Shown piece after piece: positions 1 through 64,000 of a DNA stretch of 64,000 nt. The stretch lies in NCBI GenBank assembly GCA_037917685.1, contig JAVCBU010000012.1, forward strand, positions 1 through 64,000. The letters run 5' to 3'. This DNA comes from Thermoproteota archaeon. Its GTDB lineage: Archaea > Korarchaeota > Korarchaeia > Korarchaeales > JAOZGB01. The notes below the pieces were generated by a model. The model saw nothing but the letters and a program-made list of their open reading frames with translations, made no database searches and was not told where the DNA came from. The position numbers were made by a program, and so were the translations under genes. Within the stretch, counting starts at the first letter, position 1. Each line of letters starts with the position of its first letter.

Positions 1-1170
1 CGTACAGCCGACATAGCTGAATACTTCTCTTCAAAGTTCATAATGAGGCTCGGAAGAGCTCTAGGTAGAATAGCAAGGTTGCTTATAAAAGTAGCTCCAA
101 GCCTAAGGAAGAAAGCAAAAATATCTTATGCAGCAACCCTCGCATCAGTTAGGTTCGGGACTAATCACTCCTCAATGCACATAAGATGGATAATAGATAA
201 TGTAAGGGGAGTCAAGGAGAAGATGGAGTCAGGAAAGGTCATGTTTGGAACTCTAGACTCATGGATTGCCTGGAACCTTACAGGTAAACATGTAACAGAC
301 TACACAAATGCCAGTGCAACAGGTATATATGACCCTTTCAGCTTAAAGTGGAGCAGCACAGTCTTAAAAGTCGTCGAAATACCAGGAAAGATACTCCCAG
401 AACCAATACCAAACAGCGAGCCAGTAGGCAGAATAGTCAAAGGCGGAGTTCTCGAAGGCTTACCACTTCTAACAATTATCGCTGACCAGCAGGCATCCCT
501 ATACTCAGCAGGCATCTCGGAAGGAACCACAAAGATAACAAGTGGCACAGGAGCATTCATAGATATAAATGTAGGGCATACACCAATGCCCGGAGGTTTA
601 GGAGTCTTCCCAATGGTAGCCTTGAAAACCAAAACAGAAACGTTTTACCTGCTTGAGGGGATAGTTCAGACAGTAGGCTCGGCATTTGACTGGCTTGTAA
701 AAGTAGGGCTTCTAGACGACGTATTAGAACTTTCAGAAATATGCTTTAAGTATAAGGATGCTGGCGGGGTATCCTGTCTGCCCGCCCTTGCAGGCCTTGG
801 AACTCCATACTGGAACCCAAAGGCTAAGGCGAAATTTGAAGGAATAACTCTATCAACTGAAAAAGGCCATATAGTAGCGGCACTTGTCAAGGGAATAGCG
901 TATAGATGCACAGAGGCTGTAGCAGCCTTGGAAAAGGCCTCAGGAATAGTGGTGAAAAGGATAGTGGCGGATGGAATGGCCTCTAGCTGCGGCGCACTCC
1001 TCCAATTCATAGCAGACGCTACAGGCAAAACTGTTGAGAGGGTGAAAAACCTGCACGGCTCTTCTAGGGGGGCGTACCTAATAGCTGAAGCAAACTATAA
1101 AGGTTTAGACGTAACAGAAGCGTGGAAGCCACCAGAAATACAAGAGAGATTCATAGCCGAACATTCATAG
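1..1170 (+). CDS. FGGY-family carbohydrate kinase (glycerol kinase-like), 5'-truncated by window edge
   Basis: Frame is open from base 1 (RTADIAE...). Motifs GTLDSW, TDYTNASATG, ADQQA, GLGTPYW. Confidence 0.85.
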   Translation, partial: RTADIAEYFSSKFIMRLGRALGRIARLLIKVAPSLRKKAKISYAATLASVRFGTNHSSMHIRWIIDNVRGVKEKMESGKVMFGTLDSWIAWNLTGKHVTDYTNASATGIYDPFSLKWSSTVLKVVEIPGKILPEPIPNSEPVGRIVKGGVLEGLPLLTIIADQQASLYSAGISEGTTKITSGTGAFIDINVGHTPMPGGLGVFPMVALKTKTETFYLLEGIVQTVGSAFDWLVKVGLLDDVLELSEICFKYKDAGGVSCLPALAGLGTPYWNPKAKAKFEGITLSTEKGHIVAALVKGIAYRCTEAVAALEKASGIVVKRIVADGMASSCGALLQFIADATGKTVERVKNLHGSSRGAYLIAEANYKGLDVTEAWKPPEIQERFIAEHS

Positions 1171-1358
1171 CTCCCTTGTGTAGGAGAAAAGCTCTCTTAC
1201 TACTTCTTACTAAGATCTCTGATGAAATAAGCGTACAGATCTATACCGGTTACCGCCAAGTTAAATTTTCGGCTATAACTCAGAAGTTTTGAGGATGATA
1301 GTTAGAGGATAACAGAAGCTAAGGGATAAGGTTTTAGCTTTCATATAACAATATAATT

Positions 1359-2188
1359 GTGAAAGTAATTGTGAAAGGTTTGCAAAGCATAACATTCGTC
1401 AGCGGGAAAGGGGGAACAGGGAAAACCCTAGTGGCTGTCAACCTGTCGATTATACTCTCTCTAAGGAAGAAGGTGTTACTTATAGATGCCGATGTTAAGG
1501 GTGGATCCTCAGCCTCTCATCTTCTAGGTCTTGGGGGGTAGGCCCCACCTTGAAAGACTTATTACTGGAAAGCCACGTCTATGAGTGGGAGTCAGCTGTT
1601 CACAGGGCTGGAAACCTTGACTTCATACCTGCAGGGGTTAACCTTGACATCATTTGGAGAAGCGTAGCTTGGAGTAGGCTTGAATCTATCATCAGAAACA
1701 TGGAAAAATATGATATTGTCTTAGTCGACGGGCCAGCGCAGTTCGAAGAAGGGTTCATCGGTGTTATGAAAGTTGCAGAATACTACGTCATTGTGCTAAC
1801 ACCAACCCCAGGGAGTATCGAATCCGCTATTAAAATAAGGTTTGCCGCTAGGAAGCTCGGAACCAAGCCCCTAGGCTTTATACTTAACCAGCCAAATATT
1901 TCCATAAGAAACGTTTATGATGTTGCGAGACTCGTAGAGAAGAAGATGTATCTCCCATCGTTGGGACCTGAACACGCCAACTGCAGATGCCTTGGGGTCC
2001 TCCCTTACGATAAGACTGAGTTTATTAGCAGAGTTAGAGGGAAGCCTATAGTAGTATACGAGCCGAGATCAAAGCTCTCAAAGGCCCTCTACGGATTATC
2101 TCTTAAAATCGAAGGCAGACCAGTCAGAAAGAAGGCTCTACTTTCCAAAATAGCAAATTTATTCTCTCATAAACATTTAGCCCGATAG
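1359..2188 (+). pseudogene. MinD/ParA-family ATPase split by a frameshift
   Basis: Deviant Walker A KGGTGKT and LIDAD in 1359-1541; DIVLVDGPA and LGVLPYD in 1550-2188. One extra G in the G6 run at 1533-1538 joins them (LGGVGPTLKD). Confidence 0.75.
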
Positions 2189-2263
2189 AAAAGCTATGCA
2201 CCCTCAGTTCATACTTCTTCAACCTTTTATCAATAATAACATTCGGATAATCCAACTTCTAAA

Positions 2264-2893
2264 ATGAAAGTTTGGATACTGTTGAAACAGGGGAAACTTA
2301 AAAGCTACATGCCAGCATCAAAACCTGTGGGATTCAAAAATAGATATGTTAGGGCCTGTTTAAAATGGTTCAGGGAATCAAAACCTGAAACAAGTAAGGT
2401 TCTAGCTTTGCTTGTAGGCGCCTTAGTCTTCGCAGTAGCCCTCCCGTCACTTCTCATCTTATCAGGGCGTTGGTTGGATGGTGTTTTAGGAATTAAAGGA
2501 TTTACACTATTCCCCTGGAGCTTAGTTGTTGGGCTCATTATTGCAGGCGTTGGCTGGCCTAATAGCCCTGTGGGCAGTATATGTCCAATATACCGTCGGT
2601 AAGGGCAGCCCTTTACCTACTGTTCCCACAGTGAAGCTTATAACCAGCGGGCCATACCGCTACTGTAGAAACCCTAGGGCCTTGGCACCCTATTCCTATA
2701 TGTTGGGCTTGCCATAATATTTGGTACAGCCTCGATGCTACTTTTAATACTCATAATCTTTGCCTCTATGTTTCTGTTCGTAAAACTGTACGAGGAAAAG
2801 GAGCTTGAAGCAAGGTTTGGCAGGGAATATTTAGAATATAAGAGGCAAACACCATTTCTAATCCCAAACTCCCAAAGACGAAGGAAACAGTAG
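2264..2893 (+). pseudogene. Isoprenylcysteine carboxyl methyltransferase (Ste14/PEMT-like) membrane protein, two frameshifts
   Basis: LITSGPYRYCRNP in one frame; EEKELEARFGREYLEYKRQTPFLIP in a third frame ending at TAG 2891-2893; TM helices in the first frame. Confidence 0.8.
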
Positions 2894-2970
2894 TAAATAC
2901 TAATATTAAACTTGCTAAAAGTCTATAAGCTGATCCTCCCCGTATGATGTTAGAATACCGCTCATAGAAG

Positions 2971-3581
2971 TCAATATTGTTTAGCGAGCTCTTTAAGCTT
3001 CTCTACGAGTGCATTGACGTTTCCAAGCTCCATAAACTCCGGGTATGTAAGGAGCGGTACTTTAAGGCCGTACTTCTCTAGTTCCTCTTCCAATATCTCG
3101 ATGTACACCCCTTCCCGGGGGCTACAAGCTGCTTCGGAGGGTTGCGAAGCCTCTCACCAGTTATAAATCCACCCCAAGGCTCTCCAACACTCCTATTTGT
3201 CCAGTTAACACCGCAGACCGGACTTCCATCGCAACCAACAACTGCTAAGACTCTATAGCCGCTCTCTAAATAGTCAATAATCTAATAAACAACGTCCATA
3301 GCTATTCTCATACAATGCTCTCTAAACCTAGGTATATTATACTGATCCCTCGTCATAGCCCACCTCTTGAGACCCCAGTAGGAAGCCTCGGGACAAGGCA
3401 TCTATACCATCCCAAGGCCTTCATCAAGAATCGCCTTGACAAGCTCAACAACAGCCCCAGCGTATATGGCAATGCCGTAAACCTTAGTATTCTGATTAAG
3501 AAGACAGTAAGATAGAAAGACAACCTTCCTAGACCTTCTATCCCTCTCAGGCCTCACTTCACACTCTAAACCCTTAGCCAT
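2971..3581 (-). pseudogene. DUF523/TudS-related (CD3072-like) Fe-S protein with 2 in-frame TAG and 1 frameshift
   Basis: Manual translation: MAKG...RSRKVVFLSYCLLNQN...GMV*MPCPE...VVY*IIDYLESGY...GCDGSPVCG...GKG/VYIE. AGGAGG RBS upstream. Absent from the ORF track. Confidence 0.8.
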
Positions 3582-3822
3582 ACAAATTTCCCTCCTACAC
3601 TAACGCCAGCCAGAATATAAAAACCAGTTCTCTCATCAAACGAGACTTACCCGCGTAATGTAGTTGAACAATCCTAAAATCCTCAAGAACGTCAACCATA
3701 GGTCGCAGACTCTCGAACCCAAAATTTACAAGTGAAATCTGTACGCTTGCAGGTGATACTTTAGGTATAGAAATATCGCTTCTATCCTTGGCTAAATATT
3801 TCGGCCCCGGGGCTTTGCGGCT

Positions 3823-4998
3823 TCAGAAGTCTATCTTCTTCCCCTCATATGCATACTGGAGTATTTTCATATAGTTTTCGGTTGTAGGCTCTCTCGGGTT
3901 GACAGTTGTTCCTATTGACTCGTAAGCCTTTGCTACAAGTTCATCCATCTTTTCATCGAACTGTTCATGCTTTATTTCCATCTCACTTATGGACTTAGGG
4001 ATCCCAAGTTCCTCTTCTAGTCTTCTAATCTTGTCTAAAAGCGCTTTAGCTTTTTCCTCATGTGTTTCTGCTTTTATTCCTAGAGCTTCCGCTATTTCTG
4101 CGTAGTGTTTCGATGCAACGGGTAGGTTGTACTCCATTACGTAGGGTAGAAATATGGAGACGCATGTGGCGTGGGGTATTTTGAAGACTGCTCCGAAGCT
4201 GTGGGCTAGAGCGTGGACAGCTCCTATCTGGGAGTTTGAGAATGCTAGACCTGCGATTGTAGCTGCGTTATGCAGTTTTTCCCTTGCTTCCATGTCTTCA
4301 CCATTCTGGTATGCTCTCTTTACATTTTCTAGGATAAGCTTTATAGCTTTTATTGCCAGTCCGTCGGAAAAATCGTTTTTCCACTGGACAGTGTAGGCTT
4401 CTATTGCATGTGCAAGGGCGTCCATCGCTGTCTCTGCAGTGAGTCTTGGGGGAAGTGTCCTGGTAAGGTTTGGGTCGACGATGGCCATGTCTGGTATTAT
4501 TTCCCTCGACGCTATCTCCAGCTTTACCTTTCTCTTCTCATCTGTGATTACCATTGCCCACGTAACCTCAGACCCGGTGCCCGAAGTGGTCGGTATTGCC
4601 ACGAGCCTTGCCTTTCTTCGGATGTTAAGTTTCACAAATGGATTCACATCTTGGAGCTTTAAGTCTGGCCTTTCGTAGAGTACCCATATGGCTTTTGCAG
4701 AGTCGATGCATGAGCCTCCGCCTAGGGCAACTATTAGGTCAGGCTGAAACTCTAATGCTACCTTTGACCCTGCCTCTGCTATTCTAATGGAAGGCTCCGG
4801 CTCAACCCCATCATACACCTTTATGTTAGCGCCTGTTTTCTCGATATGTTTTGACACCGTTTCAACCATGCCAAGCTTTTCAAGGTTTTTGTCGGTAACG
4901 ATGAGAACCCTCTCTGCCTCTACGGATTCAAGATGCTCTAGGGCGTCTCTACCAAATACTATAACATGAGGAGAGTAGAAGTACCACATTTCTCTCAC
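3823..4998 (-). CDS. Iron-containing alcohol dehydrogenase
   Basis: GGGSCID, PTTSGTGSE, DALAHAIE, HALAH and PH metal ligands. Confidence 0.95.
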   Translation of the reverse strand: MREMWYFYSPHVIVFGRDALEHLESVEAERVLIVTDKNLEKLGMVETVSKHIEKTGANIKVYDGVEPEPSIRIAEAGSKVALEFQPDLIVALGGGSCIDSAKAIWVLYERPDLKLQDVNPFVKLNIRRKARLVAIPTTSGTGSEVTWAMVITDEKRKVKLEIASREIIPDMAIVDPNLTRTLPPRLTAETAMDALAHAIEAYTVQWKNDFSDGLAIKAIKLILENVKRAYQNGEDMEAREKLHNAATIAGLAFSNSQIGAVHALAHSFGAVFKIPHATCVSIFLPYVMEYNLPVASKHYAEIAEALGIKAETHEEKAKALLDKIRRLEEELGIPKSISEMEIKHEQFDEKMDELVAKAYESIGTTVNPREPTTENYMKILQYAYEGKKIDF

Positions 4999-5411
4999 TT
5001 GAACTGTGTTGGAACTTTGCTTGCTGTTAGGACTAGCTCTTTAGCAGCCTTTGCAGATCTTACCACTTTCGGCATATCTCCTGTAAGCTTAAACTTCCGG
5101 GTCATAATCGCTATTATGGGGTCTAGCTGTCCCTTTATCAGTTTCTTCCAGTTGGAATAGGGCCCCTCAAATATGTAGGCTGTTTCCCTCCCCTCTCTAC
5201 TGCCTATCAGCTCTGCCTTCCGGCATTTTCCATGCCACAGGTCGACGTAGAAAACATACTCCCTGTCAAGCTCCTCGTCCGGTGTTACTATGAAAAGGAA
5301 GTCTCCCTCCCAGTTCTTCGCAGCCTCTTCGTAGGCCTTGTTCTCGTTAAGCTTCCTACAGAATTCCTTAACCCACTCATCACTCGGGAACAGGAAGACT
5401 TCACCCATCAT
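4995..5411 (-). CDS. SCP2 sterol/lipid-binding domain protein
   Basis: FPSDEW...LN...WEGDF...G.LDPI.A.M..K.KL.GD pattern; 4-nt overlap with the ADH gene. Confidence 0.85.
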   Translation of the reverse strand: MMGEVFLFPSDEWVKEFCRKLNENKAYEEAAKNWEGDFLFIVTPDEELDREYVFYVDLWHGKCRKAELIGSREGRETAYIFEGPYSNWKKLIKGQLDPIIAIMTRKFKLTGDMPKVVRSAKAAKELVLTASKVPTQFK

Positions 5412-5647
5412 GCTTCACCTTTATGTCCTATCCTCAACTTACATTGATCAATTAAAACTTTCACTATCACTGGTTGGAAGTTGAAATTATTAGCATCAAT
5501 TCAAGGATTGAATATTTTCGCTTCCAAATCGAAACATTTCAGAATATTATGAATGTGGTATGTATGATTAAAATGCTACCATAGTTGATTGTTCATAATT
5601 TGGTCTTCGGTTTACATTAAGATTATTAATATCGTCCACTTCTATGT

Positions 5648-6682
5648 TTGAATGTGGAACACGCTATTATCGGCAGAGGCCTATGGAAAATTTATAGTAG
5701 TAAGGTTAAGCATGGCATACTAAGAAGTGAAAAAAGAAGAGTTGAAGCCCTAAAGGGCGTAGACATAGAAGTACATAGCGGCGAGGTTTACGGCCTACTT
5801 GGGCCCAATGGGGCTGGGAAGACAACCCTTATAAAGATCCTGACAACGCTTCTGTACCCGGATAGAGGCGAAGCCTATGTCAACGGCTACAACGTGCTAA
5901 AGGAGCCTGAGAAGGTTCGAGCATCCATAGGAGTTATGCTTATGGGCGAACGCGCTCTTTACTGGAAACTTACAGGTAGGGAGAACCTTGAATTCTTCTC
6001 AGCGCTATATCATGTACCGCCGTGGGAGGCTAAGAGAAGGATTAAGAGAATATCGGATCTTCTAGGCCTTGAAGAATATATTGATAGGCTGGTTGAATCC
6101 TATAGCTCCGGCCAGAAGATTACACTATCGTTCGCCAAGGCCCTGGTCAATGACGCTCCACTTCTATTTCTTGATGAGCCAACGGTCGCTCTTGACCCTA
6201 GACGTGCCCTAGAGGTTAGAAAAGTTATTAGAACACTCAACAAGGAGGAGGGTAAAACCATCTTCCTGACAACCCACACAATGCAGGAGGCCGACCAGCT
6301 CTGCCATAGGGTTGCGATAATACATGAAGGCAGGATAGTGGCCATCGGCTCACCTGACGAGCTTAAGTCAAGAGTTAAGAAGAAAGGCGTACTTGAGGTT
6401 GAAACAAGTAAAATCAGCCTAGAAGTAGTCGAAAAAATTAGGGGCCTCGAGGGAGTTAGAAGCATGGGTGTGAGTGTTAGAAGAAACGACTCAAAGGAGA
6501 GGTCTCTTCTTAGGATAATTTGTGACAGCCCAAGACAGATAATAGGAAGCGTGATAACAGTACTCATAGAGGAAGGAGCGGATATAAACTACATGAAGCC
6601 CTCAGAGCCAACCCTGGAGGATGTATTCATCATGTACACTGGGAAGGCTTTAGAAGAGGCCGATAAGAATGAGGCTAGGTAA
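5648..6682 (+). CDS. ABC-2 type exporter ATP-binding protein
   Basis: GPNGAGKT, YSSGQ signature, LFLDEPT, H-loop TTH, C-terminal PTLEDVF. Confidence 0.95.
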   Translation: MNVEHAIIGRGLWKIYSSKVKHGILRSEKRRVEALKGVDIEVHSGEVYGLLGPNGAGKTTLIKILTTLLYPDRGEAYVNGYNVLKEPEKVRASIGVMLMGERALYWKLTGRENLEFFSALYHVPPWEAKRRIKRISDLLGLEEYIDRLVESYSSGQKITLSFAKALVNDAPLLFLDEPTVALDPRRALEVRKVIRTLNKEEGKTIFLTTHTMQEADQLCHRVAIIHEGRIVAIGSPDELKSRVKKKGVLEVETSKISLEVVEKIRGLEGVRSMGVSVRRNDSKERSLLRIICDSPRQIIGSVITVLIEEGADINYMKPSEPTLEDVFIMYTGKALEEADKNEAR

Positions 6683-7511
6683 AGTATTCATGGTTCTAAA
6701 GGCGGTTTTCAAGCTGAACTGGTATTTGACATCTAGATATAAGGGCTGGTTCCTCTTCTTTACAGTTTTCCCAGTAATGTTCTCAGTCCTACCTATATTT
6801 CTCGGCAGAGCCGTCGCTGGGGGCTCTGCCAGAGCATCACAGTCCTTCTACCAGTATACTGGAACCGAAAACTATGTTGTGTACATGATCGTAGGCTCAA
6901 GCATCTGGGTCTTCGCCATCTCCTCTCTATGGGGCTTCGGCATGTGGCTCAGGGAACAACAAATGACAGGAACCCTTGAGCAGCTCCTCTTGGCCCCTGT
7001 GAATCCCTTCCTACTCCTAGTAGGTGAAGAAATATTTAACTTACTTCTTTCCGCCGTCCAGTTTACAATAGCTCTTACGATTGGATCGGCCCTCTTTGGG
7101 GCGCTAGGTGAACTTTTAAACTTCAGGCTTCTATACTCCGCCGGGATACTTCTCCTGGGAATGATCCCCATGTACGGCCTTTCAATGGTTTTTGGCGGTG
7201 TAATTATTAAGCTCAAGGAGGCCGGGGCCATAATAGGTATTCTACAGATGGCTTTAGGCTTTCTTATGGGTATATTCTATCCATTGACGCTTCTCCCACT
7301 ATGGGTTAGAATCATATCGGTACTTTTCCCTCTAACAATAGTTAACAATGACATAAGAGCTATACTTCTCTCAACAGAGTACATATTCAGCCTGCCAGGC
7401 GACATCCTTCTGCTGATGATATACATGCTTATATACCCAGTGATAGGTTTCTGGGTGTATGAGAAGGTTATGGTAGGTCTCAAGAGAGGCGAGGGTATTG
7501 GAGGCTACTAG
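6669..7511 (+). CDS. ABC-2 type permease
   Basis: 6 TM helices; EQQMTGTLEQLLLAP; GIFYPL.LLP.W. Confidence 0.9.
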   Translation: MRLGKVFMVLKAVFKLNWYLTSRYKGWFLFFTVFPVMFSVLPIFLGRAVAGGSARASQSFYQYTGTENYVVYMIVGSSIWVFAISSLWGFGMWLREQQMTGTLEQLLLAPVNPFLLLVGEEIFNLLLSAVQFTIALTIGSALFGALGELLNFRLLYSAGILLLGMIPMYGLSMVFGGVIIKLKEAGAIIGILQMALGFLMGIFYPLTLLPLWVRIISVLFPLTIVNNDIRAILLSTEYIFSLPGDILLLMIYMLIYPVIGFWVYEKVMVGLKRGEGIGGY

Positions 7512-8340
7512 ACACCTATATTCGTTCTTGGCCATGGTCAAGAAGGAGTTTAAGATTCTAACAAGGTACCCGTTAAACTTTATTGGAGGCTTCATCCAGG
7601 TCTTCTTCCTGATATTGATGTTCCTATATTCCATGATTCCCTTCTCATCCGGATCTGAAAGTCTATCCAGCGGGCCGGCCCTCCTATGGGGATCCATGTT
7701 TTTCTTCTTCGTCAGCGACTCACTATGGGCAATAGGGACAAGTGTAAGATGGGAGCAGGTCTCCGGCACCCTTGAACAGCTATATCTCACCCCAAGCAAA
7801 CAGTGGCTGATACTCTTGGCTCGAGGTTTGAGAAGCTACCTTGTAGATCTCCCCCTGGTACTCTGGCTTATCCTAGTCGTGTACATGGTAACAGGATACT
7901 TTGAAGCTAAAAACCCCCTGCTTGGAGTATACATTCTACTCCTAAGCATCGCTGGCCTAACAGGGCTAGGCTACGCATATGCAGGCATGGTTCTAGCCCT
8001 AAAGAGGACTGCAAACCTATTTACAAACATGTTTCAGTTCATATTCCTAATATTCTGCGCCATGTTCTTCCCCTTCAAAGCGCTCCCCGAGAAAGTACTA
8101 GCAGTGTCCAGGCTGATACCAATATCCTACATGGTTGACTGTTTTAGATCAGTTATGACAGGCAGCAACCCGGAGCTTATCACCGGAGCAGTTAGGGTAG
8201 TTGGCTTCACCTTCACACCCCTCTTCTTCGAGTTAGTAATCGTCCATCTAATGGCGATAGTCCTGCCAGTAGTAGGGTTTAAACTTTACAACCGGATGAT
8301 TAAGAAGGCTTTAAGGGAAGGGACACTTGGCCAGTACTGA
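7498..8340 (+). CDS. ABC-2 type permease (second)
   Basis: EQVSGTLEQLYLTP; FFPFKALPE; overlaps the previous permease. Confidence 0.9.
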   Translation: MEATRHLYSFLAMVKKEFKILTRYPLNFIGGFIQVFFLILMFLYSMIPFSSGSESLSSGPALLWGSMFFFFVSDSLWAIGTSVRWEQVSGTLEQLYLTPSKQWLILLARGLRSYLVDLPLVLWLILVVYMVTGYFEAKNPLLGVYILLLSIAGLTGLGYAYAGMVLALKRTANLFTNMFQFIFLIFCAMFFPFKALPEKVLAVSRLIPISYMVDCFRSVMTGSNPELITGAVRVVGFTFTPLFFELVIVHLMAIVLPVVGFKLYNRMIKKALREGTLGQY

Positions 8341-8504
8341 ACCCCCATCCTAGACTATATTCATCCCCCATATCTATACTGATATCTTACCTATTTACAT
8401 CCATCGCTTAGTCTTCTCAATTGGAAATGTTATATTTAATTTGTGATGGCAGCATCTGCGTCAATAGAAAAGTATTAATAAAATTCAGCGAGGGTGATGC
8501 TATC

Positions 8505-9221
8505 ATGTTCAGGCTTGTCTTGTTCGACGGGTTCGGAACCCTTTTTGACAGTCGAGGCCTATGGAGGAAGGCCTCGAGGATGGTGTTGGAGAACGTGGGT
8601 TTTAACCCTGAAGAGCTTGTTGACGAATTCATGCTTATCTGGAGTGAGGAGTGGAATAGGATAGTTCTTGAGTCTTCTAAGGGATATTTTAAATCTGGTT
8701 TTGATGTTACTGTGGAAAGCATCATCAACTCACTCTTAAGGGTCGGAGTGGTAAATGGCTTTGACGCTAGGAAGCTTGCCAGGTTGGCTATTCAAATATA
8801 TAAAGACGGTGCAAGGCTGGCTGATGGAGCTGATGAGACTATCGTGTGGCTTAAAAGTAGAGGAATAAAAACAGGGCTGGTTACAGATGCTGACCTCGAC
8901 CTTGCAAGAACAGTTATCGAAAAATTTGGTATTGACGAAAAGATGGATATAGTGCTAATCTCAGATGTCGTAAGGGCGTGGAAGCCTAATCCAAAGGCTG
9001 TTCAAATGGCCTTAGAGAGGCTTGGTGTTGAGCCGGCTGAAACGTTAATGGTTGGAGATAGCTTGTTTGACGTACTCGCAGCAAAGTCCGCGGGGGTTTC
9101 TTCAGCCTGGATTGTTGGGGAGCTTCCTCCTCCAAGTGTGAGGCCAAACTACGTGATAAGAAGAATCATGGAGGTCAAAGAAATAATTCGGGGCCAGGTT
9201 AAAGCGGACATTGACACGTAG
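8505..9221 (+). CDS. HAD-superfamily hydrolase
   Basis: Motif I LFDGFGTL, KPNP, MVGDS..D. Start moved to ATG 8505 after a GGTGA RBS. Confidence 0.9.
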   Translation: MFRLVLFDGFGTLFDSRGLWRKASRMVLENVGFNPEELVDEFMLIWSEEWNRIVLESSKGYFKSGFDVTVESIINSLLRVGVVNGFDARKLARLAIQIYKDGARLADGADETIVWLKSRGIKTGLVTDADLDLARTVIEKFGIDEKMDIVLISDVVRAWKPNPKAVQMALERLGVEPAETLMVGDSLFDVLAAKSAGVSSAWIVGELPPPSVRPNYVIRRIMEVKEIIRGQVKADIDT

Positions 9222-9242
9222 ACAGGAATAACTTTATATCTT

Positions 9243-9262
9243 TATACGTATCTGTACGTATA
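9243..9262. promoter_or_regulatory. Palindromic operator TATACGTA-N4-TACGTATA
   Basis: Perfect 8-bp inverted repeat between a TTTATA box (~9233) and the ATG at 9264 of an RHH regulator. Confidence 0.7.
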
Positions 9263-9263
9263 G

Positions 9264-9578
9264 ATGGGTAGGGTTAAGCTAACGCTTAGCTTAGACCGCG
9301 AAGTAGTTGAGAATGCCAAGGCGAAGGCCTCCCTCTATGGGGTCTCACTGTCGAGGATAGTGGAGGATTTCCTCAGATTCTACTTTAACCCCTATGTTTA
9401 CTGTTTCACATGTGGCGTTAGGTTTGCTGTCTCGGAAGGAGAGGTGTGCCCCTCATGCGGGTGGCTTAAATGCCCAAGCTGCGGGGCGTGTAGATGTAGC
9501 CTTGGAGACGAGGCCGCTGTGGTAGCTTTCAGGCTTAGGAAGGTCTATGAGGACTTGTTACATGGAAGACTGAAGTAG
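9264..9578 (+). CDS. Ribbon-helix-helix DNA-binding protein fused to a Cys-rich zinc-binding domain
   Basis: N-terminal KLTLSLD.EV...AK..A...G.SLS.IVE..L (RHH); C-terminal CxxC, CxxC, CxxCxxCxC. Confidence 0.8.
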   Translation: MGRVKLTLSLDREVVENAKAKASLYGVSLSRIVEDFLRFYFNPYVYCFTCGVRFAVSEGEVCPSCGWLKCPSCGACRCSLGDEAAVVAFRLRKVYEDLLHGRLK

Positions 9579-9580
9579 AG

Positions 9581-10273
9581 GTGGCAGCTATGATTGTCTG
9601 GCTGTACTGGGTGGTTTCGCTTACCGTCGTAACCTATGCAAGCGTAATTATTGTTAGAAGGCTGGGGGAGTCCGGATATGCTGCTCTTGTCGCATTTTAC
9701 AGTGTGTATCTTGCAGCTTCACAGATACTGGCTACAAGAATAATACTTTTTGATCTTGGCTTTACAAGCTTCTATGCGCCAGCAGCAGTATTCATATACC
9801 CGTTTATTGCTCAAGCGATAGACATGGTTAACGAGGTCTACGGTAGGGCGAAAGCTCATCTAGCAATACTAATATGCTTTGTGACTCAGGTCTTGCTTGT
9901 CTCATTCATTGGAATGGTAAATAGTCTCCAGCCCGCCCCCTTCTTTATGTATGAGGAGGCATGGAGGAGCCTGTTCGGGCTCAGCGTGAGAATCACAGCT
10001 GCTTCATGGGTGTCTTTTATAGTCTGCCAGAATCTTGACGCGTACGTCTTCAGCTTTCTTAAAAGAAGATTCGAAAAACTGGTTATTCTAAGAAGTGTTG
10101 CAAGCGACTTCCTCGATCTAACATTTGACAGCGTAATCTTTGTAGCCTTAGCCTTCTATGGCGAAATGCCTATTATCCCATTGATAGCTGGACAGATAGT
10201 TTCTAAAAACATTATAGGGTTCCTAGACACTCCATGGTTCCTGTTTTACAAGAGGGCTGTAAGCAAGAGGTAA
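9581..10273 (+). CDS. Queuosine/7-deazaguanine precursor transporter (YhhQ/VUT family)
   Basis: D..NEVYG...A, RI.AAS..SF...Q.LD, R...S......DS..F...AF motifs; multiple TM helices. Confidence 0.85.
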   Translation: MAAMIVWLYWVVSLTVVTYASVIIVRRLGESGYAALVAFYSVYLAASQILATRIILFDLGFTSFYAPAAVFIYPFIAQAIDMVNEVYGRAKAHLAILICFVTQVLLVSFIGMVNSLQPAPFFMYEEAWRSLFGLSVRITAASWVSFIVCQNLDAYVFSFLKRRFEKLVILRSVASDFLDLTFDSVIFVALAFYGEMPIIPLIAGQIVSKNIIGFLDTPWFLFYKRAVSKR

Positions 10274-10340
10274 CCCTCAGGGAAATTTCGTCTCCTTAGC
10301 CGTGTGTTACTCGCTATTTTCGGTTTTTAATGCCGTATTC

Positions 10341-10527
10341 CGCTTTATCCTTTACATATGCCGTAATGTTCAACTCCACCGGCTCGCTTTATCCTTTACA
10401 TCGACTAGCGGAAAACTTAGACTAGCAATGCTATGCTGAGACCCATCATTGACGTTAGAAAACCAAACGGTCCTCTAACCTCTTTAACGTCGAAAACATT
10501 GGACTGAAGGCTTAGACTAGCGGAAAC
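10341..10527. repeat. Cluster of short direct repeats
   Basis: CGCTTTATCCTTTACAT at 10341-10357 and 10385-10401; GACTAGCGGAAA at 10403 and 10515; CTTAGACTAGC at 10416 and 10511. Confidence 0.7.
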
Positions 10528-10643
10528 AAGTATAAATGGTGGAAGGAAGGCTTTCATGACATACCTTTAAACTCGGATTATATGTTTGAGAATTCTGTTA
10601 AAGCGGTCGCTAAATACTGGAATCAGACATTATTTATCGGTGT

Positions 10644-11366
10644 ATGAAGGTCGAAAGGTCAACCCTTCATGTACGGTTTGACGGGGATATAGACGTTGCG
10701 GAAGCTGAAATACTCAGGTTTCACCCTGAAGTCAAGGAACTGCTTAAGGAGATCAGGAATAGGGGCTGGAACTACCGTTTCACACATGTCAGGGGGGAAG
10801 CGGTGGTGAGGGTGGACCTGGAAAGGGAGAAGTTTAGGCTTACATACTACAGACCTAGAATAGAGGATAATGAGGTAGAGGGACACTACGAGTTAGAGAT
10901 AAAAATTGGGGAGAAACAGCCGGAAATAGTGGATGTATGTAGAATAGAAGGTTTCCAGCTTGAAATAGACACAGATCATGCCTGGAGCGCTGTAGCGATA
11001 GACCCATTGAGAGGTGCTGTCACAGGAGTGAATGACGTCCTATGGTGGGGGCTAACGCATCATAGAAAGCCCAGGCGGCTTAAAGAGGCTAGAGAGGTCT
11101 ATGAGGCTGTAACATGGGCTGTAAAGGAGAAGGGGTACATGTTGGAGGACGAGTATGTCTCAGAAAGATATAAGAAGCTTGTGGACTTGTTTGAGGGGAA
11201 ATATAGCTTCAGGTTAAACCTTGATATAACAGTGGTAGATGCAGACAAGGTTCCAGGTTGGGGCAGGCTTAAGAAGGAGCTTGCAAGATTCTTCTGGGAG
11301 AGAGGGCTGGCAATTGAAATTAAGGATAGGGGCTTCCTGTCAATATGGGAGAAACCCTTGCCCTAA
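10644..11366 (+). CDS. Hypothetical protein
   Basis: 240-aa ORF with host-like codon usage; no motif recognised. Confidence 0.7.
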   Translation: MKVERSTLHVRFDGDIDVAEAEILRFHPEVKELLKEIRNRGWNYRFTHVRGEAVVRVDLEREKFRLTYYRPRIEDNEVEGHYELEIKIGEKQPEIVDVCRIEGFQLEIDTDHAWSAVAIDPLRGAVTGVNDVLWWGLTHHRKPRRLKEAREVYEAVTWAVKEKGYMLEDEYVSERYKKLVDLFEGKYSFRLNLDITVVDADKVPGWGRLKKELARFFWERGLAIEIKDRGFLSIWEKPLP

Positions 11367-11411
11367 GGCGTGATAGGGTGATCTGAGGTTGGCTACTATT
11401 TTTATTCTTCA

Positions 11412-12158
11412 ATGTTCTTTCTATCTGGGTTGACCGAATTCTTTGTAGGGTGTAGCGGCTGGTATTATAGGCACTGGGAGGGTGTCCTCTATCCGCCTGG
11501 CATTGACAAGACAAGGTACTTCGAGTTTTACTGTAAGGCTTTCAGGACTGTCGAGATTAACTCTACCTTTTACAGGATGCCCTTCCGGGGCTATGTGAAG
11601 GGCTGGGCTAGAAAAGCTCCTGATGGGTTTGTATACGCTGTTAAGATGAACAGGCGTATCACCCATGAGAACAGGCTTAGGGATGTTGATTCCATACTGA
11701 ATGATTTCCTGAGCAGAATTAAACCCTTGAAGGATGCGGGTAAACTAGGCCCTATACTTGTGCAACTCCCCCCAGGACTTCACAGGGATGATAGGCTTCT
11801 GGAGGAGTTCCTCTCAATCCTACCGGTGGAGTATGAGTACGCTGTAGAGTTTAGGCATAGGTCTTGGTTCAACCGTGAAGTTTTAAGGCTGCTTGAGAGG
11901 TATAACGTTGCCTTTTGCATTGTAAGTGCTCCGAGGCTGCCATCGATGGTGGAATCAACATACGACTTCGCATATGTTAGATTTCATGGAGTTACAAGGT
12001 GGTATAACTATAATTATAGCCACGAGGAACTTTCGCGGTGGGCTAGGGTGATCAGCAACCTTACCGTCCAGCGGGCCTATGTCTATTTTAACAATGACCC
12101 CTATGGATACGCTGTTAGAAATGCCAGAACTTTAATGAATTTATTAATAAGAGAGTAA
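11412..12158 (+). CDS. DUF72 (YecE-like) protein
   Basis: VGCSGWYY..W.G..YP, VEINSTFYR.P, LVQLPP, EFRH.SW, YVRFHG, YFNND. True start may be TTG ~11430. Confidence 0.92.
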   Translation: MFFLSGLTEFFVGCSGWYYRHWEGVLYPPGIDKTRYFEFYCKAFRTVEINSTFYRMPFRGYVKGWARKAPDGFVYAVKMNRRITHENRLRDVDSILNDFLSRIKPLKDAGKLGPILVQLPPGLHRDDRLLEEFLSILPVEYEYAVEFRHRSWFNREVLRLLERYNVAFCIVSAPRLPSMVESTYDFAYVRFHGVTRWYNYNYSHEELSRWARVISNLTVQRAYVYFNNDPYGYAVRNARTLMNLLIRE

Positions 12159-12280
12159 GCCTAATAGAGCTTTACGTTAATATGTCTATGGCTACCTGTG
12201 TTATCTGTAGATCTATAGTAAAGGTGAGATGTGAGCATAATAGGTTAAGTTTTTAGGTTATGTGTTACTTCAGCTTTGTA

Positions 12281-13309
12281 ATGCTGGATGAGACTGTTAG
12301 GTGGGAGGACGGAGTTGTAGTTCTCATAGATCAAACTAAGCTTCCGACAAGACTTGAGTATGTGAGGTGTCGTACTGTTTCGAGGGTTGCAAGGGCCATT
12401 AGGACAATGGAGGTTAGGGGGGCTCCTGCGATAGGCGTAACAGCGGCTCTGGGAATCGCCCTTGCAGCATATAGGAGTAGAGCTGGGACGAGGGAGGAAA
12501 TTATTAGGGAGATTAGGAAAGCTGCGGATCTACTTAAGTCCACGAGGCCAACGGCTGTAAATCTTTTCTGGGCTGTAGATAGGGTGGTGGGTAGGGCTTT
12601 AAACGGTAGAACGGTGGAGGAGGTTAGGAAGCTAGCTGTGGATGAGGCTTTGAAAATTCACAGGGAGGATGTTGAGACAAATAGGCGGATCGGGGAGGTA
12701 GGAGCTAAACTGATAAGAGAGGGAGATAGCATTTTGACACATTGTAACGCTGGAAGCCTTGCGACAGTCAAGTATGGGACCGTGCTTGCCCCAATGTACA
12801 TAGCGTGGGAGAGGGGTGTGAAATTCCACGTCTACGCGGACGAGACAAGGCCTCTGCTTCAGGGTGCCAGGCTGACAGCCTGGGAGCTCTCTAGGGCTGG
12901 GATTCCAGTCACAGTTATAACTGATAATACCGCAGGCTTCCTTATGCAGCTTGGGAAGGTTGACAAGATATTTGTAGGTGCGGACAGGATTCTCAGAGAT
13001 GGGACAGTATATAATAAGATTGGAACGTACAGCCTAGCAGTCCTAGCAAAGCATCACGGTATTCCTTTCTATGTTTTCGCTCCGACCTCGACGATAGATC
13101 CAAGGTCTAAGCCTGAAGATGTGAAGATAGAGGAGAGGAATCCAAGGGAAATATACATGATAGGTAGAAAGAGGATAGCTCCGAGAGAGGCGAATTTCAT
13201 AAACTACGCGTTTGACAGAACCCCGCCGGACCTGCTAACAGGAATCGTCACCGAGAAGGGCATACTTAAACCTCCGTTTGAGAAGTCGATAAGCGAGGCG
13301 GTAGATTAG
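12281..13309 (+). CDS. mtnA: Methylthioribose-1-phosphate isomerase
   Basis: VRGAPAIG, TRPTAVNL.WA, LTHCNAG.LAT, ETRP..QGARLTAWE, NKIGTY. Confidence 0.93.
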   Translation: MLDETVRWEDGVVVLIDQTKLPTRLEYVRCRTVSRVARAIRTMEVRGAPAIGVTAALGIALAAYRSRAGTREEIIREIRKAADLLKSTRPTAVNLFWAVDRVVGRALNGRTVEEVRKLAVDEALKIHREDVETNRRIGEVGAKLIREGDSILTHCNAGSLATVKYGTVLAPMYIAWERGVKFHVYADETRPLLQGARLTAWELSRAGIPVTVITDNTAGFLMQLGKVDKIFVGADRILRDGTVYNKIGTYSLAVLAKHHGIPFYVFAPTSTIDPRSKPEDVKIEERNPREIYMIGRKRIAPREANFINYAFDRTPPDLLTGIVTEKGILKPPFEKSISEAVD

Positions 13310-13393
13310 ATTTCATCCTCAAGCCATTTTACGCTACAGACACATATTTCCTAGGTAAAGTTTAGTAATTTACGTTGGGTAATAGTTGATGGT

Positions 13394-14518
13394 ATGAGTG
13401 TTTCCGGGTCAGCGGTACTCCCATTGCACTGGGGTAAGGCGCCGCACTGGCTCATAGATAGGATGATTAGGCTCTGCAGGCCTATTGTAAGCCTTGTTAT
13501 AGCGGAGTATGGTAGGAGGGGCCTGCTAGCAAGGCTTTCCAACCCTTACTGGTTTCAGGCTTTGGGCTGTGTTTTAGGCTATGACTGGCATAGCTCGGGG
13601 GTAACGACGACCGTCACAGGTGTTTTGCGGACTGTTTTAGACCCTGTAGAGTTTGGTGTGGCGGTCTGCGGTGGGAAAGGTAGGAGGAGCAGGTTAACGC
13701 CTGTAGAGGTGGAGCATGTAGGCATAGTCTTTGGACTTTCAGAGTCTAAGATTGAGGGTTTGAAGCTTGCAAGCAAGATGGTTGCAAAGGTCGACTCGGT
13801 AGCCTTACAGGATGGTTATAGGATTTACCACCATGTTATGGTTGTAAGCGAGGATGGCGACTGGGCTGTTATACAGCAAGGTATGAATACAAGGCTTAGG
13901 CTTGCGAGAAGGTATCACTGGCTAAGCTTAAGGTATGGTAGCTGGGTTGAAAATCCAGATAGGGACGTGGCTGCTGCTGTCAAGCATAGAAGAGTCTTAA
14001 ACATGGCTGATGAAGGCGCTGACGAGTGTAGGAGGGTTAGTACTGATATTGCCAGGATGAATCCAAGGAAGGTTCAAAGGCTTTTCAGGAAAGTTAAAAT
14101 GCTCGCTGTTAAGGGACCCTTCAAATATGTAGGTGAGGAGGAGGTTCCATCCCTAAACATGCCTAAAAGGCTTAACTGGAGGGCTGTAGAGCAAGCCTAT
14201 CAGCTTCAACCTAGGAATTTCGAGGAGCTTATTAAGATTGAAGGTTTAGGGCCCTCAACAGTTAGGGGTTTAGCGTTAATCTCCGATCTCATCTTTGGTG
14301 AGCCTCCAAGCTGGCGTGACCCGGCGAAGTACGCGCTCGCCTTCGGAGGGAAGGATGGGGTACCCTTCCCAGTCGATATCAAATCAATGGAGAGAGCCAT
14401 CTCATTTATGGAGGATGCAGTTAGACAGGTTAAGATTGGCGGTGAAGAGAAGGTAAAAGCTATAAATAGGCTTAGATACCTTAGGGAAAAGCTTTACTCC
14501 AATGTTCGACGTCTGTGA
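13394..14518 (+). CDS. DUF763 family protein
   Basis: LPLH.G.AP.WL, WFQALG...G.DWHSSG.TT, GGKG, QQGMN, GGKDG.PFPV. Confidence 0.9.
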   Translation: MSVSGSAVLPLHWGKAPHWLIDRMIRLCRPIVSLVIAEYGRRGLLARLSNPYWFQALGCVLGYDWHSSGVTTTVTGVLRTVLDPVEFGVAVCGGKGRRSRLTPVEVEHVGIVFGLSESKIEGLKLASKMVAKVDSVALQDGYRIYHHVMVVSEDGDWAVIQQGMNTRLRLARRYHWLSLRYGSWVENPDRDVAAAVKHRRVLNMADEGADECRRVSTDIARMNPRKVQRLFRKVKMLAVKGPFKYVGEEEVPSLNMPKRLNWRAVEQAYQLQPRNFEELIKIEGLGPSTVRGLALISDLIFGEPPSWRDPAKYALAFGGKDGVPFPVDIKSMERAISFMEDAVRQVKIGGEEKVKAINRLRYLREKLYSNVRRL

Positions 14519-14733
14519 GTATAGAGTATTTCGTATAGATCCATGATGTAAACTGCGAGGGAGCATGCGACGATTAAGATTAAAATTCCACCGGCTGTAA
14601 GCCTCAACATTAGACTGGCATTCTTGAGAAACGGGATATAGTAAGATAGAAGAACCAGGGATAAAACTATTCCAAGGATGTTTAGGAAAAGCCTAAGCTT
14701 CCTCCCCCCACCATCTACAGTTATATCTGGCAT
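14494..14733 (-). CDS. Small two-TM membrane protein
   Basis: Two hydrophobic helices; overlaps the end of the radical SAM gene, so operon-like. Confidence 0.55.
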   Translation of the reverse strand: MPDITVDGGGRKLRLFLNILGIVLSLVLLSYYIPFLKNASLMLRLTAGGILILIVACSLAVYIMDLYEILYTHRRRTLE

Positions 14734-15995
14734 TTTGAGATCCCCACGCTATATAAGCATTCACTACAGCTTGGAGAGTTGCCGTAGCAGTCTAAACTGT
14801 TGTCCTTAACAAACCAGCAGTCAAGACTCGAGTATGGACAGTCCCCGCACCATGGAGTTGTAGTGCTGATTCTCCTCCGCCTGTCCCTGAATTCCACGTA
14901 CTCCTTGCTGTTCCATATGTCTGCAAGGATTTTCTCCCCCACGTTGCCGAAGCTTACAGCACTCACCATCTTTTGGTGGTTGTTGACGAACAGGGGGTGG
15001 GGGTATAGGAATTCTAAGCAGGGGGCGACGGCGCCGTCGGCTCTAATGATGGTTGCCTTCTTCTCTATGTAGGGGCACTCTCTATCCTTCGAATCGGGGA
15101 TGAGCCTCGGCTCTTCAAACCTTAACCCATATTGGGAGGCTATCTTTGAAGCCTTCTCCACATACCTAAGTGTGTCTCCAGCTAGTTTTATTCTCTCTTT
15201 GCTCTCGATTAGGAGTGGTAGGTTAACCCAGTAGCCCCGTCTTACAGCTTCCTCCCAGAATTTATTTCTCACATTTTCTATTTCCGAATCGAGACTTCGA
15301 CCATATACTTCTGACAGGAGCTTATAACTGGGGATTCTTATCAGGTCCCAGCCGTAGTCCGGGGCGGACCTAGCTATATTGAAAGGCTTGCTGCTTAATG
15401 TAAGGTAGACAGCCATATCGTAGAAGTCCCTTGTATAGGGTATAACATTTGAGATAACAACGTAGTCTAGCCCGAGCCGGCCGGCTATTTCAACTATCCC
15501 CGGAATATCTCTGTAGTTGTCTTTAAACGCTACAAACTCGACTCCTATCTCCGCTGAATACTGACGTTTTATCGCGGCGGTTTCCTTTAGATTTCTAATG
15601 ATTACTGATGGTTTAGCCCCGCGTCTTATTCTCGCCAGTTGCGACAGGTCTGAGCTATCTATGGAAAATGATACAGACGTTAAGCCGGCTTCGAAAAGTT
15701 TCACGGCTGTTTCAGAGTCTAGTAGTGATCCATTGGTGCTTAGAAATATCTCAGCCTCCCTGTTACACTCTCTAGCCAGTTTAACCATGCTAAGAAGGTT
15801 AGGGTTGACGAGAGGCTCTCCCATCCCATAAAGGTCTACCTTTTTGGAATGTTGAAAGGACTCCATGGCAACCTTTTTATAAAGTTTAAACTCCATGTCT
15901 CTTGGTTCCACGGACCAAGCGCTTCTGATACACATTATACAGTTGAAGTTACATTTGTTGGTTACTTCGATCTGGATAATTTCTGGATATTCCAT
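14721..15995 (-). CDS. Radical SAM/SPASM protein, putative tungsten-cofactor oxidoreductase maturase
   Basis: CNFNCIMC motif; C-terminal Cys-rich SPASM region; lies directly downstream of AOR and MoaD. Confidence 0.85.
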   Translation of the reverse strand: MEYPEIIQIEVTNKCNFNCIMCIRSAWSVEPRDMEFKLYKKVAMESFQHSKKVDLYGMGEPLVNPNLLSMVKLARECNREAEIFLSTNGSLLDSETAVKLFEAGLTSVSFSIDSSDLSQLARIRRGAKPSVIIRNLKETAAIKRQYSAEIGVEFVAFKDNYRDIPGIVEIAGRLGLDYVVISNVIPYTRDFYDMAVYLTLSSKPFNIARSAPDYGWDLIRIPSYKLLSEVYGRSLDSEIENVRNKFWEEAVRRGYWVNLPLLIESKERIKLAGDTLRYVEKASKIASQYGLRFEEPRLIPDSKDRECPYIEKKATIIRADGAVAPCLEFLYPHPLFVNNHQKMVSAVSFGNVGEKILADIWNSKEYVEFRDRRRRISTTTPWCGDCPYSSLDCWFVKDNSLDCYGNSPSCSECLYSVGISKCQI

Positions 15996-15997
15996 GC

Positions 15998-16270
15998 CTA
16001 CCCTCCTGCCATTGGTGGAAATACTGCTACCACACTTTCGGGTTTGACTGTAATCTTACCCCTAATATCTTTAATGTTTCTCCCGTCAACCAGTATTATT
16101 CTATCATCTCTAGGCTTCCCGCCTTCAAAAACCTCAGATAAGAACTCAGATCCCAGCTTTCTGGACGCTTCAAGAAAGAACTCTTTAAGCCCTCCCCCAT
16201 TCCAGTTTATTTCGACTTCCTTGACCCCATACTTTTCTCTAAGGCTAGCAAAAAGCAGGAGCTTACCCAT
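15998..16270 (-). CDS. MoaD/SAMP ubiquitin-like sulfur carrier
   Basis: FASLRE, ILVDGRNI, C-terminal FPPMAGG. Confidence 0.92.
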   Translation of the reverse strand: MGKLLLFASLREKYGVKEVEINWNGGGLKEFFLEASRKLGSEFLSEVFEGGKPRDDRIILVDGRNIKDIRGKITVKPESVVAVFPPMAGG

Positions 16271-16340
16271 CTATTTTAAAGGGGTCTTTTATTAAATTAA
16301 AGATTAAGAATGTTGATCCCTCCAAAAATATAAGGGGAAA

Positions 16341-18194
16341 TTATAGTTCTATTTCTAGCTCTTTCAGCTTTTCAGGCGTTGGAACCCCGTCGACCCATCC
16401 TCTAAGCTCGTAGTACTCTTTCTTCATCTTCTCTAGCTCCACTACTTGGCCTTTAGCGGGGCCTTCAGGCATGGGCTCCTTTGTCAGCCTGTCAGGTAGC
16501 GTGTCATCCTTCCCGGTGAATCCGTACTTGTTTATTATTACCCTTTCGAGGTTGTAGATTCTCTCTCCTATCTTCATTATTTCGTCCTCGGTTAGATCCC
16601 ACCCTGTGACTGCTGAGAGTATCTCTGCGTAGTCCTTTGCCCCCAATGCGAATGTTGTGAATAGACAATTCACGGTTGAGTTTACTACGCAGGTGAAGTC
16701 TTGGAATATTTTAACCCATTTCGCCTTGCCTTCAGGGGTTAGCGGGTCTATCTTCTCGGGTATACCAAGGATTTCCGGGGAGATTGTGTATCCTGTAACG
16801 TGGCATCCACCTCTATTGGCAGTAGCATAGTTTAGCCCTATGCCCTTTGCGCCTCTTGGATCGTAGGCTGGCATTTCGAGGCCTTTAACGCTCATAGATA
16901 ACTCAGGGTGCCCGTATATCTCGCAGAGCTTCTTGGAGCCTAATGCAAGGTACTTTCCGAATCCTGTCTTATATGCGGTCCTCCAGATAGCTTCAACTAG
17001 GGCTGCTGGGTTGCCAAACTTGAGATCTAGGCCTTGGAGGTCCTCCTCTGGTATGTATCCTTTCTCGTTAAGCTCCATGGCTGATGCTATTGTTGATCCG
17101 AGGCTTATCGGGTCCATTCCAAGCTCATCGCATAGATGGTTCGCCTTGATCACTGCGTCGAGCGCGGTGACCCCTGTATCGTTTCCAAGCGCCCAGACAG
17201 ACTCGTATTCGGGTCCCTCGGAGTAGAGTATCTGGTAGGGGCCTGACTCCACCTTTGTAACTCTGCCGCAGGCTATTGTGCATCCCCAGCATGGCCTCCT
17301 CTTGATGAGATATTCTTTCTCCAGCGTTTCCCCGCTTATCTTGTCTGCCTCCGGGTTTACTCCTGTCTGCCAGTTCTTAAATGGTAGCAGTCCGTTCTGG
17401 TTTATTATGTTCACGAGTATCGCAGTCCCGTACTTCGGTAGCCCCTCGCCTGTGACCGCGTTCTCCCTCATAACGTCTAGAAGCTTCTTTGAAATCTCCT
17501 TGTACTCTTCAGGCTCGGCTACCGGGACCTCTTTTTCACCTGACACAACAATAGCCTTAAGTTTTTTAGACCCGAGGACGGCTCCTAGGCCTGTTCTACC
17601 TGCTGCCCTATGGTCGTCGTTCATTATGCACGCCATCATGACGAGGTTCTCGCCTGCCGGTCCAATGCAGGCTACGCTTGTATTCTTCCCTCCAATTTTC
17701 TCCTTTAGGATTCTGCATGTATCGAACACGTTCTTGCCCCAGAGGTCTGATGCGTCATGGAGTTCGGCCTTCCCGTTTACTATTGAGAGGTACACAGGCT
17801 TTTCAGAGGCGCCTCTTATGACTATTAGGTCGTAGCCCGCAAACTTCATGAATGGTCCAAATTCACCCCCAGAATTCGCGCTTCCAATCGAGCCTGTAAG
17901 CGGAGACCTTAAAGCCATTACATGATATCTCCCTGGTGAGGGGAACCCTGGAATACCTGTCCCCGGTCCTGTTGCAAATATAACAATGTTTTCTGGGCCT
18001 AACGGGTCTATGTCCCTCGGGGATTTACCCTCAGCCTCGTATTCTTTAAGGTATTTATATAACAGGTAGACCGAGTATCCCTTTCCGCCAAGGTATTTCC
18101 TGGCGATCTCCATGTCTAGGGGTTCCTCCGTTATGGTTCCTGAGGAGAGATCTACATGTAGAATCTTACCCATGTATCCACCAGGCATGGCCAT
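16341..18194 (-). CDS. aor: Tungsten-containing aldehyde:ferredoxin oxidoreductase
   Basis: GYMGKIL.VDLS, SPLTG, IGPAGE, AAGRTG.GAV.GSKKLKAI, CWGCTIAC, GPEYE, RGGCH. Confidence 0.96.
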   Translation of the reverse strand: MAMPGGYMGKILHVDLSSGTITEEPLDMEIARKYLGGKGYSVYLLYKYLKEYEAEGKSPRDIDPLGPENIVIFATGPGTGIPGFPSPGRYHVMALRSPLTGSIGSANSGGEFGPFMKFAGYDLIVIRGASEKPVYLSIVNGKAELHDASDLWGKNVFDTCRILKEKIGGKNTSVACIGPAGENLVMMACIMNDDHRAAGRTGLGAVLGSKKLKAIVVSGEKEVPVAEPEEYKEISKKLLDVMRENAVTGEGLPKYGTAILVNIINQNGLLPFKNWQTGVNPEADKISGETLEKEYLIKRRPCWGCTIACGRVTKVESGPYQILYSEGPEYESVWALGNDTGVTALDAVIKANHLCDELGMDPISLGSTIASAMELNEKGYIPEEDLQGLDLKFGNPAALVEAIWRTAYKTGFGKYLALGSKKLCEIYGHPELSMSVKGLEMPAYDPRGAKGIGLNYATANRGGCHVTGYTISPEILGIPEKIDPLTPEGKAKWVKIFQDFTCVVNSTVNCLFTTFALGAKDYAEILSAVTGWDLTEDEIMKIGERIYNLERVIINKYGFTGKDDTLPDRLTKEPMPEGPAKGQVVELEKMKKEYYELRGWVDGVPTPEKLKELEIEL

Positions 18195-18230
18195 CGTTTA
18201 ACTCTTACCGAAAAATATTGATAAAAGTGT

Positions 18231-18254
18231 CGAACTATACAGTTGTATAGTTCG
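18231..18254. promoter_or_regulatory. Palindrome CGAACTATAC-N4-GTATAGTTCG upstream of aor
   Basis: 10-bp perfect inverted repeat 37-60 nt upstream of the aor start, in a divergent intergenic region. Confidence 0.7.
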
Positions 18255-18343
18255 GTAAGCCCCGTCTTAAGCAGAGAGGTTTGAAACCATTAATAGGTCA
18301 CACTTATAATAAAGTAGTAGTTTTCCACTACGGTGAAACCTAA

Positions 18344-18808
18344 GTGAGTATTAAGAAGGGTTCCAAGCTCCTAGTGCGTCAGATATCAGCTATAATAATA
18401 GTGTTTATAATACTGTGGCTTGTGGGAAGGGTTTTTTCAACCGAGTTAAACAGGATTACCATAGTAGACACCGTGGTGATGGGGAAGCACATATCCCTTA
18501 ATGTAACCCAGCTCTCCAGCCTGATCCTAGTGCTAATTATGGCTGTCCTTATTAAGGGAATGGGCGAACCATTGAGTCTCATATACCAGGAAGCGTTGAA
18601 AAACAAAGCATCAATCGCTTCAGGCGTCACGGATAACATTCTTAACCTTGCGGTTATCGCAATACTTTACATGTTCCTTAGAAGCCTCGTCACCTCTCTA
18701 ATGGTTGTAATGCTTGAGGAAAGAATAGCTAACATAATCTACGACTTAATATTCATAATCGCAGGGCTTGCAACTGTATACGGGGTGATAAAGAAACTAA
18801 CAGAGTAA
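18344..18808 (+). CDS. Hypothetical membrane protein (4 TM)
   Basis: Hydrophobic helices; GGTGA RBS before the GTG start. Confidence 0.75.
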   Translation: MSIKKGSKLLVRQISAIIIVFIILWLVGRVFSTELNRITIVDTVVMGKHISLNVTQLSSLILVLIMAVLIKGMGEPLSLIYQEALKNKASIASGVTDNILNLAVIAILYMFLRSLVTSLMVVMLEERIANIIYDLIFIIAGLATVYGVIKKLTE

Positions 18809-18841
18809 ACATAGGGGCAATTGATTTCACCCTATCATTCT

Positions 18842-19123
18842 TTATGTCATTTCCTCCAATATTTCCTTCTTTGCCAATTCATATTCTTCCTTTGTTATAA
18901 GTCCTTCATCCAGCATCTGCTTGAGCTCCCTTAGTTTCTCAATAGGCGACTTCCCCTCCCTAGGCTTAGCCTGGGCCTGCTGCTGAGCGAATAACTGTGG
19001 AATTGCGACGAGCGCCGCACCTACTCCTGCTCTCACACCATATTTCGCAGTACTCTCAAGGTTTAGAAGACTAAAAGCCACCAAAATTATATCATCATCG
19101 GTTATGGCTGGGCTAGCCCTCAC
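18842..19123 (-). pseudogene. SHOCT-domain C-terminal remnant (probably of an SPFH-like protein)
   Basis: EKLRELKQMLDEGLITKEEYELAKKEIL (SHOCT) preceded by GAGVGA and a Q-rich linker; N-terminus does not look native. Confidence 0.55.
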
Positions 19124-19292
19124 AACCGTATCCTTGATCTTAAGGGAACCACTCCTCGCCAGGATCTCAAGTAGCTACCTTGTAGTATCGTCGACCCTGC
19201 TTGGCGGTGTGTTGACATCTCTAGTACTCTCAATCCTCCTAGGCAAAGGGAAAAGAATACACTGATGTAGTCAAGATCCCTACTACCCTTTT

Positions 19293-19778
19293 TTACGCGT
19301 GGACGGGGATATCGATAGTTTCCTTCAAGGTTGATAGTACTACGCAGGTAAGGGTTTTCTCCACCCCTTTTATAGTTCTTAAACGGTCTATCACAAACCT
19401 GCCTAGTTCCTCGACATTTTTCACCCGTACCTTCAGTAGTATATCCCAATCCCCGGTTATTATATGGGTTTCCTGAACCTCTGGAAGCATAGCTATCTTC
19501 TTAGCAACATCCCTTTGAGATGATGCCCCCCTATCCTCCTGCCTATAGGTAAATGATACTAAGATGAAAGCAAGGGTTCCAAGTCCAACCTTCCCAGCGT
19601 CGAGAACAGCCTTGTAGCCTTTTATAATCCCGTATTCTTCCATTCTTTTTATCCTAGAGTAAACAGTTGTTATAGGAGATTCTAGTTCCTCTGCAATTTT
19701 TCTAGCTGAGATCTTACAGTCTTTTTGAAGCAGTCTGAGGATCTCCGCGTCCTTCTCATCAATCATCCAACATCCCAA
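19293..19778 (-). CDS. Lrp/AsnC family transcriptional regulator
   Basis: IDEKD..IL..LQ.D, HTH, GIIKGY, ITGDWD RAM domain. Start may be MIDEKD. Confidence 0.95.
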   Translation of the reverse strand: MGCWMIDEKDAEILRLLQKDCKISARKIAEELESPITTVYSRIKRMEEYGIIKGYKAVLDAGKVGLGTLAFILVSFTYRQEDRGASSQRDVAKKIAMLPEVQETHIITGDWDILLKVRVKNVEELGRFVIDRLRTIKGVEKTLTCVVLSTLKETIDIPVHA

Positions 19779-19836
19779 ATGTAATTTTTACATTATTTTT
19801 TAAAATATTTATGTATGAAGTCATGAAATTTACATT
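19778..19836. promoter_or_regulatory. Lrp-type operator(s) between lrp and asnA
   Basis: AATGTAA-TTT-TTACATT inverted repeat at 19778-19794 and a related ATGAAATTTACATT at 19823-19836. Confidence 0.55.
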
Positions 19837-19841
19837 CTTCA

Positions 19842-20888
19842 ATGGAAAAATTTTATTATCTTGTCAGCCCAATAGTTGCATGGGTGACCGGGCTGAAACT
19901 TGAAAAACCTGAATTCTCTAAGTCTTACATCCTTAAGAAAGGCTACCTAGCCGTTAGACATCCAAGGATGAAGCGAATAATAAAGATACAAGCCGGGATA
20001 TGCTCAGCGATTAGGGAATATCTCAACAGTATCGGGTTCACCGAGCTACTTCCACCCATAATCGGCCCCGCGACAGATCCTGGGATAAGAGGAGCGCGGC
20101 AGGTTAGTTTCGACTATTACGGGGTAGAATATAAGGTGATGAGTAGCGCAATCCTGTATAAACAGATGATGGTAGCATCCCTGGAGAAAATATACTTCTT
20201 TTCGCCGAACATTAGGCTTGAGCCTCTTGAAACAGCTAGAACCGGGAGGCACCTATGCGAGTTCGTCCAGGTTGACCTAGAAGTAGCGTATGCAACCTAT
20301 CATGATGTGATGAAGATAGCTGAGAGACTTCTTCAACACGTCTGCAAAAGGATTAAAGAAGAGTACCAAGAGGAACTAGAGGCACTTGGCCGAGATCTTC
20401 GAATTCCAAGGATTCCATTCAAGAAGATAACATATAAAGAGGCTTTAGACATTCTCGAAGAACGTGGTTTCCAGGTTAAATATGGCGAGGAGATACCTTG
20501 GGATGCAGAGGAGGGTATCTCATCTCTTTTTGAGGAGCCATTCTTCATCTACGACTACCCGAGGGGTTCAAGAGGATTCTATGACCGGGAAGATCCTGAA
20601 AGACCCGGAATACTGAGGGACTTCGATATGCTATACCCGGAGGGGTATGGCGAGGCAATATCCGGGGCTGAAAGAGAATACGAGTATGAAAAGGTTGCGA
20701 AACGGATAAAGGAAACAGGAGAAGACCCATCAAAATATGGATGGTACATAGAGATGCTCAGGCATGGGATTCCGCCTTCAGCCGGGTTTGGCATAGGCGT
20801 CGAAAGACTCACAAGATACATCTGCGGCCTAAAAGCAGTCTGGGAAGCAAGACCCTACCCTAAGATTGCAGGAATAGTGTCTCCATAG
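19842..20888 (+). CDS. asnA: Archaeal asparagine synthetase A (AsnRS catalytic-domain paralog)
   Basis: Class IIb core without anticodon domain: PII...TDP, S.ILYKQ, SPNIRLE, RHL.EF.Q.D.E, GE..SG.ERE, SAGFGIGVERL. Divergent from an AsnC-like regulator. Confidence 0.88.
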   Translation: MEKFYYLVSPIVAWVTGLKLEKPEFSKSYILKKGYLAVRHPRMKRIIKIQAGICSAIREYLNSIGFTELLPPIIGPATDPGIRGARQVSFDYYGVEYKVMSSAILYKQMMVASLEKIYFFSPNIRLEPLETARTGRHLCEFVQVDLEVAYATYHDVMKIAERLLQHVCKRIKEEYQEELEALGRDLRIPRIPFKKITYKEALDILEERGFQVKYGEEIPWDAEEGISSLFEEPFFIYDYPRGSRGFYDREDPERPGILRDFDMLYPEGYGEAISGAEREYEYEKVAKRIKETGEDPSKYGWYIEMLRHGIPPSAGFGIGVERLTRYICGLKAVWEARPYPKIAGIVSP

Positions 20889-21014
20889 CCGCGCCACGAA
20901 GAAGCCTCAGCCCGCACCGTAAGCCATCCTAATAATGATAGAGAACTTACAGTCTCACCTTATCCTGAATTTAACCTTCAAGTTTATAATCTTGTGAATA
21001 CGTCACTCTACAGA

Positions 21015-21359
21015 CTATACTTCCCTTCTTATAAGCTCTAAAAGTTTTAAAACGTGCATTTTACAATCTCCATACATCTTTATGGCTTTATCCCTTGTGA
21101 AATGTTTAGACCTGTGGTCAGCCTCCTTCCTTAAAATATACTTTCTGAAGAGGTCACGGCCGACCTCTTTAAGCCCCATATTAATCAGCAACCTGGCGAT
21201 TTTATCGTCCTTAGTTGAGTAGGCAAGGCGTCTGCTTTTAAGGTACAGCTCGACAGCCATTTTAAAGCTAAAATATGACGCGCTGACGGCTTTGTTATAG
21301 CATCCAACCTTAACATCGATCTCAGCTTCCCGTAGCAGGGTCACAAATAGCAATAACAA
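21015..21359 (-). CDS. HEPN-domain protein
   Basis: EA..D...G.YNKAVS.SYFS...A helix; RKEADH (Rx4H) motif. Confidence 0.7.
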   Translation of the reverse strand: MLLLFVTLLREAEIDVKVGCYNKAVSASYFSFKMAVELYLKSRRLAYSTKDDKIARLLINMGLKEVGRDLFRKYILRKEADHRSKHFTRDKAIKMYGDCKMHVLKLLELIRREV

Positions 21360-21448
21360 TGGGTGCTTAAGCCTTACATGCTAAAAAGCCCGCCGTACAA
21401 GGGGAGAGGTGTCATTGGAAAGGTATAGTAGAACTTTCCCTTCTATTT

Positions 21449-22182
21449 TCATTTAGTAGCGTGTCTCCTTGCTGAGACTGGTGTGAAGTTCCAGCCTGCT
21501 CTCTCCACTGTTTCGATTATTGGGCCTCTTATCATGTTCACGTCGAAGTTGATGTTGTACAGCTCGCCCATTTCGAATGGTTTGAGGCTTTTTATCCCGT
21601 AGGCAACTGCCTTCCTCTTGTTGAAGAATATTCTCCCGCCGAAGTAGCTCTTCCTCACTTCTATTATGTTCGGCCTGAACCCTGCTGACCATGTTAGCTC
21701 CTCCATCTCCTCGAAGTATCTAACCTGTTTTCTCTCATCGTCCAGGAGTATTAGCCCCCTGCAGAACATTTTTAGCCCCGCCTTGCCGAATATTTCCCAC
21801 CAAGTTGAATCTGCAAGTTTCCACCTTGCCACGAAATCTGATTCTTCCCCCCTACAATCTCCCAGGGATACTTTTCGTTGTTAAGGGATAGAAGTCTTCT
21901 TGAAAGCTCGGCCTTTGAGACTGTCGGAACTTCCGGGTAAAGCCTATCTGAGGGAGACTCAACTATCCCAAGAGCTGCTAGAATTCCTGTTAGTACACCA
22001 GCCGCCACTCCGCCGAAAATCATTGAAAAACCCAGGTACTCGTGTGGTTTGTCCAATACTACCTGTTCCGTCCTTCCATTTACTGTTTTCTGCATCTTAG
22101 CCCCTTTAAAGACAGGGGTAAGGAGACTCGCGAACAGTATCAATAAGACTAAGAATAGATGTTTGTACTTCAACCATAACAT
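21449..22182 (-). pseudogene. Membrane-anchored hypothetical protein split by a frameshift
   Basis: ORFs 21772-22182 and 21449-21832 join (YPWEIVGG-EESDFVARW) with one extra G in the run at 21847-21852. Confidence 0.7.
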
Positions 22183-22283
22183 TGGGATCGTCGTTTTGAA
22201 ATCTAGATTCTAATATAAAACTTTCCAAAGTTAACAGGATCCTTAAACCATCCAGCCAGAGCCTAACACCAACATGTCCATGT

Positions 22284-22317
22284 CTAAAATTAGGCCAGCA
22301 CTAAAATTAAGCCAGCA
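22284..22317. repeat. 17-bp tandem duplication CTAAAATTA(G/A)GCCAGCA
   Basis: Two adjacent copies with one mismatch. Confidence 0.75.
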
Positions 22318-22412
22318 ATTTCAACATCTAACACATACAATTTCGGCAAAATACAATCATATATTCGCCTAAGTAGTAGAATATATATTCAGTTGCATCT
22401 ATGTATTTCTGA

Positions 22413-23105
22413 ATGGACATAACTCCTCAACTTCGGGAGGAAATAGTAAAGATAGTAGATGAAAGAATAAGGAAGGTCTATGCCGCAAGGAAACAGCTAA
22501 AACTCCTAAGAGAAGCAATTCTAGCAAACACAAAAGCGATTAACCAGCTGGCAGAAGCCCAGGCAAAAACAGAGGAAAGACTAAACCAGCTAGCCCTAAG
22601 AGTAGACCAGCTGGCAGAAGCCCAGGCAAAAACAGAGGAAAGACTAAACCAGCTAGCGGCAGCTGTGGAAAGGCTTGTTGAAAGTGTTGATAAGCTTACA
22701 AAAGAACATGATAGGCTTAGTAATGAGTTTAAGAGGTGGAGGGATGCCTATGGATTTAGCCTTGAAGACATAGCAAGAGTTGTTGTGCCAGGCTGGCTTC
22801 TTAGACATGAGGGTGTAGAAGTGGAGCTTGAGAGGAAATTCTTTATAGTGGAGGGTAAGCCTGTTGAGGTTAACCTTTACGGGGAAACAATTAGAAACGG
22901 CAGAAAGATTGTAGTTGTGGGAGAGGTGAAGTCAAGGATTTACGATGATGATGTTATACGATTTATAAAGAATCTAAAAGAGCTTAGGAAGATACTGGGC
23001 AAGGTAGAAGTGATACCTTTAATGTTTGGATTTCTAATCCATCCAACAGCACAGGAAAAAGCGGAAAAGGAGAAAATAAGGCTTATAGCCTCATATCAGA
23101 GGTGA
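22413..23105 (+). CDS. Coiled-coil heptad-repeat protein with C-terminal PD-(D/E)XK-like domain (DUF3782/paREP-like)
   Basis: LAEAQAKTEERL heptads; G..LE, EVNLYG, VGEVKS nuclease-fold motifs. Confidence 0.8.
   Translation: MDITPQLREEIVKIVDERIRKVYAARKQLKLLREAILANTKAINQLAEAQAKTEERLNQLALRVDQLAEAQAKTEERLNQLAAAVERLVESVDKLTKEHDRLSNEFKRWRDAYGFSLEDIARVVVPGWLLRHEGVEVELERKFFIVEGKPVEVNLYGETIRNGRKIVVVGEVKSRIYDDDVIRFIKNLKELRKILGKVEVIPLMFGFLIHPTAQEKAEKEKIRLIASYQR
22543..22657 (+). repeat. 52-bp exact repeat with 63-bp period inside the coiled-coil gene
   Basis: ACCAGCTGGCAGAAGCCC...AACCAGCTAGC at 22543-22594 and 22606-22657. Confidence 0.9.
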
Positions 23106-23110
23106 TCTAC

Positions 23111-23358
23111 CTTTTCCCATTCTTTATCATAGGGAGGCCATGTCTCGGCCACGATTCCCTATCATGGGGCACATGACCTTCCTAATATTTTGTCTGGCGT
23201 CTCATCTTAACTGTGACTATTTAGGGAAGACCATACAATAGAATCCGGAGATGCTGGTCTCTCCGGATTCTCAACTTATACCACGTGCGCTAGACTCGTG
23301 AAAGGGATTCGATAACTTTCCCTTTCACAAGTTGGCGGTGTAAGAATGGAGGGAAAAG
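23111..23358 (-). ncRNA. Candidate ~250-nt multi-hairpin structured RNA or element (unassigned)
   Basis: Closing helix 23111-23124/23342-23358 plus at least 4 internal stems, including 12-bp and 10-bp perfect hairpins. G-U extensions favour the minus strand. No ORF. Confidence 0.55.
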
Positions 23359-23392
23359 TTAAGAGATTGCTGGGATTACTTTAAGTGGTGGT

Positions 23393-23818
23393 TTGATGTT
23401 TAAGGCTAGGTTTAGGGTTAGCTGGTCAGACACGGATGCTGCTGGAATCGTCCACTTCTCAAACCATTTCAGGTATGTTGAGAGGGCTGAGGAGGAGCTT
23501 TACAACTCTATGGGTTTTGACTTCGTCTCAATTTTCAGGAAGTATGGCTTCGCTCTCCCAAGAGTTGAGGCTTGCTGCAAGTATTACTCTCCGCTGAGAT
23601 TTAACGATATAATAGAAGTTAGGATAGTTGTGGAGGAGGTGCGGGAGAAGAGTTTAACATATAGGTTCCAGATATATAATGTTACGGAGGATAAGCTGGC
23701 CGCTGAGGGACATATCGTTGCGGTTGCTGCTGACATTAGTAAGGGGAGGTCGGTTCCGCTGGATAGGGAATTTGTGGAGCGTTTAATGAAGGTGGCGGGA
23801 GAGGAAAATCCAGGCTAA
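23393..23818 (+). CDS. Acyl-CoA thioesterase (4HBT/YbgC hotdog fold)
   Basis: RV.WSDTDAAGIVHFSN.F.Y.E.A motif. Confidence 0.92.
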   Translation: MMFKARFRVSWSDTDAAGIVHFSNHFRYVERAEEELYNSMGFDFVSIFRKYGFALPRVEACCKYYSPLRFNDIIEVRIVVEEVREKSLTYRFQIYNVTEDKLAAEGHIVAVAADISKGRSVPLDREFVERLMKVAGEENPG

Positions 23819-23856
23819 GATTGTTCAGCCATTGTTAGGCCGGTATAAGGGTAGAG

Positions 23857-24132
23857 ATGTCTATGTTTGAAATATTACATGAGGATGGTAGGTTTGTCCT
23901 CTTCGTAGAGGGTGCTATGGCTGCTGAGCTTATTTACAGGGTTGATGATGGTGTTATGAGCATTATCCACACTTATACTGTGCCGAGGTTCCGAGGGAGA
24001 GGCTGCGCTGGAATGTTGATGGAGGAAGCCCTGCGATATGCTGAAAGGCAAGGATTCAAGGTTAAACCGGTCTGTAGCTATGCTGCGGCGTACGCGATGA
24101 AACATTCGGAGTACGATCATTTATATCTATGA
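23857..24132 (+). CDS. Small GNAT acetyltransferase (YjdJ-like)
   Basis: HTYT.P.FRGRG.A..L and P.CSYA motifs. Confidence 0.9.
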   Translation: MSMFEILHEDGRFVLFVEGAMAAELIYRVDDGVMSIIHTYTVPRFRGRGCAGMLMEEALRYAERQGFKVKPVCSYAAAYAMKHSEYDHLYL

Positions 24133-24134
24133 TT

Positions 24135-24698
24135 TTAGAGTGGTTTCGCCAGTATCTTTCTTATTTTTAGGTTGTGGAACATGGTTGAAGTTGTTGGTTT
24201 TACTAGGAGCACGGTGTCCGCTCCACGGCCGGTTCCAGCTATTGAAAGCACGTCTTGGTTAAGGGGGATCAGCCCGGCATCGGCGGCCATCAGGACTATT
24301 TCAACACATACCTTTACTCCCTCGCAGAACAGCCTTAGGGTGTCAGCTATTACATCGCCTAAGGCTGCTCCTCCATACCTATCTCTGAATGACCTCCCAA
24401 CACCCCTAAAGGCGTGCGCAGCTGTCACTATTTTAACCCCCATGGATTCAAGCTTTCTCCTGGCCTCTACGCTGAACTCTTGCATCGTATCTCTCCTAAA
24501 CCATGACTCGTGGGTTACGACAACAAGGTTGAAGCCTTTAAATAGGCTCGCTGCCCTAAGAGCCGTAGATCCACGGGTGGAGGCTACAACAATGTCGTTT
24601 ACACCATGTGTTTTCGCATAGTCCAACGCGATCTTCAAAGCTTCATCGGTATTCGCCTCCCCGGGCTTCTCGAAATATAATACTTTCTCAGCGGACAT
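24135..24698 (-). CDS. Pyruvate kinase C-terminal-like protein (COG1751)
   Basis: YFEKPG..NT, VVASTRG.TA, G.KVCVEI..MAADAG, GTGRGADT. Confidence 0.9.
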   Translation of the reverse strand: MSAEKVLYFEKPGEANTDEALKIALDYAKTHGVNDIVVASTRGSTALRAASLFKGFNLVVVTHESWFRRDTMQEFSVEARRKLESMGVKIVTAAHAFRGVGRSFRDRYGGAALGDVIADTLRLFCEGVKVCVEIVLMAADAGLIPLNQDVLSIAGTGRGADTVLLVKPTTSTMFHNLKIRKILAKPL

Positions 24699-25029
24699 CT
24701 CATCTCACCCTGACTACTTACTTTTTAACTTAACCTATTACAGGTTCCTACTGATATCTCAGACTTTTAAGATATAGATAGTTAACATAAACGATAGCTT
24801 TGAGGAGGCGACGTATGTTAACCTATGTATCTCTAGGTGTTGTTATCTCTACACTGTCCCTGCTTTTAGAAACAGTTCAGACCCATCTATTAGCAATAGG
24901 CTTAATGTTAATCATTGCTGTACTTTTTAGATGGTTTCTAGAAGCCGAATAGCGAATTGCCGAGTTAGCTATGCCGAAATAGTTATAGTTAAATTAAGTG
25001 TTGTGAGCCCATAATAGGTTGATGGTATT

Positions 25030-25845
25030 GTGTATCCAAGAGTGAAGTTGTATTATAGGGAGGCTAAGGATATTTTTACTCGTACACGCATACCGGGAGC
25101 CAAGTATGTCATTAATCAGTACGTCGGATGTCAGCACGCATGCCTATACTGCTATGCTAAGTTCATGTGCAGATGGAAGCCCTATGGCAAATGGGGTACA
25201 TGGGTGGAGGTCAAGGCTAACGCTCCCGAACTAGCCAGGGGGAGGCTTATGAACGGAAAAATATATATGTCCTCCGTGTCCGATGCCTACCAGCCGCTTG
25301 AGGCTAGGCTCAAGCTTACAAGAAGGCTCCTCGAGGCTTTAGACAGGAGGAACATGCTTACCATCCTTACAAAGTCCGACCTTATCCTTAGAGATACCGA
25401 TATCTTACAGGAGTATCCACATGTCGAGGTTGGCTTGACGGTAAACGGGTTTAATAATGACGTGAAGCGTGTGCTGGAGCCATATGCCCCGGGGCATGAG
25501 AGAAGAGTTAGGGCTTTAGAGATGATTAGGGACTGCGGGATTAAAACCTACGGTTTTATAAGCCCTGTCCTGCCTGGTCTCGTCGATGTAGAAAAGGTTC
25601 TCTGGGAAATTGCGGACTTAATAGAATACGTTATTGTAGAGGTTATCAACTGGAGGCTGGCCGGTAAGCCATTTAAGAAATATATTTCAAAACGCCACCC
25701 GGAAACCTATAAAACAATGATAAGGCTCACCGGGTATGATGAGTTCCTATCTCAGATTCAAAGAATTCTAAGGAGATCAAAGGTTAAAGCAGAACTTGTC
25801 CTACATAACCCCAGGCCTGTCCAGTTGAAACTTCACGACTCCTAG
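25030..25845 (+). CDS. Radical SAM protein, spore photoproduct lyase-like (COG1533)
   Basis: N.Y.GCQHACLYCYA, SSVSDAYQP.E, TKSDLILRD. Confidence 0.88.
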   Translation: MYPRVKLYYREAKDIFTRTRIPGAKYVINQYVGCQHACLYCYAKFMCRWKPYGKWGTWVEVKANAPELARGRLMNGKIYMSSVSDAYQPLEARLKLTRRLLEALDRRNMLTILTKSDLILRDTDILQEYPHVEVGLTVNGFNNDVKRVLEPYAPGHERRVRALEMIRDCGIKTYGFISPVLPGLVDVEKVLWEIADLIEYVIVEVINWRLAGKPFKKYISKRHPETYKTMIRLTGYDEFLSQIQRILRRSKVKAELVLHNPRPVQLKLHDS

Positions 25846-26330
25846 AAGGAAACATCAACATTTCCTAATAACAATACTTGAGACCTTCCAGCTTAGATAA
25901 GCCTATTTCACAGTTTTCCTCCGGCTTGTAGTCCCTTGATCATTTTGTCGATGATTTGGGAACAACATAGTATTCTGCCAGCGGTTTAACAACTCTCCTG
26001 TTGCCCCTCACCTTTCAGATGCGCTATAACCCTTAATTATTAGTAGTCCATTCTCCTCATCTACATTCTTGACCCTTGATGACATATTAAAGAAGGGAAT
26101 CACCCTTTTAAACGTTAGTGGGGACAGCGCTAAAGATAACGCAGGAGTACGGCACCCCTAAATCATCTCTATGTCGGGGTTAGACCTAAGAGATCCTTGC
26201 CTGTAACAGGTATATATGAATATATTTTACCCTATAGATCATAGCTTTACCCTTTGCTTTAGCTTTACCCCGGCTCGGAGTTTAACATCCGGCTCTTCCA
26301 TGGTTTACAGGTTGATTTGAGTGGCCTGCT

Positions 26331-26510
26331 TTATCCGTGGTCGTTTTCGAACGTGTATAGGTAGTCATCGACGTTCCACGTCTCGAACATGAGCCTCCTA
26401 GCCCTTAGGAGGTATCTGACGAGCCTGTCCTTCTCATCCGTGGTTAGGCTGAACCCGGTTGGTTCACGATTCCACTCCGGAAGGTCTTTGTTAGATGGTA
26501 GCGTCCACAT
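26331..26510 (-). CDS. Putative 59-aa small protein or gene fragment
   Basis: Manual ORF MWTLPSNKDLPEWNREPTGFSLTTDEKDRLVRYLLRARRLMFETWNVDDYLYTFENDHG with host-like codons; just under the ORF-track cutoff. Confidence 0.4.
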   Translation of the reverse strand: MWTLPSNKDLPEWNREPTGFSLTTDEKDRLVRYLLRARRLMFETWNVDDYLYTFENDHG

Positions 26511-26809
26511 GTTATGTTTAAGCCGTAGGTTAACAAACCGACAGTTATCCGCCTATAACCTGAAGCCAACCGCTAAACAGCCTAGATGGGAGGATTGAGC
26601 TGAGAATGGCATAGTCTTTTTAAATGCTTAGTCTTGTATTGTGGGCTGAAGATAGTTTGCTTTGAAATCCGTGATAAATGTTTTACGCCGTAACTGGGTT
26701 ATGAAAACCTGCTTCTAATCCAATAGTCATGTAACGTTAAGCCTGAGCCAGTATAAGACTTGAATCAGCCGTATAGGGTTTAGATCCACCTTTAAATTAA
26801 AGACTTCCC

Positions 26810-27733
26810 ATGTTAGATGTGGTGTTATTGTTGAATGTGATTGTTGAGCCTGGCCGGGTATGTGAGGACATATTCATGTTAGACGCTATGGGGTGGGGTT
26901 TCCCTAGGACCAACTCATCCTTCCTGCTTGTTGCAGAGGAGTCAGCTGTGGTTGAGCCCGGATGCAGGAGTTCAGCTAATGCTATAAAAGAGGGGATTGG
27001 CAGCTTAGGCTTGGAGCCTGACAGCTTCAGGTATATATTCGTGAGCCATAGGCACTTTGACCACTCAGGCGGTGCAGCCCAGCTTTTAAAATACCTTTCA
27101 AGGTCTAAAGTGTTGGCCCACGAATATACAATTGAGACTCTTAAAGACCCCTCTAGGATAAACCAGGCTACGAGGCGGGCTTTCGGCGGTTATGCTGAGG
27201 ACATTGAGAGGGTTGAAGATGAGAGCCGCCTTCAAATCGTGAAGGACGGTGAGGCTATCCGGCTTTCAGGGGGGCTAGAGGTTGAGGTTGTCGCCACTCC
27301 CGGGCATACAAGCTGCCACTTATCATTCTACGAGAAGAGGCATGGCTTCATGTTTGTAGGAGACGCCGCTGGCATATTTAACAGGGAGAAGCTCTCCATC
27401 ATACCTACAACGTTCCCGCCAAGCTTCAACTATGAGAGCTACGTTAGGTCCATTGAGAAGATGCTTGAATACAGGCCGAGAATAGTGGCTTTCGCCCACT
27501 ATGGAGCGGTTAAAGGCAGCGAAGCATATACGATCCTTGAGAAGGCTCTAAACACCGTTGAGGAGTGGAAGACAATAGCTGAGAACTCCGACGGCGATGC
27601 CAGCCTTCTAGCTGACAGGCTTAGGGAGAAATACGGGGAAGATTTCCCAGTCTTCCCCCCAGAGGCTAGGATTTATGTTTTCCCAATGCTGGCCGTAGGG
27701 CTTTTAAAAGGAGTGCAGGAAAGGCAGCCGTAA
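26810..27733 (+). CDS. MBL-fold metallo-hydrolase
   Basis: SHRHFDHSGG, TPGHT..H, GDA, AHYG. Confidence 0.92.
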   Translation: MLDVVLLLNVIVEPGRVCEDIFMLDAMGWGFPRTNSSFLLVAEESAVVEPGCRSSANAIKEGIGSLGLEPDSFRYIFVSHRHFDHSGGAAQLLKYLSRSKVLAHEYTIETLKDPSRINQATRRAFGGYAEDIERVEDESRLQIVKDGEAIRLSGGLEVEVVATPGHTSCHLSFYEKRHGFMFVGDAAGIFNREKLSIIPTTFPPSFNYESYVRSIEKMLEYRPRIVAFAHYGAVKGSEAYTILEKALNTVEEWKTIAENSDGDASLLADRLREKYGEDFPVFPPEARIYVFPMLAVGLLKGVQERQP

Positions 27734-27865
27734 AGCCTTAAGGTACACGTCGACACTGCAAGCTTCAAGAACGGATAACTGGCTTATCCGCTGCTCATGA
27801 GCTATTATAATCTGCCCTTGGCAGCCGGCTTCGGAATCTTTAAAAACAGACGCCAGCTATTCAGC

Positions 27866-29263
27866 ATGATGGTGAAAAAGTATCCCATTCTACTCCTAGC
27901 AATAGTAGCTTTACCGCTTGCAGCTATACAGGTTGAAGAGGTTGAAACCTACGTCGGCGTACCGCTAAAATTCTGGATTGAAGTAAGTGTAAGCGAACCG
28001 TCGACCGTGGTGTTTAATCTGGTAATAGATGGAGAGGTTGTAAATTCAAGTATCAAAACTGTTTCTCCGGGTGCTATTCATAGGGAGGAGTTCGTGGTCA
28101 AATTCAACAGTACCGGGGACTATCGTGTAAGGGTTGAAGCTTTGATAGGAGGCAAACTATACTACTTTAAGGAGTGGATTGTTCATGTTAAGCCTTGGCC
28201 CCAACAGACAACCACACCTCCACCTACAACGCCGGTAACAGGCTATTTACCCGACCTGGTCCCAGTTGAGCTTGTGATAACAGACTTGTCCGGCGAGAAG
28301 ATAGTCTACATTATTAGGACTATTACAGGGGAGAAGATTGAGGTCTTCAACAAGCCCCTAGGGATTGGTGAGACGTACAATGTTAAGATCGTAGTTAAGA
28401 ATGTAGGCCACGCTGACTCCGGCCCGTTCAGTGTTTACTTCGACGCTGAGGCTCCATTCCAGCATGTACTTGGAAACCTAAGTGTTAACAGTCTTGGGAA
28501 GGGTGAAGAAACAACCCTGGAAGGTGTGTGGACCGTAGCACAGAGGCACATAAGGGTTTCAGTTATGGTTGACTACCCGTACAGGGTTGACGAGGAGGAT
28601 GAAACCAACAACGCGCTTATAGTTGATGTTAAGATCGTAGAGTACGAGCCCCTACCCGACATAGACATAGTTAGGATTATCGTGGACAAGGAAAGGGTGA
28701 AGCTAGGCGAAACCGTCAACCTAACGGTTGTCATCGCAAATGTTGGTGAGAGAGACGCAGGCCCGTTCACAGTCAGAATATATGAATCCCCACCTTCACC
28801 CCTGAACCCTGAGGAGGGATGCCTGAAAAAGTTTAATGTTGAATGCCTCGCGGCTGGCCTCGACGAAACCTTAAAGGCCTACATCCCAGTTGAGTTTAGA
28901 GGGGAAGTCTTTAAGTTCTATGTTTACGCAGACATAGAGGATAGAGTTCGAGAATACAATAATGACAACAACCTCGATGTTTCAGCTCCCATACATGTGG
29001 AGCAGCCACAGATCTCCACCCCACATGAATGGTTTAGGGATCCCAGGCTGATAGGCGGTGCAGCAGGAGCCATAATTGCAGCAGGAGCCATAATCGCCTT
29101 GAAACGTAGGACAAAATTCCGTCTGGCTGTAGTTGCAATAGACAGGGAGTCAGGAAGGACTATAATGGAAATGAAGATGAAAGCCGAGGGGGAAGCCAAG
29201 CCGCGGGAGCCTATACCACGCTGGGAGTATGAAGAGCGAAGCACCGAACAGCATGAAGATTGA
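27866..29263 (+). CDS. Surface protein with two CARDB (Ig-like) domains and a C-terminal TM anchor
   Basis: Signal peptide; PDL...V.N.G...GPF.V...D....V.E.(D/N).NN twice; P/T-rich linker; TM followed by KRR. Confidence 0.85.
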   Translation: MMVKKYPILLLAIVALPLAAIQVEEVETYVGVPLKFWIEVSVSEPSTVVFNLVIDGEVVNSSIKTVSPGAIHREEFVVKFNSTGDYRVRVEALIGGKLYYFKEWIVHVKPWPQQTTTPPPTTPVTGYLPDLVPVELVITDLSGEKIVYIIRTITGEKIEVFNKPLGIGETYNVKIVVKNVGHADSGPFSVYFDAEAPFQHVLGNLSVNSLGKGEETTLEGVWTVAQRHIRVSVMVDYPYRVDEEDETNNALIVDVKIVEYEPLPDIDIVRIIVDKERVKLGETVNLTVVIANVGERDAGPFTVRIYESPPSPLNPEEGCLKKFNVECLAAGLDETLKAYIPVEFRGEVFKFYVYADIEDRVREYNNDNNLDVSAPIHVEQPQISTPHEWFRDPRLIGGAAGAIIAAGAIIALKRRTKFRLAVVAIDRESGRTIMEMKMKAEGEAKPREPIPRWEYEERSTEQHED

Positions 29264-29348
29264 AGCTTAAAGTAGGGTTAATAGTATTGTGAGTTAAACG
29301 TTAGTCTTAGTTGGTGTAGGGGTTGCTCTGTAGTGCACGCTGGAGTTT

Positions 29349-29423
29349 TAAAGTCCGTCCCCGAAAGCCCTTTGATGAGGGGGAGGGAAGGTTAGTCCAA
29401 TGGCGATGCTTACGGACTTTACG
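29349..29423 (+). ncRNA. Candidate small hairpin RNA with K-loop-like motif
   Basis: Terminal stem TAAAGTCCGT/ACGGACTTTA; internal CCGA...TGATGA; intergenic between convergent genes. Confidence 0.35.
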
Positions 29424-29492
29424 CAAGTTATGGTTAACCTGAACGGCTGTTCTGCACGAGATCTGCGGCTATTGTTTTACGCCATGCTTGGA

Positions 29493-30407
29493 TCATTTGA
29501 GAAACTTGAGGCATCTTTCAACCTCCGTCTTGCTACCTATTACTATGGGCACTTTCTGGTGGAGCTCTGTAGGTTCTACGTCGAGAATTTCCTGCCGGCC
29601 TGTTGACGCTTTGCCTCCAGCGTTGACGACGATATATGCCATTGGGCTTGCCTCGTACAGCAGTCTTAGTTTTCCTGTCCTCCTTCTCTTGTCTCCGGGG
29701 TATATGAAGATTCCTCCCTCCATGAGCACTTTGTGTATGTCTACAGCCATGGAGCCTGTGTAGCGGAAGTTGTAGAGTTTCTCCGTCTCCCTTCGCTTCT
29801 CCTTTATCCAGTCTATGTACCTTCTATATCCATCTTCAAGCCATACGGCATAGTTTGACTCGTTAGTAGAGTATACCCTGCTCTCATCTGGAATCTTAAT
29901 GTCCCTCATTGTAAGAGTATAGTTCCCTGTTTCCCCGTCTAGGGTAAAACCGTAAACTGCCCCGCCGACCGAAAAGATTAGCTTTATATCGAAGGAGTAT
30001 ATGGCGTATCCAGCTGCCACCTGCATGCGGCCGGGTTTAAAGACTGTTTCCTCATGAATTGAGAAAACAGTGGCCATGGGGCTATCCGTGTATATGTTTC
30101 TTGACCCGTCTAGAGGGTCGTATGCAACTGCGTATCTCCCACGACTATTCTCTAAAGGTTTGGGAAGCTCTTCTGAGACGATCATCCGTAATGCCTTGTT
30201 GCCCCTTAGACCCCTCAGGATAAGGCTGTTAATCATTTCATCTGCAAAGCTGCTGTCCGCCCCCGGGTATTTAAGGTTGAAGATCTTTAACAGCCTGGAT
30301 ATTCTGACTGTTAAGCCTGCAAGGCTCAGGGTTAATTCCACAAGGTCATCTTCAACCTTAAGCTCCGAGAGGAGTTCCTGGAGTGTTGTAAGGCCTTCTT
30401 CATACAT
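29493..30407 (-). CDS. fbp: Class I fructose-1,6-bisphosphatase
   Basis: SEE, DPLDGS.N, RYTGSM..D.H, GGIF.YP, GKLRLLYEA.P, LHQK.P. Confidence 0.88.
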   Translation of the reverse strand: MYEEGLTTLQELLSELKVEDDLVELTLSLAGLTVRISRLLKIFNLKYPGADSSFADEMINSLILRGLRGNKALRMIVSEELPKPLENSRGRYAVAYDPLDGSRNIYTDSPMATVFSIHEETVFKPGRMQVAAGYAIYSFDIKLIFSVGGAVYGFTLDGETGNYTLTMRDIKIPDESRVYSTNESNYAVWLEDGYRRYIDWIKEKRRETEKLYNFRYTGSMAVDIHKVLMEGGIFIYPGDKRRRTGKLRLLYEASPMAYIVVNAGGKASTGRQEILDVEPTELHQKVPIVIGSKTEVERCLKFLK

Positions 30408-30519
30408 GATAGGTCAAGTAGAAAACCAACTACTTAAATATTAATTATGGTATAGTTACATCCTCTCTGCTTTAGCGGAATAATAATTAATTTGGGAGAT
30501 GTACATAGAGGGGTGGGAT

Positions 30520-30860
30520 TTGAAAGTTGAAATTGTAGATGCGGTGGAAGCAAGGAATGAGAGGCTTCTTTATAAGTGTATCTCTCCCATGCCATTTAGG
30601 AGATGGAGCCAGAGGAAGAGCTATCTTGAACAAGCCATCCCTGGGGGTTAAGGAAGAAGATTCTTCTGGTTGACGGTGAAGCTGTGGGGCAGGTGGAGTA
30701 CGCCCCGGCAGAGTTCTCGGCTTATCCGATACGTGGTGAGAATCTAATAGTGATGAACTGTATCTGGGTTCTAAGGAGAGCTGGAGGACAGGGGTTCGGA
30801 AGACTCCTCGTACAGCAAATGGTTGAATCGGAGCCTTAGGCCCTATCGTTCGCCACATTG
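30520..30860 (+). pseudogene. GNAT (YoaP-like) acetyltransferase remnant
   Basis: MKVEIVD...MPFRRW...YLEQAIP / LRKKIL...GQVEYAP...MNCIWVL...GQGFG; frameshift near G5 at 30643, TAG at 30837, C-terminus missing. Confidence 0.7.
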
Positions 30861-31046
30861 TATGCTATGTTACAGTATGCGTGTTGTATAGCTGTTGTTT
30901 TAAATGTGTTATAGGTTTCTGGGTCTTTGTAAGTTGTAGGGGCTAGTGTTTTGGCGGTGTCCTTTATCATTATTTTGTTTGGGTTGTGCTTTTGTTGGTG
31001 GGAGATAATATATATGGGGCTGGGCTAGATATAGGTTGGGAGGGGT

Positions 31047-32189
31047 TTGTTCCTTTTCGGTGTTTCTAGGCCTGTGAAGTCGAGGTGTAGGGTTTGTGGT
31101 GTCGAAAGCGTTCTTGTTTCGTCAGCTATTGGTGTTTGCGCTGACTGTCTTAGGCGTGGTGATGATGGGGTCTTAGAGTATGCTCTTGAAGCTCATGCGA
31201 GTGCCAGGGGGAAATATGGTCTTCCTTCTACACCTCCGAGAAGCCCTGGCGGACTGCCGTGTAAACTGTGTTCTAACGAGTGTGTGATCGGGGAGGGGGA
31301 GGTCGGCTACTGTGGGCTTAGGAGGAATGTAGATGGGAGGCTTGTCTCCCTATCCTCTCAGAGCCATGGGCTTCTCCACTATTATAATGATCCCCACCCG
31401 ACAAACTGCTGTTCAGCCTGGTTCTGTCCTGCCACTACAGGCGCCGGCTACCCGAGATACGCCGTATACAAGGGTCTGGAGCGTGGTTATGATAATCTTG
31501 CAGTGTTCTTCTACGGCTGCAACTTCAACTGCCTGTTTTGCCAGAATGCAAGCCACAAGAACCTTGAGGAGGGCTGGAGGCTTGGTGTAGACGAGTTCGC
31601 CTCCAGGGTTGAAAATGACCGTAGAATCACATGCATATGCTATTTCGGGGGGAGCCCGGAACCCCAGCTTCCATTCGCCATTGAGGCTTCAAGACAGGCT
31701 TTGGAAAGGTGTAGAAACCGTGTTCTGAGGATATGCTGGGAGTGGAACGGGTGCGGAAACCCGGAACTCGTCAGGAGAGCCGCTGAGCTTTCCTACCGGA
31801 CAGGGGGAAACGTGAAGTTTGACCTGAAAGCATATACTCCCAGCATCGCCGTTGCACTAAGCGGCGTGCCAAACAGAAGGGCCTACGAGAACTTTGAGCT
31901 TGTATATAGAGAGTTCTACGAGGAACGCAAGAATATCCCTGTGCTTACAGCAACCACGCTTCTCGTCCCAGGCTACGTGGACGCCACGGAGGTTGAGAAT
32001 ATAGCAAGGTTTATCGCCGACCTGAATCCCAATATCCCATATAGCCTCCTAGCCTTCCACCCAGACTGGCTTATGATGGACATGCCCATAACCCCAAGAA
32101 AACAGGCTATGGAATGCTACGAAGCCGCGAAAAAACACCTTAAAAACGTAAATATAGGGAACAAGCACCTCCTATCAATTGCACCATAG
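31047..32189 (+). CDS. Radical SAM protein, PflA/AmmeMemoRadiSam-like, with N-terminal Cys motifs
   Basis: GCNFNCLFCQN; C.LC.N.C.I..G..G.CG.R.N; FDLKA; TLLVPGYVD; LAFHP. Confidence 0.88.
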   Translation: MFLFGVSRPVKSRCRVCGVESVLVSSAIGVCADCLRRGDDGVLEYALEAHASARGKYGLPSTPPRSPGGLPCKLCSNECVIGEGEVGYCGLRRNVDGRLVSLSSQSHGLLHYYNDPHPTNCCSAWFCPATTGAGYPRYAVYKGLERGYDNLAVFFYGCNFNCLFCQNASHKNLEEGWRLGVDEFASRVENDRRITCICYFGGSPEPQLPFAIEASRQALERCRNRVLRICWEWNGCGNPELVRRAAELSYRTGGNVKFDLKAYTPSIAVALSGVPNRRAYENFELVYREFYEERKNIPVLTATTLLVPGYVDATEVENIARFIADLNPNIPYSLLAFHPDWLMMDMPITPRKQAMECYEAAKKHLKNVNIGNKHLLSIAP

Positions 32190-32252
32190 CTCAGACGGTT
32201 GATTCCTCATCATCCCCTCCTTGACGGGTTAGAGATGCCTCCCTCATCATCA
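32189..32252 (-). ncRNA. Box C/D methylation guide sRNA
   Basis: Minus strand: C ATGATGA (32250-32244), guide GGGAGGCATCT, D' CTAA, short CCC/GGG stem, C' ATGATGA, guide GGAATCAACCGT, D CTGA (32194-32191). TTTATATT box ~25 nt upstream. Confidence 0.85.
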
Positions 32253-32288
32253 AGGCACCATATCCCCCGGGGCAAATATAAATTGGAC

Positions 32289-32353
32289 GGTCAGACGTTG
32301 AGAGGTGGATCCTCCTCCCGCAGAGGGATCGGGAACCCACCGCCTCATCATCC
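32289..32353 (-). ncRNA. Box C/D methylation guide sRNA
   Basis: Minus strand: C ATGATGA (32351-32345), guide GGCGGTGGGTTC, D' CCGA, hairpin TCCC/GGGA, C' GGAGGA, guide TCCACCTCTCAACGT, D CTGA (32294-32291). Confidence 0.8.
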
Positions 32354-32402
32354 CATGAAATATAATGCCTAAAGCCTTATTCAGGTTTGGCATATATGCC
32401 AG

Positions 32403-33197
32403 CTACATCCATATTAGCCTATATTCCGGCTTTCCAACACCGTATTCTACGCTGAGCTCTACATGCTCCACGTTTCCCCTGGCTCTTCTTATTCTTCCGT
32501 TGAGTTTTGCTAGGATGTCTATGGCCGCCTTATCCACAGCTACCGGGTCTGTTCCGGCGAGCATGTACCCTGCTTTCACGGGTTTACCACCGTGTCTTCT
32601 TTCCTGAGCTTCTAGCAGTGTTTCCACCATGTCCATTATTATTAGTTGGGGCCTGAGCAAAGTGTTCAGTTCTGCTATGCCCCTATGAATGTCTTTGATG
32701 CCTGAGTGCATAAGTATTCTATCGAGTCTCGAGAGTAGACCGAACTGGTTCTTCAGGGAGCCGGTAAAGGTGCAGACGAAATGTTCCTTCCCAACTGGAA
32801 GGCTTATAGTAATGTCGCAGCCCAGTGGTAATGTGGATGCTTTAAACTTGTACCCTCTGCATGTTCTGAACTTCCTCATTTCGTGATTATATATGTTTAG
32901 CATTTCATATCCGCATTCTCTACAGACCTGTGTAAGCGGGTGTTTTTCTAAGACTCTATGAGAGGATACTATGTCTACGGCGGGTCCGTCGCCAACCAGC
33001 AGTTCAAGGCTGCTAAGACTCTCTAAGACCGCGCGCAACGTTTGGGGATGCGTGGTTGTGGGGTAGTGCTCGTGGGATACTATGTTAGGCTTGATGAACA
33101 CCCTCTCTACCCCGTTGAAAAGATTGCTAAAGTATTTTAGGGCTTTAGATGTGAAGGAAGCCCTATCTGTAGTTCTGCATATTAAAACCTCAGACAT
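32403..33197 (-). CDS. DUF362 family protein
   Basis: VFIKPNIV, TTHP, K.H....FTG.LKN.FG, DPVAVD. Confidence 0.88.
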   Translation of the reverse strand: MSEVLICRTTDRASFTSKALKYFSNLFNGVERVFIKPNIVSHEHYPTTTHPQTLRAVLESLSSLELLVGDGPAVDIVSSHRVLEKHPLTQVCRECGYEMLNIYNHEMRKFRTCRGYKFKASTLPLGCDITISLPVGKEHFVCTFTGSLKNQFGLLSRLDRILMHSGIKDIHRGIAELNTLLRPQLIIMDMVETLLEAQERRHGGKPVKAGYMLAGTDPVAVDKAAIDILAKLNGRIRRARGNVEHVELSVEYGVGKPEYRLIWM

Positions 33198-33369
33198 GTA
33201 ACCCCTCTATAAGGATGTGTTAAAACTGCCAACATGTTTCTGTCATAATTCTCAGTTAGACTTGCTATTATAAAATACCAATTCCAGGTGATAAACCAGA
33301 TTTAGAGGATCTATGTGAACAGTATGCAATTACATACAATTGTATTTATCGGTCACATCCATGGTTAAA

Positions 33370-33712
33370 TCATAATTTTCTTCTAAGTCTGTTCAAGGCT
33401 TCTTCGTATCTTTCATCCTTTTAGACCATTCTACCAACTTTTTACATGGAAATGTCTCACATTGATAGCAGTATTCTAATCCTTTAGTGTCCACACAACA
33501 TTTAAGGATCCAGCATTCTGGAGACCAATGTTCAGTCCTACTTCCTTTGCAGCCTGAGCACCTAACATCATCCACTCTTATTTCTATGTTCCTCTCTCTT
33601 CTGAACCACTCTACTATTGCTGGGCGACTTCAGAGTTATTTGAGGCTTGGAAAATTTTGCATTCATCACATATTATCACACAAGCTCCTATCATATGGTA
33701 GTTTTCGGTCAA
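33370..33712 (-). pseudogene. DUF3795 Cys-rich protein with two frameshifts
   Basis: MTENYHMIGACVIICDEC... / C.GCKG....HWSPEC.I.KCC...KGLEYCYQCETFPC / RYEEALNRL; the three segments are not in one continuous frame. Confidence 0.7.
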
Positions 33713-33751
33713 GTTTCACCAGTTGCATACAGCTTTGGGAATATATAATGG

Positions 33752-34255
33752 TTAACCGGTTTCATGCCTTATTGGTTTAGCAGATGCATAAATTTTACCG
33801 GTTATGTGTAGTAGGGGCTGAAATCCTTCCTTTTCTACGTGTTCCGCCTCCACCTTCCCCACTACTAAGTAGTGGTCTCCATACTCGTTCATACCGGCTA
33901 CTTTACATTCTAGTTGGACTGGGCACCCCTTTATTCTTGGCGGTTTTACCTTGCTACTTGGAACTGTTTCTAGGCCTGCGAGAGCAATCTTATCTACATC
34001 TCTGCCAGAGTGGGTCCCGCATATCTCAGCTTTCTCCATCCAGCCCTTTTCGAGTATATTGAGTGTAAACTCCTGCGTCTCCTTGAGGTTTTGGAAGGTG
34101 TACCTTTTAGGGGAAACAGAGACTGCCACATACTTTGGATTGAAGCTCACAGGCATTATAAAGCTGAAGGTTGCAACGTTAGGCTTTCCCTCCCTGTTAA
34201 CTGTCACTATTAGAGCTACAGGCCTCGGGAATATCTGTCTACTTATCCTTACCAC
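33752..34255 (-). CDS. Flavin reductase-like FMN-binding protein
   Basis: PRPV..I.T....G.PN, EFTLN, G..SGR..DK, LECKV, GDH. Confidence 0.92.
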   Translation of the reverse strand: MVRISRQIFPRPVALIVTVNREGKPNVATFSFIMPVSFNPKYVAVSVSPKRYTFQNLKETQEFTLNILEKGWMEKAEICGTHSGRDVDKIALAGLETVPSSKVKPPRIKGCPVQLECKVAGMNEYGDHYLVVGKVEAEHVEKEGFQPLLHITGKIYASAKPIRHETG

Positions 34256-35031
34256 ACACCCTTCACCAATCTCCGGCCTCTTCTAGCAATATATAGGAGT
34301 GCGAATATTATCATTGCTATACCTGCAGGTATATATTCTGGGCGGCCTCCAAGTAGGGCTGCAGCTGTCATGGCGAACCACAGCTGGAGGTAGATCAGTA
34401 GGGGGACGTCTGTCTGCCTCCATCCACCATGATATATCGTTCTAAATGTGAATGTGATGATCCATACCACTAGTGTCCATCCTATAAAGTTTGTTAAGGG
34501 GACGCCATAGAATTCTCCACCGCCCTCCCACGTCCAGGAGTGCATTATGTTAACCTGTACTGGGTCCATTATAAGATCCCATGACGTTGCACACAGCCCA
34601 TCTAGAAGTGAAGCTGCAGCTCTCCCCGCAGCTTTGCTCTTAGGCTTTAATATGACATTGGTAATCGACAGGGAAGAATAGGATATTACAAACCAGAATA
34701 GTGGAATATTTAGGGGTACCAGGCCTAGAATTATAGGCCTCGCTTTTCCGGAGTAACTGTATTTTCCGAAGGGGAATCCATATATGACTCCTAGGAGCTC
34801 CATTAGAAGCCCTATTCCCGCTGAAAGTGTAAATAGTAGGGTGGTTCCACTGAGGCCTATGGAGTCAGCTGAGCTTAAGATGGTAGCTACGAAAATGGAT
34901 AAGGTTATCAGGAACATGAACGCAGGCGGGACCGGTAGGTTGGAAATGGAGGACACGACACGCGCCAGGGTTAGGAGGAAACTAAAAGCTAGAAGGGCTA
35001 GAGACAGTTTTCCTGCAATTCTAGCCGTCAT
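34249..35031 (-). CDS. CruF-like carotenoid 1,2-hydratase family membrane protein (DUF422)
   Basis: E..GV..G.PFG.Y.Y, VP..IP..W, WDL.MDP, W.W..GG..YGVP..NF.GW. Confidence 0.85.
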   Translation of the reverse strand: MTARIAGKLSLALLAFSFLLTLARVVSSISNLPVPPAFMFLITLSIFVATILSSADSIGLSGTTLLFTLSAGIGLLMELLGVIYGFPFGKYSYSGKARPIILGLVPLNIPLFWFVISYSSLSITNVILKPKSKAAGRAAASLLDGLCATSWDLIMDPVQVNIMHSWTWEGGGEFYGVPLTNFIGWTLVVWIITFTFRTIYHGGWRQTDVPLLIYLQLWFAMTAAALLGGRPEYIPAGIAMIIFALLYIARRGRRLVKGVW

Positions 35032-35130
35032 AGCAGGTAATTAGTGTGGTGATATAATAAAAATGGATGTTTCCAGATATGTGTGAGAGAAGAGATCTGG
35101 CTGGATGGGCTCTTACGGCTTAGAAATGTG

Positions 35131-35565
35131 TTATATATCAAACAGCACTCTCAGTTTTACTCCTTGGGGTGTTTGTTCGATCTTCATCAGGCCGTATGTT
35201 GCTGCTTTTACCTCTATTTTGAGCTGGTGCTTTTCCGGGTCTATGGTTTCTCCCTCAGCGTAGCCCTCGAGCTTGTATCTTCCATCTGTCTTCTCTATTT
35301 TCTCCACCTTGAAGTTTGATAGTAGTAGTCCCTCTGCATCCACATGGTACAGAAGTTCATTAAGCCAGTCTACCAGTAGGGTTTCGATGCTTACAGCTTC
35401 GACGCTAACATCTATTCTTCTCTTAGACTCCACAGTTTTTATGTCAACCATAGACTCAAACATGGCCTTTGCGGCTTCCTCGAAGGCTTCCTCCAGGTTT
35501 TCTCCCCAAGCCTCAACATAGATGTCGGCCACATGCTCCAGAAACTTATGGCCTCTCCTGTTCAT
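35131..35565 (-). CDS. Archease
   Basis: FLEH.AD, LVDWLNEL, EVKAATY, FDI C-terminus; directly downstream of rtcB. Confidence 0.95.
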   Translation of the reverse strand: MNRRGHKFLEHVADIYVEAWGENLEEAFEEAAKAMFESMVDIKTVESKRRIDVSVEAVSIETLLVDWLNELLYHVDAEGLLLSNFKVEKIEKTDGRYKLEGYAEGETIDPEKHQLKIEVKAATYGLMKIEQTPQGVKLRVLFDI

Positions 35566-35566
35566 C

Positions 35567-36997
35567 CTACCCTTTCACCACACCTATAGGAACCAGTCTT
35601 GCAACCTTATATGCCAACCCAACCTTATGAGATACATCTGCAACACGATCTATGTCTTTATAGGCTTCTGGAGCTTCCTCTGCTACTACACGCCAGCTTG
35701 CAGCCCTGATGAGTATTCCCCTCGCCTTAAGTTTCTCTGCTACAGTTGCCCCTCTGAAGGATCTTACCGCTCTTGCTCTTGACAGCATCCTGCCTGCACC
35801 ATGAGCAGTGCTGGAGAAGGCCAGCTCCTCGCTTTTCTCGGTACCTACCAGGACGTAGCTTGCAGTCCCCATGCTACCCGGTATGATGACGGGTTGTCCC
35901 ACGTCCCTATATGCGCTTGGAAGCTCAGGCCTTCCTCTAGGGAATGCCCTTGTAGCTCCTTTTCTATGGACTACGAGCTTCATCCTGGTGCCGTCAACCA
36001 TGTGGTCCTCTATCTTAGCTACGTTATGGCAGACATCGTAGACGAGTTGAAGCTCATCCTCCACAACACCGAGAACGTCTTTAAAAGCCTGCCTTGTCCA
36101 GTGCATTATCATATGTCTGTTTGTGAAGGCGAAGTTTACAGCGCAGACCATGGCTGAAAAGTATTTCTCAGCCTCTCTGCTCCCCCATGGTGCGCAGGCA
36201 AGCTCCCTGTCTGGAACCCTTATATTGTATTTTCTTGCGGCCATTTCCATTACACGCAGGTAGTCGGAGCATACCTGGTGTCCAAAACCTCTTGATCCTG
36301 TGTGTATCATGACCGTGACTCCGCCTTCTCCTGGCAGGCCGAAAGCCTTTGCTATTGCAGGATTATAGATTTTATCTACAACTTGGATTTCAAGAAAGTG
36401 GTTGCCAGCTCCCAGGCTTCCAAGCTGGCCTGCACCCCTCTGCTTAGCCCTATGTGATATATTCTCAGGATTAGCCCCTGGCATGCTCCCCCCTTCCTCT
36501 ATCCTTTCAGCATCCTTCTCGAAGCCGTATCCCTGTCTTATGGCCCATTTGACCCCTTCAACCATAACATCGTCGAGCTCACCATGTGAAATCCTTACCT
36601 TACCGCCTCTACCAACCCCTGAAGGCACAAGGGTAAATATTCTATCAAGCAGTTGCTTAAGCTTAGTCCTAACCTCCTCGGCCGTAAGGGGCGTAGATAG
36701 GAGTCTAACGCCGCAATTGATGTCATATCCTATCCCGCCGGGGGAGATAACCCCACCGTCAACAGTAAACCCGGCTACCCCTCCTATTGGAAAGCCGTAT
36801 CCTTCATGTGCGTCTGGAAGGGCTATTGAGAACTTTTGAATTCCTGGGAGATGGGCAACATTAGAAGTTTGAAGCAAGGTCCTATCAGTCTTCATTTTAT
36901 CAAGTAAAATCTTGTCCGCGTAGATCCTGGCTGGAACACGCATTTTATCACGTTTGGGTATTTCCCAAATGTAATTGTCAACCTGTACTATCTGCAT
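35567..36997 (-). CDS. rtcB: RNA-splicing ligase RtcB
   Basis: PDAHEGYGFPIGG, DINCGVR, GAGNHFLE, HTGSRG.GH, HRKGAT, PGSMG, HGAGR, EEAP.AYK. Confidence 0.98.
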   Translation of the reverse strand: MQIVQVDNYIWEIPKRDKMRVPARIYADKILLDKMKTDRTLLQTSNVAHLPGIQKFSIALPDAHEGYGFPIGGVAGFTVDGGVISPGGIGYDINCGVRLLSTPLTAEEVRTKLKQLLDRIFTLVPSGVGRGGKVRISHGELDDVMVEGVKWAIRQGYGFEKDAERIEEGGSMPGANPENISHRAKQRGAGQLGSLGAGNHFLEIQVVDKIYNPAIAKAFGLPGEGGVTVMIHTGSRGFGHQVCSDYLRVMEMAARKYNIRVPDRELACAPWGSREAEKYFSAMVCAVNFAFTNRHMIMHWTRQAFKDVLGVVEDELQLVYDVCHNVAKIEDHMVDGTRMKLVVHRKGATRAFPRGRPELPSAYRDVGQPVIIPGSMGTASYVLVGTEKSEELAFSSTAHGAGRMLSRARAVRSFRGATVAEKLKARGILIRAASWRVVAEEAPEAYKDIDRVADVSHKVGLAYKVARLVPIGVVKG

Positions 36998-37077
36998 ACG
37001 CTAGTATATAGGTAACGGTTTGTTTTAAAATTGAACAGGCTTAGTTGCCTTTTAATTTAAACATCTTATTACATCTC

Positions 37078-38541
37078 ATGATGAAAAGGGCGACAACACC
37101 GGTGATGGTTCTGCTCCTTCTAGCAGTCGAAGTGCTCCCATCTACCTTGACGGCTCGCCAGGGGCAAGTGGTTAAAATCGATAGAATAGTGGTTTTGTGC
37201 AATGACTATGATTACTCGCTCTGTTGGCCGCATCTCTACTGGGAAGGAGAAGTCTACAACTATGCTATAAAGGACGTAACTCCAGCGTATTTTGACCAGT
37301 TTAAGGAGAGCAAGTTTATACTAATCCTTGGAGGACCGCTTGCCTACGGTGGAGTAGGAGAGATAGTTTCGAGCTTGCTTTCCGAAGACGAAGTACAGCG
37401 GCTCATGTCTGACAGGGATTCCAGGATAATAGTGGTTAAAAGAGATGTCTGGACAGAAAACCAAACTGTAATTATAGCAGCCGGATACGACAGGTATGAT
37501 ACAGAGTTAACGGTTAAAGATCTAAACGGGAATGGGATAGCTGACGCGCTTGAACCTATAGTGGACCAGGATGGTGACGGAGTTTCCCTTAACATCGACC
37601 CAAATCCGGATGTTAGAGACCTAGTCGACGACCGGTATGGAGTTTACATAAGGGAATTCGTGGAGTACAGTCTTAGATACTGGTCTAGAGATGAATTTCA
37701 AGCCATGCTAAACTGGCTTCTCTCGTGGGATGGAAAATACGAGATACTTGACAGGATGGAAGATCAGGACATACCTGGAGCCGCACTATACATTTTAAGC
37801 ATGATCAGGCTTGAGTGTCCGGAGTATTTTAATGAGTACTACAAGCTTGCCATCGCAACATCCCTAACGTGGGACAACCCGTTATATACCCAGGAGAAAA
37901 CTACAATTAACGATGTTGTAGGAATATTTGGGGTGATAGCAGGCTTTAACGATGATGGCGAAACCTATTATGACCTTAGAAACATGGAAGTAGAGCTGTT
38001 AACAGAAGTTGTAGGGATCTACTTTCTGGACCCAGGAATTTACCTGGTTGATGGGGGGGTAGGCGGTTTCGGACCTAAGCCCGAGGAATTAGTGTATTTA
38101 CACGGAAAATACTACACGCCAGTACATGACACATTTATGACCCTTACAATTGCTTACATGTCGGTGCCCTACACTCTTAAAAGAAGAACTGTTCGCTCTA
38201 ACATGACTATAAGGGATATTGAGACAAAGGGTGGAGCGTGTGTAGTTCAGGCTTACTATGCGAGGTGTGTAGCTGCTGCGCTTGGAATACCAACCCGGTA
38301 TGTGGCCGGGTTCTGGAGGTCGACGTATGATGAGGAGGATGTTGGACATGCCTTTCTAGCCTATTTTGAAGATGGAAAATGGATGTATGGGATAGCGTCC
38401 ATAGCCTTTGACGAGCCTGTGGAGGAGGAGATGTTAACACCGGAGTTTTTGTCGTCTAGGGGATTTATAAAGATGGAGCTTATGAGGCTGGACAGCCAAG
38501 CCTATAGATACGTAACCATAATAAACTGGGAAGAGGAGTAA
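37078..38541 (+). CDS. Secreted protein: S-layer-like N-terminal domain, DxDxDG Ca-binding repeats, transglutaminase-like C-terminal domain
   Basis: Signal peptide; ILILGGP.A; DLNGNG and DQDGDG; GGACVVQA...ALGIP.R...GHA. Confidence 0.7.
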   Translation: MMKRATTPVMVLLLLAVEVLPSTLTARQGQVVKIDRIVVLCNDYDYSLCWPHLYWEGEVYNYAIKDVTPAYFDQFKESKFILILGGPLAYGGVGEIVSSLLSEDEVQRLMSDRDSRIIVVKRDVWTENQTVIIAAGYDRYDTELTVKDLNGNGIADALEPIVDQDGDGVSLNIDPNPDVRDLVDDRYGVYIREFVEYSLRYWSRDEFQAMLNWLLSWDGKYEILDRMEDQDIPGAALYILSMIRLECPEYFNEYYKLAIATSLTWDNPLYTQEKTTINDVVGIFGVIAGFNDDGETYYDLRNMEVELLTEVVGIYFLDPGIYLVDGGVGGFGPKPEELVYLHGKYYTPVHDTFMTLTIAYMSVPYTLKRRTVRSNMTIRDIETKGGACVVQAYYARCVAAALGIPTRYVAGFWRSTYDEEDVGHAFLAYFEDGKWMYGIASIAFDEPVEEEMLTPEFLSSRGFIKMELMRLDSQAYRYVTIINWEEE

Positions 38542-38545
38542 CGCT

Positions 38546-39148
38546 TCATTGCTTTTTCCAACGATAGAAAAGAAATATTAGTAGAACTATTAAAATCACT
38601 ATACCCACTTTGTGAACCCATTTCTGAACCCAAACCCAGTTTTCTCCGAGGATTAAGCCAAGGTATGACAGGAAGTAGCACCATATCGCTGAGCCTATGA
38701 AGCTATAGGTGAAGAAGGATGTAAAGTTTACCCTTGCTATTCCGGCCGGTAGGGATATAACAGTCCTAATGGCTGGTAGAAGACGGCTTATGAACAGGGT
38801 CTTTGAGCCATGACGCCTAAGCCATTTGAAAGCTTCTTCTATGTGGCGCCGGCTTACAAGCCTATATTGTACTAGCATGTCTACAGCCTTCTCTCCGTAC
38901 TTATATCCTAGAATGTAGGAAAGCAGAGAGCCAGCCTGACAGCCGAGAGTTCCAGCTATTGCTACGAGGTGGATTTGCATTTCACCTTTGAGGGTGAGGT
39001 ACCCGGCAAAGGGCATCACAATCTCGCTGGGGACAGGCATGCATGCGCTTTCAAGCGTCATGAGCAGGAATACACCTGGATATCCTCCTGCTTCTATCAG
39101 GTTTAGAATTGCATCTATTACCTGTCTGACTATTTCCGGGTATAACAT
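38546..39148 (-). CDS. DedA family membrane protein
   Basis: LES...PVPSE..MP.AG, SRLLP.IR..IS.PAG. Confidence 0.95.
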   Translation of the reverse strand: MLYPEIVRQVIDAILNLIEAGGYPGVFLLMTLESACMPVPSEIVMPFAGYLTLKGEMQIHLVAIAGTLGCQAGSLLSYILGYKYGEKAVDMLVQYRLVSRRHIEEAFKWLRRHGSKTLFISRLLPAIRTVISLPAGIARVNFTSFFTYSFIGSAIWCYFLSYLGLILGENWVWVQKWVHKVGIVILIVLLIFLFYRWKKQ

Positions 39149-39171
39149 CCTCCACTGTTAGAATTGGGACA

Positions 39172-39435
39172 GTGGAGGATTTTAAGATTATGCTGGCCCA
39201 CAGCCTAGAGATAGTAACAAAAGTCAAGGGTAACGTTGACATTCTGCTAACAGGCCACACGCATGGCGGCCAGGTCTGTCTTCCCCTCATAGGGCTGGTC
39301 TACGTGCCTTCAAGGCTTGGAAAGAAATATGTATCAGGCCTCTACAATGCTGGTGGAATAATAGTTTATGTTAACAGGGGTCTAGGTGGAGTTTCATGCC
39401 GGTCAGGGTTAACTGCAGGCCTGAAGTCACGGTGA
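39172..39435 (+). pseudogene. C-terminal fragment of a YkuE-like metallophosphoesterase
   Basis: LAH, GHTHGGQV.LP and YVNRGLG are present but the N-terminal metal-binding motifs are absent. Confidence 0.75.
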
Positions 39436-40107
39436 TAGATTTCTGCTGAAATCTATCTCTACCTTAGCTTTCCCTCCGGCTCTTAGAACCAGGACTAAAA
39501 TGATGAGGGCTATGCTTGCAAGAAGGTATAGGTATGCCCCCGCTTTCAGCCCCCATGACATCTTTCCAAGTTTGAAGCCCATGATCTCGATTACCTCGCC
39601 CCCATATAGAGACAATCCATACTCTTTAAGTTTTGAGGACAATGCAGCTGTGAATAAGGTGAACACGGCTACTCCTACAAGTCCTGATAAAAGATTCACC
39701 TCTTTCCTACCAGTTATCAATGCTATGGCAGACAGCACTAATGGTGTAACTGCAATTATTAAGAACTTATGTAGGGCAGAGTTTAGCTGCTCCAGCTGGG
39801 GAGACTCTTTGAAGGCCTCGCCTAGGTATTCTGTAAGTTGAGCCGCTGCTCCTTTAAGCCCTGAAGGTGATATTGACAATAGTTCCCCAGATAGAAGGGG
39901 AGCATTAATCTTCACACTCCACCAAGGTAAGAAAAGTGATACGGCTAACGATAAAATCAGAATTATAGTTGCCAAATTATGGAGGCTGCTTTGACGCTGG
40001 AGAGTCGGCTCAAATGTGGGTATTAAGCGTTTGCCGCACCTTATGCAGAACTCGGCATGCGGTGGATTTTTATAGCCACAGTGGGGACAAGTAATACTAA
40101 TATCCAT
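39427..40107 (-). CDS. Zinc-ribbon domain membrane protein
   Basis: CPHCG..NP..A.FC..CG followed by 4 TM helices with LPWW. Confidence 0.8.
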   Translation of the reverse strand: MDISITCPHCGYKNPPHAEFCIRCGKRLIPTFEPTLQRQSSLHNLATIILILSLAVSLFLPWWSVKINAPLLSGELLSISPSGLKGAAAQLTEYLGEAFKESPQLEQLNSALHKFLIIAVTPLVLSAIALITGRKEVNLLSGLVGVAVFTLFTAALSSKLKEYGLSLYGGEVIEIMGFKLGKMSWGLKAGAYLYLLASIALIILVLVLRAGGKAKVEIDFSRNLSP

Positions 40108-40384
40108 CTTAGTAATCTGCTATTAGCTCCATTAATAAATTTATGCATCTAACCCGTATTGTTTAAAGTCCATAACTCTATGCCTATGCTACGGAAAGTT
40201 AAGGTTTAAGGTTTAAAGCACACATTTTGGACTGGGGGTATTTTGAAGTATACCACAGATTCTAAGCTTGCATCAAAGCTCGAAGAGCTTTTAGGAGAGA
40301 AAAGGTAGCCGACCAGGAATGTATTCTTCCGTCTTACTCAATGATTTCATTAAATATATTTAGTTTTATCACAGAATAGTTAAA

Positions 40385-40392
40385 TTTATATA
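40385..40392 (+). promoter_or_regulatory. TATA box for the 40415 RNA
   Basis: TTTATATA centred ~26 nt upstream of G40415; no credible plus-strand CDS starts at that point. Confidence 0.6.
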
Positions 40393-40414
40393 GGCTACAG
40401 GTTATCTATTTATT

Positions 40415-40570
40415 GGGCGCCGGAATAGCTGGCTACAAACCCTTGATATAAGCGTACTACAATAAGACGGTTATCCTTAGAACGATGTTATCCGCTGCAG
40501 GCTTGGAACAACATTTTAAGTGGTTCAACCAGCCTGCGGCAGCCTCAGGATGCTTCCGGCGCCCACATCT
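40415..40570 (+). ncRNA. Candidate ~150-nt structured ncRNA (H/ACA-like or tRNA-acceptor mimic)
   Basis: Terminal helix GGGCGCCGGAA/TTCCGGCGCCC; internal 10-bp stem 40494-40503/40531-40540 with a U-G pair; 3' CCCACA; TATA box upstream; T-rich tail. Confidence 0.65.
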
Positions 40571-40837
40571 CTTTATGATAGGATCGCTGGGACAGGTTTC
40601 TAACTGCATGTTTCTTCAGGACTGGAACTTTGAAGTTAATGGCACACAGCACATGCATGCAACGAATATGCATTTCCTATAAGGATGTACAGGCCTATCG
40701 AGTCCTGAATGCGGCTGGTTATAAGATTGTAGGATGTTCAGGTGGTTCCGTGCGTGTTTCAATCTGAATGATATTTAACTGGTAGGGAGGGTTAGGAAAT
40801 TTAATTATTTACCTGTTGGGTTTACTTTGGGTCTAAT

Positions 40838-41091
40838 TTGAGGTGTCTAGTTACTGGTGCCTCCGGATTCATCGGTGGTCATCTTGTGGAGAAGCTTGTC
40901 CGTGACGGACATGAGGTTAGAGCGCTGGTCAGACGGACTAGTAATGTTAGCCTGCTTAGAAATCTTGGTGTAGAACTTGTATACGGGGATATTACAGTCC
41001 CAGAAACATTAAGGCCTGTTGTTAAAGACGTAGATGTGGCATGGAGGACACAGTTAAATGGTATAGGGATAACGGGCTTCTGCAAGGGTGA
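40838..41091 (+). pseudogene. NAD-dependent epimerase/dehydratase with a large internal deletion
   Basis: N-terminal VTGASGFIGGHL...GDIT...VD is fused at ~41037, out of frame, to the family C-terminus GMEDTVKWYRDNGLL. Confidence 0.8.
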
Positions 41092-41097
41092 CGAGAA

Positions 41098-41508
41098 GTG
41101 AGGATTCTCATGTGGCACCTCACAAGTTTCAGGTTCAAACCTAAGAGTAAGGGGAGGACAAGTGTTCTGGGGGAGAAAAGGACTGTTGAAGCTGAGAACT
41201 GCCTTCTAGTCTTCTGCATGGTGGAGAAAAAGGACGCTGAGGGTATCTCAAGCGTTGTCGGAAAGGCTTGCAGGGATATAAGAGAGCAGATGTTAAGAAT
41301 AAAAGTGGATACTGTGGTGTTGCATTCGTTCGCCCACCTGTTCGGAGAACCAGCAAGCCCAGATGTAGCCCTGAAAATTTTAAAGCTGATGGAAGAGATA
41401 CTTCTGCAGGACGGTGTAAAAGTTTTGAAAACGCCTTTCGGATGGTTCGGTGAACTTGAGATTAAGGCTAAAGGTCACCCATTATCGAGAGTGGCGAGGA
41501 AATATTAG
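41098..41508 (+). CDS. Free-standing archaeal-type threonyl-tRNA synthetase editing domain
   Basis: MRIL..H, L.F..VE..D, V.LHSFAHL....A.P, PFGW...E....GHPLSR. Confidence 0.88.
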   Translation: MRILMWHLTSFRFKPKSKGRTSVLGEKRTVEAENCLLVFCMVEKKDAEGISSVVGKACRDIREQMLRIKVDTVVLHSFAHLFGEPASPDVALKILKLMEEILLQDGVKVLKTPFGWFGELEIKAKGHPLSRVARKY

Positions 41509-41844
41509 AATACTACGGATACATTGAGATTCTGTTGATGCTAGGATGCAAAATCCGTACTAAGGGAAGGCTCGACGATGCATCTACGACTGCATGAAAG
41601 ATTAGAGAGGCATTAGGCTTCTAGTTCTTCCCAGCAGAGTAAGCCTAAGCAGCCTGAATCATGGTTGCTCTTGCAAATGTTTCATCGAACGAGACCCCTG
41701 CCATCCTGCTATTGGCGTGCAAATAGACTCCTGAAGGAAAGCCCTAAGAAGAACTCTTCAGGGATCCTTACAAGCTGCAACAGGCACTTGGCGCCTTTGA
41801 CGTGAAATGTTAAAATATAAAAGTTCATCTAGGTCTTGCGGGTT

Positions 41845-42594
41845 ATGGCCGACTTTAGAATAGTCCACATATCAGATGTTCATTTCACATCTCAACATTT
41901 TAGCAGGGAATTATGGGAGAGTACTGTTCGGGCTACGAGAGAGTTTAATCCTGACTTGGTGGTAGTGTCGGGGGATCTAACTGATGATGGCTATCCACAT
42001 GAGTATGAGGTTGCTGTAGACAGGCTTAGAGACCTGTCTGATTTCAGGATGCTCGTAGTACCCGGAAACCACGACTCTAGAAATTATGGCTACACGATTT
42101 TTGAGAGGATATTCAAAACAAGATACCCATTTTTCAAGGGAGACTTCGTTAGAATCGTGGGGGTAGATTCAAGCGAGCCTGATATTGATGACGGACATGT
42201 CGGGCGGCTGGCATATCGTATAGTCTCCGAAAAGCTTGAGGGATTTAAAGGTGTTAAGATTGTTGTTCTCCATCACCATTTAATCCCTATCCCAGGAACC
42301 GGGAGGGAGAGGAACATACCCGTAGATGCCGGCGACTTTCTTGAACTCTTAGATAGGCTTAAGGTTTCCATTGTCCTTTGCGGGCACAAACATGTGCCAT
42401 GGATTTGGAAACTTAACGACATGTATATTGTGAATGCGGGAACTGCTTCAACTTTAAGGCTTAAAGCATACCAGCCACCTTCATTTAACAAGATATGGAT
42501 AGGTAGGGGAGGGCGGTTTAGGATTGTAAGGGTAAATGTTAACACGGGAGATGAGAGGACGGTGCTGGAAGGATTCTTGAAAGCTGACATTTAA
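41845..42594 (+). CDS. Calcineurin-like metallophosphoesterase (CpdA/Icc-like)
   Basis: HISDVH, SGDLTD, PGNHD, HHH, GHKH. Confidence 0.92.
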   Translation: MADFRIVHISDVHFTSQHFSRELWESTVRATREFNPDLVVVSGDLTDDGYPHEYEVAVDRLRDLSDFRMLVVPGNHDSRNYGYTIFERIFKTRYPFFKGDFVRIVGVDSSEPDIDDGHVGRLAYRIVSEKLEGFKGVKIVVLHHHLIPIPGTGRERNIPVDAGDFLELLDRLKVSIVLCGHKHVPWIWKLNDMYIVNAGTASTLRLKAYQPPSFNKIWIGRGGRFRIVRVNVNTGDERTVLEGFLKADI

Positions 42595-42707
42595 CCTGTA
42601 AGGTTGCTCCCTAAATCCATGTTGTATACTGGTTCAACCTTGAGATGCATAGTTGAGCACTGTTAAATTTAAGTAGGGAGAACATAGGATGTCTATGAGG
42701 TGATTTT

Positions 42708-44294
42708 TTGTTTAGGGCTCCACGTGGTATGAGGGATATCGTAGGGGAGGAAATGGATTTTTGGTGTTGGGTTGAAGACACAGTGAGGTGTGTTTTTGAG
42801 AGTTTCGGATATAAGCGGGTTGAAACCCCGATATTTGAGCATTTTGACCTTTTCGCCCTTCGTTCGGGTGAGGAGATTAGAAATAGAATGTTTGTGTTTA
42901 GGATTGATGAGGGGGAGGTCGCCCTTAGACCTGAGATTACGGCGTCGATTGCAAGATTGGTCTCCTCAGGTCTTGAGGGTGCTCTACCCTATAGGCTCTA
43001 CTACATTGGAAGATGCTTCCGATATGAGGAGCCGCAGTCTGGAAGGTATAGAGAGTTCTGGCAGGCGGGTGTTGAGCTTGTGGGAAGCGGTAGACCGGAG
43101 GCTGATGCTGAACTATTAATTCTTGCCTACGAGGTTGCCGAGAACGTCGGGCTTCGAGACTTCAACCTTAAGATTGGCGATATGAGCATTATCAGGGGGT
43201 TACTGGAGGACTTTAATGTGCCGACTGAGGTGCAAAATAGGATAATTACACCGTTGGATAAGCTTTCAAGTAGTACTGACAGGCTTAGGGCGTTTCTCAC
43301 AAAGGTTAGGAGAGAGGGAAAGCTTGACAGCTTGGAGGTTAAAGAGCTTGCTAGGATAGCTGATAGCCTCAGAATGTGGAGGATTAAAGAGGCTGAGAAG
43401 ATTTCAGCCGGGTTATCGAAGATTCCACGTGAGCACTGGGAATTCGTAGAGGAGGATCCAAGAATATATCTTCTTGAGGAGTTAAATAGCCAAGGAAAAA
43501 CCAGGGAGCTCGCGAACTTTATAGCTGATACTATTGAAGGGCTTAGGAAGGCTTTAATGTTGGAATGGGCATATAACGGGGTTGATACTGTTAGTGGAAA
43601 ATACTTTCTGGATCCAAAGGCCTCAAGCATGTTGTTCGACCTGATAGGGATTTCGGGTGCTCCTTCGAAATGTATCTCCAAGGTCGACGCATTGGTAAAG
43701 GATCTGAAGAGGGCAGCAGACTCTGTAGAGAGATTCGAAACGATTATAGAGCTTGTAGAAGAGGCCGAATTAAGGTTTACTGTTGACTTTGGCCTTGCTA
43801 GGGGCTTGGAGTACTATACTGGAATGGTTTTTGAAATCGACTATCCCGGGCTTGGAGCTGAAAAGCAGATCTGCGGTGGAGGCAGGTATGACCAGTTAAT
43901 ACAAGAGTTTGGAGGACGTCCTACCCCAGCTCTAGGATTTGGTTATGGCTTGGACAGGCTCGTGCTTGCAGCCATGGACTCCAATTTAAAACCAGCGGTT
44001 CCAAGTAAAAGGCTTTTCCTAGTCCCTATAAGTCCAGACGTGGCTGGATATGCTCTAAAGGTCGCTAGGATGCTACATCACGTAGTAAATCTAACATTTG
44101 ATCTCAAGATTAGAGGTGTCAGAGAGGGATTATCCTATGCTTCAAAGAAGGGTTACAGGTACGCAGCTATCATTGGCAGGTCTGAAAAGGAATACGGAAA
44201 AGTTACTATCAAGGATCTTCAGAGTGGTATGCAGGAAACTATACCACTTGACGGAGTCATAGACTACTTGGTGTCAAAAGATGAGGAGAATTAA
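42708..44294 (+). CDS. hisS: Histidyl-tRNA synthetase with an enlarged insertion domain
   Basis: PRG.RD, LRPE.T, FRYE.PQ.GRYREF.Q..VE, RGLEYYTG..FE, GGGRYD, GFGYGLDRL and a C-terminal anticodon-binding domain; 528 aa. Confidence 0.9.
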   Translation: MFRAPRGMRDIVGEEMDFWCWVEDTVRCVFESFGYKRVETPIFEHFDLFALRSGEEIRNRMFVFRIDEGEVALRPEITASIARLVSSGLEGALPYRLYYIGRCFRYEEPQSGRYREFWQAGVELVGSGRPEADAELLILAYEVAENVGLRDFNLKIGDMSIIRGLLEDFNVPTEVQNRIITPLDKLSSSTDRLRAFLTKVRREGKLDSLEVKELARIADSLRMWRIKEAEKISAGLSKIPREHWEFVEEDPRIYLLEELNSQGKTRELANFIADTIEGLRKALMLEWAYNGVDTVSGKYFLDPKASSMLFDLIGISGAPSKCISKVDALVKDLKRAADSVERFETIIELVEEAELRFTVDFGLARGLEYYTGMVFEIDYPGLGAEKQICGGGRYDQLIQEFGGRPTPALGFGYGLDRLVLAAMDSNLKPAVPSKRLFLVPISPDVAGYALKVARMLHHVVNLTFDLKIRGVREGLSYASKKGYRYAAIIGRSEKEYGKVTIKDLQSGMQETIPLDGVIDYLVSKDEEN

Positions 44295-45510
44295 CATCTG
44301 CACAGTTGGGTGCAGAGGAACTGGAAAGTCAACCCTTACAGGCAGGCTACTTTTAAGGCTAGGTAGGTTTTCACCAGATGATGTAAATAGATGCATAAGA
44401 ATCGCACAAAAGATAGGTAAAGCAGGCTCGGAATATGCATTTCTAGTGGACAGGCTTCTTGAAGAGAGAATAAAGGGAAGAAGCCTAAAGAGTCATATGG
44501 TTAAAGCCGCTGCCGATGGCAACATACTTAGAATCATAGATACACCAGGCTATCCCCATAATATCGGTGAAACTGTTTTAGCACTTAACATATCGGAGGC
44601 CGTCCTCATCCTTACAAGCTATAAAGAAATCGTGGAGAAAAGCCTCACTCTCAAAGACCTCCTTAGAACCGTATTCATATTCGGTCCTAGGAGAATAATA
44701 CCTGTTATAAATCTTAAAGAGGATATAAATGGAGAAAGATTTATAGAGGCATCCGAAGAGTTTAGAAAGATATTGTTGGATGAGAAACTTCTGAATAGAG
44801 TTGTTTGCGACCCGATTCCCATATCAGCCTATGAAGGCTTAAACCTGTGGAACAAAAATTTGGAATGGTATAAGGGTAACCCTCTACTTGATGTAATCCT
44901 TGATCTCAGAGTATACCCTCTACTTAAGGAACCTGCTAGAGCAATAGTTTACAATGTTACAGGTGAGGCCGGAATACCTCTTGTTCACATGCTTAGAGGA
45001 TCGATTAAGGTGGGGGAAAGAGTCCTCCTCTCCCCAGCATCGATAATAGGGAGGGTAGTGGAAGCTGAATCATGGGGGGAGAGGATTAACACGGTATCTT
45101 GGGGGATGGATGCTGGTTTAAGGCTGGAAGGGATAGCGAGGTACCATATTAAAAGAGGGAACCTCATATCGAAGCTTGAAGGAGCCCCCACGGTTTCAAA
45201 CAAGTTCGAAGCATACATCCACTTGTACCACGGGAAATTAAAACCTGGCATGACATTTGCAGCCCAGATGACATACGAGACAGCTCAGTTTAGAGTACTT
45301 GAAGTTCATAATAGATCTCCCCGGGAAGGCGCCACTACTGAAAGTTTAGAGGGGGAGGCGGCAAGCGTCATAGTTGAAGCTGATAGGGACGTAGCATTTG
45401 ACCCTGTCGGTTACGGGCTGAGGACATGCCGGTTCATGCTTAGAGGAGGCATCCCCGGGCGTCGGGGAAGCTGGGTAATAGGATATGGAGATTTTATAGG
45501 TGGTATATGA
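44281..45510 (+). CDS. Divergent EF-1alpha/EF-Tu paralog (three-domain translational GTPase-like protein)
   Basis: G1 GCRGTGKSTL.GRLL, YAFLVDRL.EER..G, IIDTPG, ISAYEG.N; domain II G.IKVG..V...P...IKRG; domain III PTV...F.A...RF.LR. Confidence 0.8.
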   Translation: MRRINICTVGCRGTGKSTLTGRLLLRLGRFSPDDVNRCIRIAQKIGKAGSEYAFLVDRLLEERIKGRSLKSHMVKAAADGNILRIIDTPGYPHNIGETVLALNISEAVLILTSYKEIVEKSLTLKDLLRTVFIFGPRRIIPVINLKEDINGERFIEASEEFRKILLDEKLLNRVVCDPIPISAYEGLNLWNKNLEWYKGNPLLDVILDLRVYPLLKEPARAIVYNVTGEAGIPLVHMLRGSIKVGERVLLSPASIIGRVVEAESWGERINTVSWGMDAGLRLEGIARYHIKRGNLISKLEGAPTVSNKFEAYIHLYHGKLKPGMTFAAQMTYETAQFRVLEVHNRSPREGATTESLEGEAASVIVEADRDVAFDPVGYGLRTCRFMLRGGIPGRRGSWVIGYGDFIGGI

Positions 45511-46295
45511 TGATTAGGGAGCTTTTTAAATGTGACAAGCCCCTCATTGGGGTAGTTCATCTCGAGCCACTCCCAGGCGCCCCTCTTCACAAGCTTAAGA
45601 TGGACGAAATAATAGAGACAGCGCTAGACGATGCCAAGGCATTGTGTAATGGAGGAGTAGATGGAATAATAATAGAGAACTATGGAGATGCGCCCTACTA
45701 TCCGAGGAGGGTTCCCCCGTTTACGGTAGCAGCTATGGCTATTATAGTGAGGCACGTTGTTAAGGCTGTAGATATACCTGTGGGGGTTAACGTCTTGAGA
45801 AACGATTGGAGGTCATCACTATCTATAGCCCATGTGACAGAAGCGTCGTTCATAAGAGTGAATATTCTCTCTGGAAGTTATATTACTGACCAGGGATACA
45901 TTGAAGGCGAAGCACACCTGCTACAGAGGTTAAAAAGGTATCTTAATAGTAGGGTGAAGGTGTTTGCAGACATCGATGTTAAACATGCCGGGAGGATAGT
46001 TCAAAGGCCGTTAGAGGATGAAGCGAGGGATCTATCCGAGAGGTCTCTCGCCGATGCAATAATAGTTACTGGTGAAGCGACCGGCAAGCCTCCACGGATT
46101 GAAAAGGTGAAGATTGTAAAGGAGGCTGTGGGAGACAAGCCTGTGATTGTTGGCAGCGGGTTGACTCCTGAAAATATAGCCTCGTATCTTCGAATATGCG
46201 ATGGCTTTATAGTGGGAACCTATTTCAAGAGAGGACGAAGAGTAAACATAGAGAAGGTTAAAGCACTAGTCTCTATGGTCAAGCAAAGCTCATAG
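45507..46295 (+). CDS. BtpA/SgcQ family TIM-barrel protein
   Basis: IGVVHL.PLPG.P, IENYGD.PY, GVNVLRND, ADI.VKH, TG..TG, GSG....N, IVGT.FK. Confidence 0.93.
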   Translation: MMIRELFKCDKPLIGVVHLEPLPGAPLHKLKMDEIIETALDDAKALCNGGVDGIIIENYGDAPYYPRRVPPFTVAAMAIIVRHVVKAVDIPVGVNVLRNDWRSSLSIAHVTEASFIRVNILSGSYITDQGYIEGEAHLLQRLKRYLNSRVKVFADIDVKHAGRIVQRPLEDEARDLSERSLADAIIVTGEATGKPPRIEKVKIVKEAVGDKPVIVGSGLTPENIASYLRICDGFIVGTYFKRGRRVNIEKVKALVSMVKQSS

Positions 46296-46361
46296 CTATA
46301 AATACTGGCATTAATCAAGGAATATTAAAATGTAAGTAGGGTTAAATCGTGTGATGAAATT

Positions 46362-46736
46362 ATGACTGAGATGATGCAGATATATAGATGCAACATCTGT
46401 GGAAATATGATAATGGTTTTAAAGGCTGGTGCTGGAACTCTCGTATGCTGCGGTCAGCCGATGGAACTGTTAAAAGAGAAAACCGAGGAGTCAGGTATGG
46501 AAAAACATGTACCGGTTATTGAAAGAAAGGAAAATGTTGCAACAATAAAGGTTGGTTCTATACCTCACCCCATGGAGGAGAACCATTACATCAATTGGAT
46601 AATGGTTACAGATGACAATAGAGTATACATTAGATTCCTAAAGCCTGGTGAAAAACCGGAAGCAGAATTCAAGGTTGATGGTGAAAAAATAGGGGCAAGG
46701 GAGTACTGTAACCTCCACGGCCTTTGGAAGTCATAG
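46362..46736 (+). CDS. dfx: Desulfoferrodoxin (2Fe superoxide reductase)
   Basis: Y.C..CGN...LVCCGQPM, EKHVP, HPMEE.HYI.WI, YCNLHGLW. Confidence 0.97.
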   Translation: MTEMMQIYRCNICGNMIMVLKAGAGTLVCCGQPMELLKEKTEESGMEKHVPVIERKENVATIKVGSIPHPMEENHYINWIMVTDDNRVYIRFLKPGEKPEAEFKVDGEKIGAREYCNLHGLWKS

Positions 46737-46743
46737 CATACTG

Positions 46744-48078
46744 TTATCCTGAGACCTTTACTCCCTTTATTCTTAGGTGTGGGGTTAGTATGTTCCCCAC
46801 TTTTTTAACTTCCCTACCTACCTCATCGACCTTCCGGATTAGGTCTTTCATGTTCCCAGCGATCATAGCCTGCTTCACCGGGCTCTCTATTTCGCCATTC
46901 TTTATGGTGTAGGCTGGCGAGGCCACCACTGAGAATTCCCCTGATGAGATGTTCGCGGTATGTACTCCCATGAGACTTATAACGTAGATGCCGTTCTCTA
47001 TCTCGGAGACAAGCTCCTGGAAGCTTTTCATGCCTGGCTCTACTATGAGGTTCGTCGGGCCGATGGAAGGCTCACTATTATAGTTTCTCCTAGCATTTCC
47101 CGTGCTTTCCTCTCCTGCCTTATTCGCCCAGTAGGTATCGTATAGGTAGTTTTTTAGAATTCCGTTCTCTATTAGAGGCTTTTTCATGGTTGGGTGTCCT
47201 TCGCCGTCGAACGGTGAGGAACTGTAGCCTCCGGTGAGGGTTCCATCATCTATTATTGTAAGCTTCTTGGAGGCGATGGCTTCTCCCTTAAGCCTTGCGA
47301 AAGGTGTTTTCCCCTTATACACATTGTCTCCCGACAGCTCCGGGATAAGTATGCCTTCTAGGATTGATGATACGGCGAATGGATGAAGGATTACTTCCAT
47401 CTCCCTTGTTTCTATAGGCTTTTTACCAAGTTGTGAGAGAGCCATCTCAGCCGCCTCCCTCGCCAGTTTTACATGGTCGAACTCTTTAAGGCTTCTAGAT
47501 GCTTCGAAATCGTAGCCCATCCCTGTTTCACCGTTCTGGGCTGAAATTAGATATATGGAGGCATATATGAAGCTTCCTTTCTCCGATGCTTCCACGCCAT
47601 GGCTGTTTGCAATTGTATATTCTGAGAATCCATATCCAGCCCCGCCGCTTCCAGCTACGATTCTTTTGTCAACCTTAGCATTGTCTATAAGTTCCATGCT
47701 GATTTTCATTGTGTCGTCAGCGTCTAATGATTCTATTTCAGGATCGTATAGGCCCTTAACCTTCGGGAGGGGTTTCGGCTCCGTCATCGAAACCCATGAC
47801 TTGTCCTCAGGCTTCCTGGAAGCTATTCTTAAGGCCTTGTCAATGGCGGCTTCCACCGACTGCATGTCTAGCTTAGTAGCGTAGGCGAACCCTACACGTT
47901 TATTCTTAACCACTCTTACCCCTATACCTGCGTCGTAGCTTTGATTTGCATACTTAACGTTAAGCTTCTCGAAAACTATTGATACGCTTCTACCTGCTGA
48001 AATATATGCTTCAGCTTCATCTGCTCCTTTAATTTCTGCAAGTTTTACAGCCTTAACCGCGAGCTCAACTAGGCTCAT
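46744..48078 (-). CDS. TldE/PmbA family protein
   Basis: FDGEG.P, L.NYLYD, STGNA.R; lacks HExxH. Confidence 0.9.
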   Translation of the reverse strand: MSLVELAVKAVKLAEIKGADEAEAYISAGRSVSIVFEKLNVKYANQSYDAGIGVRVVKNKRVGFAYATKLDMQSVEAAIDKALRIASRKPEDKSWVSMTEPKPLPKVKGLYDPEIESLDADDTMKISMELIDNAKVDKRIVAGSGGAGYGFSEYTIANSHGVEASEKGSFIYASIYLISAQNGETGMGYDFEASRSLKEFDHVKLAREAAEMALSQLGKKPIETREMEVILHPFAVSSILEGILIPELSGDNVYKGKTPFARLKGEAIASKKLTIIDDGTLTGGYSSSPFDGEGHPTMKKPLIENGILKNYLYDTYWANKAGEESTGNARRNYNSEPSIGPTNLIVEPGMKSFQELVSEIENGIYVISLMGVHTANISSGEFSVVASPAYTIKNGEIESPVKQAMIAGNMKDLIRKVDEVGREVKKVGNILTPHLRIKGVKVSG

Positions 48079-49466
48079 GCTCTACCACCTACCACAACAT
48101 TTCTTATACGAACATGGGGGCCTCCGTCACCGACTGGGATGGCTTGGCCGTCTTTTCCACAGAATCCTACGTCTAGACTTAAGTCTTTGCCCACGGCGTC
48201 AACGTTCTTAAGGGTTTCAAGGATTACCCCGCTAAGTGAGACATCCAGTAATGGTTTAGTGATTTCACCCTTCTCTATAAGGTAGGCTTCCTGAGCGTTA
48301 AACTGAAACCCTCCAACAGCGGGATTAACCTGGCCACCCCTGCTTCCCTTAACGTACACTCCAAGCTCTATGTCTTCGAGAAGTTCTTCGAAGTTGTAGT
48401 CGCCTGGGGCTATATATGTATTGCTCATTCTTACTATAGGCTTATGTTTGAAGGTCATAGCCCTTGCTGAGCCGTTTGGTTTCATCCCAAGTTTTGCGGC
48501 GGACTCTCGGTTAAGCATGTAGCCGACGAGTACCCCCCTATCTATTAGTTTCCTTTTCTGCGTTTTAACGCCTTCATCATCGTATTTTTCGGATCCCCAC
48601 CAGTCAATTGTGGAGTCATCATATATTGTTACGAGGTCTGAGCCTATTTTCTCTCCGAGCTTGCCAGCAAGCACAGATTCGCCAGCTATTACAAGATCTG
48701 CCTCGCAAGCGTGTCCAACCGCCTCATGGGCGAAGACACCTATATGTTCAGGGTCTGCTATGACCGTGTATCTCCCACCCTTAACAGGAACGGCCTTCAG
48801 GAGGTTGCAAGCCTTCCTTGCCGCCTCTAAAGCCTTTTCCAGGGGTTTTTGAGACTCGAAGCCCTCATATCCACCGTAGTGTGCAATTCTCGTTATAAAT
48901 GATTGTATCTTGCCGTTCTCACTTGCAACGGCGTTAAAAGATGAGTAGCATCTCGAGAATTCCCATTCTATGTAGCTGCCAAGACTACTGTAAAAGACTT
49001 TTCTACCATACCACTCCGTATAGGTTACTTCACCCGTCTTTACCCTGGGGTCGAAGTTTCTCATTCTCCTGTCGGCTTCCAGCGCCAATTCTAGTTTTTC
49101 ATCAACAGGTATGTCTGAGAGCTTCTTCTTGCCAAGCTTAACGATTCTATCTTCCACAGCCTCTACGTCGACAAGTTTGACTTTTTCCTTTGTCCTATCA
49201 CCCACCGATTTAGCAACTTTAACAGCGAATTCAACAGCGTCCAGAAGTCTTTCCTTATCAAGCTTTGTGGATGTAGAGAACCCCCATGACCCGTTAGATA
49301 GTACTGTTATTCCAGCTCCCACGCTATATCCAATAGGAGACTTCTCAACAACACCGTTGCTTATCTTAAGCCTCACGGTATCTACGAGTTCAATCCTTAT
49401 GTCCGCGTATTCTGCACCCATCTCAAGGGCCTTCTCAACAACGAACACTGCCAGATCCTTCATCAA
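48075..49466 (-). CDS. tldD: TldD family metalloprotease
   Basis: HEAVGH..E.D, YDDEG, RMSNTYI.PG, CGKDGQ..PV..GGPH. Confidence 0.93.
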   Translation of the reverse strand: MMKDLAVFVVEKALEMGAEYADIRIELVDTVRLKISNGVVEKSPIGYSVGAGITVLSNGSWGFSTSTKLDKERLLDAVEFAVKVAKSVGDRTKEKVKLVDVEAVEDRIVKLGKKKLSDIPVDEKLELALEADRRMRNFDPRVKTGEVTYTEWYGRKVFYSSLGSYIEWEFSRCYSSFNAVASENGKIQSFITRIAHYGGYEGFESQKPLEKALEAARKACNLLKAVPVKGGRYTVIADPEHIGVFAHEAVGHACEADLVIAGESVLAGKLGEKIGSDLVTIYDDSTIDWWGSEKYDDEGVKTQKRKLIDRGVLVGYMLNRESAAKLGMKPNGSARAMTFKHKPIVRMSNTYIAPGDYNFEELLEDIELGVYVKGSRGGQVNPAVGGFQFNAQEAYLIEKGEITKPLLDVSLSGVILETLKNVDAVGKDLSLDVGFCGKDGQAIPVGDGGPHVRIRNVVVGGRA

Positions 49467-49616
49467 GGATTAAGGATAACTGGAAAACTAAAAAATTACC
49501 GACTAACAAAGCTACATTTGTCCTTGACGGCAGAATGCCTAAACATATCTACGGGATTGTTAATTCTCCATTGATAGGCGCTATGTTTAATTGTTTCAAG
49601 CTCTTATCTTGATACT

Positions 49617-50744
49617 ATGCTGGATGTCGATATACTAGTGGTCGGCTGCGGACCTTCAGGCTCCTTCGCATCGCTCCTAGCATCCATGGATGGGTTCAAA
49701 GTTGCGGTCATCGAGAGAAAAAAGTCCCCCGAGAACCCCACCGTCTGTGGAGAGTACCTGCCAAGATTTGAGGCGTTCTCTAGGGTGCTTCCCATGTATG
49801 ACGGTGAATTAAAGCTTATAAGATCATGGTTGTATGATAAGGAAGTCCAATCTAATACAACCCACGAGATAGTTTTAGATCTTGATGATAGGAGGCTCAT
49901 ATTCGATTTCGAGGGGGTTGTTATAAGTAGAAAGAGGCTTATAAATCTCCTCGTAGACCAGGCTTTAGGCTATGGTTGCAGGATAATGTTCGGAAGCAGA
50001 TATCTTGGAAGCGTATTTGCTAAAGACCTTATCATTAGCAAAGTTAGCAATGGCTTAACCATTAGAAGCCGCTTTATAATAGGGGCTGACGGGTATCCTT
50101 CTAAGGTTGGTTTATCATTAAATACTGGCCCCATGATAACGCATAAGGGGATAGCCATAGCTACTTCCCAGCTTGTGAAGCATAACCTCGATCCGGAAAA
50201 GATTTACATGAGATTTTCAAAAAACATTCAAGGAGGGTACAGCTGGGTAATACCGTTAAACAAGACACTTGGAAGGGCTGGAGTAGGGTTTCCACCGGCC
50301 ACTGGAGAAATGAATATCCGAAAAGCACATATTTTAACAATTAAGAGTTACAGGCTAAAGCCTTCGGGCTCTCTTCATGGGAAGCTTCTTCCGGTGGGTG
50401 GGATGTTCGAGGGTATCTCAGGAGTTAAATGCTTACTCGTTGGTGATGCCGCTGGTGCGGTTATGCCTGTTAATGGTGGGGGGATACCCCTAGCGATGCT
50501 TACATCAGCGATAGCCAACAAAGTGATTAGGCAGGGCACTCCACACTTGTATGAGCCTGAGTTAGAGCCGCTTTCAAGACTTCTAGTTGCAGGTGATAGG
50601 GCGAGAAGGTTTGTTTCATTCATTATGAGTAGGAGAATCCTATTCCATATATTTAAGTCTATAGTTCCAGCCAAATTCGTCTTGGATGTTATCTCAATGA
50701 ACCCTTATAGTTTCCCCATGAAGATTTTTGGTTCGGGGCTTTAA
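49617..50744 (+). CDS. Geranylgeranyl reductase-family FAD-dependent oxidoreductase
   Basis: VGCGPSG, CGE, IGADG, GYSW.IP, LVGDAAG...P..GGGI. Confidence 0.85.
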   Translation: MLDVDILVVGCGPSGSFASLLASMDGFKVAVIERKKSPENPTVCGEYLPRFEAFSRVLPMYDGELKLIRSWLYDKEVQSNTTHEIVLDLDDRRLIFDFEGVVISRKRLINLLVDQALGYGCRIMFGSRYLGSVFAKDLIISKVSNGLTIRSRFIIGADGYPSKVGLSLNTGPMITHKGIAIATSQLVKHNLDPEKIYMRFSKNIQGGYSWVIPLNKTLGRAGVGFPPATGEMNIRKAHILTIKSYRLKPSGSLHGKLLPVGGMFEGISGVKCLLVGDAAGAVMPVNGGGIPLAMLTSAIANKVIRQGTPHLYEPELEPLSRLLVAGDRARRFVSFIMSRRILFHIFKSIVPAKFVLDVISMNPYSFPMKIFGSGL

Positions 50745-50787
50745 CTATCTCCAAAACCCGGGTAGAGATTAGAAAAAGAAGGGAAAG

Positions 50788-51633
50788 TTAGAGGGACTGA
50801 CCAAGGAAAACTATGACGTATCTCAGGGCTATTCCGCCTATCTGAGTTAGTAGAATAGATAGCCCAAGTATCGCGCCGCTCTCAGCTTTAGACTCTACTA
50901 TAGGCAGTATGATTTCCCCTATGGTGAGGCCTATGATTAGAAACACTGCTATGAATATTGCACCGTACCCAGACAGGCTCAGTAGGGACTGCCTTGCAAC
51001 TGATGGAACCATAGATAGGTATATTGCAACAGCTATAAGTTCTATCAGGGCAAGAATTACCTCGTTCCTTCCAAGTTTAGCTCTAAGTCCCCCTGGAACC
51101 TCTCCTATGTCATGTGTTATACCCATGAATAGTGAGTATCCGGTCGCGAGAGCTGATGCTAGGAAGAGAAGGGGAAGTGCTGGAGAAGACCAGAGAGGCA
51201 TTCTACCATAAGTTAGAAGGATCCCTGTGTAGGCACCGGTCATGAACGCCAGCAGTACTCCTAGGTACCCTATTGGAGTTCTCAGTGGTTTAAGGCTTAT
51301 CTTGACGAGTTTTTCAGGGATTTCCGTGAAAGTTAGCCAGTACGCGAGTGAAAGTATCATGAATCCAACTATTATAAGGGATCCCCAGCTCATTGGGGAA
51401 ACCAGGTGTGGGTGTATCATTGTGTTGAAAGCTCTCTCTGTCCTACCTAGGTCTAGTACAAGCAGGATTATACCGAGGGCTATTATAACCCATGACCAGA
51501 AGGCCCCCCATTCCGCTGTCCTAGAGTACTTGCCGTTGGATTTCAGGTACAGCCATACGGATGATGCAAAACAGCCTGCGCTCAGCCCTCCTAGGAAGAG
51601 GTATATGGTTACCATCCACCCCCATACCATCAT
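50788..51633 (-). CDS. NrfD/PsrC/HybB-like membrane quinone-reactive subunit
   Basis: W...V..YLFLGGLSAG, DLGR..R, SPMSWG, YTG.LL; 8 TM helices. Confidence 0.9.
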   Translation of the reverse strand: MMVWGWMVTIYLFLGGLSAGCFASSVWLYLKSNGKYSRTAEWGAFWSWVIIALGIILLVLDLGRTERAFNTMIHPHLVSPMSWGSLIIVGFMILSLAYWLTFTEIPEKLVKISLKPLRTPIGYLGVLLAFMTGAYTGILLTYGRMPLWSSPALPLLFLASALATGYSLFMGITHDIGEVPGGLRAKLGRNEVILALIELIAVAIYLSMVPSVARQSLLSLSGYGAIFIAVFLIIGLTIGEIILPIVESKAESGAILGLSILLTQIGGIALRYVIVFLGQSL

Positions 51634-52466
51634 TCTTCATCACCCTCCTTTCCCCTTGATAGTATTGAGAACAGGGCAAGTCCTACAATTCCTGAGGCGG
51701 CTAATGATGGCATCCCCCGTGAAACTTGTTTTGGATATTGTTTCGGCACTTCGGGGAAAACTCCCTCCTTTACTGGGTCGAACCCTGCGGGGAACAGGTA
51801 GATTACTCCAAGGCCGCCTAGCTCGTCGAGGCCGTATATGGTTAGCCCCTTGCTCGACGCTCTTCTCTGCGCCTCAGCAACCATCTCGTTTCTCTCCCCG
51901 AATCTTAGAGCGTCAGCGGGGCAGACTTCGACGCATGCTGGGATTTTACCTTGTTGGATGAACTCGAAACATCCATCGCATTTTCTTGTAACATTCGGGG
52001 GGGCATGCTCACCCCACCCCTCGGCCTCGTTGAACTGTGGTACTCCGAATGGGCAGGCTTCAACGCAGTAGCGGCAACCTATGCATCTCCCTGGATCTAT
52101 GTACACGAGGCCATTCCACTTTCTTATTGCTTCCACGGGGCATACGAGCTGGCACATTGCATCCTCACAGTGCATGCAGGAATGTCTGGCGAACGGCGGC
52201 TTTCCTGGTTCTTCAACTCCTGCGACGTAAAGCCAGTTTACGGCTGAAAGCCTGTTTTCAACCATTCCAAGCAGTGGGAAGCCTCTCCTAGTCTTACATG
52301 CGATGTGGCATGCGTTGCAACCGATACATTTTGTTGAGTCGTATAGGATTGAATACCTCGTCTCTCCGGCCTTAACTCTTACGGTTTTTGAAAATATGAG
52401 TAGTGGGAGTGAGATTGCGGCCTTTAGCAGGGTTCTTCTTCCAACTTTTGAGGGGTGGTTGTCCAT
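51630..52466 (-). CDS. HybA-like 4Fe-4S ferredoxin subunit with Tat signal
   Basis: GRRTLLK Tat motif; CIGCNAC, CMHC...C..VCP, CIGCRYC..ACP, KCDGC...PACV..CP; C-terminal TM. Confidence 0.92.
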   Translation of the reverse strand: MDNHPSKVGRRTLLKAAISLPLLIFSKTVRVKAGETRYSILYDSTKCIGCNACHIACKTRRGFPLLGMVENRLSAVNWLYVAGVEEPGKPPFARHSCMHCEDAMCQLVCPVEAIRKWNGLVYIDPGRCIGCRYCVEACPFGVPQFNEAEGWGEHAPPNVTRKCDGCFEFIQQGKIPACVEVCPADALRFGERNEMVAEAQRRASSKGLTIYGLDELGGLGVIYLFPAGFDPVKEGVFPEVPKQYPKQVSRGMPSLAASGIVGLALFSILSRGKEGDEE

Positions 52467-52480
52467 TGTTTATCACCAGC

Positions 52481-54262
52481 TTATAGGTTGCATAAAGGCC
52501 CGTGAACGGCTGTTCTGAGAAGCCTGTTCCCAAGAAACATGTGGACTGTGCAAGCTAGGCATGGGTCGTAGCTTCTTACCACACGCATGGCGTCTACTCC
52601 CACCCAGTTGTCAGGTGTCCCGTGGTCTTCGGTTACCGGGGAATCTGTTGCAGCAGATTCGACAGGCCCTGGATTACCGTTGGGGTCTCTTGGAGATATG
52701 TTCCATGCAGTTGGTGTGATTATTTGGTACCTATGAATCTTTCCGTCTTTTACAACTATCCAGTGGCCGAGAGCACCCCTTGCAGCCTCATTTAAGCCGA
52801 CGCCCATTGAGAACTTTGGCCTCTGGAATGGTTCCCAGACACTTGTCTTTCCTTTACCCATGTAGTCAATCATGTGCAGTATGTCTAATAGGGCTCCAGC
52901 AGCATAGTAGGCGTGGTTGTAAGCTCTAGCCCTGAGTCTTTCAATTGTGTTTATATATGGGATGCCATCCTTGCTTAGAGAGGGAACTTCCCACTCGAAT
53001 TCCATAGGCTCCCAGAGCTCAGCTGGTAGCATTTCACTCTTGGTCTCTGGGAGGGATATTCTTACTGAGCCGTTACCTGTATGAATCGACGAGTATGGAC
53101 TGTCAAAGTTTGTTAAACCAGCTAATGCTGAAACGTATATCCTTGAAATCGGCCCAGCTTCTACTATGTACATTTTACCATCCTTAACCCATCTTGGAGT
53201 CGTTCCCCAAGAGTATTTCCCATTCCAATCCCTAGACTGTGGCTTCGGCAGAGTTTCCTTATTCCATGGATGATTCTTATCAAGACTGTTTCCGACGGGG
53301 TCCTTGTCGAACTCTCCCTGCCATTCTTCGTAAAAGCTATAATTAACGAACTCTCTGACTCCGAGGTTTACCTCTAGAAGGTCGTGGGTTACAAGTTTAC
53401 CTTCATGAACGATTCCCGGGGGGAATAGTCTTTTGTCACCCCATCTTGACATGTTTTCATATTTACCATCATACTCCTCAGGGTCATCAATGGTACCGTA
53501 GGCTATCATGTCTGCAGGCCTTGCACCAGCCCACTCATATCCCACTTCGTAAAGGAATCTGGCTATATCATCCCATACTGAAACAACAAGTTTTGAGAAT
53601 CCTGCGAGGGTCATAACCATGCTCAGAGCCTGCTCTGCCTCATTGGCGGTCCAAGTTCTTGCGACTCCCCCAGGGATGAAGGTGTTTACGTGAGGATGCT
53701 TGGCCCCGAGCAGAGATGCAAGCTTCCTCGCATGTCTTTCTAACTTTAGGGTATACAGGTATAATGCACCTTTGAACGGGGTTAGAGCCGCCATAAGTTC
53801 TGCCATCGTACTGTAGCCGTGGATATCTCTGTTCTCGCATGTGAACTGGCTTGCGGCATCCCACCATGCCCTGTTAAATTTTGAGACTATAGCTGAGCTA
53901 TATTCTGGTCCAGCAAGCTGGAATAGGTGTATTGGGTGGTCATATAGGATTTCAGCCGCATCCGTAAGGTTTCTGAGCACTATTGCAAGTGGGGGAGGGC
54001 TGGTTTGAAGGGCCATGTCGTTAGCTAAAGCAGCCGCATAGGCATGAGGAACGGGGCATACACCGCATATTCTCTGATTTATGAATATTGAATCCGGCGG
54101 GTCTCTGTTTTTCAGTATTATCTCGAACCCTCTGAACATCGTAGCATAGCTATGAGCGTCAGTTATAACCCTTGCATCTGCGTCCATAACCACATGGATT
54201 GCCATGTGGCCTTCAATCCTTGTGATAGGATCTAGAATCAACTCAACTTTACCCATCTTCAC
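52481..54262 (-). CDS. Group 1 [NiFe]-hydrogenase large subunit
   Basis: DPITRIEGH, L1 RICGVCP..H, EAARG.L.HW, L2 SYDPCLACTVH plus a cleavable tail. Confidence 0.96.
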   Translation of the reverse strand: MKMGKVELILDPITRIEGHMAIHVVMDADARVITDAHSYATMFRGFEIILKNRDPPDSIFINQRICGVCPVPHAYAAALANDMALQTSPPPLAIVLRNLTDAAEILYDHPIHLFQLAGPEYSSAIVSKFNRAWWDAASQFTCENRDIHGYSTMAELMAALTPFKGALYLYTLKLERHARKLASLLGAKHPHVNTFIPGGVARTWTANEAEQALSMVMTLAGFSKLVVSVWDDIARFLYEVGYEWAGARPADMIAYGTIDDPEEYDGKYENMSRWGDKRLFPPGIVHEGKLVTHDLLEVNLGVREFVNYSFYEEWQGEFDKDPVGNSLDKNHPWNKETLPKPQSRDWNGKYSWGTTPRWVKDGKMYIVEAGPISRIYVSALAGLTNFDSPYSSIHTGNGSVRISLPETKSEMLPAELWEPMEFEWEVPSLSKDGIPYINTIERLRARAYNHAYYAAGALLDILHMIDYMGKGKTSVWEPFQRPKFSMGVGLNEAARGALGHWIVVKDGKIHRYQIITPTAWNISPRDPNGNPGPVESAATDSPVTEDHGTPDNWVGVDAMRVVRSYDPCLACTVHMFLGNRLLRTAVHGPLCNL

Positions 54263-55536
54263 TCACCTCCTTCCCCGGATTCCTTTTCGGCTTCCTCATG
54301 GGGTTTCCCGGTTGTTTTAGACCTACCAGTGAGATAATAAGTTATAGCTCCACCTGCAATAGCTCCCGCTATCGCACCAGCGATCGCGGGGGATTTCGGA
54401 GCTGGAACCTGAACTGGCGTGGGAGTCTCTTTCGGTAGAGCTAGCTCAGGAAGCTCTTTCAGGAAGGGAGCATACGGTTCATCAGGGAAGCCGGGCATTG
54501 TGCATCCTATACATGGTGACCCGTACTCGGTACACATTCCTACTCCTTCAACAAATGCCAATTTATTCATTGGACAGTGTACTACTGGCCCCTTGCATCC
54601 TAATGCGAACATGCAGAACTGTTCGCCGTAGTTCTTTGAAAACTCTCCAAGAGAGAAGTAGACTCCTCTTGAGCATGTTTCATGGACTGTTTCTCCGTAC
54701 AGGAAGATTGGCCTATGATATTCGTCAACCTCTGGAGGTGGGAGAAGACCCTGAACCGTTAGTAGTAGATGACCTATTGTTTTGACTTGCCAATCCCCTC
54801 CTGCGGGGCATCCTGGGACATTAATGACTGGCAGCCCAAGCGCGCTCTTCCAGTCATGGCCTAGGACATCGTATACCCCTCTTGACTTGGTTGGATTAGG
54901 GGTTCCACTTGGAATTCCACCATACGTCGCACATGTCCCAATTGCAACAACCGCTGCAGCCTTTGAGGCAAGGTTTTTAACCCAGTCTTCCATGTAATAG
55001 ATCTTTTCATCTCTTTCGCCTATCGAGCAGTAAAAACCTCCGGCAGCCTTAGCCTCATCTTCGGTGGGAACCGATCCTTCAACCACCAGAACAAAGGGAT
55101 CTAGTGCGCCTTCATATGCACGCTCTATTATTCTATTGGCATCCCATTCGATTGCTGTGGGTCCTTCTGGGCCTTCGAGATGGTCTACACCCCACTGGGG
55201 CATTAATGTAGCGTGATAGTCCAGAGACACCTCAGGGACGCCCTTAACCTGGCCTATGAGTACATCTACTATGCTGGGATCTACAGAGTTAAGGAGAGCT
55301 ACGCTGTCCCCGCTACATGTCTGCCCCTGAATCCACACTATGTGGATCAATCCTTGGCCTGTCTTCAGCATTTTCTTGACCTGGTCTGCAGCTAGAATCA
55401 GTGTTTCATCAGCTTTTACTAGTTTGGACATGGAGAGGATGGCTGCGTAGACAAGTCCGGTTTTTAGGAAGCTTCTCCTAGTTACCTTCATTTGTATCGT
55501 GAGTTTCGATAACGTGCTTCTTATAAAGCTTTCCAT
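54259..55536 (-). CDS. [NiFe]-hydrogenase small subunit with Tat signal and C-terminal anchor
   Basis: TRRSFLK; CSGD, GTCA..GG, PGCP, H..C.R, C...LGCKGP, CIGC; C-terminal hydrophobic helix. Confidence 0.95.
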   Translation of the reverse strand: MESFIRSTLSKLTIQMKVTRRSFLKTGLVYAAILSMSKLVKADETLILAADQVKKMLKTGQGLIHIVWIQGQTCSGDSVALLNSVDPSIVDVLIGQVKGVPEVSLDYHATLMPQWGVDHLEGPEGPTAIEWDANRIIERAYEGALDPFVLVVEGSVPTEDEAKAAGGFYCSIGERDEKIYYMEDWVKNLASKAAAVVAIGTCATYGGIPSGTPNPTKSRGVYDVLGHDWKSALGLPVINVPGCPAGGDWQVKTIGHLLLTVQGLLPPPEVDEYHRPIFLYGETVHETCSRGVYFSLGEFSKNYGEQFCMFALGCKGPVVHCPMNKLAFVEGVGMCTEYGSPCIGCTMPGFPDEPYAPFLKELPELALPKETPTPVQVPAPKSPAIAGAIAGAIAGGAITYYLTGRSKTTGKPHEEAEKESGEGGE

Positions 55537-55826
55537 TTTGTGGGTAATCGAATTTAAGAAGTTTTAAATAAGTAGTATCTCCATGAGTCTTACTTATTTT
55601 AATCATATTTTTTATTTATTTAAATATTACAATAAATAGCTTAAATTAAAAGTTTTAAGGTTGGAAAAAACATTTCTAACTTTCACATAACTTGTTCATG
55701 CATCTCGTACCCGCATTCCTGTTGAAACGGCTTTAAGGTGTACTTCTCCGTTGAGAAGGCCAACGTCAAACAATATATGATATTTTAGATTTCGTCTAAC
55801 TTGTAAGGAGCGTGAATCAAATCTTC

Positions 55827-56333
55827 CTATCTCTGGAGTTGCATTATAAGGTTCATTATTTTACTCCTGAGCATGTTTTCCAATATTGGTATTGAGGCTT
55901 TAATCTCTGGTGAAATCTCCATCCTCACGGATGTGTCCTTAGGTTGGATCCCAGCTATGATAACCTTGGATGGCAGCTTGTTCAGAGCTTTAAGTAGGGC
56001 AAGGAGGCTTTCCACGTCGAATTCATGATAGGACATTGAAAACAGTAAATTGGAGTTTTCACTTTTAACCTCTATTATATCTTCTCTGGCGACTTCTTTC
56101 ACAAAGATCTCGCCCGGCTTCAATCCTTGGTCAACTGCATCGACTATTACTAGGCAATCCACGTTTTCCACATCGTAGATCAGGTCTATAATGCTTGTCC
56201 CGTACCATCTGGTTTTAACGTTCTCAGGTAAACCTTTATCTTCAAGTAGTCGGATAACGTGGAGGCCTAGGGCATCGTCTCCTTTTAGTTCGTTGCCTAC
56301 TCCCGCTACAAGTATTAACGGTTCACCATGCAT
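55827..56333 (-). CDS. Hydrogenase maturation protease (HyaD/HybD-like)
   Basis: GVGN.L.GDD..G, IVDAV, S.H, GIQP. Confidence 0.93.
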   Translation of the reverse strand: MHGEPLILVAGVGNELKGDDALGLHVIRLLEDKGLPENVKTRWYGTSIIDLIYDVENVDCLVIVDAVDQGLKPGEIFVKEVAREDIIEVKSENSNLLFSMSYHEFDVESLLALLKALNKLPSKVIIAGIQPKDTSVRMEISPEIKASIPILENMLRSKIMNLIMQLQR

Positions 56334-56431
56334 ACGATTTACACCACATAGAAGGTTTTAAAATGACTATTCATGTAGGGTGTTCTATGGCTGGTGATGT
56401 TTAAATAATGATAGGGGGTGCTACCTTACAT

Positions 56432-56662
56432 ATGTGTCTGGCGATTCCCGGCTATGTGGTTGAGGTTAGGGGAAGGGAGGCTCTGGTTGACTTTATGGGT
56501 ACAAAGAAGACTGTCAATGTTAGTTTGTTGGAGGATGTTAGCCCTGGGGATTATGTGATCGTTCATGTCGGGTTTGCCATCCAGAAGCTCAGCCCTGAGG
56601 AGGCTGAGGAAAGCCTCAAACTTTGGAGGGGGATGCTTGGGCAGCTTGGGGTCCATATTTGA
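56432..56662 (+). CDS. hypC: Hydrogenase chaperone HypC
   Basis: MCLAIPG start; GDYVIVHVGFAI. Confidence 0.96.
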   Translation: MCLAIPGYVVEVRGREALVDFMGTKKTVNVSLLEDVSPGDYVIVHVGFAIQKLSPEEAEESLKLWRGMLGQLGVHI

Positions 56663-57722
56663 ACCATATATTGCAAGCCCCCTCCGCCGAAACCATACAT
56701 GGGCCGTATGGCCTGCTGGGTGTACACGCTTTTCCGAAGAGCTTGCAGTCGGTTGGGTAGGCTGATCCCACTACAACCTTGTGGCAAAGGCACCCAGGTG
56801 GGTTTCCCGGCGGTTCTCCTATGTCTATGTCGAAGTGGAAGCGTGCATCATAATCTGAGTACTCCTCCTTGAGGTACAATCCTGACTCTTTAACTACCCC
56901 TATGCCCCTCCACCTTGCATCTTCAACCTTAAATACCTGGTACATTAGTCTTTTCGCTTTAACGTTGCCCTCTGGTGTAACAGATCTCACATATTCATTT
57001 ACGTTTCTAGGCTTCCCCTCAGCTATCTGCTTAAGTATTATTAGAACCGCCATTAGGACATCTGCAGGCTCAAAGCCAGCCGTTACAACGGGGATTCCCC
57101 TCTCTGCAACAAAACTCCATGAGTTGTACCCTATTATTGTTGAAACATGCCCTGGAGCTATCACCCCGTCAATCCTGACCTCGCCCATGTCTAGGAGTGC
57201 CTTCATAACGGGGGGTGTGAGCCTAACCGATGTCAGCATGTAGTAGTTGGCTGGTGGATCTAGGGTTAGGGTTGCCGCGATTGCAGGGGCTGTCGTCTCA
57301 AACCCTACTGCGAAGAACACCACCTTCCTGCTTGTTTTTCTTGCTATCCTCAACGCATCTTCAGGGCTGTAGATCACTCTAACTTTCCCTCCTTTTGCTC
57401 TCGCCTTCCATAGACTCAGATCCCCGGCTGGAACCCTTACAATGTCCCCGAAGGATACAACCATCGTGTCCTCAGCCATCGAGAGTTTTATGGCTTCCAT
57501 TATGTCAGCCGTGTCTGCCACGCATACCGGACATCCCGGCCCGGGGATGAGCTCAACATTCTCCGGTACCAGGCTCCTTATGCCATAATAGGTTATTGTG
57601 TGCTCATGAGTTCCACAGAAGTTCATAATTTTCACATGTCCAAGGCTTGAGGATACCTCCGCTATTTTCCTGGAGATCAGCATGCAGAGTTCTCTATCTC
57701 TGTAGTTTTTAGAGGTGGCCAT
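56616..57722 (-). CDS. hypD: Hydrogenase maturation protein HypD
   Basis: CGTH, GPGCPVC, GFETT, PGHVS, GPCMVS.EGAC. Confidence 0.97.
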   Translation of the reverse strand: MATSKNYRDRELCMLISRKIAEVSSSLGHVKIMNFCGTHEHTITYYGIRSLVPENVELIPGPGCPVCVADTADIMEAIKLSMAEDTMVVSFGDIVRVPAGDLSLWKARAKGGKVRVIYSPEDALRIARKTSRKVVFFAVGFETTAPAIAATLTLDPPANYYMLTSVRLTPPVMKALLDMGEVRIDGVIAPGHVSTIIGYNSWSFVAERGIPVVTAGFEPADVLMAVLIILKQIAEGKPRNVNEYVRSVTPEGNVKAKRLMYQVFKVEDARWRGIGVVKESGLYLKEEYSDYDARFHFDIDIGEPPGNPPGCLCHKVVVGSAYPTDCKLFGKACTPSRPYGPCMVSAEGACNIWFKYGPQAAQASPSKV

Positions 57723-57764
57723 GCCAATGTTTAAGGCTATTCTTTATTATTAAATTCTGTGTAG

Positions 57765-58793
57765 GTGGTCCTTGTGGAGGATGAGATAACCCTGTCAGAC
57801 GGTGCCGGAGGCCAACTTATGGAGGAACTTGTCAAAAACATCTTCGTCGATGGATTTACGCTTAAGAGGGCGTTGAACGGAGTCGGCCTTGAAGCCCTGG
57901 ACGATGGTGCCTCATTAATGGTTAACAGGGGGGAGATTGTTGTCTCAATCGACAGTCATACTGTTAGCCCTATCTTCTTCCCTGGAGGTGACATCGGCCG
58001 TCTTGCAGTGGCCGGAACTATCAATGATGTCTCAGTTATGGGAGCTAGGCCCATAGCCATACTGGATGCTATAGTAGTGGAGGAAGGGTTTAGCAAATCC
58101 AGCCTGAAGAGAATAGTTGATTCGATGGATGAAACAGCGAGGGAAGTAGGTGTCTCAATCATATCGGGTGATTTTAAGGTAATGCCTAAGGGAAGCCTTG
58201 ACTCTATCCTGATAACTACATGCGGCGTGGGATTAGCTACCAACGGTGTCATTACTGATGCTGGTGCAAGGCCTGGAGACAAGGTTATAGTCACAGGCTA
58301 TGTCGGAGACCATGGAGCTGCACTCCTATCTGCCAGGGAGGGGATAAGCTTTGAGTCCAATATAGTTTCAGACGTGCAACCTGTATGGAGGGCTGTTGAG
58401 GCTGCATTAAAAGTGGGTGGGGTTCACGCCATGAAAGATCCTACAAGGGGAGGGCTTGCCCAGGCTTTAAATGAGATCGCCGAAAAGTCGAGGGTTAGCG
58501 TATGGATTAGAGAGAGCGAAATACCCATCAGAGACGAGGTTAGAGGCTTGTCAGAGGTTCTCGGTTTAAGCCCCTACGAGCTGCATAATGAGGGAATGGT
58601 AATAATAATCGCCGATGGAGGTCTTGCAGATGAAATTCTCAGAGAGGTTAGGAAAACGAAGGAAGGCGGAAACGCTAGGATCATTGGGGAAGTCATGGAG
58701 AAGCATCCTGGAAAGGTATTCCTTGAGACTGAGATCGGGGGGGTGAGATTCCTTTCAAAACCTGTGGGAGAACCGCTTCCAAGAATATGCTAG
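57765..58793 (+). CDS. hypE: Hydrogenase maturation protein HypE
   Basis: DSHTV.P.FFPGGDIG.LAV.GT.ND, DPTRGG, C-terminal LPRIC. Confidence 0.97.
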   Translation: MVLVEDEITLSDGAGGQLMEELVKNIFVDGFTLKRALNGVGLEALDDGASLMVNRGEIVVSIDSHTVSPIFFPGGDIGRLAVAGTINDVSVMGARPIAILDAIVVEEGFSKSSLKRIVDSMDETAREVGVSIISGDFKVMPKGSLDSILITTCGVGLATNGVITDAGARPGDKVIVTGYVGDHGAALLSAREGISFESNIVSDVQPVWRAVEAALKVGGVHAMKDPTRGGLAQALNEIAEKSRVSVWIRESEIPIRDEVRGLSEVLGLSPYELHNEGMVIIIADGGLADEILREVRKTKEGGNARIIGEVMEKHPGKVFLETEIGGVRFLSKPVGEPLPRIC

Positions 58794-58828
58794 AGGTTTC
58801 CTAAAACTGGCTTAAAGCTTAAATTCTC

Positions 58829-59371
58829 TTATCCCCCAAGGATTTCCTCTATAATTGATGTTATTTCACGTTCCACAGATTGGGAGTAGCCAGACTCCCT
58901 ATAACGAACCATTCCATCTTTATCTATCACGACAAATGTTGGAATAGCCCTAACATTGTAGAAGTCAGCCACGGCTCCTTCAGGGTCAAGTAAAACAGTC
59001 CACGCCATCTTATGCCTATTAGCAAATTCTAGCACCACGTCTGAGCTCTCGCCAAGGTTTATCGATAATATTACCAGCCCTCTATCAGAATATTCGCTAT
59101 ATAGTCTTGAAAGGAATGGTATTGCCTTTCTACAGGGTCCACACCACGTAGCCCAAAAGTCTAGAAGTACAACACTACCCTTAAGCTCAGACAATTTAAC
59201 AGTTTCTCCCCTGGTAGATTTAAGCTCGAAATCCGGCGCTTCAGATCCAACCATACCTTTAGGCTTAGCTTCAAAGCCCATTCTTTCCAGAATAAATGGA
59301 ACTACTGCTAGACTAGCTATGACTAACAGGAATATAAGGATTACAATGCCCCCTTTGGACATTACACCCAC
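58829..59371 (-). CDS. TlpA/ResA-like membrane-anchored thiol-disulfide oxidoreductase
   Basis: N-terminal TM, APDF.L, FWATWCGPC, IPT. Confidence 0.92.
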   Translation of the reverse strand: MGVMSKGGIVILIFLLVIASLAVVPFILERMGFEAKPKGMVGSEAPDFELKSTRGETVKLSELKGSVVLLDFWATWCGPCRKAIPFLSRLYSEYSDRGLVILSINLGESSDVVLEFANRHKMAWTVLLDPEGAVADFYNVRAIPTFVVIDKDGMVRYRESGYSQSVEREITSIIEEILGG

Positions 59372-59501
59372 CTATCTAGATATGGCTTATCTTAAATGAA
59401 TAGATACAATGTATCGAGGAGGCACACTGTAAATATAAATTATGATTTTGTCTGCTTGTAAGGCAATGTTTAAAGCATAAAGAAAGTAACATGTTGCTTA
59501 T

Positions 59502-61829
59502 ATGCCTTACACCGTGCGGGTGAAGGTGGGAGGGCTTGTTCAGGGGATCGGCTATAGACCCTTCGTACATAGAACAGCGTTAAAGTATGGGGTTCTAGGC
59601 TATGTGAGGAACATGGGAGACGTGGGGGTTGAAATCGTCGCCCAGGGAGACAAGAAAGACGTGGATAGATTTGTACATGCGCTCAAGGAGGAAAAGCCTT
59701 GGCTTTGTACCTATAGTTTCTTTAAGGTGGAAGTACTAGAGGAGTCTCCGGTATACAGCGGCTTTGAAATAATTAAGAGTAGTTTTAAGGGTTCAGGAAG
59801 AGGTGTAAGCTATATACCCCCCGACATTACTGTCTGTGACGAGTGTTTAAGGGAAATAGACGACCCATCCGACAGGCATTATCTCTATGCTTTCACCTGC
59901 TGCGCCCAGTGTGGCCCTAGGTTCACTGTGATAAGGGATGTTCCCTATGATAGAGAGCGGACATCCATGGACAAGTTTCCAATGTGTGATGACTGCCGAA
60001 GGGAATTCTATGATGTTAGAGATAGGAGATATAATGCTCAGACGATATGCTGCCCAAACTGTGGGCCACGCTTATGGCTTACAGATGGTGGTGAAACCTT
60101 AGCCTCTGATGTGGAGGCTTTAAGGCTGACTGCTAGGCTTCTCGATGAGGGTTTTATAGTTGCTATTAAGGGGATTGGAGGCTGCCACCTTGCATGTAAA
60201 ACAACAGACAACGATGCGGTCAATAGGCTGAGACAAAGGAGAAGGAAGCCTCAGAAGCCCTTTGCAGTTATGTCCCCAGACATAGAAGCTGTTCTAACCT
60301 ATGCTGACCCATCTGAACGTGAGATCCGCCTCTTGGAGAGTTTTAGAAGGCCTATTGTTGTCGTTAGGAAGAAGACGCCTTTCCCTCTCAGCCGGTATGT
60401 TTCACCGGGCCTTGACAGTATTGGTGTAATGCTGCCTTACTCTGGGATTCACCATCTTATTCTTAAATGGGGTGCCGAACCAGCCTACGTGATGACTTCA
60501 GGCAACATGCCGGGGCTGCCTATGGCTACATCCAATAGGGATATACTAAAAACACTCTCCGGCGTTGCAGACTATTTTCTCCTACATGATAGGGAAATTG
60601 TTAATAGGTGCGATGATAGTGTAGTTAAGATTGTCGGAGGAGAAACTGCATTTATCCGAAGGTCTAGAGGATATGTTCCGGAACCTATCACGTTGAACGA
60701 GTCTTTCAGGGACACGGAGGCTATTGCGGTTGGCCCGCTGGAAGCATCAACGTGTGCAGTCATGTCCTCTGGGAGAGCATATCTCTCTCAGCACATTGGA
60801 GATGTTGAAACTCTGCAAGGGCTAGAATTCCTGGAGTCCTCACTTAGACACCTTATGAAAATATTTAAGGTTCGAAAACCTTCGCTCGTAGCCTCCGACC
60901 TGCACCCAGGATTCCCTTCAACTGACCTGGCGCACAAGTTATCCGTGGAAATGGAGGCACCTCACGTAAAGGTTCAACATCACCATGCTCATATGGCGGC
61001 TCTCATGGCTGAGAATAAGCTGCCATTAGACAGTGTTATAGTGTGTATAACTGCTGATGGCTATGGATACGGCCCCAAAGGAGAAGCTTGGGGCGGTGAA
61101 ATCCTACTGGGAGGGTACAGCTGGTATATGAGGGCGGGCTCCCTAAAAGAGTACCCCCTCCCTGGCGGCGATACGGCGGCAAGAAGGTACGGCTGGATAG
61201 TGGCTGGCCTTCTCCACGGCGAAGTGGAGAGTGAAGCGCTGAGAAAACTCTTGATGAAAAGATGTATCAACGGTTTTAAACATGGACTAGTGGAAGTAGA
61301 CGTCGTACTTGGGATACTTGACTCTGGAAGTTATATGAGAACATCGAGCTGTGGTCGCTTCCTAGATGCCGCTGCGTGCATTTTAGGGGTCGCATGTAGC
61401 AGGACTTACAGGGGTGAAGGCGCTATAAAGCTTGAGGCTGCTGCCTCAAATGGAGACCCTGAGAGAGTTGAATTTAAACTGGACTACGTTAATGAGGGTG
61501 GAGTCCTAAAGCTTGATACAAGAAGCCTATTCATCCAGTTGTTAGATGCCTTGAAAGAAAACATTCCAAGGAGGCATATAGCTGCAGCGGTACATAAGGC
61601 TCTTGGCCAGGGCTTTGCCTACATAGCGTCCTTCGTAGCTGACGACAGGGGGATACCACTAGTAGGATTCTCGGGGGGAGTAGCATACAACAGGCTTATC
61701 GTAGGCCATGTTAAACGTGAGATGGAGAAGGACAAGCTTAAGATTCTACTCCACAGACATATACCCCCCGGGGACGGGGGAATATCTTTAGGCCAGCTTG
61801 TAGCCGCATGTACAAAACAAGCTATTTAG
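59502..61829 (+). CDS. hypF: Carbamoyltransferase HypF
   Basis: G.VQGIGYRPFV, Zn fingers, KGIGG.HL, RRSRGY.P, QHHHAH, DGGISLGQ. Confidence 0.97.
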   Translation: MPYTVRVKVGGLVQGIGYRPFVHRTALKYGVLGYVRNMGDVGVEIVAQGDKKDVDRFVHALKEEKPWLCTYSFFKVEVLEESPVYSGFEIIKSSFKGSGRGVSYIPPDITVCDECLREIDDPSDRHYLYAFTCCAQCGPRFTVIRDVPYDRERTSMDKFPMCDDCRREFYDVRDRRYNAQTICCPNCGPRLWLTDGGETLASDVEALRLTARLLDEGFIVAIKGIGGCHLACKTTDNDAVNRLRQRRRKPQKPFAVMSPDIEAVLTYADPSEREIRLLESFRRPIVVVRKKTPFPLSRYVSPGLDSIGVMLPYSGIHHLILKWGAEPAYVMTSGNMPGLPMATSNRDILKTLSGVADYFLLHDREIVNRCDDSVVKIVGGETAFIRRSRGYVPEPITLNESFRDTEAIAVGPLEASTCAVMSSGRAYLSQHIGDVETLQGLEFLESSLRHLMKIFKVRKPSLVASDLHPGFPSTDLAHKLSVEMEAPHVKVQHHHAHMAALMAENKLPLDSVIVCITADGYGYGPKGEAWGGEILLGGYSWYMRAGSLKEYPLPGGDTAARRYGWIVAGLLHGEVESEALRKLLMKRCINGFKHGLVEVDVVLGILDSGSYMRTSSCGRFLDAAACILGVACSRTYRGEGAIKLEAAASNGDPERVEFKLDYVNEGGVLKLDTRSLFIQLLDALKENIPRRHIAAAVHKALGQGFAYIASFVADDRGIPLVGFSGGVAYNRLIVGHVKREMEKDKLKILLHRHIPPGDGGISLGQLVAACTKQAI

Positions 61830-61932
61830 ATCCCATCATCCCAGAGGGATTAAAGGTTCTATTTACGCTGTAGATATAGCTATCACCCCTGCTGCATTAA
61901 AGGATTAACGTTTGAGGGATACTATTGGAGGC

Positions 61933-62238
61933 TTAGCTTTTTTCTTTCCCTTTCCCTTCCGTTTTCTCTAGGATTTCCTTAGCGATTTCCCTGATGTCTC
62001 TGCCTTCAGTTTCTATCCCCATTTTCTTTGCCGCCTCTATGAGTATTTCTTTCTCGTCTTTCTTTGAAGCCTTTACCTCTTCCTCCTCGAATATTCCCTG
62101 ACTGGCCTTTCTATACTCATATATGGCTTTTCCAATCCCTTTTGCAAGCTCAGGTAGCTTCTTCGGGCCGAACAATAGTAGTGCTATGGCTAGGATTGCG
62201 ATTACCTCGTAGGTTCCTATCATTTCTAATCTACCCAT
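61933..62238 (-). CDS. tatA: Twin-arginine translocase TatA/E
   Basis: IG..E...I....[16 protein letters not shown]...E..K. Confidence 0.93.
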
Positions 62239-62333
62239 TAAGACTTGGATGGTATATTTTAATGTTATCTCACATAACCATCAAGGATGGTATAAAGGTT
62301 TATGATTTTAACAGGTGTAGCAGATGTGGGGAG

Positions 62334-63242
62334 TTGACTAGGGTAATCTCATTCTGGGGTAAAGGTGGCGTGGGGAAAACAACGTGCTCATCTTCAGCAG
62401 CGGTGTGGCTGTCAAGTAGAGGTTTAAAAGTGTTGCTTGTTTCAAGCGACCAGGCTCCATCGCTCTCGGATATTTTGGGTGTTAATCTGTCAAGTGAGCC
62501 GAGGGCTGTTGGGGATCTTCCACTCTGGGCGGCCGAAATAGACGAAGACTCTGTTATTAGACTGTGGAAGGAAAGGTTCGGAGACGAGGTGTACGAAGTA
62601 GTATCTTCATTTATCCCGGTTGACCGTGAGATAATAGATTATATAGCTGGAGCCCCTGGGATAGGGTTCCAGTTTATGCTATGGTACATACTTTCTAGGA
62701 GGGATTCCGGAGAGTATGACTATATAATTTGGGATACTGCTCCAGCGGGAGGCTCGCTGAGCCTTCTAAAGATAGAACACCAGCTATATACCCATCTGGG
62801 GGATGCTGCTAGGCTTTACATGAAGGTTAAGTCAACCCTGGAGAGAATCAGAAGGAAGAGTAGAGACCCTCTCACGCTAATTAGCCATTGGAGAACGCTG
62901 GCCGAGGACGTGCTAAGGATGCTCAGCTCTGAAAATTTTAAATGCTACATAGTTGCAATCCCAGAATGGCTTGGCTACTCCCAAACAGTTAGAATAGTAG
63001 ATGAGCTTAGGAGGTTTAAAATAAGGATAGGAGGAATTATAGTAAACCAGGTCTTTGACCCTGACAAATGTTCTTGTAAGAGCTGGATCAGACGTGCTTC
63101 TATACATTCAAGGTACGTAGAGATGTTTAAAAAGAGATTTGGAAGTACGCTGCCTGTAAAAACAATTCCAGTACAGCCTGTAGAGATTAAAGGGTTGGAC
63201 ACACTCCTGGACTTTGCAGATAATATAAAGGATATTCTATGA
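62334..63242 (+). CDS. ArsA/GET3-family ATPase
   Basis: GKGGVGKTT, S.D.A.SLSD, DTAP.G..L.LL, IVNQV, CxC. Start moved to TTG 62334. Confidence 0.88.
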   Translation: MTRVISFWGKGGVGKTTCSSSAAVWLSSRGLKVLLVSSDQAPSLSDILGVNLSSEPRAVGDLPLWAAEIDEDSVIRLWKERFGDEVYEVVSSFIPVDREIIDYIAGAPGIGFQFMLWYILSRRDSGEYDYIIWDTAPAGGSLSLLKIEHQLYTHLGDAARLYMKVKSTLERIRRKSRDPLTLISHWRTLAEDVLRMLSSENFKCYIVAIPEWLGYSQTVRIVDELRRFKIRIGGIIVNQVFDPDKCSCKSWIRRASIHSRYVEMFKKRFGSTLPVKTIPVQPVEIKGLDTLLDFADNIKDIL

Positions 63243-63252
63243 AGAGACGATT

Positions 63253-64000
63253 CTACGAGATGATGAATCCTATGGTTATTAGGGTTGGAGTAAGCAAAAC
63301 TATTAGTACATTTAAGCCCATGTACTTGACGAGCTTGCTGACATCATTATAGGCTTTGCTTACACCTTTAATGGTTTTAAACGCTACGGGTATTGTTAAG
63401 AGGCCTAGTAGACAATGCTTGGGAATATACTCTAGGAACACTACGGATACAAGGTAGAGGTACTGAAACAGTATTATTATAGCGTAAATTATAGATGCCT
63501 TCCTAAGGCCAAATACTATTGGAATGTTTATTCTTCCAGCTTTCCTGTCAGGTTCTACGTCCGGAAACTCATTTAACAACAGCAGCGAGGATGTAAGAAG
63601 GCCGGGAATAAGCGATGCTACAATAACATGGGTGTCTATTTCTGACGTTTGGACGTAATAGCTTCCAATAATCATTAGAGGTCCGAAATTCAGCCCTGTT
63701 ACCAGTTCCCCAAAGCCAATGCGCGCTATCAACGGGGAGTAAAGCACTGTGGAGGCAGCGCCAATTAGCATTATTGGAATTATCAGAAAACCAGATATTA
63801 AGGCAAGATAGCTTCCAATGGCTATGGCACCGAGTAAACTGGAAACTCCTATTTTTAACGCTGTCTCCGGGCTTATAACACCTGATGGGATTAATCCACT
63901 TCCCCCGCTAAACGGTGTTCTCTGGGTTTCAATGTCTATCCCACTTTTAAAGTCGAAGTAATCGTTTAGGACATTTACGCTGATGTGGGCTAGTAATACA
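63253..64000 (-). CDS. UbiA/MenA-family prenyltransferase, 5' end beyond the window
   Basis: NDYFD.KSG.D...TPF.GGSG (manual reading near 63.9 kb); NEFPD.E.D..AGR. Confidence 0.88.
   Translation of the reverse strand, partial: VLLAHISVNVLNDYFDFKSGIDIETQRTPFSGGSGLIPSGVISPETALKIGVSSLLGAIAIGSYLALISGFLIIPIMLIGAASTVLYSPLIARIGFGELVTGLNFGPLMIIGSYYVQTSEIDTHVIVASLIPGLLTSSLLLLNEFPDVEPDRKAGRINIPIVFGLRKASIIYAIIILFQYLYLVSVVFLEYIPKHCLLGLLTIPVAFKTIKGVSKAYNDVSKLVKYMGLNVLIVLLTPTLITIGFIIS

What the first reader, a model, noticed from the sequence alone, without database searches (positions are those of the whole stretch)
40385..40575. Promoter-driven ~150-nt RNA with a GC-rich terminal helix ending in C-CCA / ACA, upstream of the HisRS locus
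Seen: TATA box at about -26; an 11-bp (12 with U-A) closing helix GGGCGCCGGAA/UUCCGGCGCCC; a 10-bp+4-bp internal hairpin capped by AACAUUUUAAGUG; a ~55-nt weakly paired segment with duplicated CUACAA and GUUAUCC. Reading (a): tRNA-like acceptor mimic. If the mature 5' end is G40417, it pairs with C40562 followed by CCA (40563-40565), which is the G-1:C73 arrangement known as the main HisRS identity element. Reading (b): an H/ACA guide, with ACA at 40565-40567 and a pocket strand GAUGCUU complementary to AAGCAUC (recalled from 23S rRNA GAAAGCAUCUAAG), but no clear K-turn. It is not a cloverleaf tRNA. Both readings are inference.
Basis: partly seen in the sequence, partly recalled or inferred. 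Interest (0 to 1): 0.75.

Follow-up and report, generated by a model that had tools for sequence, protein, structure and literature searches.

The report
Orphan structured small RNA gene, archaeal
This looks like a real gene for a roughly 150-nucleotide structured RNA in an uncultured archaeon, with one known relative, but it fits neither of the two proposed identities and its function is unknown.

Summary
TTTATATA (40385-40392) lies 22 nt upstream of G40415. An 11-bp GC-rich helix (40415-25/40554-64) closes a ~152-nt unit that contains a 10-bp hairpin (40494-503/40531-40).

One homolog exists, on metagenome contig L036 (103 bits). It sits upstream of the same genes and has the same TATA box at the same spacing. 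Its flanks cannot be aligned. Both helices are identical in the two copies (0 of 42 stem positions differ, against 34 of 114 elsewhere). I read this as a functional, independently transcribed RNA gene on the + strand.

Neither functional reading is supported.
- **H/ACA guide:** ACA is ACG in the homolog. No K-turn is compatible with the helices. The upper stem lies 24-26 nt from the ACA position, not 14-16.
- **tRNA-His mimic:** ARAGORN and Rfam find nothing. The predicted start at G40415 places the "CC" of CCA inside the helix. The GUG-bearing loop is not conserved.

The RNA matches no Rfam family, is single-copy, and was not found in the other 42 of 43 genomes of its phylum.

Best guess: a clamp-closed scaffold or guide RNA that presents a conserved A/U-rich 68-nt loop. 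There is no expression data and no covariation, so function remains inferred.

The parts
40379..40392 (+). Promoter: purine-rich BRE-like GTTAAA followed by the TATA box TTTATATA (40385-40392)
   Evidence: Read. The same TATA box lies at the same 22-nt distance from GGGCGCC in L036, although the spacer sequences differ. In this genome 10 of 16 other stable-RNA genes with a TATA-like 8-mer have spacers of 19-25 nt to the mature 5' end.
40415..40566 (+). The RNA unit (~152 nt). The 5' end is predicted at G40415. The 3' end is not mapped; conservation stops after CCCAC.
   Evidence: The blastn block shared with L036 spans 40412-40566 only, at 80.7% identity, and the flanks cannot be aligned. Covariance model R1 scores L036 2719-2878 at 103.2 bits, E 1.5e-21. 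MFE -57.4 kcal/mol, z -4.18, with 0 of 200 shuffles as stable.
40415..40425 (+). P1, 5' strand of the closing helix (GGGCGCCGGAA)
   Evidence: Pairs with 40554-40564 in the MFE and centroid folds. Identical in L036.
40426..40493 (+). 5' domain: 68 nt, 40% G+C, weakly paired. Conserved blocks are UAGCUG, CAAACCC, UAUAAGCG and UUAUCCUUAGAAC.
   Evidence: 22 of 72 alignment columns differ from L036, with indels of 3, 1 and 1 nt. No helix is supported in both sequences beyond a 3-bp GCU/AGC.
40494..40503 (+). P3, 5' strand of the internal 10-bp helix (GCUGCAGGCU)
   Evidence: Pairs with 40531-40540 and includes U40496.G40538, which is a pair only on the + strand. Identical in L036.
40504..40530 (+). 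Apical part of P3. UGGAACAA and a U-run are conserved. The GAAC/GUUC pairing and the GUG are not.
   Evidence: 9 of 27 columns differ from L036. GTG is absent from the L036 unit.
40531..40540 (+). P3, 3' strand (AGCCUGCGGC)
40541..40553 (+). 3' linker AGCCUCAGGAUGC: 13 nt here, 15 nt in L036
   Evidence: Alignment A2: 3 of 15 columns differ, including a 2-nt insertion in L036.
40554..40564 (+). P1, 3' strand (UUCCGGCGCCC)
40565..40567 (+). ACA directly after P1. It reads ACG in L036.

Best explanation
Window 40415-40566 (+) is an independently transcribed gene for a stable, structured small non-coding RNA. It belongs to no described family and is restricted to a narrow uncultured archaeal lineage.

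Shown:
- An archaeal BRE/TATA promoter is conserved in position.
- The unit is a discrete conserved block.
- Two helices are invariant: P1, an 11-bp G+C-rich clamp joining the two ends, and P3, 10 bp.
- The strand is + (promoter side, and a conserved U.G pair in P3).

Inferred mechanism:
- Transcription starts at G40415.
- The clamp defines the ends and protects them from exonucleases.
- P1 and P3 hold open a large asymmetric internal loop, made of the 68-nt A/U-rich 5' domain and the 13-15-nt 3' linker. Its conserved single-stranded blocks (UAGCUG, CAAACCC, UAUAAGCG, UUAUCCUUAGAAC, GCAGCCUCA, GAUGC) are the working surface.
- That surface binds either a protein, making the RNA an RNP scaffold (I favour this, about 0.35), or a complementary RNA in trans (about 0.25).

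My confidence of 0.6 is for 'real, independent, functional ncRNA gene of an undescribed family'. The scaffold or guide mechanism is a guess within that.
For: - A homolog lies in L036 at the same side and orientation relative to the epimerase, ThrRS-editing-domain and HisRS genes: 103.2 bits, E 1.5e-21.
- Sequence similarity begins 3 nt before the helix and ends 2 nt after it. The surrounding intergenic DNA cannot be aligned.
- TTTATATA-N22-GGGCGCC is identical in both, while the 22-nt spacers differ.
- The SRP RNA gene and 10 of 16 other stable-RNA genes of this genome with a TATA-like box show a similar spacing of 19-25 nt.
- 0 of 42 stem positions differ between the homologs, against 34 of 114 other columns (Fisher p 5.7e-6).
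- All five indels lie outside the stems. Four of the five are not multiples of three, so the region is not coding.
- Folding z-scores are -4.18 (window) and -3.96 (L036), with 0 of 200 shuffles as stable in each.
- The downstream epimerase has its own conserved BRE/TATA block at 40793-40815. That gene is reduced to an 87-aa remnant in the window while the RNA is intact. The RNA is therefore not kept merely as that gene's leader.
- RNase P RNA, SRP RNA, 5S and 23S are all found elsewhere in the genome, so this is not a divergent copy of one of them.
Against: - There is no expression evidence. None of the 3 sequencing runs listed is RNA.
- Only two sequences are known. Both helices are identical in them, so there is no covariation: 0 of 33 predicted pairs show a two-sided change.
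- Invariant G+C-rich inverted repeats could also be read as a DNA-level element.
- Perfect 11-14-nt inverted repeats are not rare in this window.
- The minus strand folds almost as well (-56.3 kcal/mol, z -3.15).
- No terminator-like T-run follows the unit in L036, so how the 3' end forms is unexplained.
- No partner was found. No complementarity to rRNAs, 5S, SRP or RNase P RNA exceeds shuffled controls: the lowest shuffle fraction was 0.04 among 15 tests. No genome-wide antisense match is longer than 14 nt.
Confidence: 0.6

Rival explanations
1. It is an archaeal H/ACA pseudouridylation guide. P1 is the lower stem, ACA is the box, and the loop is the pocket.
For: In the window a G+C-rich lower stem is followed directly by ACA. 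GAUGCUU (40549-55) is complementary to AAGCAUC in the genome's own 23S, and G40549 lies 16 nt from the ACA. The genome encodes Nop10 (46.9 bits, above the cut-off) and a weak Gar1-like match (21.1 bits, below the cut-off), so the machinery probably exists.
Against: - ACA is ACG in the homolog.
- The only K-turn-like arrangement found needs a wobble-rich pairing that competes with P1.
- Classic archaeal guides have a K-turn in the upper stem and the target 14-16 nt from ACA. The atypical ones lose the lower stem and ACA, and their figure legend still marks a K-turn motif (passages of PMC11077068). Here the feature that is kept is the opposite one.
- From the base of P3 to the ACA position is 24 nt (window) and 26 nt (L036), and that distance differs between the two copies.
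- The 5' pocket strand would be 68 nt.
- The 23S match is 8 nt including a G.U pair and overlaps P1. Matches of that size are numerous.
- No Rfam H/ACA family matches, even at E up to 10.
Confidence: 0.04
2. It is a tRNA-like acceptor mimic. In the reader's form (a), G40417:C40562 followed by CCA mimics the G-1:C73 identity of tRNA-His and is charged by the nearby HisRS. In a weaker form, the 11-12-bp terminal helix plus an unpaired A mimics the acceptor/T minihelix, so that tRNA enzymes (tRNase Z, CCA-adding enzyme) make the 3' end.
For: - P1 is 11 bp (12 with U:A), about the length of the stacked acceptor and T stems (recalled knowledge).
- CCC-A-C after the helix is conserved in both homologs.
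- UAGCU follows the helix, as U8-A9-G10-C11-U12 does in this genome's tRNAs.
- Promoter spacing resembles that of the tRNA genes.
- No T-run terminator follows the unit in L036, so endonucleolytic 3' processing is plausible.
Against: - ARAGORN finds nothing in the window. The Rfam tRNA and tmRNA models find nothing at E up to 10.
- Local alignment to 35 tRNAs of the genome is no better than shuffles (score 20 against a mean of 19.3; fraction 0.39).
- There is no GG in the D-like region and no UUCRA T-loop.
- With the start at G40415, the CC of 'CCA' is base-paired.
- The GUG loop is not conserved.
- HisRS is 2.1 kb downstream, beyond a decayed epimerase, the ThrRS editing-domain gene and a phosphoesterase gene.
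- A candidate multi-intron tRNA-His with C73 exists at G000:C6 about 1575-1690 (-) (not validated).
Confidence: 0.08
3. It is a cis-acting leader (riboswitch-like or processing element) of a longer transcript that runs into the epimerase, ThrRS-editing-domain and following genes.
For: It has the same orientation as, and conserved synteny with, those genes in both genomes. A multi-helix fold closed by P1 is the usual aptamer layout (recalled). No clear terminator follows the unit.
Against: - The epimerase gene has its own BRE/TATA block, identical in both genomes, 30 nt before its start codon.
- The spacer between the RNA and that block is 228 nt in the window and 78 nt in L036, and is mostly unalignable.
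- An 11-bp G+C-rich P1 is too stable to switch.
- The RNA is intact although the first downstream gene has decayed.
Confidence: 0.1
4. It is a DNA-level or relic element, such as a miniature inverted-repeat element or a protein-binding palindrome, and not a functional RNA.
For: - It has 12-nt perfect terminal inverted repeats on a ~150-bp unit.
- It sits at a synteny break: the upstream genes differ between the window and L036.
- The helices are invariant rather than covarying.
- The minus strand folds nearly as well.
Against: - It is single-copy in the genome by BLAST and by covariance model.
- The 12 viral contigs that hold exact 17-18-nt words from it do not match the model.
- No direct repeats flank it in either genome.
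- The TATA box is kept at exactly the same distance in both genomes.
- The conserved U.G pair in P3 is a pair only on the + strand RNA.
Confidence: 0.12

Closest known systems
Classic archaeal H/ACA guide sRNA (single hairpin: lower stem, pocket, upper stem with K-turn, ACA)
   Same: A G+C-rich helix joins the 5' and 3' ends and is followed, in the window, by ACA. A large internal loop lies between that helix and a second helix. The unit has its own promoter and starts at the helix.
   Different: It is 152 nt, not roughly 60-75 nt per hairpin (the hairpin length is recalled). No K-turn was found. ACA is not conserved. The helix-to-box distance is 24-26 nt and variable, against 14-16 nt (for the rule). 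No bipartite rRNA or tRNA target was found.
tRNA acceptor/T-stem minihelix and tRNA-like structures
   Same: It has an 11-12-bp terminal helix with one conserved unpaired purine after it. UAGCU follows the 5' strand. Its promoter geometry is tRNA-gene-like.
   Different: There is no cloverleaf, no D-loop or T-loop signature and no anticodon arm conserved between the homologs. No tRNA model matches.
Clamp-closed scaffold RNAs such as Y RNA or SRP RNA (named from recalled knowledge)
   Same: The 5' and 3' ends are paired into a long helix that closes an internally looped body. The unit is a single-copy, promoter-driven stable RNA. The SRP RNA gene of this genome was the only other intergenic hit of my TATA-plus-clamp screen.
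   Different: It matches no Rfam model of these families. The genome's true SRP RNA is elsewhere. No Ro/TROVE search was done.
Lineage-specific trans-acting archaeal sRNAs (for example those described in Methanosarcina, Haloferax and Sulfolobus; recalled, not searched)
   Same: It is an intergenic, promoter-driven RNA of roughly 100-200 nt with conserved single-stranded pyrimidine-rich blocks (UAUCCUUA, GCCUCA) that could pair with purine-rich mRNA sites.
   Different: No target was found. The longest genome-wide antisense match is 14 nt, about what chance gives. The very stable terminal clamp is not a usual feature of such regulators.

Membership tests
Archaeal H/ACA guide sRNA | ACA (ANA) box at the 3' tail, conserved among homologs | tested here: not met
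   ACA at 40565-67 in the window, but ACG at the same place in L036.
Archaeal H/ACA guide sRNA | K-turn or K-loop (tandem sheared G.A pairs) in the upper stem, for L7Ae binding | tested here: not met
   A script scan of both homologs for stem, 3-nt bulge, GA...GA found only one arrangement. It needs a GGGCG/UGCUU wobble pairing that competes with P1, and nothing was found on P3. The feature definition comes from passages of PMC11077068.
Archaeal H/ACA guide sRNA | Target uridine (top of the pocket) 14-16 nt from the ACA box | tested here: not met
   From the base of P3 to the ACA position is 13+11 = 24 nt in the window and 15+11 = 26 nt in L036.
Archaeal H/ACA guide sRNA | Bipartite guide complementary to rRNA or tRNA around a uridine | tested here: inconclusive
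   The 23S AAGCAUC match is 8 nt including a G.U pair and overlaps P1. Duplex energies against 23S, the 5' part of 16S, 5S, SRP RNA and RNase P RNA do not differ from shuffles. The 3' part of 16S is not in the assembly.
Archaeal H/ACA guide sRNA | Binding to Cbf5-Nop10-Gar1-L7Ae | not testable with these tools
   Only the genes could be looked for: Nop10 is present, and the Gar1 match is below the cut-off.
tRNA or tRNA-His-like acceptor | Cloverleaf detectable by tRNA models | tested here: not met
   ARAGORN finds 0 genes in the window. Rfam finds nothing on the unit at E up to 10.
tRNA or tRNA-His-like acceptor | G-1:C73 at the end of the acceptor helix with a free single-stranded CCA 3' end | tested here: inconclusive
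   The letters C-CCA are present and conserved, but as part of P1. The promoter spacing predicts a start at G40415, which pairs the CC. The true ends are unmapped because no RNA runs were listed.
tRNA or tRNA-His-like acceptor | D-loop GG and T-loop UUCRA elbow elements; GUG anticodon loop | tested here: not met
   Neither motif appears in the unit in the expected arms. GUG at 40520 is absent from L036. There is no significant similarity to 35 own tRNAs.
tRNA or tRNA-His-like acceptor | Aminoacylation by HisRS | not testable with these tools
   Needs an in vitro charging assay.
C/D box sRNA | C box RUGAUGA and D box CUGA near the ends | tested here: not met
   Read directly from the sequence. 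There is no CUGA in the unit, and UGAUAU at 40444 is not kept in L036.
Miniature inverted-repeat transposable element | Multiple dispersed copies and target-site duplication | tested here: not met
   One copy in the 1.81-Mb genome by BLAST and by covariance model. No flanking direct repeat.
Universal stable RNAs (RNase P RNA, SRP RNA, 5S rRNA) | Match to the family model, or absence of another copy in the genome | tested here: not met
   All three are found elsewhere above their Rfam cut-offs. The unit matches none of them.

The most novel reading that the evidence does not exclude
The RNA is a stable archaeal RNA whose paired ends imitate the tRNA acceptor/T minihelix (11-12 bp plus a conserved unpaired A). 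tRNA enzymes would therefore handle it. tRNase Z would cut after A40565, and the CCA-adding enzyme would extend it. In the boldest form an aminoacyl-tRNA synthetase encoded in the neighbourhood would charge it. The tRNA-processing machinery would then be coupled to a non-tRNA body that carries a large conserved loop. My data do not exclude this, because the ends are unmapped and the helix, the following A-C and the lack of a terminator in L036 are all compatible with it.
Probability: 0.07. Interest if true: 0.7.

Novelty: new member of a known kind. Interest (0 to 1): 0.3.

Why it matters
If transcribed as predicted, this is a new family of structured small RNA in a deep-branching, uncultured archaeal lineage. 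That phylum has only 43 species genomes in the set searched, and the nearest HisRS relatives, labelled Bathyarchaeia or Thermoproteota, are at most 47% identical. Almost no non-coding RNAs beyond the universal ones are known for such lineages.

Its layout is unusual: a very stable terminal clamp around a long, sequence-conserved, mostly unpaired A/U-rich loop. That makes it a reasonable candidate for a new RNP or guide.

The practical value now is modest. The work removes two attractive but unsupported labels (H/ACA guide, tRNA-His mimic). It defines the gene's limits, strand and promoter. It also provides a covariance model (R2) that can be run over larger metagenome collections to obtain the covariation that is missing.

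Tried and rejected
**Known families.** Rfam at gathering thresholds over the whole window gave 0 matches. At E up to 10 over 40000-41000 the only match was a chance C/D hit (ceN33, E 6.7) on the minus strand at 40924-41000, inside the epimerase remnant. ARAGORN found nothing in the window.

**More homologs.**
- BLAST of the unit against 41 genomes found only itself. The other matches are 14-36 nt with E of 0.05 or more.
- Model R1 on 38 genomes of the order matched 1 of 38, the window's own genome.
- Model R2 on 40 genomes of the class matched the window's own genome plus one 16.7-bit match in G004. That match lacks P3 and has two non-pairs in P1, so I treat it as chance.
- R2 on 43 genomes of the phylum matched 1 of 43, the window's own genome, with stricter filters.
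- R2 on 80 HisRS loci gave one 16.9-bit match at E 0.19.
- R2 on 3 ThrRS-ED loci gave nothing above 9.2 bits.
- The same-genus genome G001 (66% complete) lacks the whole locus with the queries used, so it is uninformative.
- Two exact words from the unit hit 4 and 8 viral contigs. None of the 12 matches R2.

**Expression.** No RNA holder was listed among the 3 runs. Laying X1-X3 showed two identical DNA contigs and no variants.

**rRNA guide idea.**
- A perfect 12-nt antisense match joins 40416-27 to 23S 1550-61. Of 1000 shuffles, 33 reach 12 nt and 6 reach the observed number of 10-mers.
- By gapped local alignment 15% of shuffles score as well.
- The duplex energies are unremarkable.
- The matching strand is locked in P1.
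- I leave this as an unexplained coincidence.

**Other tests.**
- Descent from a tRNA gene: no significant similarity.
- Small ORF: an AUG at 40550 opens 17 codons here and 15 in L036, ending at the same TAA. Only MLPAPT, encoded by P1, is shared, so I rejected it (read).
- Pseudoknots between the P3 loop and the 5' domain or the 3' linker: only one-sided changes in two sequences, which is not evidence.

**Screen for similar genes in the window's own genome.** A search for a TATA box, 20-26 nt, then a clamp of at least 9 bp found only this RNA, the SRP RNA, and one hit inside a 754-aa ORF.

**Screen for canonical H/ACA hairpins in the window's own genome, as a control**.
- The best-looking candidate was G000:C6:1161-1246(-).
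- It lies in the 16S leader, with a TATA box only 5 nt upstream.
- It has no Rfam H/ACA match.
- I do not use it as a control.

**Not informative or not available.**
- The bacterial promoter and terminator scan is not informative for an archaeon.
- Four literature searches returned no paper describing such an RNA. Apart from the passages of PMC11077068, I saw only the search listings.
I did not use the look-up of encoding contigs, whose tool description says it is closed for all sessions.
- I opened no supplementary files.
- I did not use complex prediction, structure prediction or the protein searches, because no protein claim is made.
Full report
**What is there.** The window is archaeal DNA of about 44% G+C.
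- It is the first 64 kb of contig C1 of a 1.81-Mb, 22-contig, 95%-complete genome.
- Only 43 species genomes of the same phylum are held in the set searched.
- Its HisRS is at most 47% identical to any hit in the species-genome collection. The nearest hits are labelled Bathyarchaeia or Thermoproteota.

Positions 40108-40837 hold no ORF of 50 aa or more that is conserved.
- TTTATATA at 40385-92.
- A 22-nt spacer, then GGGCGCCGGAA (40415-25), which pairs with UUCCGGCGCCC (40554-64).
- A 10-bp helix at 40494-503/40531-40 with one U.G pair, extended by GAAC/GUUC and capped by AACAUUUUAAGUG.
- A 68-nt, 40% G+C, weakly paired stretch carrying CUACAA twice and GUUAUCC twice.
- CCA at 40563 and ACA at 40565.

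The 152-nt unit has 52% G+C, against 37% for the rest of the gap. It folds to -57.4 kcal/mol with z -4.18, and 0 of 200 shuffles are as stable.

**Is it more than chance?** The closing helix alone is not. The window contains other perfect 11-14-nt inverted repeats within 300 nt of each other. The decisive evidence is comparative.

I scanned metagenome contigs with the neighbouring free-standing ThrRS editing-domain protein. That gave 17 loci, one of them (L036) 81% identical at the protein level. A covariance model built from the window sequence alone scores L036 2719-2878 at 103.2 bits (E 1.5e-21). The next best of 58 listed matches, at 14.2 bits, is the reverse strand of the same place.

By blastn the similarity between the two genomes in this gap is confined to 40412-40566 (80.7% identity). 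It resumes only at the epimerase promoter. The DNA on both sides cannot be aligned.

L036 carries TTTATATA at exactly the same 22-nt distance from GGGCGCC, although the spacer letters differ.

Between the two copies 0 of 42 stem positions differ, against 34 of 114 other columns (Fisher p 5.7e-6). All five indels lie outside the stems and four of the five are not multiples of three. The L036 copy folds with z -3.96.

**Strand and ends.**
- The promoter lies on the + side.
- The U40496.G40538 pair of P3, kept in both copies, is a pair only in + strand RNA. The minus strand nevertheless folds nearly as well (z -3.15).
- A screen of the genome for a TATA box followed 20-26 nt later by a clamp helix returned only this unit, the SRP RNA gene, and a hit inside an ORF.
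- Among 16 other stable-RNA genes with a TATA-like 8-mer, 10 have spacers of 19-25 nt to the mature 5' end.

I therefore place the start at G40415, the first base of the helix.

The 3' end is unknown. Conservation stops after CCCAC. The window has TCTCTTTAT next, but L036 has no T-run nearby.

**What it is not.**
- Not a universal stable RNA. RNase P RNA, SRP RNA, 5S and 23S rRNA are all found elsewhere above their cut-offs. No Rfam family matches the unit at gathering thresholds or at E up to 10.
- Not coding (indel pattern). An AUG-to-TAA frame starting at 40550 shares only the six residues encoded by P1 with its L036 counterpart.
- Not a mobile element by the tests I could run. It is single-copy and has no flanking direct repeats. 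The viral contigs holding exact words of it do not match the model.
- Probably not the leader of the downstream gene.
  - The epimerase has its own BRE/TATA block, identical in both genomes, at 40793-40815.
  - The spacer is 228 nt against 78 nt.
  - In the window the epimerase is reduced to an 87-aa remnant by a deletion of about 739 nt, while the RNA is intact.

**Reading (b), H/ACA guide.**
[quoted passage not shown] The atypical guides lose the lower stem and ACA, and their figure legend still marks a K-turn motif.
- Here the homolog has ACG.
- A scan of both copies for a K-turn arrangement finds only one, and it needs a wobble pairing that competes with P1.
- The distance from P3 to the ACA position is 24 nt, or 26 nt in L036.
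- The 5' pocket strand would be 68 nt.
It is only 8 nt including a G.U pair, it overlaps P1, and it is one of many such matches.
- The H/ACA proteins are probably encoded (Nop10 present, Gar1 weak), so the organism likely has guides. This unit fails four defining features.

**Reading (a), tRNA-His mimic.**
- No tRNA model sees the unit.
- It has no significant similarity to 35 of the genome's tRNAs.
- The GUG loop is not conserved.
- With the start at G40415 the CC of CCA is paired.
- Neither ARAGORN (43 calls, some plainly wrong) nor Rfam (37 matches) calls a tRNA-His. This is not meaningful, because many other isoacceptors are missing too.
- A T-arm scan found a candidate multi-intron tRNA-His with C73 and a GUG in its middle at G000:C6 about 1575-1690(-). 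I did not validate it.
- What survives of reading (a) is only a resemblance. An 11-12-bp terminal helix followed by a conserved unpaired A, with UAGCU after the 5' strand, recalls an acceptor/T minihelix. I keep this as the boldest reading that is not excluded.

**Search for a partner.** Nothing was found.
- The perfect 12-nt antisense match of the P1 5' strand to 23S 1550-61 is reached by 33 of 1000 shuffles. It is unremarkable by gapped alignment.
- Duplex energies of the three unpaired parts against five stable RNAs do not differ from shuffles. The lowest fraction is 0.04 among 15 tests.
- The longest antisense match anywhere in the genome is 14 nt.

**Limits.**
- Only two sequences are known, and there is no covariation (0 of 33 predicted pairs with a two-sided change).
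- There is no population variation. Two DNA runs hold identical sequence.
- No RNA run was listed.
- The unit was not found in the other 42 genomes of the phylum. The one same-genus genome is 66% complete and lacks the locus.

**Verdict.** The unit is most likely (0.6) a real, independently transcribed, structured small RNA gene of an undescribed, narrowly distributed family.

The mechanism I commit to is inferred, not shown. A very stable terminal clamp and a second rigid arm present a long, conserved, mostly unpaired loop as a binding surface, for a protein (favoured) or for an RNA. Interest is moderate to low until the ends, expression and more homologs are available.

Noticed in passing
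window 40838-41101 (+); L036 2976-3998: The NAD-dependent epimerase/dehydratase gene downstream of the RNA is an 87-aa remnant in the window. L036 has the intact 340-aa gene. About 739 nt (L036 3197-3935) are missing, yet the gene's BRE/TATA block (40793-40815) is kept.
   Followed up: partly
window 41098-41508 (+); G000:C1:305611-306003: A free-standing 136-aa copy of the archaea-specific ThrRS editing domain (PF08915, E 3e-38) stands beside a full-length ThrRS elsewhere in the genome (616-aa open frame). Among the 43 genomes of the phylum, nearly all other matches are the N-terminal domain of full-length ThrRS. Only G038 has another short form, a 206-aa frame at 38% identity. It may be a trans-editing factor.
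   Followed up: partly
window 41568-41765; L036 4669-5523 (-): Two short blastn blocks (41568-41683 and 41726-41765) match part of a Rce1-like CAAX protease gene that is intact in L036. The window has no ORF of 50 aa or more there, so this looks like a second decayed gene in the same neighbourhood.
   Followed up: no
window 42708-44294 (+): The HisRS is 528 aa. The six closest hits (43-47% identical) span about 1.57-1.60 kb, while most other archaeal hits span about 1.2 kb. Pfam splits the HisRS domain into two stretches. An insertion of roughly 100 aa therefore seems specific to this group.
   Followed up: no
G000:C1:431435-434800 (-), outside the window: The RNase P RNA gene (431435-431693) lies 45 nt downstream of the 23S rRNA gene (431739-434800) on the same strand. 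The 5S rRNA is on another contig. RNase P RNA may be co-transcribed with 23S.
   Followed up: no
G000:C6 about 1575-1690 (-), outside the window: This is a candidate tRNA-His that neither ARAGORN nor the Rfam tRNA model called. It has a good T-arm, the acceptor pair GCCGGGA/UCCCGGC, C73 and a GUG in the middle, with apparently several introns. The base before G1 is T, so G-1 does not seem to be encoded. Many tRNA genes of this genome carry introns at unusual places.
   Followed up: partly
window 40416-40427 versus the genome's own 23S rRNA positions 1550-1561: The 5' strand of P1 has a perfect 12-nt antisense match (GGCGCCGGAAUA with UAUUCCGGCGCC) to a hairpin region of 23S domain III. A further 10-nt match (40436-45) lies 90 nt upstream in 23S. 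Borderline by shuffles (33 of 1000 for the 12-mer) and not significant by gapped alignment.
   Followed up: yes
window 40596-40608; L036 about 2897-2909: A short block (TTTCTAACTGCA here, TTTGTAACTGTA in L036) is the only conserved piece in the otherwise unalignable 3' flank, 30-40 nt after the RNA. It could be a terminator or a processing signal.
   Followed up: no
window 40200-40219 and 40335-40378: Upstream of the promoter there is a tandem TAAGGTT TAAGGTT TAAAG and an A/T-rich imperfect palindrome (27-nt arms, 74% complementary). Neither is present in L036.
   Followed up: no
window 30271-30284 / 30348-30361: A perfect 14-nt inverted repeat (TTAAGGTTGAAGAT / ATCTTCAACCTTAA) has 63 nt between its arms. 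It is the longest perfect one in the window. I did not examine it.
   Followed up: no

What the first reader, a model, noticed from the sequence alone, without database searches (positions are those of the whole stretch)
42708..46295. Coupled HisRS(+insertion) / degenerate EF-1alpha / BtpA operon: candidate non-canonical aminoacyl-RNA delivery system
Seen: three overlapping genes (14-nt and 4-nt overlaps). The HisRS keeps all His/ATP motifs but is 528 aa. The second gene has all three EF-1alpha domains in diverged form. The third is BtpA. Established: housekeeping aEF-1alpha is highly conserved and normally lies with rps10/fusA; dedicated EF paralogs (SelB) and dedicated synthetases (PylRS) mark specialised decoding, and aaRS paralogs also feed non-ribosomal chemistry. 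Inference: the aaRS and EF-like protein form a module that charges and carries His on a special tRNA or tRNA-like RNA for recoding, quality control or tRNA-dependent biosynthesis, with BtpA as a tailoring enzyme. I know of no described system with this layout.
Basis: partly seen in the sequence, partly recalled or inferred. Interest (0 to 1): 0.85.

Follow-up and report, generated by a model that had tools for sequence, protein, structure and literature searches.

The report
HisRS paired with degenerate EF-1alpha paralog
The genome's only histidyl-tRNA synthetase carries an extra helical domain and is always partnered with a diverged, mostly GTPase-dead copy of elongation factor 1-alpha, a conserved and apparently undescribed pairing whose function is still untested.

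Summary
hisS (42708-44294), an EF-1alpha-like gene (44281-45510) and btpA (45507-46295) overlap by 14 and 4 nt.

The hisS/EF-like pair is a conserved module; BtpA is not part of it.
- The HisRS is the genome's only one. Its insertion domain is about 110-125 aa larger than usual.
- In metagenome contigs, 19 of 19 assessable long-insert hisS genes are followed directly by an EF-like gene, against 0 of 42 short hisS genes.
- In the window's own phylum, the paralog occurs in exactly the 3 genomes that have the long HisRS.
- Four Bathyarchaeia MAGs and one Latescibacterota chromosome carry the same pair. Two further genomes keep both genes unlinked.
- With insert columns removed, long HisRSs form one clan (SH-aLRT 96).
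- EF-like genes are under purifying selection (dN/dS 0.14-0.21).
- Most have lost the catalytic His. All remodel the aminoacyl pocket (Asn to Asp in all, Asp to Arg in most) but keep the P-loop.

My reading is an EF1A-derived accessory subunit docking on the enlarged, CCA-proximal insertion domain. Binding is untested because the complex predictor was unavailable. A special tRNA or recoding role has no support. I found no published description.

The parts
42697..42703 (+). Shine-Dalgarno-like GAGGTGA 4 nt upstream of the hisS TTG start
   Evidence: Read from the sequence.
42708..44294 (+). hisS: the genome's only histidyl-tRNA synthetase, 528 aa, of the long-insert type
   Evidence: TIGR00442 scores 357.5 bits, above its cut-off. 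Pfam finds tRNA-synt_His and HGTP_anticodon. It is the only hisS in G000. It belongs to the long-HisRS clan.
43224..43763 (+). Enlarged all-helical insertion domain of HisRS (aa 173-352). About 110-125 aa (roughly aa 200-325) have no counterpart in short HisRSs.
   Evidence: Alignment with short HisRSs. AF2 gives helices 173-352 at pLDDT above 90. No Pfam family matches it and no PDB relative was found. Solved HisRSs are 357-448 aa.
44281..45510 (+). hisS-linked EF-1alpha paralog, 409 aa. P-loop GCRGTGKS and DTPG are kept, the catalytic His is replaced by Tyr, and NKxD is lost (NLKED).
   Evidence: Family scores. Motifs. AF2 model and Foldseek. Relatives and their contexts.
45507..46295 (+). 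btpA (BtpA/SgcQ TIM-barrel family). It is coupled by an ATGA overlap in this genome only and is not a conserved member of the module.
   Evidence: PF03437 scores 304 bits. The overlap was read. No BtpA homologue was found in 0 of 80 and 0 of 80 related loci.

Best explanation
This is a two-gene module, not three. The housekeeping HisRS has acquired an enlarged helical insertion domain. It is co-inherited and translationally coupled with a dedicated paralog of aEF1A.

My reading of how it works:
- The paralog is an accessory subunit of HisRS.
- It sits in a closed, NTP-bound, EF1A-GTP-like shape on the enlarged insertion domain. In solved HisRS-tRNA complexes this domain clamps the acceptor end.
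- There it engages the 3' end of tRNAHis or His-tRNAHis, to speed charging or release, or to shield and hand over the product.
- It does not act as a ribosome-activated GTPase in most lineages.

What is shown: conservation of the pair, co-occurrence with the insertion, sole-copy status of the HisRS, purifying selection, loss of the catalytic His, and a remodelled aminoacyl pocket.

What is inferred: the physical complex, the docking site, and tRNA 3'-end binding.

My odds: about 0.85 that this is a functional module, about 0.6 that the two proteins form a physical complex, and about 0.35-0.4 that the paralog handles the tRNA 3' end. The figure given is a blend.
For: Adjacency:
- In metagenome contigs fetched with a HisRS alignment, 19 of 19 assessable long hisS genes have an EF-like ORF starting at or beside the hisS stop. 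Among short hisS genes the count is 0 of 42. The other 19 of 80 loci could not be assessed.
- Among 80 EF1A-like loci from species genomes, 5 have hisS directly upstream. These are the four best matches to the query profile (Bathyarchaeia) and L072 (Latescibacterota). The other 75 have none within the flanks.

Own phylum (43 genomes):
- The paralog is present only in G000, G038 and G039.
- These are exactly the 3 genomes with a long HisRS. The 37 other genomes in which a hisS was detected have short ones; in 3 genomes no hisS was found.

Unlinked cases:
- G339 and G363 have a long HisRS with no adjacent EF-like gene.
- Each nevertheless keeps a 370-aa EF-like paralog elsewhere in the genome.

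Phylogeny:
- With insert columns removed, the 22 long HisRSs form one side of a branch (SH-aLRT 96). Their sister group is two short HisRSs that lack the partner.
- The same subgroups appear in the EF-like tree.

Selection: at dS about 0.5-0.6, dN/dS is 0.14-0.21 for the EF-like genes and 0.11-0.15 for hisS.

Sole HisRS: G000, G043 and G044-G047.

Residues:
- The P-loop G/K, DxPG and the GxDxG Asp are invariant in 27 of 27 sequences.
- At the positions matching the EF-Tu pocket residues Asp227 and Asn285, the family has Arg in most members and Asp in all. The Glu271 equivalent, which lines the pocket holding the tRNA 3' end, is mostly kept (residue roles from passages of PMC4329189).

Structural logic: the HisRS insertion domain contacts C72-A76 and clamps the acceptor stem in the T. 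thermophilus complex (passages of PMC4357726).

Precedent: archaeal EF-1alpha binds LeuRS and raises its kcat about 8-fold (abstract of PMC2094089).
Against: - No direct evidence of binding exists. The complex predictor was unavailable.
- The insertion and the partner arose on one branch. Their co-occurrence is largely one evolutionary event plus co-inheritance.
- The window's own copy is the most degenerate. The pocket Arg is replaced by Asn, NKxD is lost, and it sits on a very long branch (stem 1.84).
- The short forms (334-370 aa) have lost parts of the G domain and of domain III.
- The ladder-like EF tree may be shaped by long-branch attraction.
- My mapping of pocket residues onto aEF1A rests on motif correspondence with a T. 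aquaticus sequence that I recalled and did not fetch.
- For the window's own lineage I had no DNA of relatives. The only evidence there is protein identity of 82-83% with intact length.
Confidence: 0.5

Rival explanations
1. Nucleotide-sensing regulatory subunit. The EF-like protein couples NTP binding or hydrolysis, or the cell's GTP level, to the adenylate-forming step of HisRS. This is how the EF1A-derived GTPase CysN drives the adenylyl-transferase CysD. No tRNA is bound.
For: The P-loop and DxPG are invariant in 27 of 27 family members. Basal members (L072, L174-L177, L170) keep intact GHxxxGKS, DxPGH and NKMD motifs. The genome also holds a true CysN beside a CysD-like gene, which shows the precedent of an EF1A relative serving an adenylating enzyme. 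The discussion of PMC4357726 proposes adenylate synthesis as the rate-limiting step for HisRS.
Against: The catalytic His is lost in most archaeal members, and in this window NKxD is lost too. The most conserved and most specifically changed part of the family is the domain II pocket that binds the aminoacyl end in EF-Tu. This model does not need that feature.
Confidence: 0.2
2. No direct partnership. The paralog has a function of its own, for example a specialised partner of aPelota or aRF1, or a stress factor. It travels with this hisS clade only through operon inertia.
For: Insert and partner trace to a single branch. The AF2 model is closest to aEF1A as bound to aRF1 and aPelota. In 2 genomes the genes are unlinked.
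Against: The pair moves together across phyla and into a bacterium. The stop/start overlap is conserved. Both genes are retained after unlinking. No family member above the canonical score range was seen in sampled genomes lacking the long HisRS. That test was only partial.
Confidence: 0.15
3. The module is a non-canonical system that charges a special tRNA or tRNA-like RNA with His and delivers it for recoding or tRNA-dependent biosynthesis, with BtpA as a tailoring enzyme.
For: The aminoacyl pocket is remodelled in a family-specific way, as in dedicated factors such as SelB. Histidine-related genes recur nearby: aromatic amino acid lyases in L063-L066, Thg1 and AspRS in L166-L169, and hisG-hisD in L072.
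Against: It is the only HisRS in every genome checked. BtpA was found in 0 of 160 related loci. No RNA family matches at the locus. Without the catalytic His, the derived forms are unlikely to be released on the ribosome.
Confidence: 0.07

Closest known systems
LeuRS:EF-1alpha (multi-synthetase) complex of Methanothermobacter thermautotrophicus (PMC2094089, abstract read)
   Same: An archaeal EF1A-type protein associates with an aminoacyl-tRNA synthetase. It raises the synthetase's kcat and is proposed to channel aa-tRNA.
   Different: There the housekeeping EF-1alpha is used and the genes are unlinked. Here a separate, diverged paralog is genetically coupled to one synthetase that carries a matching extra domain. 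Binding is not shown here.
SelB / aSelBL (dedicated EF paralogs; PMC3037878 listing only, PMC4329189 passages)
   Same: An EF-Tu/EF1A-family paralog with an altered aminoacyl pocket, present alongside the general factor.
   Different: P0002 scores 28 bits on the selB model, whose cut-off is 242. It has no C-terminal extension, branches from aEF1A rather than from SelB, and has lost the catalytic His. No special tRNA or recoding signal is known.
CysN-CysD sulfate adenylyltransferase
   Same: An EF1A-derived GTPase serves as a subunit of an adenylate-forming enzyme. A real CysN/CysD pair is present in this same genome.
   Different: P0002 scores 78 bits on the CysN model, whose cut-off is 336. 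It falls in a separate clade. Its partner is a class II aaRS, and hydrolysis is probably lost.
HisZ-HisG (a HisRS paralog as regulatory subunit)
   Same: A HisRS-family protein takes part in a two-protein assembly linked to histidine metabolism. In L072 the module sits directly upstream of hisG-hisD.
   Different: P0001 is a complete HisRS with an anticodon-binding domain. It passes the hisS cut-off and falls below the hisZ cut-off (255 against 271.65).

Membership tests
Histidine--tRNA ligase (TIGR00442) | Score above the curated equivalog cut-off | tested here: met
   357.5 bits against 286.75.
Histidine--tRNA ligase (TIGR00442) | Class II core with HisRS-specific motifs, plus a C-terminal anticodon-binding domain | tested here: met
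   Pfam finds tRNA-synt_His and HGTP_anticodon. RPE.TA, RYREF, GGGRYD and G.G.DR are invariant in the alignments. The motif names are recalled.
Histidine--tRNA ligase (TIGR00442) | Serves as the cell's HisRS (no second copy) | tested here: met
   It is the only match above cut-off in G000, which is 95% complete.
Archaeal EF-1alpha (TIGR00483 / NF008969) | Score above the curated cut-off | tested here: not met
   126.8 and 130.5 bits against 540.1 and 502. The genome's canonical copy scores 653. All six other hisS-linked members tested also fall below the cut-off, at 110-478 bits.
Archaeal EF-1alpha (TIGR00483 / NF008969) | Intact GTPase motifs, including the catalytic His after DxxG and NKxD | tested here: not met
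   DTPGY and NLKED replace them. The P-loop is kept.
Archaeal EF-1alpha (TIGR00483 / NF008969) | Three-domain EF-Tu fold | tested here: met
   AF2 pTM 0.89. TM 0.89-0.90 to 3VMF and 3WXM.
Archaeal EF-1alpha (TIGR00483 / NF008969) | Location in the str-type ribosomal protein cluster | tested here: not met
   The canonical copy lies in an S12-S7-aEF1A-S10 cluster on C6. This copy follows hisS.
CysN (TIGR02034) | Score above the cut-off and a CysD neighbour | tested here: not met
   78.3 bits against 336.1. The CysD-like gene lies beside P0029 on C18, not here.
SelB (TIGR00475) | Score above the cut-off and a C-terminal winged-helix extension | tested here: not met
   28.4 bits against 242.25. 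The protein ends after domain III at 409 aa.
HisZ (TIGR00443) | Score above the cut-off and no anticodon-binding domain | tested here: not met
   255.1 bits against 271.65. An HGTP_anticodon domain is present.
aaRS:EF-1alpha channeling complex | Physical binding of the two proteins, with an effect on aminoacylation | not testable with these tools
BtpA/SgcQ (PF03437) | Pfam gathering score | tested here: met
   304 bits against 30.

The most novel reading that the evidence does not exclude
An undescribed subfamily of EF1-family translational GTPases has become an obligate, largely hydrolysis-dead subunit of histidyl-tRNA synthetase. It docks on a co-evolved insertion domain and takes charge of the 3' end of His-tRNAHis, by shielding, hand-off or diversion. 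The pair spreads between archaeal phyla and into bacteria as a two-gene cassette that replaces the resident HisRS.
Probability: 0.35. Interest if true: 0.85.

Novelty: new variant of a known kind. Interest (0 to 1): 0.75.

Why it matters
Dedicated elongation-factor paralogs such as SelB, and synthetase:EF1A complexes, are each known separately. I did not find in print an EF1A paralog hard-wired to one ordinary synthetase that has grown a matching domain.

If the two proteins bind, this would be a natural and genetically tractable case of aa-tRNA hand-off, or of synthetase activation, by an EF-like subunit. It would also be a case of a translational GTPase losing hydrolysis while keeping a ligand pocket.

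The family additionally marks a HisRS cassette that has moved between archaeal phyla and into a bacterium. It would add a subfamily to the catalogue of archaeal trGTPases, which in the 2015 survey listed only aEF1A, aGTPBP, aIF2g, aSelB, aSelBL, aEF2 and aIF5B.

Tried and rejected
- **Complex prediction.** Complex prediction for HisRS plus EF-like was not available, so no binding test was made.
- **tRNAHis.** ARAGORN with and without introns and RF00005 (37 matches) found no tRNA-His gene in G000. The tRNA set is plainly incomplete, so this says nothing either way.
- **RNA families.** Rfam over 39000-47500 gave only one chance-level match.
- **Expression.** No RNA holder was listed among the sequencing runs.
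- **Close relatives.** The search for related loci with P0002 alone found no relative in genome contigs.
- **ESM Atlas.** It does not hold P0002. For P0031 it returned only generic EF1A and CysN clusters.
- **Insertion domain.** It has no Pfam family and no PDB relative at E below 0.05.
- **Converse co-occurrence test.** I searched a 401-genome sample with profile A2 at E <= 1e-112. The result was only partly clean. Canonical aEF1As reach that range, and weak paralogs such as that of G363 fall below it. It shows only that the three hits that score above the canonical copies (two of them with short frames) are all in long-HisRS genomes.
- **G001 (same genus).** It lacks both hisS and the paralog, but it is 66% complete, so the absence is uninformative.
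- **Hadarchaeota second EF1A copies (L069, L076).** I considered them as members and rejected them. They branch inside the canonical clade and are not hisS-linked.
- **aEF2 genes about 2 kb from some short hisS genes.** These are unrelated.
- **dN/dS for pairs with dS above 1.** I regard these as saturated.
- **Supplementary files.** None were consulted. They might list further trGTPase subfamilies.
Full report
**1. Observation**

The window holds three same-strand ORFs at 42708-44294, 44281-45510 and 45507-46295. Read directly, the second gene's ATG lies 14 nt before the end of the hisS stop codon. The third gene's ATG overlaps the second gene's TGA in an ATGA. Each start is preceded by an SD-like GGTG-type motif.

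- Gene 1 is a full HisRS. TIGR00442 scores 357.5 bits against a cut-off of 286.75. It has an anticodon-binding domain, and its model match is split by an insert.
- Gene 2 matches the EF-1alpha models at only 127-130 bits, against cut-offs of 540 and 502. It scores lower still on CysN, SelB and EF-Tu.
- The AF2 model of gene 2 (pLDDT 89, pTM 0.89) has the G domain and both beta-barrels. It superposes on GTP-form A. pernix aEF1A at TM 0.89-0.90, and on GDP forms at about 0.46.
- Gene 3 is BtpA (304 bits).

**2. Genome inventory**

G000 has 1.81 Mb in 22 contigs and is 95% complete.

- It has one hisS only.
- It has a canonical aEF1A (653 bits) inside an S12-S7-aEF1A-S10 cluster.
- It has a CysN-like protein with intact motifs beside a CysD-like PAPS-reductase-family gene.
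- It has an aGTPBP-like 551-aa protein.

The hisS-linked gene is therefore a supernumerary EF1-family paralog.

Its P-loop (GCRGTGKS) and DTPG are intact. The residue after DxxG is Tyr instead of the catalytic His, and NKxD reads NLKED.

**3. Relatives of the EF-like protein**

- The word-indexed search found two proteins at 82-83% identity and nothing else above 28%.
- A full HMMER scan of 1.84 billion representatives gave one close hit and 4 hits below 1e-30.
- In a FastTree of 179 sequences, the query trio falls in a 14-row clade (SH-like 98). That clade is apart from the genome's canonical aEF1A and from its CysN-like protein.

**4. The pair is conserved**

*Own phylum.* In the 43 species genomes of the window's phylum, the paralog occurs only in G000, G038 and G039. 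In G038 and G039 it again starts at the stop of hisS.

*Species genomes.* A scan with a profile of the clade returned 80 loci. hisS lies directly upstream in 5 of them. These are the four best matches to the query profile (four MAGs titled Bathyarchaeia or Bathyarchaeota) and L072 (one complete chromosome titled Latescibacterota). It lies upstream in 0 of the other 75.

*Independent query.* I then searched metagenome contigs with a HisRS alignment, which returned 80 loci.
- Among loci with a full-length hisS and at least 200 nt downstream, 19 of 19 long hisS genes are followed at once by an EF-like ORF.
- None of 42 short hisS genes is.
- 19 loci were not assessable.
- Two of the 19 duplicate material I already had. 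L164 is the contig of L064. The EF-like protein of L163 is identical to that of G039.

*Spacing.* Stop/start overlaps or gaps of a few nucleotides recur throughout.

*BtpA.* A BtpA homologue was found in none of the 160 loci.

**5. The HisRS insertion goes with the partner**

- HisRSs without a partner have frames of 407-496 aa. They align to P0001 only over about 3-190 and 310-522.
- Those with a partner are 494-552 aa and align throughout.
- In the AF2 model the insertion domain (aa 173-352) is all-helical with pLDDT above 90.
- It matches no Pfam family and no PDB sequence. All solved HisRSs found by Foldseek are 357-448 aa.
- In an IQ-TREE analysis of 51 HisRSs with the insert columns removed, the 22 long HisRSs form one side of a branch (SH-aLRT 96). 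Their sister is a pair of short HisRSs without a partner.
- The subgroups match those of the EF-like tree.

Insert and partner thus trace to the same branch. That is essentially one event, so on its own it does not prove coupling.

Additional support:
- The cassette is present as a unit in distant hosts.
- It is the sole HisRS in the Latescibacterota chromosome and in four Bathyarchaeia MAGs.
- In a 401-genome sample of that archaeal phylum, 4 genomes have the insertion. Two of them have an adjacent EF-like gene.
- The other two have a convergent unknown ORF after hisS, yet each keeps a 370-aa EF-like paralog elsewhere, between a DUF763 gene and a xylose-isomerase-like gene.

**6. State of the EF-like family**

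Rooted on the 37-row canonical clade (SH-aLRT 99), the hisS-linked sequences form a ladder. A single origin is not excluded, but long-branch effects are possible.

- Basal members (L072, L174-L177, L170) keep GHxxxGKS, DxPGH and NKMD.
- The Bathyarchaeia types have DVPG[MVI] or DLPGL.
- The G038 type has DTPGL and SKMD.
- A short type (334-370 aa) has DTPG[SDL] and deletions.
- G000 is the most derived.
- None of the seven members tested (P0002 and six others) reaches the curated EF-1alpha cut-off. Scores range from 110 to 478 bits against 502.

The family is not decaying.
- For pairs with dS of 0.52-0.58, dN/dS is 0.14-0.21.
- The adjacent hisS genes give 0.11-0.15.
- For the window's own lineage I had only protein comparisons.

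The P-loop Gly/Lys, DxPG and a GxDxG Asp are invariant in 27 of 27 sequences.

**7. Pocket**

Passages of PMC4329189 state two things about T. aquaticus EF-Tu.
- The aminoacyl pocket is formed by His67, Glu226, Asp227, Phe229, Thr239 and Asn285.
- The tRNA 3' end lies in a pocket that includes Glu271.

I matched the motifs VEDVF, VEMH and GDNVG to the aEF1A motifs IQDVY, IEMHH and GDNIG. The T. aquaticus sequence was recalled, not fetched. The spacing of 14 residues between Glu271 and Asn285 agrees.

On that mapping:
- The Asn285 equivalent is Asp in all 23 rows of that alignment outside the canonical and CysN-like groups. Of these, 17 come from hisS-linked loci or the two genomes so identified. 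The gene context of the other 6 (P0133, P0149, P0034, P0036 and P0052, P0061, P0044 in part) is unknown.
- The Asp227 equivalent is Arg in 16 of the 23 and Lys in 2 more. It is Asn in the query.
- The Glu271 equivalent is kept in most rows.

This is a family-wide, specific remodelling of the site that holds the aminoacyl end. It is already present in the members with intact GTPase motifs.

**8. Mechanism**

In the T. thermophilus HisRS-tRNAHis complex the 57-aa insertion domain contacts C72-A76 and clamps the acceptor stem (PMC4357726 passages). A domain three times larger at that site, gained together with an EF1A-like protein whose aminoacyl/CCA pocket is conserved but altered, fits a subunit positioned at the acceptor end.

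A known precedent is archaeal EF-1alpha binding LeuRS and raising its kcat about 8-fold (PMC2094089 abstract).

Loss of the catalytic His argues against ribosome-triggered release in the derived forms. The enzyme is the only HisRS, so the module must serve normal translation.

I could not test binding.

**9. Context**

Histidine- and tRNAHis-related neighbours recur.
- Aromatic amino acid lyase genes flank the module in L063, L064 and L065/L066.
- AspRS and Thg1 lie near it in L166-L169.
- hisG-hisD follow it in L072.

These may simply reflect the presence of hisS.

**10. Novelty**

- The 2015 trGTPase survey lists no such archaeal subfamily (PMC4342817, passages read).
- Four full-text searches found no description.
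- Supplements were not seen.

I rate this as a new variant of known kinds (dedicated EF paralogs, and aaRS:EF1A association). Function is unproven.

Noticed in passing
window 41098-41508 (+): A free-standing 136-aa protein made only of the archaea-specific ThrRS editing domain (PF08915, 131 bits). It lies two genes upstream of hisS and is followed by a metallophosphoesterase at 41836-42594.
   Followed up: no
L072 (record titled Latescibacterota bacterium, complete chromosome), 3430-8663: A bacterial chromosome carries the long HisRS and an EF1A-like partner with intact GTPase motifs as its only hisS. hisG and hisD follow directly, and an outer-membrane beta-barrel gene lies upstream. This looks like transfer of the cassette into a bacterium.
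   Followed up: partly
L166-L169: In the short-EF-like subgroup, an AspRS and a Thg1 (tRNAHis guanylyltransferase) gene lie next to the module in all four contigs.
   Followed up: partly
L063 5595-7163, L064 5727-7322, L065 1674-3224: An aromatic amino acid lyase gene (the family that includes histidine ammonia-lyase) lies beside the module in Bathyarchaeia loci, in two different arrangements.
   Followed up: no
L069 and L076 (Hadarchaeota records): A second, near-canonical aEF1A copy is preceded, with a 4-nt overlap, by a 301-331 aa ORF with no Pfam family, and is followed by an Lhr-type helicase. It is not hisS-linked.
   Followed up: partly
G000 C18:18511-19695 (L007): A CysN-like EF1A relative with intact motifs lies beside a CysD-like PAPS-reductase-family gene. 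This is a probable sulfate adenylyltransferase in the archaeon.
   Followed up: partly
G000 whole genome: Only 37 tRNA matches were found and no tRNA-His gene was detected. Many tRNAs carry introns and most lie on contig C6.
   Followed up: partly
window 46362-49466: A desulfoferrodoxin gene is followed, on the opposite strand, by a TldD/PmbA metallopeptidase pair.
   Followed up: no
L247 and L248 (G339, G363): Where the EF-like gene is unlinked from hisS, it sits in both genomes between a DUF763 gene and a xylose-isomerase-like TIM-barrel gene.
   Followed up: no

Follow-up and report, generated by a model that had tools for sequence, protein, structure and literature searches.

A rare EF1A-derived protein family linked to histidyl-tRNA synthetase in a few uncultivated archaea

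Within the window, the whole 64,000-nucleotide stretch of archaeal DNA that was analysed, a gene for an EF1A-like protein follows a long-form histidyl-tRNA synthetase (HisRS) gene, with a 14-nt overlap between the HisRS stop and the start of the downstream frame (Table 1). The long HisRS was the only HisRS found in the window's genome (G000). The downstream gene, here named HEL (HisRS-linked EF1A-like), begins with ATG and has no internal stop codons. The only annotation found for it was "hypothetical protein" and no description of HEL was found in print.

Table 1. Coordinates of genes, motifs and predicted contact regions at the HisRS-HEL locus of the window
Feature	Position	Strand	Basis or remark
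Long-form histidyl-tRNA synthetase, 528 aa	42708..44294	+	TIGR00442 357.5 bits (cut-off 286.75)
Extra HisRS insertion (about residues 164-313), all-helical	43197..43646	+	PDB matches, HEL-less relatives, AF2
HisRS insertion helices, residues 215-255, predicted docking platform for HEL	43350..43472	+	Interface list of the complex model
HEL gene, 409 aa, three EF-Tu-type domains	44281..45510	+	ORF, Pfam/NCBIfam, AF2, Foldseek
G1/P-loop GCRGTGKST (residues 10-18)	44308..44334	+	GxxxxGK[ST] frame retained, His-Val-Asp-His of GHVDHGKST gone; alignments
Switch I ERIKGRSL (residues 62-69), Thr to Ser; canonical ERERGLTI	44464..44487	+	Alignment; residues 58-64 in predicted HisRS interface
G3 DTPGY (residues 87-91), canonical DAPGH	44539..44553	+	DxPG retained, catalytic His to Tyr
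Degenerate G4 NLKE (residues 144-147) replacing NKMD	44710..44721	+	Alignment
Domain II AESWG (residues 262-266; ESWG = 263-266) replacing IEMHH/EMHH, HEL family signature	45067..45078	+	Alignment
Domain II HEL motif GIARYHIKRG (residues 284-293)	45130..45159	+	Residues 284 and 286-288 in predicted HisRS interface
Domain III insert GGIPGRRG (residues 389-396)	45445..45468	+	Common to 'ARY' subgroup of HEL; missing in aEF1A and CysN
BtpA/SgcQ-family gene, 4-nt overlap with HEL stop	45507..46295	+	ORF, Pfam/NCBIfam; window-specific neighbour, not conserved at other HEL loci

The reading of this frame as an intact EF-1alpha paralog of 409 aa, made in a preliminary description of the locus, was borne out by the uninterrupted ORF, the Pfam and NCBIfam matches and an aEF1A-like structural model. 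Pfam GTP_EFTU was matched at 58.1 bits (cut-off 26.5) and the NCBIfam EF-1alpha families at 130.5 bits for PRK12317 (cut-off 502) and 126.8 bits for TIGR00483 (cut-off 540.1). The AlphaFold2 (AF2) model was confident (pLDDT 87.5, pTM 0.88) and was matched by Foldseek to the GTP-form aEF1A structures 3vmf_A and 3wxm with a TM of 0.88-0.89. Domains II and III were fully kept and modelled with high confidence, and the protein ended with domain III, without a SelB-type C-terminal extension.

Alignment with the genome's own aEF1A and CysN contained all of the motif changes listed in the preliminary description (G1, switch I, G3, G4 and EMHH to ESWG). Taking GHVDHGKS, the His of DxPGH and NKxD to be GTPase-centre residues with the roles assigned by EF-Tu biochemistry, this alignment supports the earlier proposal that residues for ribosome-triggered GTP hydrolysis and guanine recognition have been replaced. 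The substitutions were also conserved in homologs, with GCRGTGKST, GRSL, DTPGY and ESWG kept in P0002 (83% identical) and P0003 (82%), while the last G4 position was variable in close relatives (NLKE, NLKG, and NLKK in P0029). The term pseudo-GTPase, as proposed earlier, would fit in part: the residues of hydrolysis and base specificity are lost, but the phosphate-binding residues are kept and triphosphate binding is probably retained. The regions corresponding to PIQDVY, EMHH and GDNIG, the aminoacyl/A76 pocket motifs of domain II in canonical aEF1A, read RAIVYNV with a 3-residue deletion, ESWG and GMDAG in the window protein.

The best non-self matches of the window protein were EF-1alpha-like proteins that scored 260-394 bits, below the cut-off of 502. 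Derived traits common to these proteins and the window HEL were the 3-residue domain II deletion, E-x-W in place of EMHH, the motif G[IV][AG]R[YQ]xxK[KRP]G and, to some extent, the domain III insert. The window protein has all the domain II signatures, namely the deletion (after the RxP strand), AESWG and GIARYHIKRG, and departs from the other members in having RAIVYN versus RLPxxR. No other member of this rare EF1A-derived family is as diverged. A HEL profile built from 20 family members, with the query clade left out, scored it at 227 bits, versus 154 bits for the aEF1A profile and 150 bits for the CysN profile, a lead of 77 bits over CysN. In the best tree the 23 rows of the HEL alignment formed one clade (SH-aLRT 99) nested inside the aEF1A radiation, with CysN separate (96). 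The query clade was on a very long stem of 2.72 changes per column, and its grouping with CysN was not rejected by the AU test (p-AU 0.28, delta lnL 8.7).

HEL is a family in which motifs of the GTPase centre have been lost in several lineages. All 23 aligned sequences were full-length and uninterrupted, G10, G15, K16, P89 and G90 were invariant in 23/23 rows, and D87 (in 21 or more rows) and S17 were kept in at least 90% of rows. The catalytic His was present only in L076/P0033 and P0034, basal members that keep every GTPase motif, and was elsewhere M, I, L, V, D, S, A or Y, and NKxD was lost in at least three HEL lineages. No HEL member kept the canonical residues of the aminoacyl pocket (QD in PIQDVY, HH in EMHH and N in GDNIG). 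The family is under purifying selection, with dN/dS of 0.14-0.21 in five close HEL pairs from outside the query clade, some of them including members without NKxD, and of 0.11-0.12 for HisRS in the two of those pairs with both HisRS genes available. Within the query clade, the window HEL motifs were conserved versus its relatives essentially without indels, and identities of 82-83% for HEL and 87-91% for HisRS gave a ratio resembling that of the measured pairs. Since members without the catalytic His or NKxD are still under purifying selection, the conserved function of HEL cannot hinge on GTP hydrolysis or guanine recognition. HEL centres run from fully intact to without His, Asp and NKxD, all under purifying selection, and offer a natural series for pseudo-GTPase evolution.

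HEL is linked to HisRS and co-occurs with an insertion in that enzyme. At 16 of 17 loci, comprising 9 genome loci (9/9 linked), 7 metagenome loci (6/7) and the window, HEL was immediately downstream of a long HisRS on the same strand, L078 being the sole locus without HisRS upstream. The overlap between HisRS stop and HEL start was mostly 1-4 nt across loci, HisRS was the only neighbour conserved, and the linkage spanned at least two classes or phyla. Within the window's phylum, HEL was found in 3 of 43 genomes and the HisRS insertion in the same 3, and HisRS residues 233-302 were covered by none of the matches among 37 other, HEL-less genomes of the phylum with a HisRS match. A second class had HEL in 7 of 301 genomes, and the insertion was found in exactly these 7, on the contigs that carry HEL, and no genome among those searched had HEL only or the insertion only; these counts overstate independence because few independent lineages are included and because the HisRS tree suggests that the HisRS-HEL pair moves as a cassette. 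Canonical aEF1A was retained in every HEL genome examined (G000, G038, G039 and G043-G047), and HEL is an addition to aEF1A, not a replacement.

The extra helical insertion of HEL-associated HisRS is about 110-150 residues long. PDB sequence matches to the long HisRS covered residues 5-163 and 314-524 only, the insertion being missing from solved HisRS structures, and AF2 placed helices at residues 173-352 with pLDDT of about 90-97 while folding the stretches 41-76 and 105-115 with low confidence. Three runs of a complex model of HEL with HisRS, which places HEL on the insertion, gave ipSAE values of 0.67, 0.70 and 0.69 (median 0.69), while the highest value among 3 controls was 0.01. Among solved complexes 58 of 80 attained the mark reached by HEL with HisRS, and among mismatched pairs 2 of 110 did, which is a rough guide since self-built alignments were used here; those alignments were shallow, at 14 and 23 rows. 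The three runs shared at least 97% of contacts, with a partner pLDDT of 86. The predicted interface joined HisRS residues 215-255 (in the insertion), 58-63 and 106 with HEL residues 30-45, 58-64, 231 and 284-288, the HisRS core segments (58-63 and 106) falling in the low-confidence stretches of the monomer model. It was not significantly more conserved than background, the HisRS insertion being matched by 6432 of 10000 random sets and HEL by 700 of 10000. We know of no solved HisRS:EF1A complex, so it seems unlikely that the model reproduces a memorised structure, and on its basis HEL and HisRS are predicted to bind physically.

The preliminary description had envisaged binding of an aminoacylated RNA end or of an aRF1/aPelota-like partner. 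Nothing in the analysis points to the latter, and gene order, co-occurrence and the complex model indicate HisRS instead. The former would need a remodelled pocket, because the canonical aminoacyl-pocket residues are nowhere kept in the HEL family.

Canonical aEF1A has the same three-domain fold as HEL and is its closest NCBIfam sequence family (TIGR00483/PRK12317), with HEL still carrying the P-loop, switch-I Thr/Ser and DxPG. However, the window protein is 27% identical to the genome's own aEF1A (BLASTP 97 bits over 372 residues), is without the catalytic His, P-loop Asp and NKxD, and has a remodelled domain II pocket with the 3-residue deletion. Its gene is also with HisRS, whereas the canonical aEF1A is on another contig. 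The window protein was rejected as a canonical aEF1A, with scores far below the NCBIfam cut-offs and a GTPase centre that is not intact, while the genome's true aEF1A scored 653 bits. CysN, the second-best NCBIfam family, is likewise an EF1A-derived G protein that is off the ribosome and partners an adenylate-forming enzyme. The window protein scored below the CysN threshold, with 78.3 bits to TIGR02034 versus a cut-off of 336.1, and its neighbours are HisRS and BtpA, with no CysD. The earlier remark that no cysD is adjacent was correct, and the genome's CysN is canonical (GHVDHGKST/DAPGH/NKMD) and located on contig C18 beside a PAPS_reduct-domain (CysD-type) gene. CysN is reported to hydrolyse GTP (PMC4342817), whereas HEL is without the catalytic residues. 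Assignments to SelB/aSelBL (selB TIGR00475 28.4 bits versus a cut-off of 242.25, no C-terminal extension) and to a GTPBP1-like protein or aGTPBP (BLASTP 30 bits over 86 residues to the genome's 550-aa GTPBP-like protein, no N-terminal extension) were also rejected. The preliminary description had considered CysN unlikely, and profile, alignment and BLASTP comparisons kept the window HEL distinct from the genome's CysN, aEF1A and GTPBP-like protein.

Other archaeal systems offer analogies of function. The methanogen protein aSelBL (MM1309), an archaeal EF-Tu-superfamily paralog, is described in its abstract as binding Cys-tRNACys, protecting the ester bond and staying closed whatever the nucleotide, and was proposed to be a 'guardian' and not a classical factor (PMC4329189); it is the closest functional analogy for a putative holder of His-tRNAHis. 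It belongs to another branch (SelB/aIF2gamma-like) and still binds GTP tightly, and neither a synthetase linkage nor an insertion is mentioned in that abstract (PMC4329189). In Methanothermobacter thermautotrophicus, an archaeal EF-1alpha:LeuRS (multi-synthetase) complex is reported to have an aminoacylation kcat raised about 8-fold, and hand-over of aa-tRNA was proposed (PMC2094089). By analogy, the same working principle, a synthetase bound by an EF-1alpha-type protein, is proposed for HEL. LeuRS is bound there by ordinary, active aEF1A in an association that gene order does not encode, whereas HEL is a dedicated, apparently hydrolysis-dead paralog in the HisRS operon and is matched by a HisRS-specific insertion. 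A 2015 census of trGTPase subfamilies is reported to include aEF1A, aGTPBP, aIF2g, aSelB, aSelBL and CysN, with no synthetase-linked member among those named (PMC4342817), and HEL would be a new subfamily if the HisRS-locked, hydrolysis-dead reading is true.

On balance, HEL is probably a hydrolysis-dead, EF1A-derived accessory subunit of HisRS, likely to act on tRNAHis or His-tRNAHis at the synthetase. The two genes would be co-transcribed and translationally coupled, and HEL would work with HisRS and not with the ribosome. Docking would occur through the HEL switch-I helices (residues 30-45 and 58-64) and the HEL-specific domain II loop GIARY (284-288), which would contact the insertion (residues about 215-255) carried only by HEL-associated HisRS and would extend toward the HisRS catalytic core. 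An NTP is probably still held by HEL as a structural ligand because its G domain retains the regions that bind phosphate and Mg, and a ribosome-activated GTPase cycle would be impossible because HEL lacks the catalytic His and P-loop Asp and, in the query clade, NKxD as well. Placed beside the acceptor-end entrance of HisRS, HEL would most likely aid the binding of tRNAHis, or take over or protect His-tRNAHis. Because the HEL family does not conserve the aminoacyl-pocket residues of EF-Tu/EF1A, contact with the 3' end of His-tRNA is speculative, and domain II may serve simply for contact between proteins.

In HEL the transient aaRS:EF-1alpha complexes would thus have a permanent and dedicated counterpart, a natural and stable form of the 'channeling' associations whose physiological role is still debated. 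The HEL-HisRS pair suggests that, in a few uncultivated archaea, a tRNA-charging enzyme has a helper subunit not described before. Re-use of the core translation machinery is illustrated by paralogs of translational GTPases that left the ribosome, such as CysN, eRF3/Hbs1 and SelB-like proteins. A bolder version of the accessory-subunit reading is put forward tentatively, and we hold it to be possible but not probable: the housekeeping HisRS would be an obligate hetero-oligomer with HEL, in which HEL, locked closed and NTP-bound on the purpose-built insertion, grips tRNAHis by its acceptor arm and is handed His-tRNAHis directly from the active site, and the cassette would have crossed archaeal phyla and replaced the resident HisRS. 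If true, HisRS of these archaea would be the first aaRS to have its own dedicated subunit for tRNA handling, EF-derived and encoded in the genome, and a guarded pool of His-tRNAHis could be passed later to aEF1A or used outside translation.

A different role at the synthetase, which we regard as unlikely, is that of a nucleotide-dependent regulatory or energy-coupling subunit comparable to CysN beside CysD: HEL would sense or bind GTP or ATP and control histidine activation or the turnover of HisRS allosterically, without any contact with tRNA. This would agree equally well with the linkage of the genes, the co-occurrence data and the complex model, and switch I is in the predicted interface, as expected for binding that depends on nucleotide state. 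The phosphate-binding residues are (nearly) invariant across HEL, the canonical aminoacyl pocket is not conserved, the basal L076/P0033 and P0034 have all GTPase motifs, and CysN is a reported precedent for an EF1A derivative driving an adenylate-forming partner (PMC4342817). However, most HEL proteins are without the catalytic His and several without NKxD, under purifying selection nonetheless, and HEL retains the whole of domains II and III, which make up the tRNA-binding body in EF1A.

It is quite improbable that HEL acts as a free elongation factor specialised in taking His-tRNAHis to the ribosome in a SelB-like manner and is merely co-expressed with HisRS. The complete three-domain EF1A fold, modelled in a closed, GTP-like form, and the operon with HisRS would be consistent with such a factor, and dedicated elongation factors are reported for Sec-tRNA (PMC3037878). 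Yet canonical aEF1A is retained in every HEL genome examined, and the exact co-occurrence with the HisRS insertion would be left unexplained. In the window protein the catalytic His, which most HEL have lost, is Tyr, and the P-loop Asp and NKxD are gone; without those residues ribosome-activated hydrolysis and release would fail under the established EF-Tu mechanism. To our knowledge, the general factor serves tRNAHis in all studied organisms.

A decaying, functionless duplicate or a diverged CysN/aEF1A relic located beside HisRS by chance is scarcely credible, since the extremely long stem (2.72), the degenerate GTPase motifs, the CysN affinity left standing by the AU test and the sole annotation as a hypothetical protein are set against 23/23 full-length and uninterrupted sequences with dN/dS of 0.14-0.21, HEL motifs conserved between query and relatives with essentially no indels, a linkage that has been conserved in at least two classes or phyla, a preference of 74 bits for the HEL profile and a CysN-CysD pair that sits elsewhere in the same genome.

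Other genes were also observed beside the HisRS-HEL pair. An aromatic-amino-acid-lyase gene (PF00221), from a family that includes histidine ammonia-lyase as one member, was adjacent in 6 loci and may represent a link to histidine. Thg1, the tRNAHis guanylyltransferase, adjoined the pair in 4 loci.

The gene for the HisRS-linked EF1A-like protein (HEL, a family name coined here) was found intact, as the preliminary description had stated, and all of the substitutions listed there were present in an alignment of the query with the canonical aEF1A and CysN of the same genome (alignment A1). These were GCRGTGKST in place of GHVDHGKST, ERIKGRSL in place of ERERGLTI, DTPGY in place of DAPGH, NLKE in place of NKMD and ESWG in place of EMHH. 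The Pfam EF-Tu GTP-binding domain was matched with 58.1 bits and domain 2 below threshold, while EF-1alpha was the top-ranked NCBIfam family (130.5 and 126.8 bits against cut-offs of 502 and 540.1) and CysN the second (78.3 bits against 336.1). The AlphaFold2 model was confident (pLDDT 87.5, pTM 0.88), and its best structural matches were GTP-form aEF1A structures at TM 0.88-0.89, with GDP forms at about 0.46. In the ESM Atlas the matches were generic clusters only, of EF-1alpha, GTP-binding and sulfate adenylyltransferase type.

Coordinates of the HEL gene, its neighbors and other features discussed in the text
Feature	Location	Strand	Description
Epimerase/NmrA-type fragment	window 40838-41101	+	87 aa, N-terminal piece of NAD-dependent epimerase/NmrA-type protein, premature end
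ThrRS editing-domain ORF	window 41098-41508	+	136 aa, Pfam tRNA-Thr_ED, 131 bits
Long HisRS	window 42708-44294	+	528 aa; TIGR00442 357.5 bits, cut-off 286.75; sole HisRS in the genome
HEL query ORF	window 44281-45510	+	ATG start, 409 aa, uninterrupted
BtpA/SgcQ-family gene	window 45507-46295	+	4-nt overlap with the HEL stop; Pfam BtpA, 304 bits
Candidate tRNA	G000:C6:1577-1661	-	Rfam tRNA match, 14.6 bits
Thg1	G000:C1:377667-378026		tRNAHis guanylyltransferase
L077	4338-5741		aEF1A-like paralog from metagenome, outside HEL

The assembly carrying the window (G000; 1.81 Mb, 22 contigs, 95% complete) encodes a canonical aEF1A on contig C6 (653 bits), a canonical CysN on contig C18 adjoining a PAPS_reduct-domain (CysD-type) gene, a 550-aa GTPBP-like protein, aIF2-gamma, aEF2 and aIF5B. 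Since aEF1A, CysN and the GTPBP-like protein are already accounted for, the query is an extra paralog. Its identity to the aEF1A of the genome was 27% over 372 residues (97 bits), and the GTPBP-like protein was matched only over 86 residues (30 bits). By its scores the query falls outside aEF1A, CysN, SelB/aSelBL and the GTPBP-like proteins, with its tree position relative to CysN less clear-cut (see below). The earlier statement that no cysD is adjacent is correct; the CysN and CysD-type gene of the genome lie on contig C18.

Close relatives of the query among 5.8 billion proteins were only P0002 (83% identity), P0003 (82%) and members of the P0002 cluster, all of which retained the substitutions, with E, G or K as the last G4 residue. 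When 1.84 billion representatives were searched exhaustively with HMMER, one close cluster (P0002, 773 bits) was likewise returned before scores fell to 135 bits at 31% identity. The next matches (P0031, P0032, P0033, P0034, P0036 and P0042) were sub-threshold EF-1alpha-like proteins of 260-394 bits. No relative was found by a genome-contig scan with the single query protein as probe, and family probes later gave loci: nine in the genome collection (seven in Bathyarchaeia MAGs, two in 'Thermoproteota archaeon' MAGs) and eight in metagenomes, where the second subgroup was used as probe, or seven after exclusion of L077. Family members are named 'hypothetical protein' in the databases.

Several derived traits without counterpart in aEF1A or CysN define the family. 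The first strand-loop of domain II is shorter by 3 residues, reading RLPxxR[HYT][FY] where aEF1A and CysN have RIPIQDVYTITG. Further traits are E-x-W-[GND] replacing EMHH, the motif G[IV][AG]R[YQ]xxK[KRP]G and, in one subgroup ('ARY'), the domain-III insert that the query also has. A profile of 20 family members, from which the query clade was excluded, matched the query with 227 bits compared to 154 for aEF1A and 150 for CysN. A maximum-likelihood tree of 48 rows (quick search) was built without the near-duplicates P0032 (of L071), P0033 (of L076) and P0133 (of L078); in it the 23 family rows formed one clade (SH-aLRT 99), nested among aEF1A sequences and separate from CysN (support 96). The stem of the query clade was very long at 2.72 changes per column, and a grouping of this clade with CysN was not rejected by the AU test (p-AU 0.28). 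The query is therefore assigned to the family mainly by indels and motifs, profile scores and gene context, with the tree carrying less weight.

Locus L077 was rejected as a family member as it has canonical GHVDHGKST, DAPGH and NKID motifs, no domain-II deletion and no HisRS neighbor, and clusters with P0046 outside the family. Further divergent aEF1A-like paralog clades outside HEL were observed in metagenomes and include L077, P0046, P0044, P0052, P0050 and P0054. L077 and P0046 are 467-470 aa with intact GTPase motifs, while P0044 and P0052 carry RMPILR and IEWQH and are sister to HEL in the tree.

The HEL start codon in the window lies 14 nt inside the 3' end of a gene for a long HisRS. 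All nine genome-collection loci had a long HisRS directly upstream on the same strand, with 43-47% identity to that of the window over approximately 520 residues (the L074 copy is cut at the contig end). The same arrangement was found at six of the seven metagenome loci (L083 is cut at the contig end), the exception being L078, where the gene upstream runs the other way and is not HisRS. Counting the window, HisRS was followed by HEL at 16 of 17 family loci. The stop and start codons mostly overlap by 1-4 nt, and HisRS was the sole neighbor conserved across loci, with flanking genes often on the opposite strand, so that the pair resembles a two-gene operon. For each sister genome the HisRS and HEL records share the same longest-contig value (85073 in one genome, 81648 in the other), which suggests linkage there too. 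In the window genome only, a BtpA/SgcQ-family gene appears to extend the pair to a three-gene unit; no BtpA homolog was found beside the pair in 17 other loci.

Genes with a histidine or tRNAHis theme adjoined the pair in part of the family. A PF00221 aromatic-amino-acid lyase (about 516-531 aa, 580 bits), from a family that includes histidine ammonia-lyase and here only putatively histidine-specific, was located beside HisRS-HEL in six loci (L067, L068, L070, L071, L072 and L075), and PF00221 had no match in the window genome. Four other loci (L079-L082) featured Thg1 and a class II aminoacyl-tRNA synthetase of D/K/N type; in the window genome Thg1 is distant from the pair. ARAGORN, with or without introns, identified no GUG anticodon in this genome, nor was one present among 37 Rfam tRNA matches, and a relaxed ARAGORN run gave thousands of false positives. 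Each of the other 19 amino acids had an ARAGORN call, although several on intron-containing genes look unreliable and that for tRNAPhe is especially doubtful. Many tRNA genes of the genome are 85-130 nt and thus contain introns. One weak Rfam match within a tRNA cluster on contig C6 includes a GUG-containing segment, acceptor pairing GCCGGGA/TCCCGGC and a C discriminator, with G-1 not encoded; in silico intron removal at this candidate gave ambiguous identities.

Solved HisRS structures (420-467 aa) aligned with the window enzyme only at residues 5-163 and 314-524. The roughly 110-150 additional residues were modelled as an all-helical extension of the insertion domain, with helices across residues 173-352 (pLDDT approximately 90-97). 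Within the phylum-level group of the window, the family profile detected HEL in 3 of 43 species genomes (G000, G038 and G039). HisRS was detected in 40 of the 43, the three without a match being 66-72% complete, and the insertion occurred in the same three genomes as HEL; the other 37 enzymes had no match over residues 233-302 and frames of 372-496 aa. In the class of the Bathyarchaeia loci HEL was present in 7 of 301 sampled genomes, and an insertion-only query matched these seven genomes, each on the contig that carries HEL, and nothing in the remaining 294. In a 31-genome subsample of this class, the four HEL genomes gave continuous long matches and 26 others gave split matches with frames of 405-493 aa. 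No genome searched had the insertion without HEL or HEL without the insertion, in what are few independent lineages.

A HisRS tree comparing the window enzyme, L058-L066 and L067-L104 was built after deletion of the insertion columns. The 14 long enzymes all grouped together, with support of 99 when one short Bathyarchaeia enzyme was included and 77 alone, and were far from seven short enzymes of the phylum to which the window belongs; the window enzyme was on a long branch (1.13). This grouping across classes makes it seem that the pair travels as a cassette, and the sequences suggest horizontal transfer with replacement of the resident HisRS.

HisRS and HEL were co-folded using their own alignments of 14 and 23 rows. 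The ipSAE values were 0.67, 0.70 and 0.69 (median 0.69) compared to 0.00, 0.00 and 0.01 for three controls; of 80 solved complexes 58 reach the mark for this score, as do 2 of 110 mismatched pairs, counts that are approximate here since custom alignments were used. The runs shared at least 97% of contacts, with a partner pLDDT of 86. The predicted HisRS side consists of residues 215-255, within the extra insertion, together with 58-63 and 106, next to motif 2 of the class II fold, although the core segments were poorly defined in the monomer model. On HEL, the switch-I helices (30-45 and 58-64), residue 231 and the GIARY motif (284-288) would be in contact. The features that co-occur in genomes are therefore those predicted to touch. 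To our knowledge no HisRS:EF1A complex has been solved, and prediction from a memorised structure thus seems unlikely. Conservation of interface positions was not significantly above background, while the hot-spot residues HisRS Y254 and HEL R63, G284 and R287 were conserved in at least 90% of rows. A direct complex through the insertion is probable.

P-loop residues G10, G15 and K16 and P89-G90 of DxPG were invariant in the 23 aligned HEL sequences, and S17 and D87 nearly so. The switch-I Thr was kept in nearly all members, with Ser in the query clade. The catalytic His was retained only in L076/P0033 and P0034, with M, I, L, V, D, S, A or Y in its place elsewhere, and most His-less members had also lost the P-loop Asp of GHVDHGKS. 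NKxD was intact in the Bathyarchaeia 'ARY' subgroup (SKMD in two genomes) and lost in the query clade (NLKE/G/K), L078/P0133 (NDVH), L081-L083 (SEGS, PEGN and FEGN) and P0149 (THRG). In EF-Tu, hydrolysis triggered by the ribosome requires the His and Asp, while the NKxD Asp confers guanine specificity. By these residue roles, HEL spans apparently competent GTPases to proteins that hold a triphosphate at most. The pseudo-GTPase idea of the preliminary description is supported for the query, which lacks all three features. The metagenome members L078-L080 and L081-L083 are only 334-370 aa long and have lost parts of the G domain around G4 and G5.

Purifying selection acts on all measured members. 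The dN/dS values of five close pairs were 0.149, 0.143, 0.145, 0.180 and 0.209, including the NKxD-less L081-L083, and those of HisRS were 0.108 and 0.122 in the two pairs with both HisRS genes; more diverged HEL pairs gave 0.23-0.29 with dS near saturation. Since shrunken members are at 0.14-0.18, the P-loop/switch region and domains II-III together appear to form the minimal functional core. As a proxy in the query clade, HEL identities of 83% and 82% compare to 91% and 87% for the partner HisRS, a ratio that resembles the measured pairs. A 151-nt fragment inside HEL from run X3 had eight differences at low depth and was too short for dN/dS. The HEL gene is almost certainly real, under selection and from a distinct family.

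HEL is best read as an accessory subunit of HisRS that works off the ribosome. A functional partnership of the two proteins is very likely: the genes resemble an operon and seem to be transferred together, HEL and the HisRS insertion co-occur without exception, both partners have evolved faster in the query lineage (branches of 1.13 for HisRS and 2.72 for HEL), and the complex model agrees. The His-tRNA lead of the preliminary description was apt, and HisRS is the partner indicated; its suggestion of an aRF1 or aPelota partner found no support in gene context or conservation. HEL retains the whole tRNA-binding body of EF1A, predicted near the acceptor-end entrance of HisRS, and may hold tRNAHis or receive and protect His-tRNAHis. 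The retained body, the predicted position and the histidine/tRNAHis theme of neighboring genes favor such a role, which we propose tentatively. Precedents pointing the same way are EF-1alpha:LeuRS for tRNA handling at a synthetase (PMC2094089) and MM1309, a Cys-tRNACys 'guardian', for tRNA protection (PMC4329189).

The main rival is a purely regulatory, nucleotide-dependent HisRS subunit. The canonical aminoacyl-pocket residues are not conserved in HEL, which would fit this role, and CysN, as described in the 2015 census, acts in this manner for CysD (PMC4342817); the tRNA-binding body and neighboring genes favor tRNA handling instead. A free His-specific elongation factor is unlikely as the catalytic residues are lost and every HEL genome examined has a canonical aEF1A. 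A decaying relic is contradicted by the purifying selection and conservation of HEL.

EF1A-derived paralogs re-used off the ribosome and associations between synthetases and elongation factors are known kinds. New in HEL is a dedicated paralog, dead in hydrolysis and committed to a single synthetase, with a co-occurring synthetase insertion. The relevant group in the 2015 translational GTPase census comprises aEF1A, aGTPBP, aIF2g, aSelB, aSelBL and CysN (PMC4342817), and its supplementary distribution tables could list such sequences; full-text literature searches returned no HisRS-linked EF1A paralog. In PMC11698992 the term 'EF1A-like' simply names a model mRNA and is no precedent for HEL.

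Elsewhere in the window, a free-standing ORF encodes the archaea-specific ThrRS editing domain alone. The epimerase/NmrA-type fragment directly 5' of it looks like a truncated gene remnant.
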